47,056 nt of DNA from a virus (Duplodnaviria > Caudoviricetes), in IMG/VR virus record IMGVR_UViG_3300023237_000017, positions 1-47,056 of that record. One strand, given 5' to 3'. The notes beneath the pieces are model-generated. The model saw only the letters and a program-made list of their open reading frames with translations. It was not told the DNA's origin and ran no database searches. Below, in pieces: positions 1 through 47,056 of this stretch. The first letter of the stretch is position 1; each line of letters opens with the position of its first letter. Made by a program: the position numbers and the translations under genes.

Positions 1-63
1 CTGGAAGCGGGTCGATGAAGCTGGCCGGAAGGTCGCAATGCAAATGTTTAAGGAGCAACCACA

Positions 64-414
64 ATGCTGATGGCAGTTCCCGGAAAACAGCATCGCGAAT
101 TACTCAATGGTGTTGGCAAGTGTTCCGTCCCTATGTGGGGCAGCGGATGCCCTGATGGGTTCTGCGACAAGCCCGCCTTTGGCGAGCCGACACAATGCCA
201 CCGCTACACCCGCGCCGATGGAACGACATATCGGGCAGACGGAAAGTATGATGGTTATGTGCCCGGCCTCGCCTGTCCGTCTCACGGCGGCCCGAACGAG
301 CCTAACCACATGATGGACTGCAACACATGCGGAGAGCCGTTCGACATGCGCGAGGTTGATCAAGTGATGGATCACGAGGTTTGCACCCCCACAACACAGA
401 CAGGAGAGAGATGA
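64..414 (+). CDS. Cys/His-rich hypothetical phage protein (probable Zn-binding)
   Basis: AAGGAG RBS upstream; several Cys clusters plus C-terminal CNTC...H; stop overlaps next ATG (ATGA). Confidence 0.6.
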   Translation: MLMAVPGKQHRELLNGVGKCSVPMWGSGCPDGFCDKPAFGEPTQCHRYTRADGTTYRADGKYDGYVPGLACPSHGGPNEPNHMMDCNTCGEPFDMREVDQVMDHEVCTPTTQTGER

Positions 415-1151
415 TGGCTGATGGCACATCAAATGTAGAACGCACTGAGAGCCACGAACTGGCGCAGGTGGATCGCTATGACATGGAAGGGCTGACGTTT
501 GCCCAGCGTGTCGCTCTGGACCCGACGATAGACGTTGAGCGCCTGAGCCGCATCATCGACATGGAACGCGACAGCGACCGCTACAAGGCCGAGCGGGCCT
601 ATGCGAAGGCGATGGCCGAGATGCAGTCCGCACTTCCGGCTGTCATCAAGAGCGGCGACAACACGCACCTCAAATCCAAGTACGCCAAGCTGGAGGACAT
701 CCAGTCTGCCGTGCGCCCGCTTCTGGCAGAGCATGGCTTTTCCGTCAGGTGGGGAAGCGAGACCATTGACAACAAGATTCACGTCACCTGCATCCTGACG
801 CACAAGGACGGACACAGCGAGCGCGACACCCTGCCCTTGCCCGTGATGACAGACAACAAGGGCGTCAACGCGCTTCAGCAGCACGGCATCACCATGTCCT
901 ACGGCAAGCGTTACACGCTCTGTAATGTGCTGGGCATCCAGTTGGGCGGGGAAGACAATGACGGCGCGAATGAAGTGGCTGAAACGCTCGGCCCCGACGA
1001 GATGACCATCCTGGATGACCTGCTGAAAGAGACGGGTGCGGATCGCGCCAAGTTCTTCAAGTACGCCAAGGTCGAGGGCATGGCCGACATTCACATGAAG
1101 AACTTCGAGGCACTGAAGAAAATTCTTGAAGGCAAGAGGACTGACAAATGA
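411..1151 (+). CDS. erf: ERF-family single-strand annealing recombinase
   Basis: KYAKLEDI..VRPLLAEHGFSV, VTCILTH..GH.E, G..MSYGKRYTL...LG....EDND match the ERF pattern; start taken at ATG 411 after GGAGAG; next to exonuclease. Confidence 0.88.
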   Translation: MMADGTSNVERTESHELAQVDRYDMEGLTFAQRVALDPTIDVERLSRIIDMERDSDRYKAERAYAKAMAEMQSALPAVIKSGDNTHLKSKYAKLEDIQSAVRPLLAEHGFSVRWGSETIDNKIHVTCILTHKDGHSERDTLPLPVMTDNKGVNALQQHGITMSYGKRYTLCNVLGIQLGGEDNDGANEVAETLGPDEMTILDDLLKETGADRAKFFKYAKVEGMADIHMKNFEALKKILEGKRTDK

Positions 1152-1774
1152 TTGAGCAAGGATCAGAATCTTGGTTTGCGGCAAGGGCTGGGAAAGCGAC
1201 AGCTTCCCGCATCGCAGACATCATCGCCAAGACCAAGAGCGGGCCAAGCGCCAGCCGCAAGAACTACGCGGCCCAGCTTGTTGCCGAGCGCCTGACGGGC
1301 ACTGTCGAGCAATCCTATTCCAACGCTGCGATGCAGTGGGGAACGGAAAAGGAGCCGGACGCCCGCGCTGCCTATGCGTTCCTGCACGCCGACGGGCTGG
1401 ACGTGACGGAGGCTGAGTTCGTGGTGCATCCCGCCATCGCTGACGCTGGCGCAAGCCCTGACGGATATGTCGGCGATTATGGTCTTGTCGAGATTAAAGC
1501 GCCCAACACAGCTACACACATCGAGACACTTCTTGGCCGGTCCGTTCCAGGGAAGTACGTGACCCAGATCCAATGGCAACTCGCCTGCACCGGGCGGGCA
1601 TGGTGTGATTTTTGCTCGTTCGATCCTCGCCTCCCTGACCACCTGTCCCTGTTCGTCCATCGGGTGAACCGCAATGACGTGTTGATAGGCGAACTTGAGC
1701 GGGAAGTTGAAGGGTTCCTCGCTGAAGTCTCCGCCACGGTAAAGGCTCTGGAAGCCTACGCAGAGGCCGCTTGA
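1148..1774 (+). CDS. YqaJ/lambda-type exonuclease
   Basis: QGSESWF..R.G..TAS, MQWGTEKE, GASPDG, EIKAP, Y..QIQWQL motifs. Confidence 0.93.
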   Translation: MIEQGSESWFAARAGKATASRIADIIAKTKSGPSASRKNYAAQLVAERLTGTVEQSYSNAAMQWGTEKEPDARAAYAFLHADGLDVTEAEFVVHPAIADAGASPDGYVGDYGLVEIKAPNTATHIETLLGRSVPGKYVTQIQWQLACTGRAWCDFCSFDPRLPDHLSLFVHRVNRNDVLIGELEREVEGFLAEVSATVKALEAYAEAA

Positions 1775-1775
1775 T

Positions 1776-2351
1776 ATGTCCCGCGCCACGTACCTCGTCA
1801 CATCTGAAGCCATGCCGGAAACATGGAGGCCGTGCCATTGCACTAGTTTCTATGAAGTCAGCAGCCTTGGACGGATCAAGTCTCTCGCTCGAAAGGTTAG
1901 ATGCGGCCCGCCACCAGGAACGAAAGATATTCCGGAGTGTATTCTCGGCCCCACCATTCTAACGACCGGCTACCTGCAGGTAAAATTGCACGGGAAAAAG
2001 CATCTACTCCACCGTCTTATAGCTGAGGCGTTTTTGCCGGGCGACCCACGCAAAACGGTGAACCATAAAAATGGGGTGAAGACTGATAATCGAATCGAAA
2101 ATCTGGAATGGGCGACCCATTCAGAAAACCAAAAGCACAAATATCGTGTGCTCGGATGCACCCCGCCCTTTTTGGGGAAGTTTGGGCTAGATCACCCAAA
2201 AGCCAAGCCAATTACATTCAACGGTGAAACAAGGTCCGTAAAAGAATGGGCAAGGCTTCGAGGCTGGAAGCCAAACGTAATTTATGGGCGCGTCCGCATG
2301 GGGTGGCCCATCTCCCGCATCCTCACCCAGCCAGTCAGGAAATCCAAATGA
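1776..2351 (+). CDS. NUMOD4-HNH homing endonuclease
   Basis: ETWRP..YEVSSLGRIKS (NUMOD4); HRLIAEAF...VNHKNGVKTDNRIENLEW (HNH_3); visibly more AT-rich than its flanks. Confidence 0.9.
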   Translation: MSRATYLVTSEAMPETWRPCHCTSFYEVSSLGRIKSLARKVRCGPPPGTKDIPECILGPTILTTGYLQVKLHGKKHLLHRLIAEAFLPGDPRKTVNHKNGVKTDNRIENLEWATHSENQKHKYRVLGCTPPFLGKFGLDHPKAKPITFNGETRSVKEWARLRGWKPNVIYGRVRMGWPISRILTQPVRKSK

Positions 2352-2683
2352 TCACCGACAAGCAACTCGAATGGGCAATGGACATCCTGATTGACAGGGA
2401 GAGCCAAGCCGCGAAGGCAAGGGCCGCGCATGAACACATGTCCGATCTGGACAAGGTTGTCCTGGCGAAGCTGACAAACGACGCACCAAGCGATCTGAAG
2501 TCAGCAGCCTCACGGGAAACATGGGCAAGGGCTCACGACACCTACGAGAACCACCTCGACCAGAAACGAGTGCTTGCGGAGATGGACTACAAGCTGCGCG
2601 ACCGTCGATCCGCTGCGAATGCAATCGTCGAGGCTTGGCGAACAGAGCAGTCAAATGCGCGGGCATCGTCACGGGTTGGATAG
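2348..2683 (+). CDS. Helical hypothetical protein, possibly a UvsY-like recombination mediator
   Basis: ATGA-coupled start at 2348; SAASRETWARA...EAWRTEQSNAR pattern recalled from phage recombination operons. Confidence 0.5.
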   Translation: MITDKQLEWAMDILIDRESQAAKARAAHEHMSDLDKVVLAKLTNDAPSDLKSAASRETWARAHDTYENHLDQKRVLAEMDYKLRDRRSAANAIVEAWRTEQSNARASSRVG

Positions 2684-2720
2684 CACGGATTGGATCTACA
2701 CGAACACATGGAGAATGAGA

Positions 2721-3008
2721 ATGGTTGATGAGAGAGAGATTGAGGCGATCAGGGAACGGCATGAGGACATGGTGAAATATTTGGCTTCTAATGGCAACAA
2801 GGGTCCGTGGGACTTTATTGGTCAAGATGCCCACGCCGACCGTGCCACCCTCCTATCCGCCCTTCTCGCAGAGAGAGAGCGTGTGGCTGCGCTGGAAGCG
2901 GCTGCGCAGAAGGCGTTGCAGGCGCTTCGCCGCAATCAGGCAGCGGGCCTGCGGATAGGTGATGCGATCCTGTGGCTAAGCTCTGTACTGGAGTCCGGTT
3001 ATGAGTGA
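2721..3008 (+). CDS. Hypothetical protein
   Basis: GGAGA RBS before ATG 2721; fills the operon. Confidence 0.55.
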   Translation: MVDEREIEAIRERHEDMVKYLASNGNKGPWDFIGQDAHADRATLLSALLAERERVAALEAAAQKALQALRRNQAAGLRIGDAILWLSSVLESGYE

Positions 3009-3375
3009 GCGCAAGCCGCTGACCAAGCTGCAATTCGCCCGCATCGCGCTGGACCAGAACGGTCGCTGCGGATGCGGATGCGGCAAGCGGCTGGACTTCC
3101 AGAAGCCTCGCCAGATCACAGACGAGCACCTCAACCCGCTATTTTCAGGAGGGGCCAATGACCTTGAAAACCGAGCGCTTTGGGACTCGGACTGTTCCAA
3201 AGAGAAGACCCGCAAGGAAGCCCCTGACCGCGCCAAGGTTCGCCGGATTGAGCAGGGCAAGACGCAGGCGGACAAACGGTCAAGGCGTGGCGGCTCGTCC
3301 ATTCATGGCCGTGGATTTCAACCAAAACCCGAGGGCTATGTCAGCCCATTGAGTAAGGAAGGTAGAAGACGATGA
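3001..3375 (+). CDS. HNH endonuclease-like protein
   Basis: Q.GRCGCGCG...DEHLNPL..GGAND.EN......C..EKT; the final His appears replaced (CS instead of CH). Confidence 0.75.
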   Translation: MSERKPLTKLQFARIALDQNGRCGCGCGKRLDFQKPRQITDEHLNPLFSGGANDLENRALWDSDCSKEKTRKEAPDRAKVRRIEQGKTQADKRSRRGGSSIHGRGFQPKPEGYVSPLSKEGRRR

Positions 3376-3626
3376 GTTACGGAAAGATTTTTTACCACAT
3401 CGCGGCCAGCACAGTCCTTATAGTGCTGGTGCCCATAATGAGTGTGTTCGATATTGGGGCGGGGGTGCTGTCAGGGCTTATCTTCGGTGCAGTTCTCGGT
3501 GACACATGGGCTGCGCTAATGACAGGAACCGGCTGGCCTCTTGAGGCTTGGCAAACGGGCGGATTGGCGGCGTTTGTCGGTTCATTTTTCAGGCCTAACG
3601 TAAACCTTCAGGGGGCCTCAGAATGA
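3372..3626 (+). CDS. Small membrane protein
   Basis: Hydrophobic Gly-rich segments; ATGA coupling at both ends. Confidence 0.6.
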   Translation: MSYGKIFYHIAASTVLIVLVPIMSVFDIGAGVLSGLIFGAVLGDTWAALMTGTGWPLEAWQTGGLAAFVGSFFRPNVNLQGASE

Positions 3627-3826
3627 GCGCGCTTCGTGAAAAGCTGGCGGCGAAAGCCCGGTTCCATCCTCCGGTCGCAGGCATGGGATCGCTCTCAATT
3701 GACGACGCTGTCGCTGAATTTAGATTGTGGCTGGAGGAGCGCATCGGCTGGGATGTCGATGCATTACTCCATGATCTGTTTTTATCGGAGCCCTCAGAAT
3801 GAGCGCGCTTCGGGAGAAACTGGCGC
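3616..3826 (+). repeat. Duplicated gene junction CCTCAGAATGAGCGCGCTTCG...CTGGCG
   Basis: Copies start at 3616 and 3792; both encode SE* / MSALREKLA. Confidence 0.85.
3623..3802 (+). CDS. 59-aa hypothetical protein (absent from the ORF track)
   Basis: Hand translation MSALREKLAAKARF...LFLSEPSE*; ATGA overlaps at both ends. Confidence 0.6.
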   Translation: MSALREKLAAKARFHPPVAGMGSLSIDDAVAEFRLWLEERIGWDVDALLHDLFLSEPSE

Positions 3827-4041
3827 GGCAATGGCTGGAGCGTAGATATAACGATCCTGCAGCGTGGCATAGCAGCACTGTGTCCAACCGAAATCGCGCA
3901 ATGATAGAGGCCACTTTTATCATCGCAGTATTTGAAGCAGAAGCCCGCCAAGGCAACCTTCCCAGCGAACTGCTCTCAGCGGTCGATGAGGGGCGCGATG
4001 TAGCTGCTGCTCGTCGGCTGGCGAAGGGGGATACCAAGTGA
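3799..4041 (+). CDS. Hypothetical protein
   Basis: 80-aa coupled ORF sharing the MSALREKLA N-terminus. Confidence 0.6.
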   Translation: MSALREKLARQWLERRYNDPAAWHSSTVSNRNRAMIEATFIIAVFEAEARQGNLPSELLSAVDEGRDVAAARRLAKGDTK

Positions 4042-4091
4042 ACCGTTTAATCAGGTGCACCACTGCACCTAGTAAGGAGAGAGGAAGAGTG

Positions 4092-4520
4092 ATGTCTGTC
4101 ACGGACCCATTTGAGTTTTACGCGAACTATGACGCATCGGAACTGGTGCGCCTGAAAAGGGCATCATGGAATTATGACCGACACGAAGAGAAGATGGAGA
4201 AAGAATGCAGGCCGTATCTGGCCAAGTTGAAGCGCCGCGCAACTGCTGCCGTAAAGCCGCACAGGGTGGAGTTTTCATCAGGAGGTGCTTTGCCACGCTG
4301 GAAACCGCGCATCGTTTTCAGCGGTCACTTCATGCCCAACAGATACGCTGACGTGATAGGTAATCAACCTACGATAACGTTCACCCTCTTCCCGCGTGAC
4401 ATGGATCATTTTGACAGTTTCTTTCGGTCGATGAAGGCGGCACTGGATGCGCTCTCAGAGACAGAGATATATTTTACTCAAGAGGAATATGACCGCATAC
4501 GAAAAGCCGCCGACCAATGA
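4092..4520 (+). CDS. Hypothetical protein, last gene of the + strand early operon
   Basis: Purine-rich RBS before ATG 4092; GTG 4038 is an alternative start. Confidence 0.6.
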   Translation: MSVTDPFEFYANYDASELVRLKRASWNYDRHEEKMEKECRPYLAKLKRRATAAVKPHRVEFSSGGALPRWKPRIVFSGHFMPNRYADVIGNQPTITFTLFPRDMDHFDSFFRSMKAALDALSETEIYFTQEEYDRIRKAADQ

Positions 4521-4564
4521 GAAAAGCCCGCCAGTTCGTCACCAAAGGCGACATACTGACGGGC
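4521..4564 (-). terminator. Intrinsic terminator at the convergence of early and late operons
   Basis: Long imperfect hairpin 4526-4564 followed by TTTTC on the minus strand. Confidence 0.55.
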
Positions 4565-4610
4565 CATGCTAGGCGTCTTGGGCTGGGCAGCTGGTGACGC
4601 TTCGCAATCT

Positions 4611-4820
4611 CTATGTAGTGGGAAATCGTGGCGAGACTAGGGCTAACTGCGCAGGGCTTCGACAACCAGTGCAGACGTGTATTATGTCCGGGTCGTTTTT
4701 GCGCACCGTCCAGCCCGTTTCCATCGCTCGCGTCCAGGCTGAGGCGTGATCGCTCGCAGGAATGCTCTCCGAGAGCTCACACACATCGCAAGATAATATA
4801 TAGCAGTTCTTGGAATCCAT
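4611..4820 (-). CDS. Small Zn-finger-like protein
   Basis: CDVC ... W..A...GW ... HVCTGC. Confidence 0.5.
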   Translation of the reverse strand: MDSKNCYILSCDVCELSESIPASDHASAWTRAMETGWTVRKNDPDIIHVCTGCRSPAQLALVSPRFPTT

Positions 4821-4833
4821 TTTCAGCATCCGC

Positions 4834-7632
4834 TCACGCCGTCATATACACGCCGGAAATGCGGATCGTGTGCGTGCTGAGCGCCGGGAATGTTCCATCA
4901 TAATAATAGCAGTTGACGGTAGTTGTCGTGCTCCAGCTCCCGTGTACGATTTTTGCGTTCGCTGTGTTGGTGCCGACACAGGAACCGGAATAGGCTGGCG
5001 TTGTCGGAAGAGTAAAGCGCAGGCTTCCTGATCCTGTCCCAATGTCCGTAAGCGTTATTGTGATGGTAAAGTAAACATTCGGCCCGTCCGCCCAATAGCG
5101 CGCGGTTGGCGTACTAGTGGTCGACAGCGCGCCGCTAGACGCCGAGATTGTCGGTGTCCATGTGGCGCTGACCGCGTAGTCTGATGCGCCAGAGTTGTCC
5201 TTGATGACGATGTTGGTGCCGAAATATGTTGTGTCGTATGCGATATTGTTGACGCTGGACGAAGCCGCATCCACGACATCATTGTTCACAATGCGGATGT
5301 TGTTGAACTCATCTGGTCCACCGCCTCCGCCGCCGCTGACCCGGTAAAGGCGGATGCCATATTGTCCGTCGTCTGCCGAGCGAATGACGTTGCCTGAAAT
5401 CGTGATCCCGTTGCAGGCTTTTGCTGTCACGCTTGTCAGGCGACACACGATAGATGCGTAGTTCGCACTGTAGGCCGAGGTGGCGCAGTTGATGCAGATG
5501 TTGCCAATCGCAACGCAGTTTTCCGATGCGTCGGTGAAATCAATCGCCGCCCCGTCACAATTCTCGAAATAGTTGTTGGACACAACGACGTTCACGCCAC
5601 CGCACTCAAGCCCGCTCGCCTGAATCAGTCGTTCAGTGACGCCGATGTGGATGTTGTTGGTGTAGATAATCCCGTAGCTCTCGCTTGTAGACGGCAGTAC
5701 CGTGGCAAAGATCGAGGTCGAGCTTAAAAAGTTGCCCTCCTTGAAGTTCTCCATGCGGTTGCCGGAGAATATCACGTGCTGGCCAAGCAGGTAAATGCAG
5801 GACCATTCGCCATCATGAAACCAGTTGCCGCTGATTTCGCCAAGCGTGGACGGGGCTGAGTCAACCGGATTTCCCGCGCACCAGATAGCTGCACCAGCTT
5901 CATTGGCTGGTAGCGTGCCCGAGCCGTCCGGAAGCGGGCGAAGATCGTCCGTCCGGCCCCAATCCTCAAACTCGCAGTCCTTGATGCTAAAGTTTGTCAC
6001 GCCGCCGAGCGACAGCATTATAAAGCGGTGGCCGGAGAACTTGCAGCGCTCGATGGTCAGTCCGTCTATGCTCCAGAGGCGCATCATGGTTGAGTGTGCC
6101 GCGCTCTCTGTGACTGTCAGAACGTCATCGAACCCCTTGATGTGCAGGTCGTAGAACGCCACGCCCGTTTGCAGGTATGCCCTGGCAACACAGGTGATTG
6201 TGCCTGTTGCCGGTGAAGTAGCCGAGCCAGCGAACTGGTACGTGAAAGTCGAGGCGCCCGTTACCGTGATGGCGTAGGAGCCAAGGTATTCCGTCTCGGT
6301 CGCGCCTAGGATATTGATGAGGTCGCCAGTCGTGTAGCCGTGTGCGACGGAAGTCGTCACCGTCGCAGTGGTGCTGGATGACGTGATCGAAGTAACAGAC
6401 TTGGCGTTGGCGATATTGCTTGTAGTATTTGTGCGGAATGGAACGATATTGCCAGCCGAGCTATCGACCTGAATGATCGTGCGATCCAGACCGTCGCCGT
6501 ACCACGTCGCGCCGGAGTGGATGATAAGCTGCGCGGTGATCTTGTACGTCCCCGCTGGGAAATAAAGCCGCTTGTTGGTCGTGGCATTTGCCGCCGTGAT
6601 GGCGGCTTGGATGGCGGTCGTGTCGTCTGTCGAGCCGTCCCCGACCGCGCCGTAAAGCATTGGGGTAATGTCAGTAACGGATGCCGCCCATGCTCCGCTC
6701 GCACCCGTCGCATCGGCAGTCGGGGCGACATAGAACCCGCCGTCAATATTGACGGACTGGTCGCCGGATTGCCATGTGTATAGGGTCGAAGCGCCCCGGT
6801 CAGTGATGATAAACCCGTTAAGCGTGGCAGCATTGGCCAGGGAGACCGCTTGCATCTCCGCATAGGTGCCGACTGTTAACTTTGTGTCGAGGCCGGCAAC
6901 AATTGTCGTGAGATCGCCCGCGTCAATTGAATTGGCCACAGTGTTCACATCTGCAATATTTACAGCAACGGTCCCAATCGAATCATCACCCGCAAGGTCC
7001 GCCGCCACGATGCCTATCGTATCAGCGCCGCCCAAGTCCGTGCCGACAAGGTTCACATTGACGATATTGTCTGCGATGATTCCAAGGTCGCCTGCGATAT
7101 CGGTCGCGTTGATTGTCTCATAGACTGGCTCGGATGCCGTGCCGGAGATGTAGACGATCTTGTCCAGCACAGCTTCCATAGGCAGGTTGTCCGGCAGGCT
7201 GTCAGTGCTGAATGGGGTGAACCGGACAGACGTATCGACAAGGCGCCGCGTCTCTGCAACCATCTCCATTGCCCGATCCAGCTTGACCATGATGGCAGGG
7301 CCGGAGAAGTTCCCGCCCGTGGACAGGGATAGAAGCTGCTGAAGGACTTGCTCGCGATAGACGAAAAGGCGCTCAGTATCGAGCAGGCCCGTCTGCGGAG
7401 TTGTCAGGAGAAGGGAGCCAGCGTCAGGCCCGCCAGTCAGGTCATAGTCCACACCCTCGACCAGTAGATCAGGGACGGCATCCGATACAGTCGAGTACCG
7501 AAGCACCTTGATATAGGAATTATCCGCGAAATATATCGGGGTGCCGCCCTTGATGAGCGAGAACGGGCCAAGCGTACCGGCGCCAGACGAGCCGGTAAAC
7601 GCTATCGCGGGCGTGACGGCGGAGGTTGTCAC
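4834..7632 (-). CDS. Tailspike / tail fibre with right-handed beta-helix (probable depolymerase)
   Basis: Podovirus fibre-attachment-like N-terminus; YGAVGDGSTDDTTAIQAAI..LYFPAGTY (pectate_lyase_3-like start); many I.NN beta-helix rungs; C-terminal TWTP..ARY beta-sandwich. Confidence 0.88.
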   Translation of the reverse strand: MTTSAVTPAIAFTGSSGAGTLGPFSLIKGGTPIYFADNSYIKVLRYSTVSDAVPDLLVEGVDYDLTGGPDAGSLLLTTPQTGLLDTERLFVYREQVLQQLLSLSTGGNFSGPAIMVKLDRAMEMVAETRRLVDTSVRFTPFSTDSLPDNLPMEAVLDKIVYISGTASEPVYETINATDIAGDLGIIADNIVNVNLVGTDLGGADTIGIVAADLAGDDSIGTVAVNIADVNTVANSIDAGDLTTIVAGLDTKLTVGTYAEMQAVSLANAATLNGFIITDRGASTLYTWQSGDQSVNIDGGFYVAPTADATGASGAWAASVTDITPMLYGAVGDGSTDDTTAIQAAITAANATTNKRLYFPAGTYKITAQLIIHSGATWYGDGLDRTIIQVDSSAGNIVPFRTNTTSNIANAKSVTSITSSSTTATVTTSVAHGYTTGDLINILGATETEYLGSYAITVTGASTFTYQFAGSATSPATGTITCVARAYLQTGVAFYDLHIKGFDDVLTVTESAAHSTMMRLWSIDGLTIERCKFSGHRFIMLSLGGVTNFSIKDCEFEDWGRTDDLRPLPDGSGTLPANEAGAAIWCAGNPVDSAPSTLGEISGNWFHDGEWSCIYLLGQHVIFSGNRMENFKEGNFLSSTSIFATVLPSTSESYGIIYTNNIHIGVTERLIQASGLECGGVNVVVSNNYFENCDGAAIDFTDASENCVAIGNICINCATSAYSANYASIVCRLTSVTAKACNGITISGNVIRSADDGQYGIRLYRVSGGGGGGPDEFNNIRIVNNDVVDAASSSVNNIAYDTTYFGTNIVIKDNSGASDYAVSATWTPTISASSGALSTTSTPTARYWADGPNVYFTITITLTDIGTGSGSLRFTLPTTPAYSGSCVGTNTANAKIVHGSWSTTTTVNCYYYDGTFPALSTHTIRISGVYMTA

Positions 7633-7839
7633 CTAGTTGAGCTTCTTGGCCTGCTTGAAGCCATAAACCACAGCGCCGACGAACACGACGAAAGCCACGG
7701 CTCCGACGATGGGCGCAGGCAGGAAGCCCGTCACTGTCCCATTCATCAGGATGTTATCGATGCCAAAGGCAAGGGCGAGACCAGCAAGGGCGTTGCCGAT
7801 CCAGGTTAGTGAAAGGTCAGGTGTCTTGATCTGAGCCAT
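7633..7839 (-). CDS. Two-TM small membrane protein (holin candidate)
   Basis: AAAGGAGG RBS; two hydrophobic helices and a basic C-terminus; next to the lysis cassette. Confidence 0.55.
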   Translation of the reverse strand: MAQIKTPDLSLTWIGNALAGLALAFGIDNILMNGTVTGFLPAPIVGAVAFVVFVGAVVYGFKQAKKLN

Positions 7840-7862
7840 GATCGGCCTCCTTTGTTTCAAGG

Positions 7863-7898
7863 AGACTACCCGCTCACCCGTGGACGTAGCGGGAATGG
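7863..7898 (-). promoter_or_regulatory. Candidate late promoter
   Basis: CCATTCCCGCTA identical to 14046-14035, with TAGTCT 30 nt from the motif start. Confidence 0.5.
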
Positions 7899-8222
7899 CT
7901 AAGAGCGCAGGGCTTCGGGGTGGCAGATGCGGACATACTTGCCGTTATCTTCGGTCAGCTTGCTGAGGCAGTCGAACGTCTTGCAAGCGCCAGGATGCGA
8001 GATGCGCCGAACCGTCTCAGGGTCATTGCACCACTCGATTGCAGCAACACCTACCATCCCATTATGCTCGATAATGCTGGCGATCCATATGCCTATTCCA
8101 GACAGGAACACCATGACTGACACGAACGCAAAGCCCTTAACCATATTGTTCACATAGTAGCGTCTGACAGGTTCGCCAGATTGGGATGCCTCACGGGCAA
8201 TCTGTTCTGCGAGCGAGGTCAT
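7899..8222 (-). CDS. Single-TM membrane protein with Cys-rich C-terminal domain
   Basis: TM segment FAFVSVMVFLSGIGIWIA followed by four Cys. Confidence 0.55.
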   Translation of the reverse strand: MTSLAEQIAREASQSGEPVRRYYVNNMVKGFAFVSVMVFLSGIGIWIASIIEHNGMVGVAAIEWCNDPETVRRISHPGACKTFDCLSKLTEDNGKYVRICHPEALRS

Positions 8223-8470
8223 CAGACACTACCAGCGCATTCGGCAGCCCACTTTTCAACATCCTTCACCATTTTTTGCCGCGCTTCGAGTGGGCTTGCA
8301 TCAAATGCGCCTGCACTCAGTTCAGTCGGCTTTGTGATGGAACACATTGTTTTGTGTTCGATCCGCACCGCGCTGTTGATCGCGTCCTTAGTCACCGAAT
8401 AAGAGGCGTCTGGTGTCGTCGCGCAGGCTGTCGCTAGTGATATCACCAGACACAGCATCAGCGGCCTCAT
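8222..8470 (-). CDS. o-spanin (Rz1-like lipoprotein)
   Basis: Signal peptide with lipobox LATAC; overlaps the 3' end of the Rz-like gene; downstream of endolysin. Confidence 0.7.
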   Translation of the reverse strand: MRPLMLCLVISLATACATTPDASYSVTKDAINSAVRIEHKTMCSITKPTELSAGAFDASPLEARQKMVKDVEKWAAECAGSV

Positions 8471-8702
8471 TGGCTTTCTCAATACGTTCATCTGCTCGTT
8501 CCTCTAGTTTTGCGAGTTCCTTGGTTGCAACTTTTTCTGCCTTCTGGACGGCCTTGGCATTTGCGCCCTTGCGGACCTTTCGATCGTGCAGGCCAAGCCA
8601 CGAAAACCAAACGATGATGCCAGCAATAATTCCCACAGCCCATTGAGCCGCCTTGTTCTTGGCGATGAAATTGAACAATGAGAAGAATGCGCCCTCTATC
8701 AT
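8388..8702 (-). CDS. i-spanin (Rz-like)
   Basis: N-terminal TM plus Ala/Lys/Glu coiled coil; follows endolysin. Confidence 0.7.
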   Translation of the reverse strand: MIEGAFFSLFNFIAKNKAAQWAVGIIAGIIVWFSWLGLHDRKVRKGANAKAVQKAEKVATKELAKLEERADERIEKANEAADAVSGDITSDSLRDDTRRLLFGD

Positions 8703-9991
8703 CCGAGCAATGTATCCGCTTCTGCCTCACCCTTACGCCGCTGCCACTTCCCGTAATAGAACAGGACCACAGAGATCAGGATGACACCAAGAAAGAAAAT
8801 GGCAACCGTCTGACCGGTGTAAGCCTTAGTTGCCTTGATGATAGGCTCAACAGCGCCCAGCTGTTCCGCAGCCCAGCCCGCAGCAGCTACGCCGCCAAGC
8901 ATCTTGGCCTGCTCCGACTTCGCATATCCCTTGCCACGCTGGGCGTCCTGAATGCGCTCGACCTTTGGCGTCACACCCTTCGGCAAATAACTGATATCCT
9001 CGATTGCCTTTGGTGGCTTGGAAGCAACCGATCGTGGTGCCGTTTTGGCGGGCAGTGGAAATTCTGGGACTGGTTCCTTCTTCATCACGGCAAGCATCGC
9101 CGCATTGAGCCATGCAGTCTGCGCTGACTCTGGCGCCTGCTCATATCCGTCTGGCGTAGGAACTTCATTTCCACCAATAATCATTATGACTTTAGACATT
9201 GGTTTCGGGGCCTCTAGTAATAGGGGAGGGGTTTCGGTTTTAATGGGCGCGGGGATTACATCAGCAGGCAATTGTGCCGCAATCTCATGTGGTGGCAGGG
9301 GATGCTGGCGCGCGATGCGAAGCACATCCTCCCACGGTGTCTTGTAATCCACGCGGTCACGCCAGCGGCCTACTCCGTTCCAGTCGGGTTGCCAGATCGG
9401 GGTGGGTCTCAATTCGATCCGGCTCTCATCGCAGGCCTCAAACCCATCCAGCCCGAGGAACAGGCAGCCAAGGTGGAGGTTCCGGCGATAGAGACCGCGA
9501 TAGGCAACCTTCCATTCCTGCCCCTTAGTGAGCATCTTTCCATCAGGTCCGAACGCGGCATCCTTGACCGAGCCATCCGCGTTGAATGTCGTTCGCTTGG
9601 TCGCATACACCCAGTCGCCAAAGGCTGCCGCAGCATCCGCGTAGCGTCCGGCATTGATGTTGCCCAGAATGCCTTCAGACGTGGCAAAGGCGCCCGTGTT
9701 GTAATCCATCAGGACGCACGCATCGAACTGGTACTGGTTCAGCTTGTCGCCCGCGACCCTGCGTACATTATCCTCGTAACGCTTCATGGTCTGCTCAGAT
9801 ATAAGGTCATACTCGGCAGGCTTCAGGCTCATGCCTTTGCGCACCTTCGTCCCATCAGGGAGGATCGTGATGCCGTCACCGATCTGCCAGTTGCCAGCGG
9901 TATCCTGGTGAGCGGTAAGATTGGGACCAGATTTCGGGCGCTCGAACGCGGTGTTCACGCCCATCGCTATTGCAGATATGCCTGTAATCAT
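8699..9991 (-). CDS. Endolysin, GH24 lysozyme-like, with C-terminal membrane anchor
   Basis: FE...D..G.W.IG.G.T, LNQYQFDA.V..DYN.G, IN.G.Y..AA..F..W, GL.RR; Pro-rich linker; C-terminal TM. Confidence 0.85.
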   Translation of the reverse strand: MITGISAIAMGVNTAFERPKSGPNLTAHQDTAGNWQIGDGITILPDGTKVRKGMSLKPAEYDLISEQTMKRYEDNVRRVAGDKLNQYQFDACVLMDYNTGAFATSEGILGNINAGRYADAAAAFGDWVYATKRTTFNADGSVKDAAFGPDGKMLTKGQEWKVAYRGLYRRNLHLGCLFLGLDGFEACDESRIELRPTPIWQPDWNGVGRWRDRVDYKTPWEDVLRIARQHPLPPHEIAAQLPADVIPAPIKTETPPLLLEAPKPMSKVIMIIGGNEVPTPDGYEQAPESAQTAWLNAAMLAVMKKEPVPEFPLPAKTAPRSVASKPPKAIEDISYLPKGVTPKVERIQDAQRGKGYAKSEQAKMLGGVAAAGWAAEQLGAVEPIIKATKAYTGQTVAIFFLGVILISVVLFYYGKWQRRKGEAEADTLLG

Positions 9992-11475
9992 GGTCGCCTG
10001 CCCTCCTCAAGAATGGTTGTCAACATGCCCGCAGCCTCATCTGAGGCGAATACCGAGCACATGCCGCTGTCGCTGATCTGGAACGTCACCGATACACTAG
10101 GCTCTCCAGCCGGCGCCGGCGTAATCTGGTGGCGAAGGTCTGCAAGGAAGTGATTGCCCTTCGCTGCGCTGTCATCGCCTTGGAGAACCACAATCGCCAT
10201 CTCTAACTGGTCATCGCGCTCTGAAGTCAGGACAACCGTTTGCGAGGTTCCGAACTTCGCGCCCTTCGGAATCACCGGCAGGAACGACCCGCCGCTGGTC
10301 TCGATCCCATAAGGCAGGGATACGATGTCAGTATTGGCAGCCTGAGCCAGCCGGTTGTCATTGATTGCCGCCTTGATAGCAGCGCCCATTGCCACAACCT
10401 CATCAGGGTTGACGCCCTTCATCGGCTCCTTGCCATTAAAGAATGCCTTCACTGCATCGCGCACGATCGGCATACGGGTCATGCCTCCGACCATGACGAC
10501 ATGCTGGATATCCACCTTCTTGCGCTTGGCGTCATCGAGGCATTGCTTGGATATGGTCAGGGCTTCAAGAACGTAATCCTTTACCAGCCCCTCGAACTCG
10601 TCGCGGGTGATGACCTGCTTCAGGTGGACCGGCCTGTCATCCTTGTCAGTTGCCACAAAGGGAATGCTGATCGTCGTGCTCTGCTCATCAGACAGCTCGC
10701 GCTTGCCGCCCTCGGACGCATCCGCCAGCGTCAGCATGGACATCCGGCGCGGGCGCAGGTCGATATTGTTCTCTTCCCTGTACTTCTCCACCACGAAATC
10801 AGTCAGCCGCGAGTCGAAATCCACCCCGCCAAGGCGCTGCTTTCCATTGGTTTCCAGCACCTCCCAATAGCCCGAAGCGTACTGCACAACCGCCACGTCA
10901 AATGTCCCGCCGCCAAGGTCGAACACGAATGCCGTCGAGAACTTGTCAGGCTTCACACCCGAAGCGAGCGCCGCAGCCATAGGCTCATTGAGTGTCACCA
11001 CATCCTCGAACCCGGCCAGCTTCGCCGCGTCGAGTGTTGCCGTCTTCTGGTCTTCATTGAAGTAGGCCGGAACCGTGACAACCGCCCCCGTCACAGGCTT
11101 GCCCAGCCATTCCTCAGCCGTCAGACGCAGCTTGCGCAGGATCAGCGCGGAGATTTCAACAGGCGTGACAATCCCGTCCCTGCCCTGCAAGGCGATCATG
11201 CCATCAGGCCCCTCGATACCCTGAAGGCCATTGTCCGCATCGTCATCCCATGCCCGGCCAATGATCCGCTTGACGTTGGAGAACGTGAACTCGCCATTCA
11301 TTTTGACTTGGCCACGCGCCGAAGCGCCAACCAGGACCTCACCACTCTCCAGATAGGACACCACAGACGGCATGGTCCGGCGCCCGTCAGACATCGGGAT
11401 CACATGCGTATTTTGGCCATCATTGTAGGCCACACATGAGTTGGTCGTGCCAAGGTCAATGCCGATCGTGTTCAT
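9988..11475 (-). CDS. dnaK: Hsp70/DnaK-family protein lacking the helical lid (495 aa)
   Basis: IGIDLGTTNS, TVPAYF, NEP.AAA, FDLGGGTFDV, LGG.DFD, VGGMTRMP, NPDEVVAMGAA and a beta-SBD; start at ATG 11475, coupled to the upstream stop. Confidence 0.95.
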   Translation of the reverse strand: MNTIGIDLGTTNSCVAYNDGQNTHVIPMSDGRRTMPSVVSYLESGEVLVGASARGQVKMNGEFTFSNVKRIIGRAWDDDADNGLQGIEGPDGMIALQGRDGIVTPVEISALILRKLRLTAEEWLGKPVTGAVVTVPAYFNEDQKTATLDAAKLAGFEDVVTLNEPMAAALASGVKPDKFSTAFVFDLGGGTFDVAVVQYASGYWEVLETNGKQRLGGVDFDSRLTDFVVEKYREENNIDLRPRRMSMLTLADASEGGKRELSDEQSTTISIPFVATDKDDRPVHLKQVITRDEFEGLVKDYVLEALTISKQCLDDAKRKKVDIQHVVMVGGMTRMPIVRDAVKAFFNGKEPMKGVNPDEVVAMGAAIKAAINDNRLAQAANTDIVSLPYGIETSGGSFLPVIPKGAKFGTSQTVVLTSERDDQLEMAIVVLQGDDSAAKGNHFLADLRHQITPAPAGEPSVSVTFQISDSGMCSVFASDEAAGMLTTILEEGRRP

Positions 11476-12812
11476 TCTGCTGGCTCCAGTACGGGTTCCC
11501 CAACAGGCAGCGTGACACCAATATCGAGCGTCGATCTGTCGGACACAGGCACCTTGACGGCATCGCGCGCCTTGGCGTTCATGGCTGCTGCACGTCCACC
11601 CCAAGCGCCCCAAACCTTGGGGCCGGGCTTTGTTTCAGGCTCAGGCTCATCTTCTTGTTGCGGTTCTTGTGCAACAGTTTCTTCACTTTTTTCTTCCGTG
11701 TTTTCAACGGCTTCGGTTTCTTCGGGCTTTGTTTCCGTCTCGGGTTCCTGTTCCTGCGGGGCATCGGAGGCCTCCTCGTGACGGGCCAGTCCAGCCAATG
11801 CGTTGACGGCTGATACGGCTGCGATCATATCAGGGTAATCCCCCATCAGGATGGCGGCTTCAGCCTCAGCCTCACGCGCCAGCTTGCGCTTCAGGGCGAG
11901 GGCACGGATGCGGGCTGATGCCAGTTCGGACTCGTGGTGGATATCGGCAATGTCTTCCTCGATCGCCACATCCACGATGGTCCGCATGTAAGGACGCTTC
12001 AGGGCGACGTATGCGCCGAGACCGAGAGCCGCGATGGCTTCAATCAGCATGGCGAGGTAGAACAGCCCGCTATTTGACCATGCGTCCTGGCCGAGGAATG
12101 TGTGATCCCCGAGCCAGACGAACACGGCCCATGTCGTGTCTTGCTCTGCGACACTGGCGCCGTCCACGGTGGCAACATCTTTCTCATTCCTGATAGCCTC
12201 GATCTTGTCTTCAACCGCCTGCCGATCGGTGCGGGCCTGATCGCGATATCCCTTTTCTTCGACACGCAGGTCAGAGAGAGACTTCAGATCCTTCTCAGGA
12301 ATGCCCGGCACCCCGTCATCCTCGATCGCAGCCATCGCCCGTGCGACACTGGCCACAGAGCTTGCAAGGTCAGCACCTATCTCGGTCTTCTGCGCTTCCA
12401 GCTTTGTGATGCGCTCAGCCTTGGTTTCGATGGAGGCGGTATTGGTCGCCTCAACCATCGTGACAGATTGCTCTTTATCAGAGTGGCCGGCAGCAAAGAA
12501 GTTGATGGCAGACAAGAGGCAGGCTGCGACACACGCCACCCAGAGAACGCGCATGGTCGTTCGGGCTGCGTGGTTGCCGTCGCCTTTCTTGAACTTCTGG
12601 AGGAACACGCCGCTCGCCACAGCGACTGTGCGGAACACAATGCCAATCAGGACGAACACCAGCGTCAGCCAGCCGAACTCGACAAGGCTGCCGAAAAAGA
12701 TCATGTCGAGGATGTAGACGGCCACAACCGCGCTCACGAAAGCGAAGAACACCATGCGGTCTGCCATCTTGAGCAGGCCCGATCCGCTTACATTGGGAAG
12801 GCGAAGGTTCAT
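11472..12812 (-). CDS. Membrane protein: 3 TM, long coiled coil, TM, acidic tail
   Basis: Hydrophobicity pattern read from the translation; ATGA coupling at both ends. Confidence 0.75.
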   Translation of the reverse strand: MNLRLPNVSGSGLLKMADRMVFFAFVSAVVAVYILDMIFFGSLVEFGWLTLVFVLIGIVFRTVAVASGVFLQKFKKGDGNHAARTTMRVLWVACVAACLLSAINFFAAGHSDKEQSVTMVEATNTASIETKAERITKLEAQKTEIGADLASSVASVARAMAAIEDDGVPGIPEKDLKSLSDLRVEEKGYRDQARTDRQAVEDKIEAIRNEKDVATVDGASVAEQDTTWAVFVWLGDHTFLGQDAWSNSGLFYLAMLIEAIAALGLGAYVALKRPYMRTIVDVAIEEDIADIHHESELASARIRALALKRKLAREAEAEAAILMGDYPDMIAAVSAVNALAGLARHEEASDAPQEQEPETETKPEETEAVENTEEKSEETVAQEPQQEDEPEPETKPGPKVWGAWGGRAAAMNAKARDAVKVPVSDRSTLDIGVTLPVGEPVLEPAE

Positions 12813-13138
12813 GCCACTTCTCCCATTTCAAGACAGATCGTCGTCGTCAGGCCCTCATGGTGGATTGTCACATCCATGAAGTCCTTCTCGACAATCTCGC
12901 CCTTGTCCTGATCGAACACTTCTTCAGCCTGGCGAAACGCGAGCGCGATGCCGATACCGATGATACCTGCGTGGGCGCAATGAACCTTAAGCGACTGGAC
13001 AATAGCATCCCACATGGCCATGCCAGCGGATGCGTCATGCGCATTCGTGGGGATTTCAGCCTTGGTATACGGGCTTGCCTCACCCCATGACTCAATCGTC
13101 CTGAGAAGTAGATCGCCCGTTATCTGCATGTCTGTCAT
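12809..13138 (-). CDS. Hypothetical protein
   Basis: ATG 13138 directly after the upstream stop; coupled to the downstream gene. Confidence 0.6.
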   Translation of the reverse strand: MTDMQITGDLLLRTIESWGEASPYTKAEIPTNAHDASAGMAMWDAIVQSLKVHCAHAGIIGIGIALAFRQAEEVFDQDKGEIVEKDFMDVTIHHEGLTTTICLEMGEVA

Positions 13139-13139
13139 A

Positions 13140-13517
13140 TCAACCCCCAAAGTATCGCATGGCGAATGGAAGGGCTCTCTCAATGCCTGCGAAAACCAGC
13201 ATCCCGACCATCACTATGTACGGCATCCATTCCCGTTTCTGTTTGGGCGGCAGGCGCTCGCCAACTTCCCGCGCAATCTTGTTCTCGATCTTCTCCCATT
13301 GGAGATTGAAGGCAGCCTCGACCGTCTTCATGACGACCTCATTGATTTTCTCGGAGGTCTTGCCTTCGTGCTTTTCCAGCTGGCGACCGAGCTTTTCCCC
13401 GACACGCTCAATCGCAGCTGTCATGCCGCGCTCGATGGCCGTCAGGTGCTCATGTCCCGGCAGCCCGCGCACACGTTCCTCCAAAGCCCCGAACTCTTTC
13501 TCGCTGACCTCAGCCAC
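13140..13517 (-). CDS. Coiled-coil protein with C-terminal TM
   Basis: GTG 13517 overlaps the upstream stop; TM segment WMPYIVMVGMLVFAGI. Confidence 0.6.
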   Translation of the reverse strand: MAEVSEKEFGALEERVRGLPGHEHLTAIERGMTAAIERVGEKLGRQLEKHEGKTSEKINEVVMKTVEAAFNLQWEKIENKIAREVGERLPPKQKREWMPYIVMVGMLVFAGIERALPFAMRYFGG

Positions 13518-14004
13518 GAGACTTGCCAGTGATTTCGTATTCAAGCCCGAACAGGTAAGTGTGGCGGTCCTGCTGTTCCTTCGAGGCGGCGTTAGATCCA
13601 ACCAGGTCCCACAGGTTGCTCAGTTCCGCGCTCAGGCGGCGTTTCAGTTCCGGCAGGCTTTCGCCCTCACGCTGTTCATTGCGTAGCGCCTGCGATGGCT
13701 CAGCAGGCTTGGCGGCCTTTTCCAGTGTTTCGAGGGTGCGCTCCAGCGTCTCGCGTGGGCCTGGAACTTCGCGATCGACATAGACGATGCGATCAACAGG
13801 CACCTCAACACGGCGCTCGACTTCAACAATCTTCTCCACCTCGACAGTCTCAATGACCGTGTTGGTGATGGTGATCGGCTCAGGTGCGGGGGCTGGCGTC
13901 CTGTTGCGGCGCTTCAGGTCTTTGAAATACTGGGCGCGCTTGTGCCCGAACAACGCAATGTTGCCGTCACATTCGGATAGCTTAGGCGGGGCAAACGTGT
14001 CCAT
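13510..14004 (-). CDS. Hypothetical protein with Val/Glu/Pro alternating repeat
   Basis: VIETVEVEKIVEVERRVEVPVDRIVYVDREVP. Confidence 0.65.
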   Translation of the reverse strand: MDTFAPPKLSECDGNIALFGHKRAQYFKDLKRRNRTPAPAPEPITITNTVIETVEVEKIVEVERRVEVPVDRIVYVDREVPGPRETLERTLETLEKAAKPAEPSQALRNEQREGESLPELKRRLSAELSNLWDLVGSNAASKEQQDRHTYLFGLEYEITGKSRG

Positions 14005-14010
14005 GCCCTT

Positions 14011-14046
14011 GGGGTAGCATGGGGGCTGGGGATATAGCGGGAATGG
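14011..14046 (-). promoter_or_regulatory. Candidate late promoter of the Hsp70-lysis operon
   Basis: CCATTC-N6-TATCCCCAGCCCCC shared with 34381-34356; CCATTCCCGCTA shared with 7898-7887. Confidence 0.55.
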
Positions 14047-14049
14047 GGG

Positions 14050-14196
14050 TTATTTGCGCCTGCGCCTTCTTTGCCTTCTGGCAAGCCCATAAGCATACTT
14101 CCTCGCAATCTTTTCCAAAGGCAAGTCGCTCAACTGCATGTGCATCCACTCGCGTTGCGCAGATGACAGCGCGTAGTGATCCGCTATGAAGTTCAC
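14050..14196 (-). CDS. 48-aa Arg-tailed hypothetical protein
   Basis: Hand translation (GTG)NFIADHYALS...ARRQRRRRRK*. Confidence 0.35.
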   Translation of the reverse strand: MNFIADHYALSSAQREWMHMQLSDLPLEKIARKYAYGLARRQRRRRRK

Positions 14197-14205
14197 AATT
14201 GGCTC

Positions 14206-14385
14206 TCAAGCGTTCCTCTCTATCCATGCGATTATGTCTGCTTTGGTCGTCGTCTTGCCTTTCAGGGCAGCCAGTCCGGCAAGTATAGCGCCCTTTGGTC
14301 CGCCATGCAGAGCAGCCATCTCCTCCAGAAGCGAAATTTCTTCTTCGGAAAACCTGAATGATTTCGGGGTGTTGGGCTTTTTCAT
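14206..14385 (-). CDS. Ribbon-helix-helix (Arc/CopG-like) regulator
   Basis: MKKPNTPKSFRFSEEEISLLEEMA: alternating beta strand then helix; 59 aa. Confidence 0.6.
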   Translation of the reverse strand: MKKPNTPKSFRFSEEEISLLEEMAALHGGPKGAILAGLAALKGKTTTKADIIAWIERNA

Positions 14386-14391
14386 AGTCAC

Positions 14392-14456
14392 AATGTAGCG
14401 CATATTGAAAATAATGCAATACATTTGTTGACAGCGCACTACACATGCGCTACATT
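14392..14456. promoter_or_regulatory. Divergent sigma70-type promoters with operator repeats
   Basis: Plus: TTGACA(14428)-17-TACATT(14451). Minus: TTGCAT(14419)-16-TACATT(14397). Perfect 12-bp inverted repeat AATGTAGCGCAT / ATGCGCTACATT. Confidence 0.75.
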
Positions 14457-14462
14457 ACAAAG

Positions 14463-14644
14463 GTCAGCAGGGATTGCCGGAAGGCGCTGAGCGAAAATCC
14501 CAGAGGCCGATGTTTGAAAACTGAGAGAGACAGTCTGGACCGGAGAGGGCGTAGCGCGCTTTCCCCCGTCCCGATGGGGCGCCGGGTGCGACAAACACCC
14601 GGACACCACGCCAGCGATGGCGCAAAGCTACTGAGGAGCTTTCC
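14463..14644 (+). ncRNA. Structured 5' leader / candidate cis-regulatory RNA
   Basis: About 180 nt between promoter and ATG with several stems and two GNRA loops (GGAA, GCGA). Confidence 0.45.
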
Positions 14645-15379
14645 ATGTCTCAATCTATAACCTCCACACGCTTTCTCAAGGACTTTGAGGGACGCCGGGT
14701 CACAGCTTGCGCAATCTTCGTTGCGGCTTTTGGCTCAGCAGCCCTGAATGTTTGGGGAGCAACACAGATTTTCCCTGACTGGAAAGTCGGCATGATCTTC
14801 GCCGCAGTCGTTTCGGCTGGTGAGGTCATCGCCTTTCTCGCCCTTCGATCGATCATGAAGGACCGCGAAAACAATTGCTTCTGGAAGTCTCGGCTTGGTG
14901 CGCTCATCCTGGCTCTGGCAATCGCAGGCTGTGTCATCTCTGGCCACCGCGCGTTCCACACCCTTTCACTGGAAGCATCTGCCAATCACGGGGCTCTCGT
15001 GATCCGCGCAGAAGCTGCCCAGAAAGAGGCTGACAAATATCTGGCGACCCTGCTCAGCGACGACACGGGCGTAATTCGTGCTCGCTGGGAATCACGGCAG
15101 GACCGCGCTGATGCGGCCAAGCTCCGCGTCATGAAGTCCGAACCCCTGCCTGCGTCGATAACCTACGTGTTCCTCGCCCTGTTTGAAATCATCAAGATTG
15201 GTGGTCTCTGGGCGCTGGCGACACCATCGACAAAGGGCCTGACAAAAGCCCAGCGCAAGTCGCTGAAGCGTCGGGCCAAAATCACGGAAGCCAAGGCTAA
15301 TGCCGACTTCGAGCGCAAGCTCGCAGAGGTTTCCGATGCGGACGACAGCAATGTCATCCCGATGGCTGCGAAAGCGTAA
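14645..15379 (+). CDS. Moron-type 4-TM membrane protein (superinfection-exclusion candidate)
   Basis: Only + strand gene in the late region; own promoter, GAGGAG RBS and terminator; 3 TM, coil, TM, basic tail. Confidence 0.7.
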   Translation: MSQSITSTRFLKDFEGRRVTACAIFVAAFGSAALNVWGATQIFPDWKVGMIFAAVVSAGEVIAFLALRSIMKDRENNCFWKSRLGALILALAIAGCVISGHRAFHTLSLEASANHGALVIRAEAAQKEADKYLATLLSDDTGVIRARWESRQDRADAAKLRVMKSEPLPASITYVFLALFEIIKIGGLWALATPSTKGLTKAQRKSLKRRAKITEAKANADFERKLAEVSDADDSNVIPMAAKA

Positions 15380-15389
15380 CTCCCACCTC

Positions 15390-15424
15390 GCCCCTTGCGT
15401 TAATTCGCAGGGGGCTTCTTTTTT
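15390..15424 (+). terminator. Rho-independent terminator
   Basis: GCCCCTTGCG / CGCAGGGGGC stem followed by TTCTTTTTT. Confidence 0.85.
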
Positions 15425-15516
15425 GGCCAGACCTCAGACTTGATCCACATACCAATCCCGACGACAGCCAGAATGGCCACGCCTGTAATCAGGCCGCTTG
15501 CGATGAGATCCATCAT
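15400..15516 (-). CDS. 38-aa single-TM micropeptide
   Basis: MMDLIASGLITGVAILAVVGIGMWIKSEVWPKKKPPAN*; ATGA-coupled. Confidence 0.55.
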   Translation of the reverse strand: MMDLIASGLITGVAILAVVGIGMWIKSEVWPKKKPPAN

Positions 15517-15611
15517 TTCTTCTTCCACTTCGCGCGATAGTGCTTGAACGTCATGAGGCCCGCAGCGAATATTCCTGCTGCGATGATATTTGCCAGTAAG
15601 TCCTCGCTCAT
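15513..15611 (-). CDS. 32-aa single-TM micropeptide
   Basis: MSEDLLANIIAAGIFAAGLMTFKHYRAKWKKK*; ATGA-coupled. Confidence 0.55.
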   Translation of the reverse strand: MSEDLLANIIAAGIFAAGLMTFKHYRAKWKKK

Positions 15612-15700
15612 TTCTTCTGCCCCACGAAATCGCTGAGGATCAGGGCGAGGAACATCAGGCAGCCAACGCCAAATAAGATCAGGTCTTGTCGATCAAACAT
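15608..15700 (-). CDS. 30-aa single-TM micropeptide
   Basis: MFDRQDLILFGVGCLMFLALILSDFVGQKK*; TGATG-coupled to the giant gene. Confidence 0.55.
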   Translation of the reverse strand: MFDRQDLILFGVGCLMFLALILSDFVGQKK

Positions 15701-18700
15701 CAGTTGTCCTTGTCTGGCCCTGTAATCAGCGCCTCATAGAGTGTCGGGTCATCGTCCTGCGTCATGGTCTTCTCGATCTGAAGCAGCTGGACACCACCCG
15801 GAATACCAAGCCCAAGACCTGCCGCCTTGCCTGTAGACTTGGCTGCACGGCCAACCATATCACCCTCGACTTCACCGCTCATAAAGAGGTCTGTTGCGAC
15901 TTCCTGCCAGCCCGTCACAGCCTTCCATGCCTCGGTGCCAAACTGCATGAACGCAGGGCCGGAGTCGTACCTGCTGATTGCCGAACTCAAGCCCGGCACG
16001 AGGCCGACAGTATTGCGGCCCATCAGCTTCAGGACGTTATCGAGATATGGATCATCGTCATCCCCGAGACCAGAGCGGATCAGGGCTTCCATGAGCGCGG
16101 CGACAATGTTCAGGATAACCATGTGCTTGACGATCGGGATCGCCTTCTTGATGCCCTGCGCCTTGGAAACCTCATTGCGGATTGTCCCGTAATAGCCTGA
16201 GACATAGCCGTACATGAAGGTCAGGTTGCGCAGGAACTCATTGCCGCCCTGCCACATGCCCTGATCCAGTTCCAGGCCCGAGCCCTGCGTCGTCGCAATC
16301 GCCCGGTCTGCCTGCGCTACGGCATCGGCATCACTATCACCGCGAGCCAGAGCGTCATGGTAGACCCCCATCCAGAGCGGGCCGGAGACAGTGTATTTTT
16401 CAATCCACGTCATCGGCAGGTAGCCGGCGCCCTGTATCCTTGCCCAACGGCTTTGGCTTGGCGACTTACGCAGCAGTTCATGGGCCTCACGGTTGAGCGT
16501 GTTCTCCCGTTCGCGCATGAATGCCGACTTCTCGGAGATGAACTTCCACGCCTTCACTGTCCCGATAGGACCGCGACCGTGGAACGCCATGACGCCAGAC
16601 AGGACTGTCTTGAACCCATATTGCGGGATGACAGTCTGGAAGTATGAAATCGGCGCCAGCAGGGCAACCTTGAGATTGTAGCCAAGGATGAAGATACCCG
16701 CATTGATCCTGAACGTGCGGAACATCCCCTCGATATGGTCTGACGTGCGCTCAGTGCCGACGACCGTGCGCTTGAGAACGGTCTCCAATACCTCAAGATA
16801 TTCCTTACCGTGCGTCTCGGTCATCACCCGGCGAAACTCTTTATTGCGCAGGATGCGAGACACTTTCTGCGCTTCTTCGCGCAAGTAGATATCATTCGTC
16901 ACCTGGTCGATGTGGCCAAGGATGACACCAAGGCTCAGGTTCAGCGGACGCTGCACGTTCTGGAGACGGGCCTGCAAGTGTCCCTGCTTGGTCTGGGCAT
17001 AGGTAGACATCGCGTTCATCGTATCCTTGAACATATCGTCCAGCTCGCTGCGCTTCAGATCCTCATTGACCAGCAATTCCTTGTCATAGGATATCGGGTA
17101 ATACCCGCCCTGATAGGTGCCGTGGCGCGTCACGAATGGCTTGCCGTCAACCTTGGGAGGAGCAACGCCTGTCGCGCGCTTGTGCACCGCTGAGGCTTCC
17201 GGCCAGAGCGAGTTGATCAAGTCCCATGTTTCCTGCACTGCATCCCAATGGCGCTTCTCCATGACCGGATCAATCGCAGCCATGACCGCGTTTGCGTCAC
17301 CAACAATTGTGGGATCACCGTCAATTCGCATCCGGTTGCCGTCATTGCCCATGTTCAGAGCAACGCCCAGAACCTGCTCGAACTTCACCGGCAGGGCGTC
17401 GATTTCCTTCACCGTCATGCGGTTCATCAGTTCAGACTGGGATATGCCGTGCTTCTTGAAGATGGCCGCCAGCTGGTGCGCCAGATGTTCGCGGCGCGAA
17501 TTGCGTTCAGTCAGCTTGCTGCGAAGTCCAGTTTCCAGCGCATCGATGACGTTGCCACGCTTACCGCCTTGCAGGGCTTCCACAAGGAAGGGCCAGCGAA
17601 GAATGCGGCTGTCGAGATAGCGCAGGAACTCGTCTGTCTTCTCTGGGAATGTCGGGTTCCGGCGTTCTGTCTTGGTCTTGCCGGTCCAGTTGGATTCAAC
17701 CTCACCCGCCAGACCATCCGCAAAGGCTTTGAATGCCGCACGTTCAGCTTCACTCTCCTGCCTGCCGATCGTGCTCAGGCTTTTGACGCCATCACGGAAC
17801 TCGCGCAGCTGGGCCATCGTCATCGAGACGCGCTCAGGCATCGGGGTTCCGAGCACGACCGCGCTTGGCAGCACGATAGCCCGGCCCTCAGCGGCCTCCT
17901 GTGCAGCAAATGCCGCAATCTCAGCCATCGAGCCTTGCTGGTTATCCGCGCCCGGCAATGCCATGAGTGCGCGGATCTGGGCGATATAGTCGGTGTTGAC
18001 CTTCTTCGCGTCGATCTTCCGGTGCGCCGCAAAGCGGGCAAGGAACCGATTGATCGTCGCTATCTCGGCTTGCGCCTTGTAGGCCCTGCGAGCCAACTCA
18101 TGCTGCAACATGGCCTGATGGGTATATCTGAGCGCATCATCCCACTTTTGCGCAGCAGCGGACCTTATGGCGCGCTTATGGAGGTCTCTGGCTTTCAGGG
18201 CATAGGTGCCGGGGCGAACGACTTCCTTGATAGGCGTGTTGTCGATCATGTTCTGGGCGCGGGCGCGGATGACACCCAGAGGAATAGGCCGCTTGGCTGC
18301 CTGCTCTGCCAGTGCATCGCGCTCAGCTTCGAGCATCTTGATGTTCGGCTCGTTGAACACGGCCTCGATTGCTTCCATCTCGGCGCTGCCATCGGTCAGC
18401 AAGTCGCCATAGAGGTCATCCAACTCGCGCTTGGTCTCGGCCTTGATCAAGGCTTCGGCTGGCTTGGCGCCCTTCATGGCATCGACCAGTTCCTGCCCTG
18501 TCGCAAACCCGTAATCAGGCGCGAGCATGTCTGCCTCAGTGCCGACTGCCAGACCGGGATGCTCAGCAATGGCGCGGTAAATGTTTGCGCCTTCCACATC
18601 TGCCCTGACTTCGGCCTCGATACGGGCCTCATCTGCCTTGTAGGCTGCACGTTCACGGCGCTTGATGGCGTCCATGTGCTTGCGGAACAGCTTCTCCTTG

Positions 18701-21700
18701 GCCACGTCTCCGGCCTTCTGGGCGAAGTCCTTGTACTTCTCGACCAGTTCAGGTGACATGATGCCAGCCATCGCGCGGGTCAGGACAGAGCCATACTCGC
18801 TGCGAGCCGCCTCGATCTCCTCATCCGTCGCCAGCATCCGGTCAAACATGTCGCGGGCTTCGTCATTCAGGTTCGGCAGCTTGCCACGCAGGCGGCTGTA
18901 GACCTCAGTGAACCATGCCTTGAATGTGCGGAACACGCCTTTCATCTCGGCGCTTGGGGCGTTGCCTTCCATCAGGTACGCCTCGAACGCTTCGGCAAAT
19001 GCCTCATGCTGGGTGCGGGTCAGGGATTGGCCCGGCTCCAGGTTCAGGAACTTGCGGATCGCAGCCATGCGCTTGGCGACGTTCTCATTCTCGCTTTCGA
19101 GCGCAGCGTACAATTCGAGGAAGATGTGCGCACTCTCGTGCATGAAGCTGGTCTTGTCTGCCGCTTTGGTGAGACGGACGACGACTTCACGGTCAGAGAG
19201 GATTTGCGCACCGGGCAGGCCATGCAGGGCGCCGGGGATGAGGACTTCAGCGCGAGACTTCTTGGAGTTATTTGTCTTGCGGGGTTGGCCTAGGGTTTCT
19301 TGGCTGGTGGTGTTGCCGGCGTCCGGCGCAGCCAAAGAAGGGCCGTACGTTTCGCGTTTCGGTTTGCCCAGCAACTCGTCCTGGAACAACGACTCGCCAT
19401 CATCAAGAATTGCAATATCGTCAGCGCTGAAAACAACATAGTTCTTATCGCCAGACTTCAGCGTAGCATCATCGGCCAAGACACCCTTGACACCGATATC
19501 CAGAAAGAACTCTGACGCGGCCTTCTTTGACCCGAGAATTGCGGCAGTAATGTCATAAATGATGCCGCCCGAAGTCTCATCTGCGGGAGAGTCAAACTCC
19601 CTCATCTCCAGAAGGCGATCTAGCTGTTCCTTCGTTGCGTAATCAGAAATGTCATCTAGATTGTTTTCCCCCGAAAGGTACGCCTCAACTTGCGCTTGCG
19701 GGTCTACACTGTAGGGAACGTCCTCGCTCTCATTCAGTTCATCGATTATCGCCTCAATCTTGCCGTCAGTATCGAGCGCATAAATCACGTCAGTCATTGA
19801 GAATGGCTGATCATTCAAATCGCCTTCCCACTTTATCAGATACTCATCATTTGGGATGGACGCCTTGATGACGCGCCCCTTCGCCGTAATGTACTCTTGC
19901 GCTACGCTCTTGCTGTTTGTGAAGTAGAAGCCCCAGCCAAATTTCTGATTGCCGTCAGCACTCCCGATTTCAGACGAGTCAAACTTGTCAAATGCAGCAT
20001 CTGTCCCATGGTACGCCGTCTGGTGTAACGACTCGCCCATATGCTCAGACATGCGGTCGCGGATCGCCTCCAGCACTGTGTCAACATCGGACACGCCAGC
20101 GTCGATCTCATCCATCGCAAGGTTGGTGTAGTGCTCTAGCAGGCCTTGGAACGGCGCACCGTCAATGCCTAGATCATTCGCTATTGAGCGGACGCCGACT
20201 TCGAGCGCGCGAGCATCTTCTTGAGCGCCGGATGGAGCGCCGACAGGTTCAGCCTCTCGCCTTTCAAAAGTTCTGAGCTGCTGGATGAAGAAGTCTTCGC
20301 CTTGGGGGCTTGCGACGGCTGGCTGGTCTGAGACGTAGGACTTGCCTGCTGGCCTTGCGCCTCCGGCACCGACGAGAGTGAACCCATATCCTGTGTCGTC
20401 GTCGGCATAGGCGTTTTCATTCTCGTCAATCCTCGTTACAAAGTCTTTCCAGAATGCGCGCTCTTCTGCCGTCTGAGCAGGGAAGTGAACGGGCATCTCC
20501 GTGTATTGCTCAGATATAGCATAAAGGCGCTCAAGAAGCGATATCTGATCTTGCTCTGACAGGGTTGCCACATCCAGACGCTCACCAAACCGCGCCTCAT
20601 TCGGGGCAGCATACACCTCCATCGACATTGCAGCATTCGTGCCGGGCTTGTCCATGAACTGAACAAAGAACGCTTCAGAGCCGATCTTGAACCCGTAGCG
20701 GCGCGAGCTATCTCCGCCGCCTTCCACGTTCTCGATCAGGGCTTCATTCTCAAGGAAGTCATTGGCGTCGAATGTGCCGGACTGGTTTAGGGTTGCTCCG
20801 CCTGTTCCCTGGCCATCTCCTGTACCGCCTCGGCTATCTCCCACATCTCGTCCGTCCATTCCTCCTGCGGAGGTATCTTGTACGGCATCGGGGCCGATTT
20901 CTTCGGCGTGGACGGCGTGGTATCCTTGCCACTTGTTGCCATCGACATCGGTGCCGGATCGTCCTTTGACGCTTTCGGTTTCGGTATAGTCGCCAAGGGT
21001 CTCTCCATCTTTCAGGACAACAAAGTGCCGGGTTTCCGGGATGATCGGTGCGCCCGATATCTCGCCATCACGGTTCGTCACACCACCAATAATCGTTGAG
21101 ATGCGGTGGTTAGTATAACCTTCAAAGGCCGTTTTGGACAGGATGAAGTTATAGAGCTTGTCCTGCCCCTTGCCCGATCCGCTGAATGAAATAGCTGACG
21201 GCTGCTCAAGCGCCACCCAATGCCGCAGAACAAGAATGCCTCGCGCGAAAAACTCCTGCGCTTCCTTGCTCTTGGCGCGGATCTCTTTTGCTATGGCCTC
21301 ACGCTCAGCCTGCTGCTCGGGCGTCATGTTATCTGGCTTGGGTCCAAGCTTCAATTTGTCGGTGCCCAGCGTCCCCTTAAGGAACAGCGTTGCAGTAGCC
21401 TTGCCATTCACGTCCACGAACAGGCTGACGTTCGCATCCTCACGCTCAAGCGAGTCATTTGTCTTGAAGTGAAGGTTTACCGATCGCGCGCCGTTGCCCA
21501 TCTCCTGGCTGATCTCGCGGACGTTCTCAACGTACCAAGCGCCTGTCTCCTCGACCGAGGCATTCAGCATTTCGGTCACAGGGTTCTGGAACAGCGGTGT
21601 TCCCCCTGCGTTCCTGATCTTTACGCGTTCTTGAGACAGCATCGAGTCAACGCTGCCAGCCGTGGTCTGTGTTCCGAATATCGCCCGAATGCGCTCAGCG

Positions 21701-24700
21701 ATGGCGTCAGACTTGAGCTTCTTCTTCTTCAGTTCCACGGCCTTGGCGCGGATCGCACCGGATCGACCGCCATTCATCATGGAGATATCGACGCCCTTTT
21801 TGCGGGCGCGGCTGAAGATGACCCGCAATTGCTCTGGGCTGACCTCCATTTCGTCTTCGATCTCAGGACGGGTCCAGCCATTGAAGTGCATCTCAATGGC
21901 TTTATTCTCCTGATCTGTCAGGTCAGGGTTGCTGTACGCCTCATAGGTGATCTTGCGCTCTGGTTGGGCAAGAATGTTTGAGCTGTCAGACTGGTCTGGG
22001 TCAAAGGCTGCGTTGACGGAGCGGATGTTCTTGGGGTCGAAGATGAACACCTCAGCGTCGCCAGTTACCTGAGATCTACCAGAGCGGCCAGTGTACCCAG
22101 CTACGCTCAGAAGCGCATTCTTTCCGTCATTGGTCTCCGCCGCATTGGCCAAGACCTTCCGGTACGATCTTGGGAACGCCCCCTCACCCTCGAATGCTGA
22201 CGAAAGCCTCTTTTTTCCTGCATTGTCAGCAGCATTGAATATAGCCTTATATTCCTCGTCAGTCATCACCCCAGATGACTCGTCTGGGTACACCATCCCC
22301 CTGACATTAACCGGCATCACAGCCCCACCCGCGCCAGGCTCTGAAGATATTGTTCGAGAACTCTCGCTTGCGGGCCGGGCATACTTGTTTGCCACGTTCT
22401 GATCCGGCGTCAGATAAACCCCGCGTCCGCGCGTTCCGGCTTCAGACGGGGTAAATTGAGCAAAATCTCCCTCGGTCCCATGATACAAATCCATAGACGC
22501 AATATCTGGGGGAGTGTTTTTCTCTGCCTGCCATGCAGTTTTGCGCGCCATGCGAGCCTCGGTGGACATGTCCAGGCCCTTGATACGCGCGGCTTCCCAC
22601 TCAGTCGCGCCCTCAATATCGGTCCCCGCATAGCCATTCTTCTGCGCTTGCGTCAGTACCTCAGCACCCGCCTCAGCGTCAGCCTCGTCCTGCTTCGCCT
22701 TGGCTGTCTGGTATTCACTCCACGCTATGCCATCATAGTTCGCATAGACCTTCTCACCGCCAACATCGCGGGCCAGAGCATCAAGCAAGCCCTGCTCATC
22801 AGCAACGTCGAACCCAGCCTCTTGCGCAGCAAGGACCATATCGTCTGTAAATCGACCGCTCTTGTTGTTCAGGAGCCCGCGTGGCTCGCCTCCGGTAATC
22901 CGCTGGACCTCACCCGCCATATGCGTCAGTTCGCCCTCAGCGCCCTCGCCTATGCGTTCCCTGATGCCACCTTGCGCACGGATGAACTGCGACAGGGATT
23001 GCGGCTCTTTCATCGCAGGCAGGCGCTCAGACTTTGGTTGCGGCCCCTGAACGCGAAGTTTCAGCTTGTCGAATATGGTTTGCTCGTTAACGCCGTCCTC
23101 AGCAAGCCTGCGGAATACCGCGCCCCATACAGCGCCGGCAGCTTCTGCCTCTTGCGGGCTGCGGCCCGCCTCAAGCAACATCTGCTTGACCGCGCCCTCG
23201 ACCTTCTCGAACCCTTCAAGGGCCTGCGTGGCCGCATCGAAACGGGCATTCAGTTCTTCAATGTAGATATCATTGGCATCTGCTTCAGCCTGGTCACGGA
23301 ACTCGGCCATCGTCATGGCGTCCGGCTCAGTCCGCATGATGTCGGCCAACTGGTCGTATTGTGCGCGATCGGGCAGTGTCAGCAGGCGTGAGGCGTCGAT
23401 CTCGATGTCATTGCCGTTCTCGATCGCGTCCATGATCTGCTCATCATTGACTTCGAGAAGCTGCATGAGCGCGCTGAAGGCTTCCGGGTCATCCTGCTGC
23501 ATGAGGCGAATACCCTCGTCATCAAGCAGCACCGTCTCGCCTTCAGTGGAGTTTTCGACAAACTGGCGCACGGCTTCACGCTGGCGCTGGAACACGGGAG
23601 CTGCATCGACGGCATCGCGGACATTGCCCATACGCTCATGAGCGTCTTGCGCCCTTGAGCCGCGCATCTTGCCCGGCAGGGAGATTTCAATCAGCATCTG
23701 GAACAGGCCAGCAGAGGCAGCAGCAATTCCGCCCTGCTCAAGCAAGCCCGAGAAGAGTAGAGCCTCCCGGTCATAGCCCAGCGTGATGAGGTTCTGGCCG
23801 ATACCTTCACCGATCTCCTGAACAGCTTCTTGGCCTGCCTGCCAAGCAGTACGCCCCAGTGCGGCAGAAACGACCTTGCTGCGCATTCCTGCCGGAACAA
23901 TCTTCATGATCGAGTTGAGACGGACCATTTCCGAAAGCCCGGTAACGGCAGCGCCCGCAGATAGAGCGGCGGGCTGTGTTGATGGGTCAATTCCTCGAAC
24001 GCGCATGGCGTCGGCCTGTTGATCGGCGCCCATACCAAGGAACATGCCTGATGCGAGGCTGGTGCCGCCCGAAGCAACCGAGAGAAGAAATGTCGTCAGT
24101 ATCTGGCCAAGGCCACCGATGATATGATCCTCTATACCCTGATTATCCGGTGCCCACGCTTCGCCAATATCCTTGCCGGTTCCGCCAACCTGACTTGCCA
24201 CGCGACCGGGGCCAGCATAAGGCGCGACCGCATCATACAGCCTGCCCAAGTCGGAATCGCCCTGATCGGCGCGCCATTGGGCCTCAGCCTCATCCAGCTT
24301 ACGAGCGCCAGGGACGACATTCGTTCCGATCTCAACATAGGCGTTATAGAGATCGCCAAGGCCAGAGAGGCCGCTACCGATTGATTGCGGTACAGCTGCG
24401 GCAAAGGACCGGCCAAGGTCGCCCGTCTGCTTGACCGGATTTTCCAGCCATCCGTCTTTCGCCTTGTTCTCAGGCTTCGGGCCGCGATAAATTGTGGTGA
24501 GCGCATTCGATACGGCGTCTGTGATGCCAGCACCAATGGGGGCATTCTTCTTGCCCGCAATCCGCGCCTCGATCTCTGCCAGCTGTTCAAGGCTATCGCG
24601 TGACACCGCCGCAAAGCGCGGGTCCGTCAGGGACTCGGTGAGCTTGGGCGACCGGCTCAGGATAGCGCCCGTTGCCGTCTCCTGCTCTGCCGCTTTGATC

Positions 24701-24945
24701 GTATCGCGTTGACGCCATGCCGTGCCGAAGTCGATGCCCCTGCGACTGGACAGGTCGATGACCTCAGCAGCTTGGTCTGGCTGCATGTCCTGTGTGGCCC
24801 TCAGCGAGCCTTGTGCGCTTTCTGCCCGACGACGCTTAGCCTCAGCCAGCAGGTCATCTGGCGTCATCATCGGCGCCTGCTCAGCAGGAACCTCGCCTGT
24901 TTCACGGCGGCGCTTGGCTTCTGCGAGGAGTTCTTCAGGGGTCAT
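15700..24945 (-). CDS. Giant internal virion / ejection protein (gp16 position); polyvalent, with two ART folds, HTHs and a zincin
   Basis: 3081 aa, last of the ejection genes; YHGT..G.G(V/F)Y(L/F)T twice; sigma-r4/LuxR-like HTH; HESAH...HEAFAE. Confidence 0.85.
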   Translation of the reverse strand: MTPEELLAEAKRRRETGEVPAEQAPMMTPDDLLAEAKRRRAESAQGSLRATQDMQPDQAAEVIDLSSRRGIDFGTAWRQRDTIKAAEQETATGAILSRSPKLTESLTDPRFAAVSRDSLEQLAEIEARIAGKKNAPIGAGITDAVSNALTTIYRGPKPENKAKDGWLENPVKQTGDLGRSFAAAVPQSIGSGLSGLGDLYNAYVEIGTNVVPGARKLDEAEAQWRADQGDSDLGRLYDAVAPYAGPGRVASQVGGTGKDIGEAWAPDNQGIEDHIIGGLGQILTTFLLSVASGGTSLASGMFLGMGADQQADAMRVRGIDPSTQPAALSAGAAVTGLSEMVRLNSIMKIVPAGMRSKVVSAALGRTAWQAGQEAVQEIGEGIGQNLITLGYDREALLFSGLLEQGGIAAASAGLFQMLIEISLPGKMRGSRAQDAHERMGNVRDAVDAAPVFQRQREAVRQFVENSTEGETVLLDDEGIRLMQQDDPEAFSALMQLLEVNDEQIMDAIENGNDIEIDASRLLTLPDRAQYDQLADIMRTEPDAMTMAEFRDQAEADANDIYIEELNARFDAATQALEGFEKVEGAVKQMLLEAGRSPQEAEAAGAVWGAVFRRLAEDGVNEQTIFDKLKLRVQGPQPKSERLPAMKEPQSLSQFIRAQGGIRERIGEGAEGELTHMAGEVQRITGGEPRGLLNNKSGRFTDDMVLAAQEAGFDVADEQGLLDALARDVGGEKVYANYDGIAWSEYQTAKAKQDEADAEAGAEVLTQAQKNGYAGTDIEGATEWEAARIKGLDMSTEARMARKTAWQAEKNTPPDIASMDLYHGTEGDFAQFTPSEAGTRGRGVYLTPDQNVANKYARPASESSRTISSEPGAGGAVMPVNVRGMVYPDESSGVMTDEEYKAIFNAADNAGKKRLSSAFEGEGAFPRSYRKVLANAAETNDGKNALLSVAGYTGRSGRSQVTGDAEVFIFDPKNIRSVNAAFDPDQSDSSNILAQPERKITYEAYSNPDLTDQENKAIEMHFNGWTRPEIEDEMEVSPEQLRVIFSRARKKGVDISMMNGGRSGAIRAKAVELKKKKLKSDAIAERIRAIFGTQTTAGSVDSMLSQERVKIRNAGGTPLFQNPVTEMLNASVEETGAWYVENVREISQEMGNGARSVNLHFKTNDSLEREDANVSLFVDVNGKATATLFLKGTLGTDKLKLGPKPDNMTPEQQAEREAIAKEIRAKSKEAQEFFARGILVLRHWVALEQPSAISFSGSGKGQDKLYNFILSKTAFEGYTNHRISTIIGGVTNRDGEISGAPIIPETRHFVVLKDGETLGDYTETESVKGRSGTDVDGNKWQGYHAVHAEEIGPDAVQDTSAGGMDGRDVGDSRGGTGDGQGTGGATLNQSGTFDANDFLENEALIENVEGGGDSSRRYGFKIGSEAFFVQFMDKPGTNAAMSMEVYAAPNEARFGERLDVATLSEQDQISLLERLYAISEQYTEMPVHFPAQTAEERAFWKDFVTRIDENENAYADDDTGYGFTLVGAGGARPAGKSYVSDQPAVASPQGEDFFIQQLRTFERREAEPVGAPSGAQEDARALEVGVRSIANDLGIDGAPFQGLLEHYTNLAMDEIDAGVSDVDTVLEAIRDRMSEHMGESLHQTAYHGTDAAFDKFDSSEIGSADGNQKFGWGFYFTNSKSVAQEYITAKGRVIKASIPNDEYLIKWEGDLNDQPFSMTDVIYALDTDGKIEAIIDELNESEDVPYSVDPQAQVEAYLSGENNLDDISDYATKEQLDRLLEMREFDSPADETSGGIIYDITAAILGSKKAASEFFLDIGVKGVLADDATLKSGDKNYVVFSADDIAILDDGESLFQDELLGKPKRETYGPSLAAPDAGNTTSQETLGQPRKTNNSKKSRAEVLIPGALHGLPGAQILSDREVVVRLTKAADKTSFMHESAHIFLELYAALESENENVAKRMAAIRKFLNLEPGQSLTRTQHEAFAEAFEAYLMEGNAPSAEMKGVFRTFKAWFTEVYSRLRGKLPNLNDEARDMFDRMLATDEEIEAARSEYGSVLTRAMAGIMSPELVEKYKDFAQKAGDVAKEKLFRKHMDAIKRRERAAYKADEARIEAEVRADVEGANIYRAIAEHPGLAVGTEADMLAPDYGFATGQELVDAMKGAKPAEALIKAETKRELDDLYGDLLTDGSAEMEAIEAVFNEPNIKMLEAERDALAEQAAKRPIPLGVIRARAQNMIDNTPIKEVVRPGTYALKARDLHKRAIRSAAAQKWDDALRYTHQAMLQHELARRAYKAQAEIATINRFLARFAAHRKIDAKKVNTDYIAQIRALMALPGADNQQGSMAEIAAFAAQEAAEGRAIVLPSAVVLGTPMPERVSMTMAQLREFRDGVKSLSTIGRQESEAERAAFKAFADGLAGEVESNWTGKTKTERRNPTFPEKTDEFLRYLDSRILRWPFLVEALQGGKRGNVIDALETGLRSKLTERNSRREHLAHQLAAIFKKHGISQSELMNRMTVKEIDALPVKFEQVLGVALNMGNDGNRMRIDGDPTIVGDANAVMAAIDPVMEKRHWDAVQETWDLINSLWPEASAVHKRATGVAPPKVDGKPFVTRHGTYQGGYYPISYDKELLVNEDLKRSELDDMFKDTMNAMSTYAQTKQGHLQARLQNVQRPLNLSLGVILGHIDQVTNDIYLREEAQKVSRILRNKEFRRVMTETHGKEYLEVLETVLKRTVVGTERTSDHIEGMFRTFRINAGIFILGYNLKVALLAPISYFQTVIPQYGFKTVLSGVMAFHGRGPIGTVKAWKFISEKSAFMRERENTLNREAHELLRKSPSQSRWARIQGAGYLPMTWIEKYTVSGPLWMGVYHDALARGDSDADAVAQADRAIATTQGSGLELDQGMWQGGNEFLRNLTFMYGYVSGYYGTIRNEVSKAQGIKKAIPIVKHMVILNIVAALMEALIRSGLGDDDDPYLDNVLKLMGRNTVGLVPGLSSAISRYDSGPAFMQFGTEAWKAVTGWQEVATDLFMSGEVEGDMVGRAAKSTGKAAGLGLGIPGGVQLLQIEKTMTQDDDPTLYEALITGPDKDN

Positions 24946-27125
24946 TTAGCGCCTTTGCCTTTAGCGGCCGCGAGTTCTTCAGCCGTCATCTTGCGACCAC
25001 CATATCTGGTGTAACCGTGGCGCTGCCAAAGGAGGTCTTTTTCGCGCATAGTATCCAGATCACGGGCATCTTGCGCCAACTGCTCGCGGCTCACCTCAGC
25101 CTCACGCATCCGGTCAAACGGCCTTGGCGGCAGCTCAGCCGTGCGCAGTCTCTCAGCGACATACCCGGCACCAGCCTCCGCTGCGCTATTGGCAGCGCCA
25201 GACAAGCCGTCGATCATGTCGCCTGAGACGCCCATAGGCGCCATGTCCTTGGCGTCCATCGACATGGCTGGATCATTCGCCGTCTGTTGCGCCTGCTGCC
25301 GAACGGCAGCCATCATTTCAGTGACTTCAGAAGGTGTCGGATTGATGCCTGACGCGCTGAAGTTCGCCATCGCTGCCCGATACATCGCCGTCTGAAGATT
25401 CTCGCCTGCTGTGCGGGACATATCGAACGCTGTTTCGCCCATCATCTGGCCGTTCTGCGCAACGATAGCGTTGAAAGCGACCTTGTAAGTCGCCTCGACA
25501 TCAGCAGATTGAAGCACACCCTGATCTGGGAACGCCGCCAATGCGGCCTGCACATGCTCTTTCGGAATTACACCGACTTCGGTGATCTGCCCCCGAGGTG
25601 TGGACTTGCCAGCCCACCAGTCGCCAGGATTCTTCAGCTTGACCTTGACAGACAGTGCCTCAAGCGTCTCGTCGCGCCAGTCGTCAGACGGCTCCTTGCC
25701 ATTTTCGCGGACATAATCGCGTTGCATGGCGTCGTAAGTCTGAAGAATGCCGCCCTTGGTTGCGGCACCCTTGTCACCATCAAGGACAATGCCTGCATTG
25801 CGCAGAGCCTGAACAGCCGCCGCATCGAGCGTGCGCGTGCTCTCAGCCTGCTTCGGATCGCCCTTGTTGGCCATGAATGACCATTGCTCAAGGTCAGCGT
25901 CACTGATGCGGTTCTGGTTCTCAGACAGGTATTTCTGGGCGCCGACGAAATCTTCCTTGCCGATCAGGTTAGCGATTTCAGAATACACCGCACGATCGGT
26001 CTTGATCTTGCCTTCAGCAGATTGAGCCGCAGCCCGAGCAGCCTTGGCAATCTCATGGTTCTGCATGGCAATCTTTGTCGTGCCGGGAATATTCGCCTGG
26101 ACACTCGACGGGATGCTGGCATAGCTGCGACCTTTAGCGATCAGGTTCCACGCCTCATTGGACGCCTCATTCTCAGTCGCAGTCTCGGCAGCATCGTTCT
26201 GGGACTTCATCCCGCCAATGCGTTGTTCAACACCTATGCGCAGGTCTTTGTTCTCGATGTCGCGAGCCATCTTGAGTGCCGCGCCATAGTCATCCTTGGC
26301 CAAGTTCATAAGTTCATCGGACTTGTCGATGACCGTATTGGCTCGCGCTTTCGCCTCGAACACATCATCCAGTTTTGCGCGCTGCTCAGGCATAATGCCC
26401 GCACGAAACTCCGCATCCTCAAGCAGCAGGCTTGCCTTGGCCAGAGATATGGAGTCGCCCGCATCCATCAGGCCCTCGATCGTCGCAATGTTGCGGATCG
26501 ATGTGCCGGCCTCAACACCTGCCTGTATCTTGAGCGCGTACTCTTCAGCGCCATCCTTGGTCAGCAAGCCGTTCTCAAGCTGGGCGCGACCAAGCGCGGA
26601 TGCCTCCACACGGGCATTTTCCAGCACCGTGGGATCGGATTCAGGATCAGAGGCCAGCTTCAGGAACGCATCCAGCACGCCCATCGTCTTGGCTTTGGCG
26701 CCATCGATCTCACGGACACGCACAAGCTCGCGCGTCTTCTGGCCGTACCGCATGACCGTCTCTTGTGCCTTAGCTTCCCACAGGCGCTTGTGCATGGGGG
26801 AAGACATGTTCGCACCTGTATTGGCCAGAACCTTCTTTGACGCTTCGGCAAATCGGCTTTCAAGGGTGGCTGGATCGGCATTCGTATCCCGCTCAAGTGC
26901 ACGATATTCCCGGCTCAGCAGGTCCTCATTCTCGATCTGAGCCTTGGCAACCTCAGCCTCGATATGGGATATCCGAACCTTCGTCGCATACTCATTCAGC
27001 GCAGCGCCCGTGTTTGACAGCTGATCCGCCATCGGGTCAGCGCCCGAGACACGGTTCTGCGAGACCGGCGAGATATTGTTCCGAACCTGGCTGTTCTGGA
27101 TGGGATCACGGGGCAGGACTGGCAT
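24942..27125 (-). CDS. Internal virion / ejection protein (gp15 position)
   Basis: 727-aa helical Ala-rich protein between the gp14-like and giant genes. Confidence 0.65.
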   Translation of the reverse strand: MPVLPRDPIQNSQVRNNISPVSQNRVSGADPMADQLSNTGAALNEYATKVRISHIEAEVAKAQIENEDLLSREYRALERDTNADPATLESRFAEASKKVLANTGANMSSPMHKRLWEAKAQETVMRYGQKTRELVRVREIDGAKAKTMGVLDAFLKLASDPESDPTVLENARVEASALGRAQLENGLLTKDGAEEYALKIQAGVEAGTSIRNIATIEGLMDAGDSISLAKASLLLEDAEFRAGIMPEQRAKLDDVFEAKARANTVIDKSDELMNLAKDDYGAALKMARDIENKDLRIGVEQRIGGMKSQNDAAETATENEASNEAWNLIAKGRSYASIPSSVQANIPGTTKIAMQNHEIAKAARAAAQSAEGKIKTDRAVYSEIANLIGKEDFVGAQKYLSENQNRISDADLEQWSFMANKGDPKQAESTRTLDAAAVQALRNAGIVLDGDKGAATKGGILQTYDAMQRDYVRENGKEPSDDWRDETLEALSVKVKLKNPGDWWAGKSTPRGQITEVGVIPKEHVQAALAAFPDQGVLQSADVEATYKVAFNAIVAQNGQMMGETAFDMSRTAGENLQTAMYRAAMANFSASGINPTPSEVTEMMAAVRQQAQQTANDPAMSMDAKDMAPMGVSGDMIDGLSGAANSAAEAGAGYVAERLRTAELPPRPFDRMREAEVSREQLAQDARDLDTMREKDLLWQRHGYTRYGGRKMTAEELAAAKGKGAK

Positions 27126-27710
27126 TTATCCCACGTATCCCGAGAAGTCTCGAATGCCCTGTGAGCTCACGCCCACCTTTGGAACTGTGCTGGTTGGTGT
27201 CGTAGTCCCACCGCCACCGAACTTGTCCGCCCATGATGCGCCACCCTTAACAATCGTCGTCGCAGCCGCCAGCCGACTTGCGCGGCGCTCTTCTCTCGCC
27301 TGAGCCAGCGCAAGATCACCGCCCTGACGGGTGACTTCGCCCTTGTACCTGATCTGTGATGCGCGCTCCTCAGCGCCGGCCATCTCGCGCAGCTGGTCAA
27401 GAACTGACGTGCCAACCGCCTCTTTCTGGATTGCCACGACCGTTGCGTCTGTTGTTGATCCCCCGCCAGCTGCCGCGTTCGCGCGCTGCTTGGCGAGGAT
27501 TTCATTCATCCGCTTGGCAATGATGCTCTGGTTATGTGAGGCAACCGCAATCTCCTGCCCTGCCTGAATGTCGAGATTGTCCGCCTCGGCATAGGCTGCG
27601 TCACGGTTGGCCTTGCCCGCCCTCAACGCCGAGTCGCCCGCTTTGATCTGTCCGGCTGCGGTCATCGCTGTTCCGGCTGCCATGAGGGTTAAAGTAACTG
27701 GGTCCGCCAT
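27126..27710 (-). CDS. Internal virion protein (gp14-like)
   Basis: MADPVT..hydrophobic N-terminus, QRA..AAGG motif, synteny. Confidence 0.7.
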   Translation of the reverse strand: MADPVTLTLMAAGTAMTAAGQIKAGDSALRAGKANRDAAYAEADNLDIQAGQEIAVASHNQSIIAKRMNEILAKQRANAAAGGGSTTDATVVAIQKEAVGTSVLDQLREMAGAEERASQIRYKGEVTRQGGDLALAQAREERRASRLAAATTIVKGGASWADKFGGGGTTTPTSTVPKVGVSSQGIRDFSGYVG

Positions 27711-28068
27711 CTAGTTCCAGTCTCCATCTTGGCAGCCCGTCAGGGCTTAATCCTGTATCGACAAACCCGAACCGCTCCAGCCATGCCCGAGCCCTTGGTT
27801 TGCGCTCATCCATGTCAGCCCAGATCGTCTGAACTCCCGCTTCACGGGCCGCTATAACTACCATATGGGCTAACCTGTGGACGCATCGTGGAGGGGTGCC
27901 GCGACTGTCAAACACCGCCCAGAACTTGCCGAACCTCAGCCAGATGCCGCCAAGGCATTGCAATTCACCCTCGCTGTCTCGCAGCGCGTACCCCATGATG
28001 GTGCCGGGAATAAATGGCGCGTCCCATTCCTCAAAATGAGCGCGCGTCAGGACTTCAACCCTAGCCAT
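27601..28068 (-). CDS. GNAT-fold protein (gp13 position)
   Basis: A..WLERFGF motif; lies between nozzle and gp14-like gene. Confidence 0.65.
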   Translation of the reverse strand: MARVEVLTRAHFEEWDAPFIPGTIMGYALRDSEGELQCLGGIWLRFGKFWAVFDSRGTPPRCVHRLAHMVVIAAREAGVQTIWADMDERKPRARAWLERFGFVDTGLSPDGLPRWRLELDGGPSYFNPHGSRNSDDRSRTDQSGRLGVEGGQGQP

Positions 28069-30346
28069 TGACCTTCATCTTAGGCGCAATTCCGAGAACG
28101 GTTGCAGGCCCGGCCCCAGACATGCGGATCGTCAGGCGTGTATCCCGGCTGGTTTCGCCCATGACCTTGAACTCACGGTCCTCGGTGAACACCTGGACCG
28201 GGCTGTCATAGGTCAGTGTCCCGTCATCATCCCGGTCTGGCAATATCTCCATGTCGGTGAAATCATCATATCCGACCTCAAGGCACCCGCCTGCCGTCTC
28301 ATGGACAACAACGCTTGCGTCCTCAAGCTGCTTGTTGGTGGCGAGGCTGGAGCCCATCTGAGCACCCCAGTTGAGCCGTGGGCCCTTGTAGAGCCCGTCA
28401 TACTTGAGGCCGATAATCGCATATGTCACAGCGTAATCCAGTGCAGCAATGCCACCAGATGCAACCGTGTAAGGCCCGCTGATGCGACCATTGCCCCAGA
28501 CATACACGTCTTCCCTGCCCTCAAGGTGGGATAGTCCGCTGGAGATGACAGACGTTTCGGCACCGTCATACACCGCAGATGCGTGAAGCCGGTTCGCTTC
28601 GCTGACCGTATCCCACTCCTGGTTTGCCAGTTGCTCGATATAGCGCACCGTCCCACCGTCAACAGTGCGCTTGATGACGAAATAAACCTCGTCCTCATCA
28701 CCGCCAGGCATGCAGCAGACGCTTTCAACAAAGCCGTCAACCTTGAGCCGGCACCATGCGACCACGCTTTCATCAAGATCGAACACAAGGCAACCGCACT
28801 CACCATCCGCCCTGACAGCCCAGACGCGCGGCTCAGGCTCAGTCTGGTATGCGATCGATACAAACCCGCCCGCTCCTGAAATCTGCCTGTGCAGGCGCGT
28901 TAGGTCGATTGTGCTGAACGATGATGACCCGTCTGCCGGCCCGAACCAGTACATGCGCTTGGCCGTCCGGTTGATAAACACAGCCGCATCGTCAATCACT
29001 GCCGGGTCCGCATCCAGCGACCCGCGTGTCTTGACCCCCCGTGACTTGACGTTCTCAGGCATCAGAACATCATCCAGTGCGTTCGATGATATCTCCGCCT
29101 CGAACCCTGACAGGCCTGCGACAAGGCGAGATGCCCCAGCCAGCCAGCGTGTCGAACTCATGCGCCCGCCAAATGTCCGGCCAATCGCCTGATCTGCGAG
29201 CGGGCCAATGGCGAAACTCCCGAAATCATCCGAAGCAGAGCCCCAATAATAGTTGCCCCGCGCCGTCCATAACCGCCCGTCAAACAGCGCCACCGCAGCA
29301 GGATAGCCATATCGGACGGACCATTCACCGAAATTCCAGAGCGTAGTGGCTGTCGTCTTGGCAAAGGGCTCGATCACATCGACCGTCACCTGGTTATCAG
29401 CGTCAACCGTGATAACCCGCGCCACACCATCAGTGACGCCTGAACCATAGGTAAGCTCAACCGTTGCCGTCCCGCTGCTATAGGCGGACATGCGCAAGCG
29501 GTAATAGATGATCTGGTTATCAAGGTCATCATCGATCGTCACGGCGGTCGCTGACGTGTAGCTGGCAAACGTGCCGAACGAATATTCATTGCCGATCGAC
29601 CGCTCCAGCAGGATCGTGCCGGTGAATGTTCCCGTGATCGACACCTGGAACTGGCGCGAGGTCGTGATACCGCTCACACGTATTGCATCCGTCAGGTTAT
29701 CGACTGCGCTGAAATCCTCAGTCTCAAACTGGCCGTCATGCGTCAGGCGGATCAGGGCGCCCACATCCGTTGTGGCAAACAGTTCTGTCGATGCTGTCAG
29801 GGTCGTGGTTCCCGTGCGCGCCGCAGCTGTCAGCGTCGTATCTGTCAGGTTGAGCGGCGCGAATGGCCCGTCATACTGGACCCACGGGCGAAAACTCCAC
29901 GAGTTTTGCCCCCGGCGCTCAAGCACTTGCATCTCAGCCCCACCCCCGGCGAAGAACACGGTGTTCAGGGATTGTGCATGGCGAACGCTTGGAATCGCGC
30001 TCGCAAGATAAGGCGTTTCGATTTCCATGACGCCCGGCGCAATGCGGGCAAATCCATCAAGAGTCGCAGTCCCAACACCAACCATGCGGAACTCGACATA
30101 ATAGGGTGATACTCCCGGCGTGAAGCTGACAATGTGGAATCCCGGCAGGAACGGGCTGTCCGTCAGAACCTCTTGCCCGCCAGCAGACGTGCCGACGCGG
30201 AGCACAAGAGGGCGGCGTGTGATCGTGAACTCGAATGAAACAAGATCAGTTGGCGCGGCTGTCGTGACAGACGATCGCGCAATTGCGATATTGCCCGCCG
30301 TGCCAGTGAATGTGATGACAGAGCCGACGATCCCGATGGATGACAT
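28061..30346 (-). CDS. Tail nozzle / tubular protein B, C-terminal part
   Basis: IETPY....I..VR.AQS, GYPAAV..FDGRL, VVAWCR, LSHLEG..V.V, IGLKY motifs. Confidence 0.85.
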   Translation of the reverse strand: MSSIGIVGSVITFTGTAGNIAIARSSVTTAAPTDLVSFEFTITRRPLVLRVGTSAGGQEVLTDSPFLPGFHIVSFTPGVSPYYVEFRMVGVGTATLDGFARIAPGVMEIETPYLASAIPSVRHAQSLNTVFFAGGGAEMQVLERRGQNSWSFRPWVQYDGPFAPLNLTDTTLTAAARTGTTTLTASTELFATTDVGALIRLTHDGQFETEDFSAVDNLTDAIRVSGITTSRQFQVSITGTFTGTILLERSIGNEYSFGTFASYTSATAVTIDDDLDNQIIYYRLRMSAYSSGTATVELTYGSGVTDGVARVITVDADNQVTVDVIEPFAKTTATTLWNFGEWSVRYGYPAAVALFDGRLWTARGNYYWGSASDDFGSFAIGPLADQAIGRTFGGRMSSTRWLAGASRLVAGLSGFEAEISSNALDDVLMPENVKSRGVKTRGSLDADPAVIDDAAVFINRTAKRMYWFGPADGSSSFSTIDLTRLHRQISGAGGFVSIAYQTEPEPRVWAVRADGECGCLVFDLDESVVAWCRLKVDGFVESVCCMPGGDEDEVYFVIKRTVDGGTVRYIEQLANQEWDTVSEANRLHASAVYDGAETSVISSGLSHLEGREDVYVWGNGRISGPYTVASGGIAALDYAVTYAIIGLKYDGLYKGPRLNWGAQMGSSLATNKQLEDASVVVHETAGGCLEVGYDDFTDMEILPDRDDDGTLTYDSPVQVFTEDREFKVMGETSRDTRLTIRMSGAGPATVLGIAPKMKVNG

Positions 30347-30774
30347 TAGGCGTAAACCCCGAAGAATGAGCCGGTGAAGTCATATGTGAACGTATAATCA
30401 GGCGTTGGCGCAGCGCCGCCACCCGCCGGAACAACCGCGCTTTCGTCCGTGAATGTCCCAACTGTCGCAGCCGCGCCCGTCAGCGACACAAGCCCGCCCT
30501 CAAACACCAGCCTCAGAACATTGTCAGAGAACTCCATTGCGAACCGATCAGTCTCACTGAATATGAACGGGCGAAGATGGGCCGTCGCATCAGATGGCGT
30601 GGAGGCGACAAACACCGTTCCCGGCATCTTCGACATGCCCCCCTGAACGAGCGGAAAGATATTTTCCATGGTTTCAGCGCCGCGTTCGTAGCCCTCAAGG
30701 TCTGTGCGGGCGAGCGCTTCCTTGCCCATCTCGCCCTTGTTGAACGCGAGGACTTCGTTCTTGGACTTGACCAT
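30346..30774 (-). CDS. Tail nozzle N-terminal part encoded as a separate ORF
   Basis: AFNKGE.....LARTD...Y..G...MEN..PL.QGG..K.PGT.FV..LRPF.FS is the usual nozzle N-terminus. Confidence 0.75.
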   Translation of the reverse strand: MVKSKNEVLAFNKGEMGKEALARTDLEGYERGAETMENIFPLVQGGMSKMPGTVFVASTPSDATAHLRPFIFSETDRFAMEFSDNVLRLVFEGGLVSLTGAAATVGTFTDESAVVPAGGGAAPTPDYTFTYDFTGSFFGVYA

Positions 30775-31379
30775 CAGTAATTCCTTGACGTGCGAATACC
30801 CTGTATCCGGGCTGTGACGAATGCCCCGGCTGGCTGGCGATAGACAGGATCACCCCGTGCATCTAGCGCCTTCGCATCGACCGTGCGGCTATCAACAGCC
30901 TTGCCAATTCGGACGCGCACCGCATCGCTCTCGTCAGTCGAAGGGTGAACCTCATCAGCGAGCCACGCAGCCACCATGTCAGCGAACTTCTGCGACCAGC
31001 TTCCCACCTGCGTGTAATAGGTTTTATCGATGTACTTGGCATAGGTGGTTTCCGAATTGGTCAGGATGCGCCCGCCACGGTCCTCGAAGTCGATCGAGGG
31101 CCGCTCAAAATCCGTTGCATTCGTCACCTTCAGCAGCCGGACACATGCAGCAGGCTTGTTGAATGTGTAGTCCCAGCCATCAAGCGCCGGCAGGACACTC
31201 GATAGCAGCACCGTGGAGGACGCAAAATTCCAGTCATGGTCCTCGAACCGGGAGGCAACAACGTCATCCCACGCATTCAGGCACTTCTTGACCGGCTTGC
31301 GGGTCTCATCCAGCGCCATGCTTTCAGGCTCACCGAGAAGCCTGAGCGCGTTGTTAATTATTGAGGCCTTGGTAGCCAT
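30774..31379 (-). CDS. Tail adaptor / tubular protein A (gp11-like)
   Basis: I.NNAL..LGE, HDWNFA, W.Y.F..P..C.R, F...VA..LA. Confidence 0.85.
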   Translation of the reverse strand: MATKASIINNALRLLGEPESMALDETRKPVKKCLNAWDDVVASRFEDHDWNFASSTVLLSSVLPALDGWDYTFNKPAACVRLLKVTNATDFERPSIDFEDRGGRILTNSETTYAKYIDKTYYTQVGSWSQKFADMVAAWLADEVHPSTDESDAVRVRIGKAVDSRTVDAKALDARGDPVYRQPAGAFVTARIQGIRTSRNY

Positions 31380-31912
31380 CAGGCAGCCTCACTCTCCGCT
31401 TCAGCGTCAGCCTTCTTGGCTTTCGTGGGCTTCGGCGCAATAGCAGCCTTCACGGCAGCGCGGGTGTTCTCGGCAGCTGTGCGGGTCGCAGCAATAGCAT
31501 GGGCGCGGATCGACGCGGCTTCCGTCGACAGGAAGCCCGTCTCCTTCTCAACAGGCTCGCCATTGTAGAACAGCCCGTGATGCTCGGCGCCGCCAAGCCA
31601 TTTGCTGGACCAGCCTTTCGGGAACGTCTGAGGAGTGTAATCCGTCAGCGCAATCCGCTCGCGCGTGACGCATTGGCTGGTGCTCAGGGACTGAGCCATG
31701 ACCTGGAGTTCACCGAACCGGGAATAGTCCTGCCACTCGATCTCGATGATATCGCCAACGGTCAGCATGTCAGACGCCATCACCTTGCCAAAATACTCAG
31801 GCGAGCGAACCTCCTCGATGGAATGATCCACGGGAACGCGGCAGAGGTACTTGTTACGCGACTTGCCTGCGACTTCGAGGCTGATGTTTTCCATCTTGCA
31901 GTGGGCGGTCAT
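31379..31912 (-). CDS. Hypothetical virion-module protein
   Basis: GGAGAG RBS; coupled to the adaptor gene. Confidence 0.6.
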   Translation of the reverse strand: MTAHCKMENISLEVAGKSRNKYLCRVPVDHSIEEVRSPEYFGKVMASDMLTVGDIIEIEWQDYSRFGELQVMAQSLSTSQCVTRERIALTDYTPQTFPKGWSSKWLGGAEHHGLFYNGEPVEKETGFLSTEAASIRAHAIAATRTAAENTRAAVKAAIAPKPTKAKKADAEAESEAA

Positions 31913-31948
31913 GTTCTCTCCATGAGCAAAGGGGCCAGTGTTTGTGCA

Positions 31949-31984
31949 ACACTAGCCCCCCGCATGGTGATAGCGCGTGAACGC
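31949..31984 (-). promoter_or_regulatory. Candidate late promoter of the tail operon
   Basis: GCGTTC-ACGCGC-TATC...GGGC-TAGTGT, same 30-nt geometry as the other copies. Confidence 0.4.
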
Positions 31985-31986
31985 TA

Positions 31987-32304
31987 TTAGGCCGTGGCAG
32001 CCACAGACAGGGCCGTCTCGGTCGAGACCGTTGCCGCGTCACCGCTTACGTCAATGCAGACGTAGATACTGGCATCTGCCGGAGCAGCCGCCATCTTGGC
32101 AGTCGTGGACACCGGCACGGCAGTCGTCCAGACCGTCGCGAACACGATGTCGCCTGGTTCCATGCCGCGAGCTGCGCCATCCGAGAAGTGGAGGGCGGTA
32201 TCAACGACACCCGTGGCATCAATGCCATGGTAGACCCAGATGTTGGTGCCGAGAGGACCAATCGCAGGCAGGGCCAAGGTGAGATAGTTCGTATTATAAG
32301 CCAT
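31987..32304 (-). CDS. Probable capsid decoration/cement protein
   Basis: 105-aa Ala/Thr/Val-rich ORF directly after the capsid gene. Confidence 0.55.
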   Translation of the reverse strand: MAYNTNYLTLALPAIGPLGTNIWVYHGIDATGVVDTALHFSDGAARGMEPGDIVFATVWTTAVPVSTTAKMAAAPADASIYVCIDVSGDAATVSTETALSVAATA

Positions 32305-32322
32305 AGTTCAGGGTTCCTTTGC

Positions 32323-33180
32323 TTACGCGATGGCTGCGGTGTCGTCGGTGATCGCACGGATCACGCCACGAGGCAGGGCGAGGGCGCGAGCGTCCTTGAC
32401 CTTGCCCCATGTTTCCCAGCGGTCTTCAGGCTCGTAGTAATACATGTGAACCTCTGGCTCGCCAGCAATCTGGTGGGCAACCGCGTCTTCATGCCAGATG
32501 TGGCAATCAGCCGTCGATGTACCGAGACCGGAAAGGTTCGTGGCCATGAACCACTTCACGCCCAGCCAGTTCCAGTAGCCATTCTCACCATAACCCGCCG
32601 TGCCAGCATCGACCTTCTTGACGGCGGTATAGTCTGCCGACTTGAACTCGTTGATAGTCATCATCTGGCCGAGGGCCTTCGGTGTCAGAGCGCCCCAGAC
32701 ACGGCCATCAGCAGGGACATCGTTTGCCCAGAGCTGCGTGGTCCATGTCAGGATGCTGCCGAGAGTGCCGAGATCAACAGCAGAGGCCGAAACCTCATTG
32801 GTTGTGGAGTCGAGCATCTCGATAATGCGCGCATCCGACTTGCGGTGACATGCAGCAATGACCTTGCGGTACTGCTGGGCGCGGTAGTTTGGGTTACCCT
32901 TGAAAGCATCAAAATCATCGATCTTGTACTTCTTGAAGAACTCTTTCGGGGTGTCCGACACTTGGCTGTTCACCAGGTTAGAGACGGGGATCGAGCCATC
33001 ACGGCCACGTTCCATTGCCTCATCGGTCAGTCCGGTTACATCCCAGTAGATGGTGCCGGCGCGGTCGAGGCCATCAGAGCGAACTGCCTTCATGAACAGG
33101 GATTTCTCCCGCTCGAAGTCCGTCTTGAACTCGTTGTTGTACATGCTGCGCTCAAGGGCGCTCACGGTATTTACAGACAT
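32323..33180 (-). CDS. Major capsid protein (BPP-1/T7-like)
   Basis: Follows scaffold; R..D..II, EFKSADY, WLG.KW motifs. Confidence 0.85.
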   Translation of the reverse strand: MSVNTVSALERSMYNNEFKTDFEREKSLFMKAVRSDGLDRAGTIYWDVTGLTDEAMERGRDGSIPVSNLVNSQVSDTPKEFFKKYKIDDFDAFKGNPNYRAQQYRKVIAACHRKSDARIIEMLDSTTNEVSASAVDLGTLGSILTWTTQLWANDVPADGRVWGALTPKALGQMMTINEFKSADYTAVKKVDAGTAGYGENGYWNWLGVKWFMATNLSGLGTSTADCHIWHEDAVAHQIAGEPEVHMYYYEPEDRWETWGKVKDARALALPRGVIRAITDDTAAIA

Positions 33181-33194
33181 GATTTAGGGTTCCC

Positions 33195-33360
33195 TTGTCT
33201 GGGTTGAATCAAAAAAGGGCGATAATGGATATGCCTGCGGATAAGCCCGTGAGGGGGCCGCGTTGGCGTCCGGGGTAGTTTATCGCAGGGCCGGTTTCCC
33301 GGTAAGCTGCGTGACCTTGGATCTACCCCTCGCCATAACGGGCAGGCCCTTGGTCAAGGC
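33195..33360 (-). ncRNA. Structured leader upstream of the capsid gene
   Basis: Several hairpins; two carry the same CUUA / CC internal loop. Confidence 0.4.
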
Positions 33361-33369
33361 ACGTACGTA

Positions 33370-34317
33370 CTACCGTGCCGATCTTGCTTTACGCTCCATC
33401 AGCTGCTGCAGGCGGGCGCCCGGCGCTGAAACTTCGGCGTATTTGGCTTTGTCGGTGTCCCGATAGCCCTCTAATTTCTTGATCTCCGCATCCAGGTTGT
33501 CACCTGCCAGGCCGTCACCGCTCACAAGCGTCTGGAGGAACACAGGGTCCTCGCCAGAGGCGCGCGATGCGGCAGCCATTGCCTTGATGAACCGCTTGTC
33601 AGTGCCGAGGACGCTGCCATTGGCGAGTGTGATCTGGAGAATGTCGTCAGGGTCATCCACGTCGAAGAATGACTGGATGCCCGCCTCGGCATACTTCTTG
33701 TTGATCTCGTACTCCGAACCCCACTCAATCTTGAGGTCTTTCTCAGCCTGGACGCGGGCCATCTCAGCACCAGCCGCCATCTGGGCCGTCTGCTCAGCGA
33801 GGAGACCATAGTACAATTCGTGAGCCTGGTTGACACCTTCAGGAGTCGCGAGGAACCCGCCCTTCTTGTGAAGCTGTTCAGTGATCGACCCGAGAAACGC
33901 CTTATCAGCGTCGGAGACTTCAAGGCCATCCGGCACGGCAGCCGTGATCGTGTAATCCTTGGCGGCAGTCGGGATGCCCAGCTTCTTGTTGAACTCGGCC
34001 TTCTGCTCATCGGTGGCATCTTCGCCTAATAGCTTGATAACGCCATCGTCGCGGTTTCTCAGGGCTGTCTGAGTGTCCTTGAACGCCTTGTTGAAATCGG
34101 CAGGCGTGTTGTATTTCTGCAGGTCCTTGTATGACTTGTCGTCTTCGCCAGCGAGAGTGCGGCGCCAGTCGGAGGCATCGGGAGCTGGGCCGTCTGCCAC
34201 AGGAGCATCAGGTTGCGTTCCCTTATCTGCCACAGGTGCGACAGGAGGAGCGCCCGCGACGGGGGCGGTTGTGGGGGCAGGTGCGGCATGGGCTTCAGGT
34301 GCAGTAACATCAGACAT
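33370..34317 (-). CDS. Capsid scaffolding protein
   Basis: Pro/Ala N-terminus, DWR..L, KLG.P....Y, LK.EWG..Y; upstream of capsid. Confidence 0.8.
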   Translation of the reverse strand: MSDVTAPEAHAAPAPTTAPVAGAPPVAPVADKGTQPDAPVADGPAPDASDWRRTLAGEDDKSYKDLQKYNTPADFNKAFKDTQTALRNRDDGVIKLLGEDATDEQKAEFNKKLGIPTAAKDYTITAAVPDGLEVSDADKAFLGSITEQLHKKGGFLATPEGVNQAHELYYGLLAEQTAQMAAGAEMARVQAEKDLKIEWGSEYEINKKYAEAGIQSFFDVDDPDDILQITLANGSVLGTDKRFIKAMAAASRASGEDPVFLQTLVSGDGLAGDNLDAEIKKLEGYRDTDKAKYAEVSAPGARLQQLMERKARSAR

Positions 34318-34345
34318 GAGTAGGCCTTTCGGGTCTCTATGCTGC

Positions 34346-34381
34346 CATTATGCACGGGGGCTGGGGATACGGTGTGAATGG
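34346..34381 (-). promoter_or_regulatory. Candidate late promoter for scaffold and capsid
   Basis: CCATTC-N6-TATCCCCAGCCCCC-GTG-CATAAT. Confidence 0.55.
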
Positions 34382-34382
34382 C

Positions 34383-34655
34383 CTATTCGTCAGGCTCACG
34401 CGCCTCGAACAAGCGGATATCTGCAAGGGATGCCAACTGGTAGCCAACCCACTTGCGGCCAGCCAGGAACCCTGCTGAGCGTTCTGACATGACCGCAGGT
34501 TCAGATGCCGTGATCGGGGCCAGCACGTTCAGGAGCAGGTTCGCAATGATCCGCTGTTGCGGGCCGGTTGCCGTGCCACGGAAGAATGCACGGGCTGCCA
34601 GTTGCTCTGCCTCGTCGAATGGGCGGGACTGATCGGCGTGGAGTACGTTGGTCAT
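34383..34655 (-). CDS. Bbp19-like protein
   Basis: G.A...QQR...FLAGRKWVG.Q.; lies upstream of scaffold. Confidence 0.65.
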   Translation of the reverse strand: MTNVLHADQSRPFDEAEQLAARAFFRGTATGPQQRIIANLLLNVLAPITASEPAVMSERSAGFLAGRKWVGYQLASLADIRLFEAREPDE

Positions 34656-34768
34656 GCGTTCAGCTCCGCAATGCGCGCATTACACTCTGCCAGTTTCCAG
34701 GTTGCCGTCGTGACCGGGCCGCAGACTTCATCATTCGCGTCTAGCGTCTGCTTGTCAGTGGTCGCCAT
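34652..34768 (-). CDS. 38-aa hypothetical protein
   Basis: AAAGGA RBS; MATTDKQ...ELNA*; ATGA overlap with next gene. Confidence 0.35.
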   Translation of the reverse strand: MATTDKQTLDANDEVCGPVTTATWKLAECNARIAELNA

Positions 34769-34787
34769 CACTTAAATCCTTTGTGGT

Positions 34788-35129
34788 TCATGTCCCCTCG
34801 CCCCGATTTCCTTGGGCGACGTGGTAAAGCTCGTGACGCAGGACAGGGCCAGCGTCGTCTATCGAGATAATCATGGTTGACAGCGTGTCGCCTGCTCTAC
34901 GGTAGGTGCAGGCGTGGCCGGGCACTCCGACTTCTTTCAGGCACTTAGCCATGACGGTTGGCCTGTCGAATGCCTGTGTCATGTATAGCTGGCCAGATTG
35001 CAGCGGCTCAGCGGGCTTGCCTGCAATGTAGGCGTCGAAATTAGCAGCCGACTGGCAGGCCGACAGGACCAGCGCCAGCACGATGGCGATCAGGGCTATC
35101 CATAGGGCGTGGCCGGTGCGGTCGGTCAT
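34788..35129 (-). CDS. Lipoprotein with HExxH motif
   Basis: Lipobox LSAC; VLRHELYHV. Confidence 0.6.
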   Translation of the reverse strand: MTDRTGHALWIALIAIVLALVLSACQSAANFDAYIAGKPAEPLQSGQLYMTQAFDRPTVMAKCLKEVGVPGHACTYRRAGDTLSTMIISIDDAGPVLRHELYHVAQGNRGEGT

Positions 35130-36412
35130 GCGTAGTATGCCGATAGCTTAGTCTGATCCGACGCACTGATAGGACCGTCAACAATGATCAGGCCACGCAT
35201 GTCTACCGCTGGCAGGGCATAGGCTCCGCTGATCGATTGGTTCGCCGCGTACACGGCAGTTCCGTCTTGCTTCATGTACCAGACAGAGGCTGTCGATCCG
35301 AGGTTTGGTAGCGTGGCGTTTAGCACATCATCCACGCCGTCATAATCAACATATCGGTGCAGGTAGGCTGCTGGGACTTCTTTGACTGAGACGTTATCGA
35401 TTGATACAGGCCCGGCCATCGACCCAGCGTGAGCATAGACAGCAAGCGCCGTGCCCCCTTTGACAGTCACAACGGCAGATGAGACAGCGTGCATATCACT
35501 AACAACAACGGTACTAGTGGTTCCTGTTCTTAATGATAAACCCGATGTGCCCACAACAGACCAAGAGATTAAGTAGGTCTTGTTTTCTTCAAGGATGGGG
35601 GTAATGGGGTTTAGAAACCCAGACGCTACTGCGTCATGTGTCGCCACTCCGCCGCTGATCGTCCAGCCGGTGCCTTTAGTCCAGTCCGTATCCGTGTCAA
35701 ACGTCCCATTCGTCACCAGCTCAGGCTGCGCCGCCATAGCTGCTGCGTATCCCGCTTTGCCAGTATTGGCTGCGGTCTTGTAGAGAGGACGGGCTGCATC
35801 GCTTGGGGCTATGGCGTGGTGGCCGGGGAGTTCCTGACTTGTGACGCCCGAAAACGACCAAGATACACCCGGCCCAGTACAACTAAAGTCCACTCGATTA
35901 TCCGACCCAGTGTATAAAATAAGTTCGCGATAACCTTCCGGGAAGGTTATCTCCAGATAGTCAAGTACACCCGCACTAACCACGTTCAAATAAATATTAT
36001 GTCCTGCCTCAGGTCCATCTGGATAAGCGTAAAAACGTATTCTATACCACTTATATGCTTCCAAAGTGATGCGATATGAACCACTACCGGAACCGTCTCT
36101 ATATAGGCTATACTTGCCCGCAGATTCCGATTGATAGCCTACAGTTCCGTTTGGGACTAATGTCGGCGCTATGTCAGCCGCCGACGCAATAAACGCCGCC
36201 GCCGTCTTCCCACCCATCTGGCTCTTGTCCAGCATGATGCCGACAGTCTGACCGTCTGCGCTGACAATATCACCACCAGTTCTTGACTGGTAGAGGCTGC
36301 TCAGGTCTGACGGGTCGTAGAATGCCTGTGTGCTGCTCACCTGATTAGGGGAGAAGGCCAGGCCAGACACTGCGCCCATCTGCATTCGTATGCCAATACC
36401 GACGCCTATCAT
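35126..36412 (-). CDS. Head spike/fibre protein with carbohydrate-binding-like modules (Rcc01080-like)
   Basis: MIGVGIGI anchor peptide, YDPSDLSSLYQ..VG.MLDKS, ELVTNGTFDTD..W...IDNVSVKE, DGVDD; follows the spike base gene. Confidence 0.7.
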   Translation of the reverse strand: MIGVGIGIRMQMGAVSGLAFSPNQVSSTQAFYDPSDLSSLYQSRTGGDIVSADGQTVGIMLDKSQMGGKTAAAFIASAADIAPTLVPNGTVGYQSESAGKYSLYRDGSGSGSYRITLEAYKWYRIRFYAYPDGPEAGHNIYLNVVSAGVLDYLEITFPEGYRELILYTGSDNRVDFSCTGPGVSWSFSGVTSQELPGHHAIAPSDAARPLYKTAANTGKAGYAAAMAAQPELVTNGTFDTDTDWTKGTGWTISGGVATHDAVASGFLNPITPILEENKTYLISWSVVGTSGLSLRTGTTSTVVVSDMHAVSSAVVTVKGGTALAVYAHAGSMAGPVSIDNVSVKEVPAAYLHRYVDYDGVDDVLNATLPNLGSTASVWYMKQDGTAVYAANQSISGAYALPAVDMRGLIIVDGPISASDQTKLSAYYA

Positions 36413-36688
36413 CTACCAGAACGCCACAATGCCGTCAGCGTCGGTATTGCCTGCGAGAACGCGCGTGACGCAAATCGGCAGGAATGTCCCGCTCGGAACC
36501 CCCGGAATAACCAAGGTGACTGGCGTATCACCATCAGTCGCCATGTTGACCTCAAGGTCTCCGCCCGTGCCGACATAGACCGCTCGGGTCGTATAGCCCA
36601 AGTCAGTGTCATCGCTTGGCGTGACAGCAACCCCGTGTCGTGCAGACTGGGTGGCTGATGCCCCCCTCGAATAATCTAGTGCAGCCAT
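36413..36688 (-). CDS. Head spike base protein (RcGTA Rcc01079 family)
   Basis: AVTPSD..DL...TRAVYVG.GGDL.V.M...V..G..LPI.V.RV...T.A..IVA.W. Confidence 0.85.
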   Translation of the reverse strand: MAALDYSRGASATQSARHGVAVTPSDDTDLGYTTRAVYVGTGGDLEVNMATDGDTPVTLVIPGVPSGTFLPICVTRVLAGNTDADGIVAFW

Positions 36689-36710
36689 TAGCCGGCCCTC
36701 CTGTTGTTAA

Positions 36711-38468
36711 TCATACGACTTCCTCGCCCTTCATGGCCTTGGCTGCCATGCGCAGGTTCTCTGGATTAGCGCCAAGGGCAGACTGGCCAACCTCCATTGC
36801 CTGCGCCTCTTTCTTCGCAGCATCAGCGGCCTCAGCATCAGCCTGGCGCTTCGCCGCAACGTCATCGAGCTTGCGTATCCATGATGGTGGGATCTTGCCT
36901 TCAGCGCCGTCCCTTGCAGCTGCGTCCATGTCGAACTGGTCGATCGCAGAAATCACCGCCGGATGCTGGGTCGCAATCATGCCCGACACAGTCTGGATCA
37001 GGCCATCGAACTGGTTTGCTTTCTGCTTGCGCAGCGCGTCCGACAGCGGTGTCTCGAACTCGAACCGGATTTCCTTGCCTTGCAGAACCTCGGGCAATCC
37101 CTCGATCATGCCATCAGGGCGAACCTTGCCGAATGCACCCTTGGCCATAGCCCGCGTGAAGATCGAGTCCATGATGTGGGCATTCTCTGCCTCCATCGGC
37201 TCGAAGATCGGGGCAGCTTCACGGGTGTATATCTCGATACGCTCAGCCACTTCATAGGCCGTCATGTCGCTATGGTCGGGCAGCTTCAGGACGTTCTGGT
37301 AGAATGCCGTCCCAATGCGCTCAGCCATCCGCTCGCTCAGGTCCATTGCATAACGCGGGTCGCCAGCGTCGATATTGGCGATCGGTGCGCCCATCCCCTT
37401 CGAGTCATAATCGTCCGAAATGAACGTCACCGTATTGGCGCGCAGGTCCAGATCACTGAGGATGACACCCTTCTTGGCGTACTTGGCGGGCCTCACAGCC
37501 TGCTCAACGCTGGTCAGGAGCGCCTCCTCGACACTGTTGAGGGTACGGGCATCAGCCAGCGCAACGCTTGTGCATGGGCTTCTGGCGTAGTTCTCGCCTG
37601 ATACACTCATCCACTCTCGAACAGTGAATGGGAATGCGAGGAAGTAGTATTCGGCCAGCGTGGCATCGCCCTTGATGCCGTCAGCCATATAGATCGAGCA
37701 ATACTTGGCCATCTGAGGCACACGCTCTTTCTTGCCGTGAGTGCCGGGCTCGATCGGCGTTACCGTCCGGCAGATCGTCTTGATCTCCTCGGTGTGACCC
37801 TTGTCCCAGTCCATGCGCCATTCGCGTGGCAGGATTTCAGGACTGCCTTGGCCGAGCAGCTGCACGATCTGGCGAAGGGTCAGCTTCATCTTGTTGTGCA
37901 GGGTATCGACCATGCCATCAGCGTTCTGGGACCATGCGCAGTCTCGCAGGTGCATACAGGAGAACTGAAGGCCAGACTGGTCAGAGCGGTACGAGTGAGA
38001 CACGACAGATGCACCGAATGTCACATAGTCATTGTCGCTTTCGTTCATCACACGGGTGAACATGGCTCGTGGATCATAAACGATATTGCGCTGGGTTGCT
38101 GTTGCGTCACCACACCAGATACGAGCCTCATCATCCTTCATCACGGATATCGGGCTGGCAGTGGCCTTGAACCAATCCTTGCCGCGCGGGCGGATCATAG
38201 CACCGAGATTGTTGGCCATGTCCCTACGCATGATCGACGGCAGCGAGGTGTGCACACCATCATAGCGCTCATCAGCAGCGGCATAGGTTGTCGTGAAGTC
38301 AGCGCGTTCGGGGTAGAATATCTCAGCCTGCGCCTGCCATAGCGGCAGGAACTCTGATTGACGTCTGAATGCACGTTCGGACGCCTTCATAGCCTTGGCG
38401 CCACGCTCTTGCAGTTCGCTATTGCGCTGCGGTTCCTGCTGTTCTTCCGACGCGCCTGTGTATGCCAT
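36711..38468 (-). CDS. Portal (head-tail connector)
   Basis: WQ..AE..YPER.DF, GE.Y.RSP...AL.DAR.L, MTAYEV.ER, SPL-like TPL; 585 aa. Confidence 0.92.
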   Translation of the reverse strand: MAYTGASEEQQEPQRNSELQERGAKAMKASERAFRRQSEFLPLWQAQAEIFYPERADFTTTYAAADERYDGVHTSLPSIMRRDMANNLGAMIRPRGKDWFKATASPISVMKDDEARIWCGDATATQRNIVYDPRAMFTRVMNESDNDYVTFGASVVSHSYRSDQSGLQFSCMHLRDCAWSQNADGMVDTLHNKMKLTLRQIVQLLGQGSPEILPREWRMDWDKGHTEEIKTICRTVTPIEPGTHGKKERVPQMAKYCSIYMADGIKGDATLAEYYFLAFPFTVREWMSVSGENYARSPCTSVALADARTLNSVEEALLTSVEQAVRPAKYAKKGVILSDLDLRANTVTFISDDYDSKGMGAPIANIDAGDPRYAMDLSERMAERIGTAFYQNVLKLPDHSDMTAYEVAERIEIYTREAAPIFEPMEAENAHIMDSIFTRAMAKGAFGKVRPDGMIEGLPEVLQGKEIRFEFETPLSDALRKQKANQFDGLIQTVSGMIATQHPAVISAIDQFDMDAAARDGAEGKIPPSWIRKLDDVAAKRQADAEAADAAKKEAQAMEVGQSALGANPENLRMAAKAMKGEEVV

Positions 38469-38683
38469 CAGCCGAGGATCGTGTTCTTCTGGGTGGATGC
38501 GCCGCCGTAAACGCCACTGCCAAGAACATTATCAAACAGGGTCGATGTGCGGTTCTTGCGCTTACGGCCTGTGCGCTCCTGCTCAATCTGGGCTTCACGA
38601 ACGCTCGGGCTGTCTTCAGTCGGGATCACCTTTGGCGCCGGGGGTGGCGGAGGTGGTGGTGGGGATTTTGGCGTCTTGAACAT
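38468..38683 (-). CDS. Small Pro-rich virion assembly protein
   Basis: MF..PK.PPPPPPPP...R.ST....K.T.LG; directly upstream of portal. Confidence 0.65.
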   Translation of the reverse strand: MFKTPKSPPPPPPPPAPKVIPTEDSPSVREAQIEQERTGRKRKNRTSTLFDNVLGSGVYGGASTQKNTILG

Positions 38684-38690
38684 GTAGGTG

Positions 38691-40346
38691 TTACCTCCTG
38701 CCGTTCACCTTACGGGATGGGAGGATGACAGATTGTGAATACCCTCTCGTGCGCCTTGCCTCGACATGAGACTGGCGGTTCTCCTTGGCCATTGGGTCAG
38801 GCTCAGCCCATGCGAAGAAGAAGCCCCATGCGAGATCAGGTGAGCGGCCAATGCGCTTGACGATCGAGTCATTTTTCTCAATTCGGATCGTATCGCGCAT
38901 GTCATTGTGCTTCATCTCACGGAATGCCGTCAGTTCCATCAGGATGTGGCGGCCAGGTGGCAGGGCAATGCTGTCACCATGCTCAGGGTCCAGCCCTTCG
39001 CGCAGTCGCCAGACATACTCGTCACGCTTGAGCCCGAACTTGCGGCCATCACGGGCCTTCACATCCGAACCAGAGCCACCCTTGCAACGCTTCACGTTGA
39101 AGTGGTTGGACTCCATCATCGAGCAGACGCCAGAGCCATAGCCACCGCCACAGTCCACGTTCATCTGCGGATCATCACGGGCCACGCCGAGTATCATCGC
39201 GCCTTGCTTGTCAGTCGTATTGACCTCAGTGCCGGGCTTCACGATCGGCTCATTGAAGAACGTCTTGTGCAGCGGAACACAGGTCATGCGGTCCTTGCCA
39301 CCATCAGCCATGTCCACGCCGATTGCAGACATGGGCTCATACAGTGGCGAATTGGGATCGACCTCGTGCCGGCGCATCCTCCAGCGTTCCTGAGCCTTGA
39401 GAACCCACTCAGTCGGGATGACCTGGCACTCTGCATCCTCCATCGTGGATGTGAACTTGCCGCGAAGCAGTGCGTCTTGCAGGTGTTGCGGCAGGCTGGC
39501 GAGCTGGGAAGCATAGCCGCTCTCAAGCAGGTCAGGGTTGTCTGACAGTGCGGCAGGGATGAACGTGCGAGACTTGGGGCGAACCTCAACCTGTGTTCCC
39601 TGCGCATCCGTGATGTAACCAACCCAGTCAGCCTCGACCTCAATCGTCAGACCCTCGATCTTGGTGAACCAGCGCAGTTCTCCGGGCTTTGCAGGCCCCT
39701 TGTTCAGCGGATCGGCGTACTCAGGGTCAAGCCAAGGCGCGAACCAATCGAAGATCCAAAGTCCCTCGGGCGTCAGTGGTGGGTTGGAAGCAAGCACAAC
39801 ACGGCAACGCTGGCCGGATATCGTCGTCCGATTCCAGCCCATGATGTACTCGATGATGTCTTCCTGAAACTGCACAGCCTCGTCAAAGCCATAGAAGTCT
39901 GCCGCACGACCTTGGTACGCTTCAGCATCCTTGGCACTCTCGAATGCACCGAACTCAACCGCGCGATCGATCCCGCCCGTCAGTGTCGTGGGTATCTTCC
40001 AGACGTGCTTCTGGCTGTTATAGCCCTGCGTCGATCCGACAATCTCACTCAGGCTTGGCGCAAGACCACCTTCCCCATCGATGTCCTTGAACTGGCGACG
40101 GAACAGACGGCTGACACGATGCTCATTGGCAGCGAGGCCGAGCAGAAGCTGGGATTTCCCGCCACCAGCCGCACCGCCATAGTACAGCAGGTCAGACTTG
40201 GAGAAATAGGCTGCGCTCTGAGGGCCTGGATTGGCGTGCCAGAGCTTGCCACCGATCTCAGTTTGATCCGCCTCCTTGGACAACGCCGCCTTGGTGGCCG
40301 GGTCCATATCCTTCAGCTTGGCTGTGATTTCGTCCAGAAGCGTCAT
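38691..40346 (-). CDS. terL: Terminase large subunit
   Basis: PGPQ, YGGAAGGGKS (Walker A), FDEA (Walker B), ASNPP, GVDMA.GG.D, GRSPD. Confidence 0.95.
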   Translation of the reverse strand: MTLLDEITAKLKDMDPATKAALSKEADQTEIGGKLWHANPGPQSAAYFSKSDLLYYGGAAGGGKSQLLLGLAANEHRVSRLFRRQFKDIDGEGGLAPSLSEIVGSTQGYNSQKHVWKIPTTLTGGIDRAVEFGAFESAKDAEAYQGRAADFYGFDEAVQFQEDIIEYIMGWNRTTISGQRCRVVLASNPPLTPEGLWIFDWFAPWLDPEYADPLNKGPAKPGELRWFTKIEGLTIEVEADWVGYITDAQGTQVEVRPKSRTFIPAALSDNPDLLESGYASQLASLPQHLQDALLRGKFTSTMEDAECQVIPTEWVLKAQERWRMRRHEVDPNSPLYEPMSAIGVDMADGGKDRMTCVPLHKTFFNEPIVKPGTEVNTTDKQGAMILGVARDDPQMNVDCGGGYGSGVCSMMESNHFNVKRCKGGSGSDVKARDGRKFGLKRDEYVWRLREGLDPEHGDSIALPPGRHILMELTAFREMKHNDMRDTIRIEKNDSIVKRIGRSPDLAWGFFFAWAEPDPMAKENRQSHVEARRTRGYSQSVILPSRKVNGRR

Positions 40347-40432
40347 TTTTACCTATCACCAGTTGCATTTTACTGGGATTGAAAGTGTCGGCCCGCGAAT
40401 ATGGCTATTCAGATCGCGCAGCGGTTGCATTT

Positions 40433-40948
40433 TCAAAGCTCCGCCTCACCAGTCAGGATCATGGCTAGCTTCCGGGCAAGCGCACGATCATCTGTCACCT
40501 GTATCGGCTCATCGGTCTCTGGATCACCACCAACCAGCGCAGTCTTGTCGCCGTACTTCTTGGGGATCATCTTGCTCAATGCCCACTTGCGAGTATCGAC
40601 GCGAAGCCTAGCGCGCATTACGTCTTCAGGGTTTCCCTCGTCAGCAATTTCCAGCATGTCATCGAACATATGTCCGGCTCGATCCTCAGTCGCACGTGTG
40701 TAATTGTTACGAAATTCCTCGTATGTTCTGATCCATCGATAAACCGTAGGGGCAGCTGGCATCTTCTTCTCATCGGTAATCTTCTTGAGGCTTTCACCAT
40801 TGGCCAGCCTGCCGCAGATCGCATCTCCCACCTCTGATGTGTATTCAGACGGACGGCCTACGGGGTTTGGTTCCGCTTTGACTTCAGGCTTTGTTGCCTT
40901 TGGTTTGCGTGGCTTCTTTGGCTTATCGGTGAGTTTGTCCTCAGGCAT
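40433..40948 (-). CDS. terS: Terminase small subunit (Sf6-like)
   Basis: GRPSEY....D.IC.RLA.GESL, RL.VDTRKW.LSK..PKKYGDK; GGAGG RBS before ATG 40948. Confidence 0.92.
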   Translation of the reverse strand: MPEDKLTDKPKKPRKPKATKPEVKAEPNPVGRPSEYTSEVGDAICGRLANGESLKKITDEKKMPAAPTVYRWIRTYEEFRNNYTRATEDRAGHMFDDMLEIADEGNPEDVMRARLRVDTRKWALSKMIPKKYGDKTALVGGDPETDEPIQVTDDRALARKLAMILTGEAEL

Positions 40949-41084
40949 TTCCACCTCCCTCAAGTTCGCTGCGTTCGGCTTCGACCTTCTCTTGTCTTGC
41001 TGCTCTGGTTTGCATGTGAACGAAGGTTATGCCTCCAATGATGATTGAGAGAACGAGGATTGCGATTGTTATGGTGAGGCTCAT
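40941..41084 (-). CDS. 47-aa single-TM protein
   Basis: MSLTITIAILVLSIIIGGITFVH...*; overlaps both neighbours. Confidence 0.45.
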   Translation of the reverse strand: MSLTITIAILVLSIIIGGITFVHMQTRAARQEKVEAERSELEGGGNA

Positions 41085-41284
41085 GCCTGCATTCTCCATA
41101 GTTTGATTGCGGCCTGGTGATGGGCTCGCTTCTCTGCGTTCAGGTGTTCAGGGTCCGGGCTTGGAATGATGATGCTGGCCCTGTCACGGTTGGTAAACTC
41201 GAAGGCGACACGCCCATCAGGCTCTATGAGCTTTCTGACGAGGCGGATCGGGTGGTCTGTGTTGGCGTTGCGGGGGTAAGTCAT
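41081..41284 (-). CDS. Hypothetical protein
   Basis: GGAGGA RBS before ATG 41284. Confidence 0.55.
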   Translation of the reverse strand: MTYPRNANTDHPIRLVRKLIEPDGRVAFEFTNRDRASIIIPSPDPEHLNAEKRAHHQAAIKLWRMQA

Positions 41285-41438
41285 GAAATCCTCCGCGTGA
41301 AATCTTCCGGGTTGGCGTCCTTGGCCGCTTGCGATGCTTCCACCCCCCCAAAGCATTGACCCTTGCAGGCAGGACGCCCAGTGCGCACCGAGAACCGGAG
41401 CGGCGCGTATAGGAGAAGGGAGGTGGTATTCTGTGTGG

Positions 41439-42113
41439 TCATCCGACCATCCTTTGAGGGCTCGTCACAGCAACAGGCTTGCCGAACCGATTGTGAAGCC
41501 ACGGGGCAATTGCGTCAGACAGGACCAGTGCACCGGATATGCTGGCCACCGGGTGAGGCAGTCCGTCCGATGCGAACTTGCGTCCAATCCTGCTTGTGAA
41601 GCTGCGCACGAAATCGTCCTTGATCTCTCCACCGTTTCCGTAACCAAGGCGCTCCGCAGCTGCGTCGTAAAGCTCGCATACCTCGGATCGCGAACGGACA
41701 CGGGGATAATTCTCCATCAGTATGCCAAGGAATATAGCCTGCCAGACCGGAACATCGAGTGAATGGCTAAGCTGGAACGCGAGGTTCACACCCGATAGCC
41801 GGCGCATCTGCGCTTCCAGTTCTTCGACGTATTCAGGGTCAGTCTTTGTAATCGTTTCAAGTGCACGCTCACGTCTGGCAAGAACGAGCCCGCGACATAC
41901 CTGGGACCGATCGCGCCGGAAGAGGCGGCCAATCTGGGACTGGCTCCAGCCCTTCTGCTCCTCAAGGGCAAGGTATGCCCGCCTCCGAAGCCTGCTGATG
42001 CTGGCGAGTTTGGAGCGTCCGCGCAAGTCGTCTGCGCTATAGCCGCGCGTTTCGGCAATGGCCTTGACCAGTGACATGGCGCTGGGTGCGGTTCGGATCA
42101 GAGAGAGTGTCAT
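41439..42113 (-). CDS. DnaA-C-type HTH plus winged-helix regulator (late activator candidate)
   Basis: IA...G.S..DL.G.S....I...R..A...L....S.SQIGR.F.RD.S.V; lies between replication and packaging genes. Confidence 0.7.
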   Translation of the reverse strand: MTLSLIRTAPSAMSLVKAIAETRGYSADDLRGRSKLASISRLRRRAYLALEEQKGWSQSQIGRLFRRDRSQVCRGLVLARRERALETITKTDPEYVEELEAQMRRLSGVNLAFQLSHSLDVPVWQAIFLGILMENYPRVRSRSEVCELYDAAAERLGYGNGGEIKDDFVRSFTSRIGRKFASDGLPHPVASISGALVLSDAIAPWLHNRFGKPVAVTSPQRMVG

Positions 42114-42140
42114 GTTCAGCCCCCTTGGCTTGGTTTCTGT

Positions 42141-42184
42141 AAAAGACCCGCGCCGGCACGAATGGGGATGGGAACCGGCGCGGG
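42141..42184 (-). terminator. Terminator-like inverted repeat
   Basis: CCCGCGCCGG / CCGGCGCGGG with an 18-nt loop, then TCTTTT on the minus strand. Confidence 0.45.
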
Positions 42185-42234
42185 GTAGAAACTGCGACTG
42201 TGTGGACGGTCGCAGCGTTCATTGGGACGCGGCT

Positions 42235-42663
42235 CTATTCAGCCGCTCCGTTTCGTGGAATGTGATCGGGTTCAGTGTCGGGCTGCTCGTCCGGTTCAGC
42301 CTTGACCGCCCATACGCGACGAAAGGATTCCGCTGCCCGATCCTCTGCCGATGGCTCGCACCCCTCGAATGGCGTGTCATCGTTGAGGCGGGCCTCGGCC
42401 TGATTATAAACAAGGCTCCCCGGAACAGCCTCGTATGTGCCTATCGGCCAGTCCGGTTCAGGAGCCGCTACAGGCGCGCTTTGCTCTGGCTGGGTCTCCG
42501 GTGCCAGAAATGCGCGCAACGCCGCTCTGGCGGACTCCTGACGCAATATGCGGGCGCTGGCGCGGTGTACGGCCTGCTGGTCTTCAGCGTGGCCGACCGT
42601 GGCGAGGTCTGTGTCTGCTGCCGCAGCCTCAGCTATCAACTCTTCCAGTGTCTTGTCTGTCAT
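42235..42663 (-). CDS. Acidic hypothetical protein
   Basis: AAAGGA RBS before ATG 42663. Confidence 0.55.
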   Translation of the reverse strand: MTDKTLEELIAEAAAADTDLATVGHAEDQQAVHRASARILRQESARAALRAFLAPETQPEQSAPVAAPEPDWPIGTYEAVPGSLVYNQAEARLNDDTPFEGCEPSAEDRAAESFRRVWAVKAEPDEQPDTEPDHIPRNGAAE

Positions 42664-42677
42664 GGTGGTTCCTTTCG

Positions 42678-43658
42678 TTAGGCTGGGGTGGAAGTTTTGG
42701 AGTCGCCTTCCCATCCAACCGGCATGGTGAAGCCAGCGGCGTTCTTGTGCCCTCCGCCTCCGTAGGACTTTGCGATTTCGGAAACGTCTGCGCCGCCTTG
42801 GCTGTCATCGCTGCGAAGCGAGAAGACGCGGCCATCAGGGGTGTCCCAATAACAGGCGGCAAAGGGTGGCGTGACCATTTCTCCCTGAAGGTTTGGCGAG
42901 GCGTATGGGCCGCACATCAGGTGCCCGGCGTCACTGGTCAGCGTGTACGGCAGGTTTGCCACTGGCGCCCATTGTCCACCGATCACCATTTCGCGGCGCA
43001 GCTTGGCGACCAGTTCAGCAACGTCCTTGTGGTGTTTCAGTTCGATGGCTGCGCCGCCATCCATCGCGGCTGATGGGTTGGTTTCCAGCAGAAGTTCCAT
43101 CAATTCCCAATTCTCAAACGTGTAGGGATGGGCGAAAATGAAGGCATTCACCTCTCGGGACTGCTCCAGCTTGAACCGCCACAGATCGCGGTCCTCGACG
43201 TAGTTCACCAGATCTGGGCGCGGCGTATCCGGGTGGAAGAAATCCCACGCAATGCCCGCGCCAGAGCGGTCCATGTCGAAGACTGCGCGAACGGGCCAAT
43301 CGCTGGCCTGCTCCCATCCCTTGCGCCAGCGAAACGGGTCATAGTCCGGCCCAAGGTCAGCAAACCCATTGCCAGGCTGTACCAAGCCATGAAGATCGGA
43401 CTGCGCCGTTTTGTGATGGTCGAGGATCAGGATCGAATTTGCCTGATTGACATCACCGCTCCGCAGCATTCCCTCAAGCACGTCGCGCTTGTAGCTGAAA
43501 TCCACGATAACGACGTTCTTGTCTGCAACGTTCGGCGGGGCCTCACCATAGACGCCGGGAATGTATTCGACGCTATCGCCGAACCGTTTCCAGACAGCCC
43601 ACGCTGCCGTGAAGCCATCGGCGCAATTTCCGTGGTAGATACAAATATCTGGTGTCAC
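42678..43658 (-). CDS. DHH/DHHA1 phosphoesterase (NrnB-like)
   Basis: IYH..C.DG, VDFS, LDHH, EDRDLW, SLRS, GGGGH..AAGF; GTG start overlaps the upstream stop. Confidence 0.9.
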   Translation of the reverse strand: MTPDICIYHGNCADGFTAAWAVWKRFGDSVEYIPGVYGEAPPNVADKNVVIVDFSYKRDVLEGMLRSGDVNQANSILILDHHKTAQSDLHGLVQPGNGFADLGPDYDPFRWRKGWEQASDWPVRAVFDMDRSGAGIAWDFFHPDTPRPDLVNYVEDRDLWRFKLEQSREVNAFIFAHPYTFENWELMELLLETNPSAAMDGGAAIELKHHKDVAELVAKLRREMVIGGQWAPVANLPYTLTSDAGHLMCGPYASPNLQGEMVTPPFAACYWDTPDGRVFSLRSDDSQGGADVSEIAKSYGGGGHKNAAGFTMPVGWEGDSKTSTPA

Positions 43659-44068
43659 GCTGCTCGTTCCTTCGCGTATGTCTTGCAGGCCACAGGGCGC
43701 TGCGCTTCGATTTCGTTGATCATGTCCTGGAGTTCGCACTGCCGCCTGCGGAGCCAGAACAATAGCCCCGGTGGCGACAGGCCGAGTTCGCGAGCGGCTG
43801 ACGACCGGGACCGGCCCGCAATGTCCGACAGTGCGACCGTGCGCAGGCGATAGTCTGCCTCGTCTCCCGATAGTTCGCTTTGGTTGCGACCGTCGAGCAG
43901 GGCCCGGTACAGTTCCGGCCACATCTGAAGCCATTTCCACACTGCAGCAGTCGAGACGCCCTCAGCGCGCGCGAAGTCGCTGATGTTGCCGCCTGCCTCA
44001 GCGATGGCCCAGCCGCGAACACGGCGGTCGCGGTGGCCTGCGTGTCCAAGTGCGGGGTAATGGGTCAT
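43655..44068 (-). CDS. Tandem HTH protein
   Basis: GNISDFARAEGVS..AV.KWL and SRSSAARELGLS...L..WL. Confidence 0.65.
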   Translation of the reverse strand: MTHYPALGHAGHRDRRVRGWAIAEAGGNISDFARAEGVSTAAVWKWLQMWPELYRALLDGRNQSELSGDEADYRLRTVALSDIAGRSRSSAARELGLSPPGLLFWLRRRQCELQDMINEIEAQRPVACKTYAKERAA

Positions 44069-44424
44069 GCGACGCTGCTCCACTTGCCAGCCAGCGGGCG
44101 GGTTGCCTCGTAGTGGGCTTTGCATTTGCCCATCGTGTAACCGTCAATCTGGTGTTTCTTCGCGCCGCAGGGTTTCAGTCCCTTCGGGGTCTGGACCCAA
44201 TGAGTGCAGGTTTTCGATGGTGGGGGCTGGTTGCCTTTCCAGTGCGAAATTATCGGGGCGGCGACATGGTAATCTGGCGTCTCCATGCGCTCACGCTTCT
44301 GGCGGATCGCGCTGGAAACACGACGCCCGGAGTCGAGACCTAGCGCCTCTGCAATGTCGCGGGGCCTCATGCCCTGCTCGTGGAGGACCATGATTTTTGC
44401 GAGTTGCCCGGTGTGGCGGGTCAT
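44065..44424 (-). CDS. GcrA-like regulator
   Basis: L.EQG....DIA..LG HTH plus C-terminal TC.HW...CG....C..H. Confidence 0.55.
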   Translation of the reverse strand: MTRHTGQLAKIMVLHEQGMRPRDIAEALGLDSGRRVSSAIRQKRERMETPDYHVAAPIISHWKGNQPPPSKTCTHWVQTPKGLKPCGAKKHQIDGYTMGKCKAHYEATRPLAGKWSSVA

Positions 44425-45272
44425 GCTGCTTGCTCCTGTGGCTGGGTTAGTCCGAATTTCTCGTACAGGGCGCGCGGGTAGGCCGCTGAAGGGCTGTTCG
44501 GGGCCATCGTGTGGCCATGCCGATCGCCGTACCATTCCCCTGTCTTGGCGAACGCCTCGAAGCAGAACTCCAGCGCGTCCACCGGCTCGGCTGTAGCCTG
44601 CCCCATGTCACGCGGCATCCAGTTTTCGTAAAAGCCACCAGACAACCATGTGTGCAGTCCCTTGTGGTAGCCGCCCTCTGTCGTCTTGGCGTACATGCGA
44701 GCCGCTCTGACGATGGCCCTCAGGTCATGCGTTTTGGAAATTCGCTTCAGCAGATCAGTACAAAGCGCCTTTGATTTCGATCGGGACAATCCTGTCTTGG
44801 ACCAGGCCTTCCATATTTCTTCCAAAGCAAGCGAGGCGTCGTCAGACGACCCTTTAGGTTCTAAGGGAGGTTTTGGAAGGTTTGGGTCAACGGGGCTTAC
44901 GTGTGACGTAAACGTGGTTGACGGGGCCACGTCAGCCTGTTTTACGGGTACAGATTTTGACCCGTCCATATTTTTACCCGTCACGAAGGGAAGCGCGTGG
45001 ACTTTTTGGAGGTCAATACGGTATTCGATCGTGAACCCATTTGAGCACTTTCGCTTACCGTCCTCGATCAGAATGCCGTCTTCCAGAAGCCCCTTGATTG
45101 TCGATATGACACCCTGACGACTGGCCTCAATCTCGTTGGCAATCGTCGCCTTCGAACACCACACTCCGGTGCCGTCATCATTGGCGCGGTCTGCCATGTA
45201 GGACAGAACGGCCTTGCGCATCATGGAGCCGATCTTCTTGCGGTAGACGAGAGAGACAATGTGCTTGCTCAT
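44421..45272 (-). CDS. Replication initiator (lambda O-like, N-terminal wHTH)
   Basis: K.VL..MAD.AND.G...W.S..TIA......R..V..I..L...G.L; internal iterons; W..W..., TWL....YE; coupled to helicase. Confidence 0.85.
   Translation of the reverse strand: MSKHIVSLVYRKKIGSMMRKAVLSYMADRANDDGTGVWCSKATIANEIEASRQGVISTIKGLLEDGILIEDGKRKCSNGFTIEYRIDLQKVHALPFVTGKNMDGSKSVPVKQADVAPSTTFTSHVSPVDPNLPKPPLEPKGSSDDASLALEEIWKAWSKTGLSRSKSKALCTDLLKRISKTHDLRAIVRAARMYAKTTEGGYHKGLHTWLSGGFYENWMPRDMGQATAEPVDALEFCFEAFAKTGEWYGDRHGHTMAPNSPSAAYPRALYEKFGLTQPQEQAA
44886..44982. repeat. Iterons; probable replication origin inside the initiator gene
   Basis: 15-mers GTCAACGGGGCTTAC (44886), GTAAACGTGGTTGAC (44908), GTCAGCCTGTTTTAC (44931); ATTTT(G/T)ACCCGTC at 44954 and 44970. 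Confidence 0.65.
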
Positions 45273-46705
45273 CGGCTTCCCTCGATCGCTTGCAATTCAG
45301 ACGCGTCAGACAGAACCAGGTCGCAACCCAGATCAATCCAGAGGTCAACTGGACCAATTCTTCCCATGCGGTTTTTGGCCACATACAGCTCAACCTTGTT
45401 CTTGGTCCGCATGTTGTCCTCTTGCCATGTGCGGTGGCCAGCAGGGTCAGTCTTCCAGTCCGGTTCTTGTCGGGCGATGTAGTAGTTTTCACGGTAGACG
45501 AAGAACACCTTGTCCGCGTCCTGTTCGATTGATCCGCTGTCCCTCAGGTCATCCAGTGTCGGGCGCTTGTCCTCACGGCCCTTCAGGCGGGCAAGCTGGC
45601 TAAGAACGATGACAGGACAGCCCATGTCTTTGGCAAGCGCCTTAAGCGCGCCAGTAACTTTCCCAACAGCAACAGAGTGGTTTTCACCCCGGTCCTTTTC
45701 GATGTTCATAATCTGCAAGTAGTCAACCACAATCAGGTCGAGGCCGCCCAGCATCTTGGCCGCCGATCGGCTCTTGATGAGAATTTCACGGGCACTTTGC
45801 GATGAGCGTGAGTTGATAACAATGTTTTTGGGGAGGGCGTCAGGGATGCCGTCAAGACGGTCCATCGCTGCGATCGTGACTGTCGCATTGTCAAGGTCGC
45901 GGTAATCAACCTTTTCAACACCCCGCCGTAGAGCTTCGGCTGATATTGTGCGCATGGCGAGCTGTTCTTCGCTCATCTCCTGACTGAACAGGGCAACACG
46001 CTTTCCCTTGAAGCCCGCCCCGAACGCAATGTTGCGAGCAACGCAAGTCTTTCCCATAGAAGAAGCGCCAGCGACGATAACCAGGTCGCCCGATCGCAGA
46101 CCGCCTATGAAATTGTCCAGCTTGGCAATACCCGTAGCAATGCCGCGCTCACCACCAGTTTCAATGGAGTGACGAACATCAGCCAAAACACTGCGGGCAA
46201 GATCAGGTGTGCGAGACCAGTCCTGTTCCGGTGTTCCGACAACACTGCTGCGCATCTTGTCCATGCTGCCCTCGAAGGCGGTCAGCACCATTGCCGGGTC
46301 TGTGTATCCCTCACCAAGGCCAAGAGCGCTCTCCCGCAATTCATCAGCAAGGCGGATCAGTTCGCGGCGCTGGTGCGTATCGATAATCATTTTAACGGAA
46401 TCGTTGATCTCTGCCCCAAACACCTCATAGTCGAGGAAGTCTGCTAGCTTGTCCTCACCGCCGAAGCTGGCAACGAATGATTCACCAAGATAATCAACCA
46501 AGCGAGGGCCATTGGCGATGCTGCCCTTTTTGATCAGGTCACGCATTCCACCCCATATGCGGGCGTTGGATTCAATGTAAAAATGATCAGAAAGCAGGGC
46601 ATCGCACCGCGACATGGCAGCATTATCGAATAGAACAGATCCAATAACAGCCCACTCAGAATCGATGCTATAAGGCGCGGTTCTATTGTTCTGTGTCGAT
46701 GTCAT
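45269..46705 (-). CDS. dnaB: DnaB-like replicative helicase
   Basis: P.S..SE.AVIG, TG...LD..IGGL, AG.SSMGKT, FS.EMS, VVDYLQ, LSQL.R, RP.L.DLRDSGSIEQDAD, KNRMG. Confidence 0.96.
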   Translation of the reverse strand: MTSTQNNRTAPYSIDSEWAVIGSVLFDNAAMSRCDALLSDHFYIESNARIWGGMRDLIKKGSIANGPRLVDYLGESFVASFGGEDKLADFLDYEVFGAEINDSVKMIIDTHQRRELIRLADELRESALGLGEGYTDPAMVLTAFEGSMDKMRSSVVGTPEQDWSRTPDLARSVLADVRHSIETGGERGIATGIAKLDNFIGGLRSGDLVIVAGASSMGKTCVARNIAFGAGFKGKRVALFSQEMSEEQLAMRTISAEALRRGVEKVDYRDLDNATVTIAAMDRLDGIPDALPKNIVINSRSSQSAREILIKSRSAAKMLGGLDLIVVDYLQIMNIEKDRGENHSVAVGKVTGALKALAKDMGCPVIVLSQLARLKGREDKRPTLDDLRDSGSIEQDADKVFFVYRENYYIARQEPDWKTDPAGHRTWQEDNMRTKNKVELYVAKNRMGRIGPVDLWIDLGCDLVLSDASELQAIEGSR

Positions 46706-46841
46706 CGTTTTTGCCCAGCCCATTGAATTGATTTAGCACATTCTTCGCAGCGTCGCCAATCGTGACGAAGCCGGGAATGGCTGGCGGCTTGTCCGCTTTT
46801 CCGGCATTGTCCGGTGCGGGAATTGTGGTATTAGAAGTCAT
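46683..46841 (-). CDS. 52-aa hypothetical protein
   Basis: GAGGAG RBS; MTSNTTIPAP...DTEQ*; overlaps the helicase start. Confidence 0.4.
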   Translation of the reverse strand: MTSNTTIPAPDNAGKADKPPAIPGFVTIGDAAKNVLNQFNGLGKNDDIDTEQ

Positions 46842-46875
46842 CGGGGCGCTTCTCCTCTAAGTGGGCGCTTCGTAA

Positions 46876-46941
46876 GGGCGGCTTGAGGTCTGAAACACCT
46901 CGCCGCCCGCCTTTTATCCCCTAGAACGCGAACCATTGCAA
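46876..46941 (-). promoter_or_regulatory. Possible promoter and leader hairpin of the replication operon
   Basis: TTGCAA-17-GATAAA followed by hairpin GGGCGGC-GAGGT-loop-ACCTC-AA-GCCGCCC. Confidence 0.3.
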
Positions 46942-47056
46942 GGGCTTACTATCGCAAATCACGGCGCAAGTCCGCCAGTGTCCGCCCGTATTCGCCGCCG
47001 TACATGTCCATGCAGGTCATCCGCAGAGCGTGTGTTACCATGGTTTCCGAACGGTC

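What the first reader, a model, noticed from the sequence alone, without database searches (positions are those of the whole stretch)
8222..14046. Phage Hsp70 built into a membrane-protein and lysis operon: candidate chaperone-assisted lysis or envelope system
Seen: behind a candidate late promoter runs a chain of abutting or overlapping genes: V/E/P-repeat protein, C-terminal-TM coil protein, 109-aa protein, 446-aa 4-TM coiled-coil protein, Hsp70, endolysin, i-spanin, o-spanin. ATGA overlaps occur at 12809, 11472, 9988 and 8699. No DnaJ or GrpE is present. Established: viral Hsp70s are known mainly from closteroviruses and giant viruses, and small tailed phages normally use host DnaK. Inference: a captured DnaK repurposed as an ATPase partner of the adjacent membrane proteins, for lysis timing, endolysin export, envelope remodelling or counter-defence. 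I know of no described system with this layout.
Basis: partly seen in the sequence, partly recalled or inferred. Interest (0 to 1): 0.85.

Follow-up and report, generated by a model that had tools for sequence, protein, structure and literature searches.

The report
Lidless Hsp70 grafted into lysis cassette
A group of uncultured phages carries a cut-down Hsp70 chaperone gene between a four-helix membrane protein and a membrane-anchored wall-cutting enzyme, and the Hsp70 always travels with that membrane protein's last 40 residues, so it likely grips that tail and would add an ATP-dependent control step to how these phages burst their host.

Summary
Observation confirmed and far from a one-off. 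The 495-aa Hsp70 keeps every core ATPase residue but lacks the helical lid and the J-domain contacts (R167, L390, L392). It belongs to a phage clade of 475-519 aa proteins under purifying selection (dN/dS 0.02-0.11). In all 14 informative loci found with the 4-TM protein, and all 16 family loci found with an Hsp70 motif, the order is membrane protein, Hsp70, then C-terminally anchored endolysin wherever the contig reaches. Sister phages carry the same cassette without Hsp70, so Hsp70 is an add-on and not needed for endolysin export as such. Near-identical phages swap the membrane protein's core (18-24% identity) but keep its last 40 residues (85-100%) with the Hsp70 (98-99%). An aliphatic strand in that tail occurs in 22 of 23 Hsp70-linked proteins and 0 of 8 Hsp70-free ones. 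Best reading (0.4): the Hsp70 binds this cytoplasmic tail and regulates a holin-like membrane protein during lysis. Binding and function are untested. No paper found describes it. This scan noted the same trio three times before on other DNA.

The parts
13510..14004 (-). ORF A, 164 aa, soluble, unknown; first gene of the cassette
   Evidence: 45% over its C-terminal 71 aa to the same-position gene in L003; divergent same-position genes in Hsp70-linked and Hsp70-free cassettes; no Pfam/PHROG hit
13140..13517 (-). ORF B, 125 aa, coiled coil with one C-terminal hydrophobic segment; holin or antiholin candidate
   Evidence: GTG start overlaps the ORF A stop; 44% to the L003 gene; same build in this position in all loci inspected, with or without Hsp70; no named family
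12809..13138 (-). 109-aa ORF, accessory
   Evidence: 30% to the L003 gene; not detected in the other 18 loci
11472..12812 (-). 446-aa membrane protein: 3 TM, predicted periplasmic helical hairpin (about 110-227), TM4, cytoplasmic helix, acidic Pro/Glu spacer, conserved tail; distantly DUF4407-like
   Evidence: 23-member family; 13 of 23 hit PF14362 at E<=0.05, best E 5.6e-7; AlphaFold model all helical, pLDDT 73; positive-inside counts; no PDB fold match
11538..11600 (-). Tail motif of the 4-TM protein (residues 405-425): GG-led basic helix followed by an aliphatic strand; proposed Hsp70 docking site
   Evidence: Alignment A10; only region shared with the type B membrane proteins; stays with Hsp70 through core swaps; strand in 22 of 23 Hsp70-linked, 0 of 8 Hsp70-free proteins
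9988..11475 (-). Lidless Hsp70, 495 aa: nucleotide-binding domain plus beta substrate-binding subdomain
   Evidence: model pLDDT 95.5, TM 0.94 to ATP-docked DnaK 4B9Q
8699..9991 (-). GH24-type endolysin with Pro-rich spacer and C-terminal membrane anchor, no N-terminal signal (SpmX-like layout)
   Evidence: Pfam PF00959, phrog_7, PDB lysozymes, alignment A6, C-terminus
8388..8702 (-). i-spanin candidate, 104 aa, one N-terminal TM
   Evidence: phrog_1026 Rz-like E 0.0097; same position in relatives
8222..8491 (-). o-spanin candidate, lipobox-like Cys24, overlapping the i-spanin gene by 104 nt
   Evidence: Sequence; relatives carry LLTSC or LLASC here
7899..8222 (-). 107-aa one-TM protein after the spanins
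   Evidence: weak match in L003 (E 0.009)
7633..7839 (-). 68-aa hydrophobic protein; small-holin candidate by size and position
   Evidence: small 1-2 TM ORFs follow the spanins in several relatives; no named family
14206..14385 (-). 59-aa small DNA-binding-type regulator upstream of the cassette
   Evidence: phrog_3887 transcriptional regulator E 0.019; a look-alike precedes the Hsp70-free cassette of L270

Best explanation
This is a phage lysis cassette into which one lineage inserted a lidless Hsp70 that likely binds the cytoplasmic tail of the neighbouring four-helix membrane protein and would use its ATP cycle to control when that likely holin-like protein acts. Shown: gene order, translational overlaps, loss of lid and J-domain contacts, intact ATPase site, purifying selection, Hsp70-free sister cassettes, and co-segregation of tail and Hsp70. 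Inferred, step 1: the tail's aliphatic strand is the ligand, either in the peptide groove (Q433 and the hydrophobic pocket are kept) or in place of the lost VLLL linker residues. Inferred, step 2: with no lid and no J-protein, the Hsp70 is a dedicated, fast-exchanging clamp and not a folding chaperone. Inferred, step 3: the membrane protein is holin-like or lysis-regulatory, since unrelated cores work with the same endolysin; the Hsp70 would hold it in check until ATP falls or the membrane protein outnumbers it, an antiholin-like role.
For: Order: 14 of 14 informative 4-TM loci have Hsp70 next; 16 of 17 loci from an independent Hsp70-motif scan are family members, all 16 with the endolysin next; 0 of 80 generic lysozyme loci have either gene. 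Residues in 51 family rows: D8, K70, E171, D194, K270 51/51, T199 50/51, Q433 47/51; R167 1/51, L390 0/51, L392 1/51, N415 2/51, R467 2/51; HscA, Lak and huge-phage DnaKs keep R167 and L390-L392. R167, L391 and L392 are J-domain contacts (PMC13012618, passages). dN/dS 0.02-0.11 in 7 of 7 pairs. Swaps: L007 vs L115/L118/L129 core 18-20%, tail 85-88%, Hsp70 99%, endolysin 87-93%; L018 vs L114 core 24%, tail 100%, Hsp70 98%; the reverse in L115 vs L113/L121, core 81-87%, tail 28-35%, Hsp70 38%. Breakpoints lie at the gene start and 48-57 codons before its stop. Strand motif 22 of 23 vs 0 of 8. A 4-TM coiled-coil protein of similar build, SpdB2, forms pores that let T7 lysozyme through (PMC4447253, passages; analogy only).
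Against: Linkage alone keeps a tail next to the Hsp70 start, and the Pro-rich spacer may be a recombination hot spot. Hsp70 tracks the endolysin as well as the tail (Spearman 0.68 vs 0.61; pairs not independent). The strand regex was written after seeing the sequences, misses G277, and the 8 negatives are about two lineages; a tail HMM from 17 other proteins separated the sets only weakly (3 of 23 positives fell among the negatives). No profile or fold ties the 4-TM protein to holins, and ORF B and the 68-aa ORF are rival holin candidates. Hsp70-free cassettes show the Hsp70 is dispensable for this lysis design. No cultured phage carries the 4-TM gene.
Confidence: 0.4

Rival explanations
1. 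The Hsp70 is a private holdase or export helper for the signal-less, C-terminally anchored endolysin, tethered at the membrane by the 4-TM tail or free.
For: Endolysin follows Hsp70 in every locus where DNA allows, mostly by a 4-nt overlap. Endolysins of Hsp70 cassettes fall apart from those of Hsp70-free ones (SH-like 96, FastTree) and carry an extra insertion. Identity correlation 0.68.
Against: Eight Hsp70-free loci put the 4-TM gene directly on the endolysin, with the same Pro spacer and C-terminal anchor where complete. The lid matters for holding folding intermediates (PMC8215388, passages).
Confidence: 0.2
2. The 4-TM/Hsp70 pair is a sensor or exclusion device, for superinfection, lysis inhibition or envelope stress, whose variable periplasmic hairpin reads the signal and whose Hsp70 relays it.
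For: The periplasm-facing core is swapped between near-identical phages. Lidless DnaK-like domains occur in EACC1-protease defence fusions and are proposed sensors (PMC12642450, passages). Two carriers encode integrases (G003, G277).
Against: The pair is locked by overlaps inside the late lysis block, with no promoter above chance; no PADLOC match for the window's proteins; G004 is complete and has no tyrosine integrase.
Confidence: 0.2
3. It is a general late-gene chaperone for virion assembly, or a decoy for host DnaJ/GrpE or DnaK-dependent defences, and its position is historical.
For: Jumbo phages carry DnaK with such proposed roles (PMC12619734, passages). The cassette is kept in phages with different head and tail modules.
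Against: Those DnaKs are full length, 621-656 aa, and keep the J-domain contacts. Loss of R167, L390 and L392 argues against DnaJ binding. The position never moves across 14 sequence groups.
Confidence: 0.12
4. A decaying captured dnaK or an assembly artefact.
For: Long branches and only 28-60% identity within the clade.
Against: Open frames of 486-513 aa in 22 of 22 full-length locus rows, dN/dS 0.02-0.11, invariant catalytic site, independent contigs across the junctions.
Confidence: 0.02

Closest known systems
DnaK with DnaJ and GrpE
   Same: Fold and ATP site; 40-45% identity; model matches the ATP-docked state, TM 0.94
   Different: No lid or tail; R167, N170, L390, L392, N415, R467 mostly lost; no co-chaperone genes; below the NCBIfam DnaK cut-offs
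HscA/HscB and HscC/DjlB-DjlC specialised Hsp70s (PMC8215388, passages)
   Same: Dedicated Hsp70 with a narrow client range; HscC works at the membrane; cleft salt bridges lost as here
   Different: These keep the lid and use a J-domain partner; the phage clade falls apart from the one HscA in the tree; no HscC was in the tree
Lidless DnaK-like domains fused to EACC1-protease defence modules (PMC12642450, passages)
   Same: Natural loss of the lid; genetic link to a membrane-disrupting effector
   Different: Those are fusions to a protease, about 50% to DnaK, in bacterial defence loci; here a free protein in a phage lysis block, no protease
Jumbo-phage DnaK (moraphages PMC12619734, passages; Lak and huge phages)
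   Same: Phage-borne Hsp70
   Different: The three I aligned are full length with J-domain contacts, in 480-740 kb genomes, and lie outside this clade; this cassette sits in 39-60 kb phages
Phage Mu releasin gp25 (PMC9239132, abstract and first part of discussion); T4 RI/RIII antiholins (recalled)
   Same: Accessory protein in a lysis block with a membrane-tethered endolysin or a holin
   Different: No homology; Mu's endolysin has an N-terminal SAR anchor; neither system is described with an ATPase
SpmX of Caulobacterales (10.1101/418723, passages)
   Same: Endolysin layout: phage muramidase, Pro-rich spacer, C-terminal TM; weak NCBIfam hit E 0.003
   Different: SpmX is a chromosomal polarity factor with two TMs; homology of the TM parts not tested
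SpdB2 of Streptomyces plasmids (PMC4447253, passages) and DUF4407
   Same: Four-TM coiled-coil membrane protein; SpdB2 forms pores
   Different: Homology to SpdB2 not tested; DUF4407 hits shown with scores lie below the curated cut-off

Membership tests
Hsp70 superfamily | Actin-like ATPase domain with D8, K70, E171, D194, T199 | tested here: met
   50-51 of 51 rows; Pfam E 4e-139
Hsp70 superfamily | Beta-sandwich substrate-binding subdomain | tested here: met
   Model strands 380-490, pLDDT above 85; Q433 47 of 51
DnaK | Alpha-helical lid and C-terminal tail (about 640 aa) | tested here: not met
   475-519 aa in 51 rows; at most 3 residues align past DnaK 510 in 11 rows
DnaK | J-domain docking residues R167 and linker VLLL | tested here: not met
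   R167 1/51, L390 0/51, L391 15/51, L392 1/51
DnaK | Curated NCBIfam score | tested here: not met
   486 vs 648 and 472 vs 823 bits; part of the gap is the missing lid
DnaK | ATP-driven peptide binding and refolding | not testable with these tools
   Needs biochemistry
HscA / HscC | Cognate J-domain gene, and lid | tested here: not met
   0 of 3 genomes with PF00226; HscA score 389 vs 709
EACC1-protease-DnaK defence fusion | Fusion to a protease, EACC1 effector beside it | tested here: not met
   Hsp70 is a free 486-513 aa gene in 22 locus rows; no PADLOC hit
Holin-endolysin-spanin cassette | Muralytic enzyme | tested here: met
   PF00959; first catalytic Glu invariant in 10 rows
Holin-endolysin-spanin cassette | Two-component spanin | tested here: inconclusive
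   Right build and overlap, but profile support only E 0.01
Holin-endolysin-spanin cassette | A holin | tested here: inconclusive
   Three candidates (ORF B, 4-TM, 68 aa), none hits a holin family
Mu releasin / SAR endolysin | DUF2730 protein and N-terminal SAR anchor | tested here: not met
   No PF10805 hit among 53 window proteins; hydrophobic anchor is C-terminal
DUF4407 (PF14362) | Pfam score over 31.3 bits | tested here: inconclusive
   Window protein no hit; relatives 16-26 bits where scores were shown; 13 of 23 at E<=0.05

The most novel reading that the evidence does not exclude
An ATP-reading lysis clock: the membrane protein's tail supplies in trans the hydrophobic strand that this Hsp70's own linker has lost, replacing J-protein and substrate as its switch, so that a captured chaperone has become an ATPase antiholin that ties host bursting to the cell's energy state.
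Probability: 0.25. Interest if true: 0.93.

Novelty: categorically new. Interest (0 to 1): 0.82.

Why it matters
The lysis regulators I know or read here (holins, antiholins, the Mu releasin) work without an ATPase. A dedicated Hsp70 in the lysis block would be a new way to time phage lysis. It is also a natural Hsp70 stripped of lid and J-domain contacts yet under strong selection across at least 14 sequence groups, a direct test of what the bare Hsp70 motor can do. The Hsp70-free sister cassettes and the swapped cores supply ready controls. The label 'categorically new' refers to the gene system, whose parts fail membership of every described Hsp70 or lysis-regulator system tested; the mechanism is inferred.

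Tried and rejected
Complex prediction of Hsp70 with the 55-residue tail was not available, so binding is untested. No RNA holder listed. Fold searches of the 4-TM model: no PDB match at E<=0.001; one uncharacterised phage protein at E 7e-7. Atlas: three unnamed clusters at 0.91, DUF4407 only 0.77; nothing at 0.9 for the Hsp70-free protein. L002 is a 960-aa Hsp70 in a giant-virus-like contig, unrelated. The endolysin scan gave only generic lysozymes and served as a control. Genome scans: none with the 4-TM patterns; 120 loci with the Hsp70 motif from 24 of 64 parts, three scoring under 10 bits better with the phage profile, none with cassette neighbours. Alphaproteobacteria sample: 2 of 401 genomes with weak coil-only hits, not followed. 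A peptidoglycan-binding-like motif seen by eye at the tip of type B proteins got no Pfam support. The plus-strand 244-aa membrane gene is not homologous to the 4-TM family. The careful IQ-TREE search did not finish; the quick tree is cited. Seven of 99 long proteins scored higher with the phage profile and were not followed. Literature searches without a description of this cassette; the closterovirus search returned nothing, so that comparison is recalled. PMC9038755 held the terms only in its references. No supplements were opened; Supplementary Fig. 12 of PMC12642450 may show further lidless DnaK contexts.
Full report
Setting. The window is a 47-kb linear virus record, 84% complete by CheckV, with podovirus-type head and tail genes, a 3081-aa polyvalent protein and lambda-like replication genes. 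Its DNA occurs in 24 listed salt-lake metagenome runs, 12 marked as possible sources. A 56.5-kb integrase-bearing phage contig in a Caulobacterales genome bin shares structural genes with it and carries the whole cassette, so a Caulobacterales host is likely; binning may be wrong.

Observation. The genes, coordinates and four ATGA overlaps are as reported. No DnaJ or GrpE was found in the window or in two complete relatives (0 of 3). The promoter is not above chance. An IMG/VR contig matches 17.5 kb at 99.87% and contigs of other runs bridge both Hsp70 junctions.

The Hsp70. It is 495 aa and ends where the DnaK lid begins. The model (pLDDT 95.5, 51-row alignment) matches ATP-docked DnaK at TM 0.94; AlphaFold's choice of state is no proof of the real state. 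Best cellular hits are alphaproteobacterial DnaKs at 43-46%. Eleven cassette Hsp70s, 28-60% identical to each other, form one side of a branch with SH-aLRT 100 against 19 other Hsp70s (quick tree, long branches). A profile search of 1.84 billion representatives listed 150 hits; 50 of the 149 new ones were 470-540 aa and 40 of these joined the clade (FastTree support 0.76); their gene context is unknown. Across the 51 rows, numbered on Salmonella DnaK: D8, G10, K70, E171, D194, G229, D233, K270 51/51; T199 and D201 50/51; Q433 47/51. Lost: R167 1/51, N170 5/51, L390 0/51, L392 1/51, N415 2/51 (Gly in 48), R467 2/51; R151 22/51. HscA, Lak and two huge-phage DnaKs keep R167 and L390-L392. R167, L391 and L392 contact the J-domain (PMC13012618, passages). 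R56 and E264 are mostly lost too (13/51, 7/51); that these form a cleft salt bridge is recalled, and PMC8215388 (passages) links loss of such bridges to GrpE-free nucleotide release. dN/dS is 0.023-0.114 in 7 of 7 pairs, two of them near saturation.

Conservation of the neighbourhood. The 4-TM protein has 22 homologues. I examined 19 of the 22, leaving out three copies of the window or L006. Thirteen show Hsp70 next, L013 shows its first codons, and five end inside the 4-TM gene. The endolysin follows in all 11 that reach it. An independent scan with an Hsp70 motif gave 17 viral loci: 16 family members and one chance hit; all 16 have the endolysin next and 15 were seen to have a multi-TM gene before, L119 mirroring L113. 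The 22 full-length Hsp70 rows fall into 14 groups at 70% identity. The head and tail modules differ among carriers. None of 80 generic lysozyme loci has either gene, and no INPHARED record has the 4-TM gene.

Hsp70-free sisters. Of 401 Caulobacterales genomes, 3 hold a 4-TM homologue; in two it abuts the endolysin with no Hsp70. One of these found 8 viral loci: six show the same direct junction, two end at the gene, none has Hsp70 in the DNA fetched. Where complete, their endolysins also have a Pro spacer and C-terminal anchor. Both trees set the Hsp70-free rows apart (endolysin: one branch, SH-like 96; core: two changes, with a long-branch join), which fits one gain of Hsp70 into an existing cassette but has no root. 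So the Hsp70 is an add-on.

The tail. The gene before Hsp70 comes in three types. Type B shares only the tail with the window's type (HHalign 95.8% over 48 columns); type C is a distant relative (97.4%). L007 and L115/L118/L129 have Hsp70 99%, ORF B 100% and endolysin 87-93% identical, cores 18-20% and last 40 residues 85-88%. L018 and L114 show the same (98, 93, 94, 24, 100). L115 against L113 or L121 shows the reverse (core 81-87%, tail 28-35%, Hsp70 38%). At DNA level the swapped piece runs from the start codon to 48-57 codons before the stop, more than a ribosome-binding site needs. The tail is itself conserved at protein level (18 silent vs 1 replacement change in L121/L128; 5 vs 0 in L018/L114; but 5 vs 6 in L007/L115). 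It is a GG-led basic helix plus an aliphatic strand. Seven of the 8 Hsp70-free proteins keep the helix, and none has the strand by a post-hoc pattern (22 of 23 vs 0 of 8; two positives are duplicates; negatives are about two lineages); an HMM test was weaker. Charge counts place the tail in the cytoplasm and the hairpin in the periplasm (prediction).

How it likely works. The Hsp70 is made in step with the 4-TM protein and the endolysin, cannot easily be driven by DnaJ, and has an open peptide groove. The simplest partner is the tail. Unrelated cores serve one endolysin, as interchangeable holins do (established knowledge, recalled), and SpdB2, of similar build, passes lysozyme across the inner membrane (PMC4447253, passages). 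I therefore favour an ATP-dependent clamp on a holin-like or lysis-regulatory protein (0.4). Against it: linkage can mimic the co-segregation, Hsp70 tracks the endolysin equally well (0.68 vs 0.61), and other holin candidates exist. Rivals are endolysin handling (0.2), sensing or exclusion (0.2), general chaperone or decoy (0.12) and decay (0.02).

Comparison and novelty. It is an Hsp70 but not DnaK, HscA or HscC by the features tested. Phage DnaKs in print are full length (PMC12619734, passages). A natural lidless DnaK-like domain is known in EACC1-protease defence fusions (PMC12642450, passages). Mu's releasin shows that tethered endolysins can need accessory proteins (PMC9239132, abstract and part of discussion). 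The endolysin has the SpmX layout (10.1101/418723, passages). Six searches of the open-access library found no description of this cassette; subscription papers are not covered. Three earlier notes of this scan report the same trio in other phages; they are not independent support. The swap pattern, the tail motif and the Hsp70-free sisters did not appear in the lines shown to me.

Verdict. A real, selected, undescribed phage module; partner and role inferred. Interest 0.82.

Noticed in passing
window 8699-9991 (-); L006, L009, L018, L022, L114, L121, L122, L128: The third lysozyme catalytic position (Thr in WTIG) is Gln in the window and L006 and Glu in several Hsp70-linked endolysins, but Thr in all six Hsp70-free ones shown. 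That T26E traps a covalent adduct in T4 lysozyme is recalled; activity of these endolysins may be tuned down.
   Followed up: partly
window 8699-9991 (-): Muramidase, Pro-rich spacer and C-terminal TM in likely Caulobacterales phages: the SpmX layout. The SpmX paper leaves open whether the donor phage gene already had TM segments; these endolysins are candidates to test.
   Followed up: no
window 14206-15379; L270 about 2800-4522: A small regulator gene and a divergent multi-TM gene sit between the virion genes and the lysis cassette; the Hsp70-free phage L270 has a look-alike regulator and a divergent membrane gene in the same place.
   Followed up: partly
L113 4632-5855, L115 4662-5855: Type B membrane proteins have a motif at the hairpin tip that looks like a peptidoglycan-binding helix pair (recalled pattern); Pfam gave no hit.
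   Followed up: partly
L261 930-2249 (G182): An Hsp70-free 4-TM homologue carries a different, about 100-aa C-terminal domain in place of the tail.
   Followed up: no
L006 6725-8296; L258 11939-13477: Two 4-TM homologues have N-terminal extensions of about 90 aa: two extra TM helices in L006, an Ala/Lys-rich helix in G277.
   Followed up: no
window 15700-24945 (-): 3081-aa polyvalent protein with LPD22 and ART-PolyVal hits.
   Followed up: no
window 42678-43940 (-); L003 14193-15131: DHH phosphoesterase shared at 66% with L003, the only close match outside the cassette in a phage with a different backbone.
   Followed up: no
window 1991-3450, against L001: The alignment with L001 has 23 differences, 20 of them clustered in one stretch of about 230 nt near the virion-gene end of the match; the cassette is almost invariant.
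   Followed up: no
L140 5915-7384, L173 1883-3376, L178 5969-7462: Short (489-497 codon open frames) Hsp70s in Thermotogaceae and Caldatribacterium genomes score about equally with the DnaK and phage profiles; possibly another lidless group.
   Followed up: no
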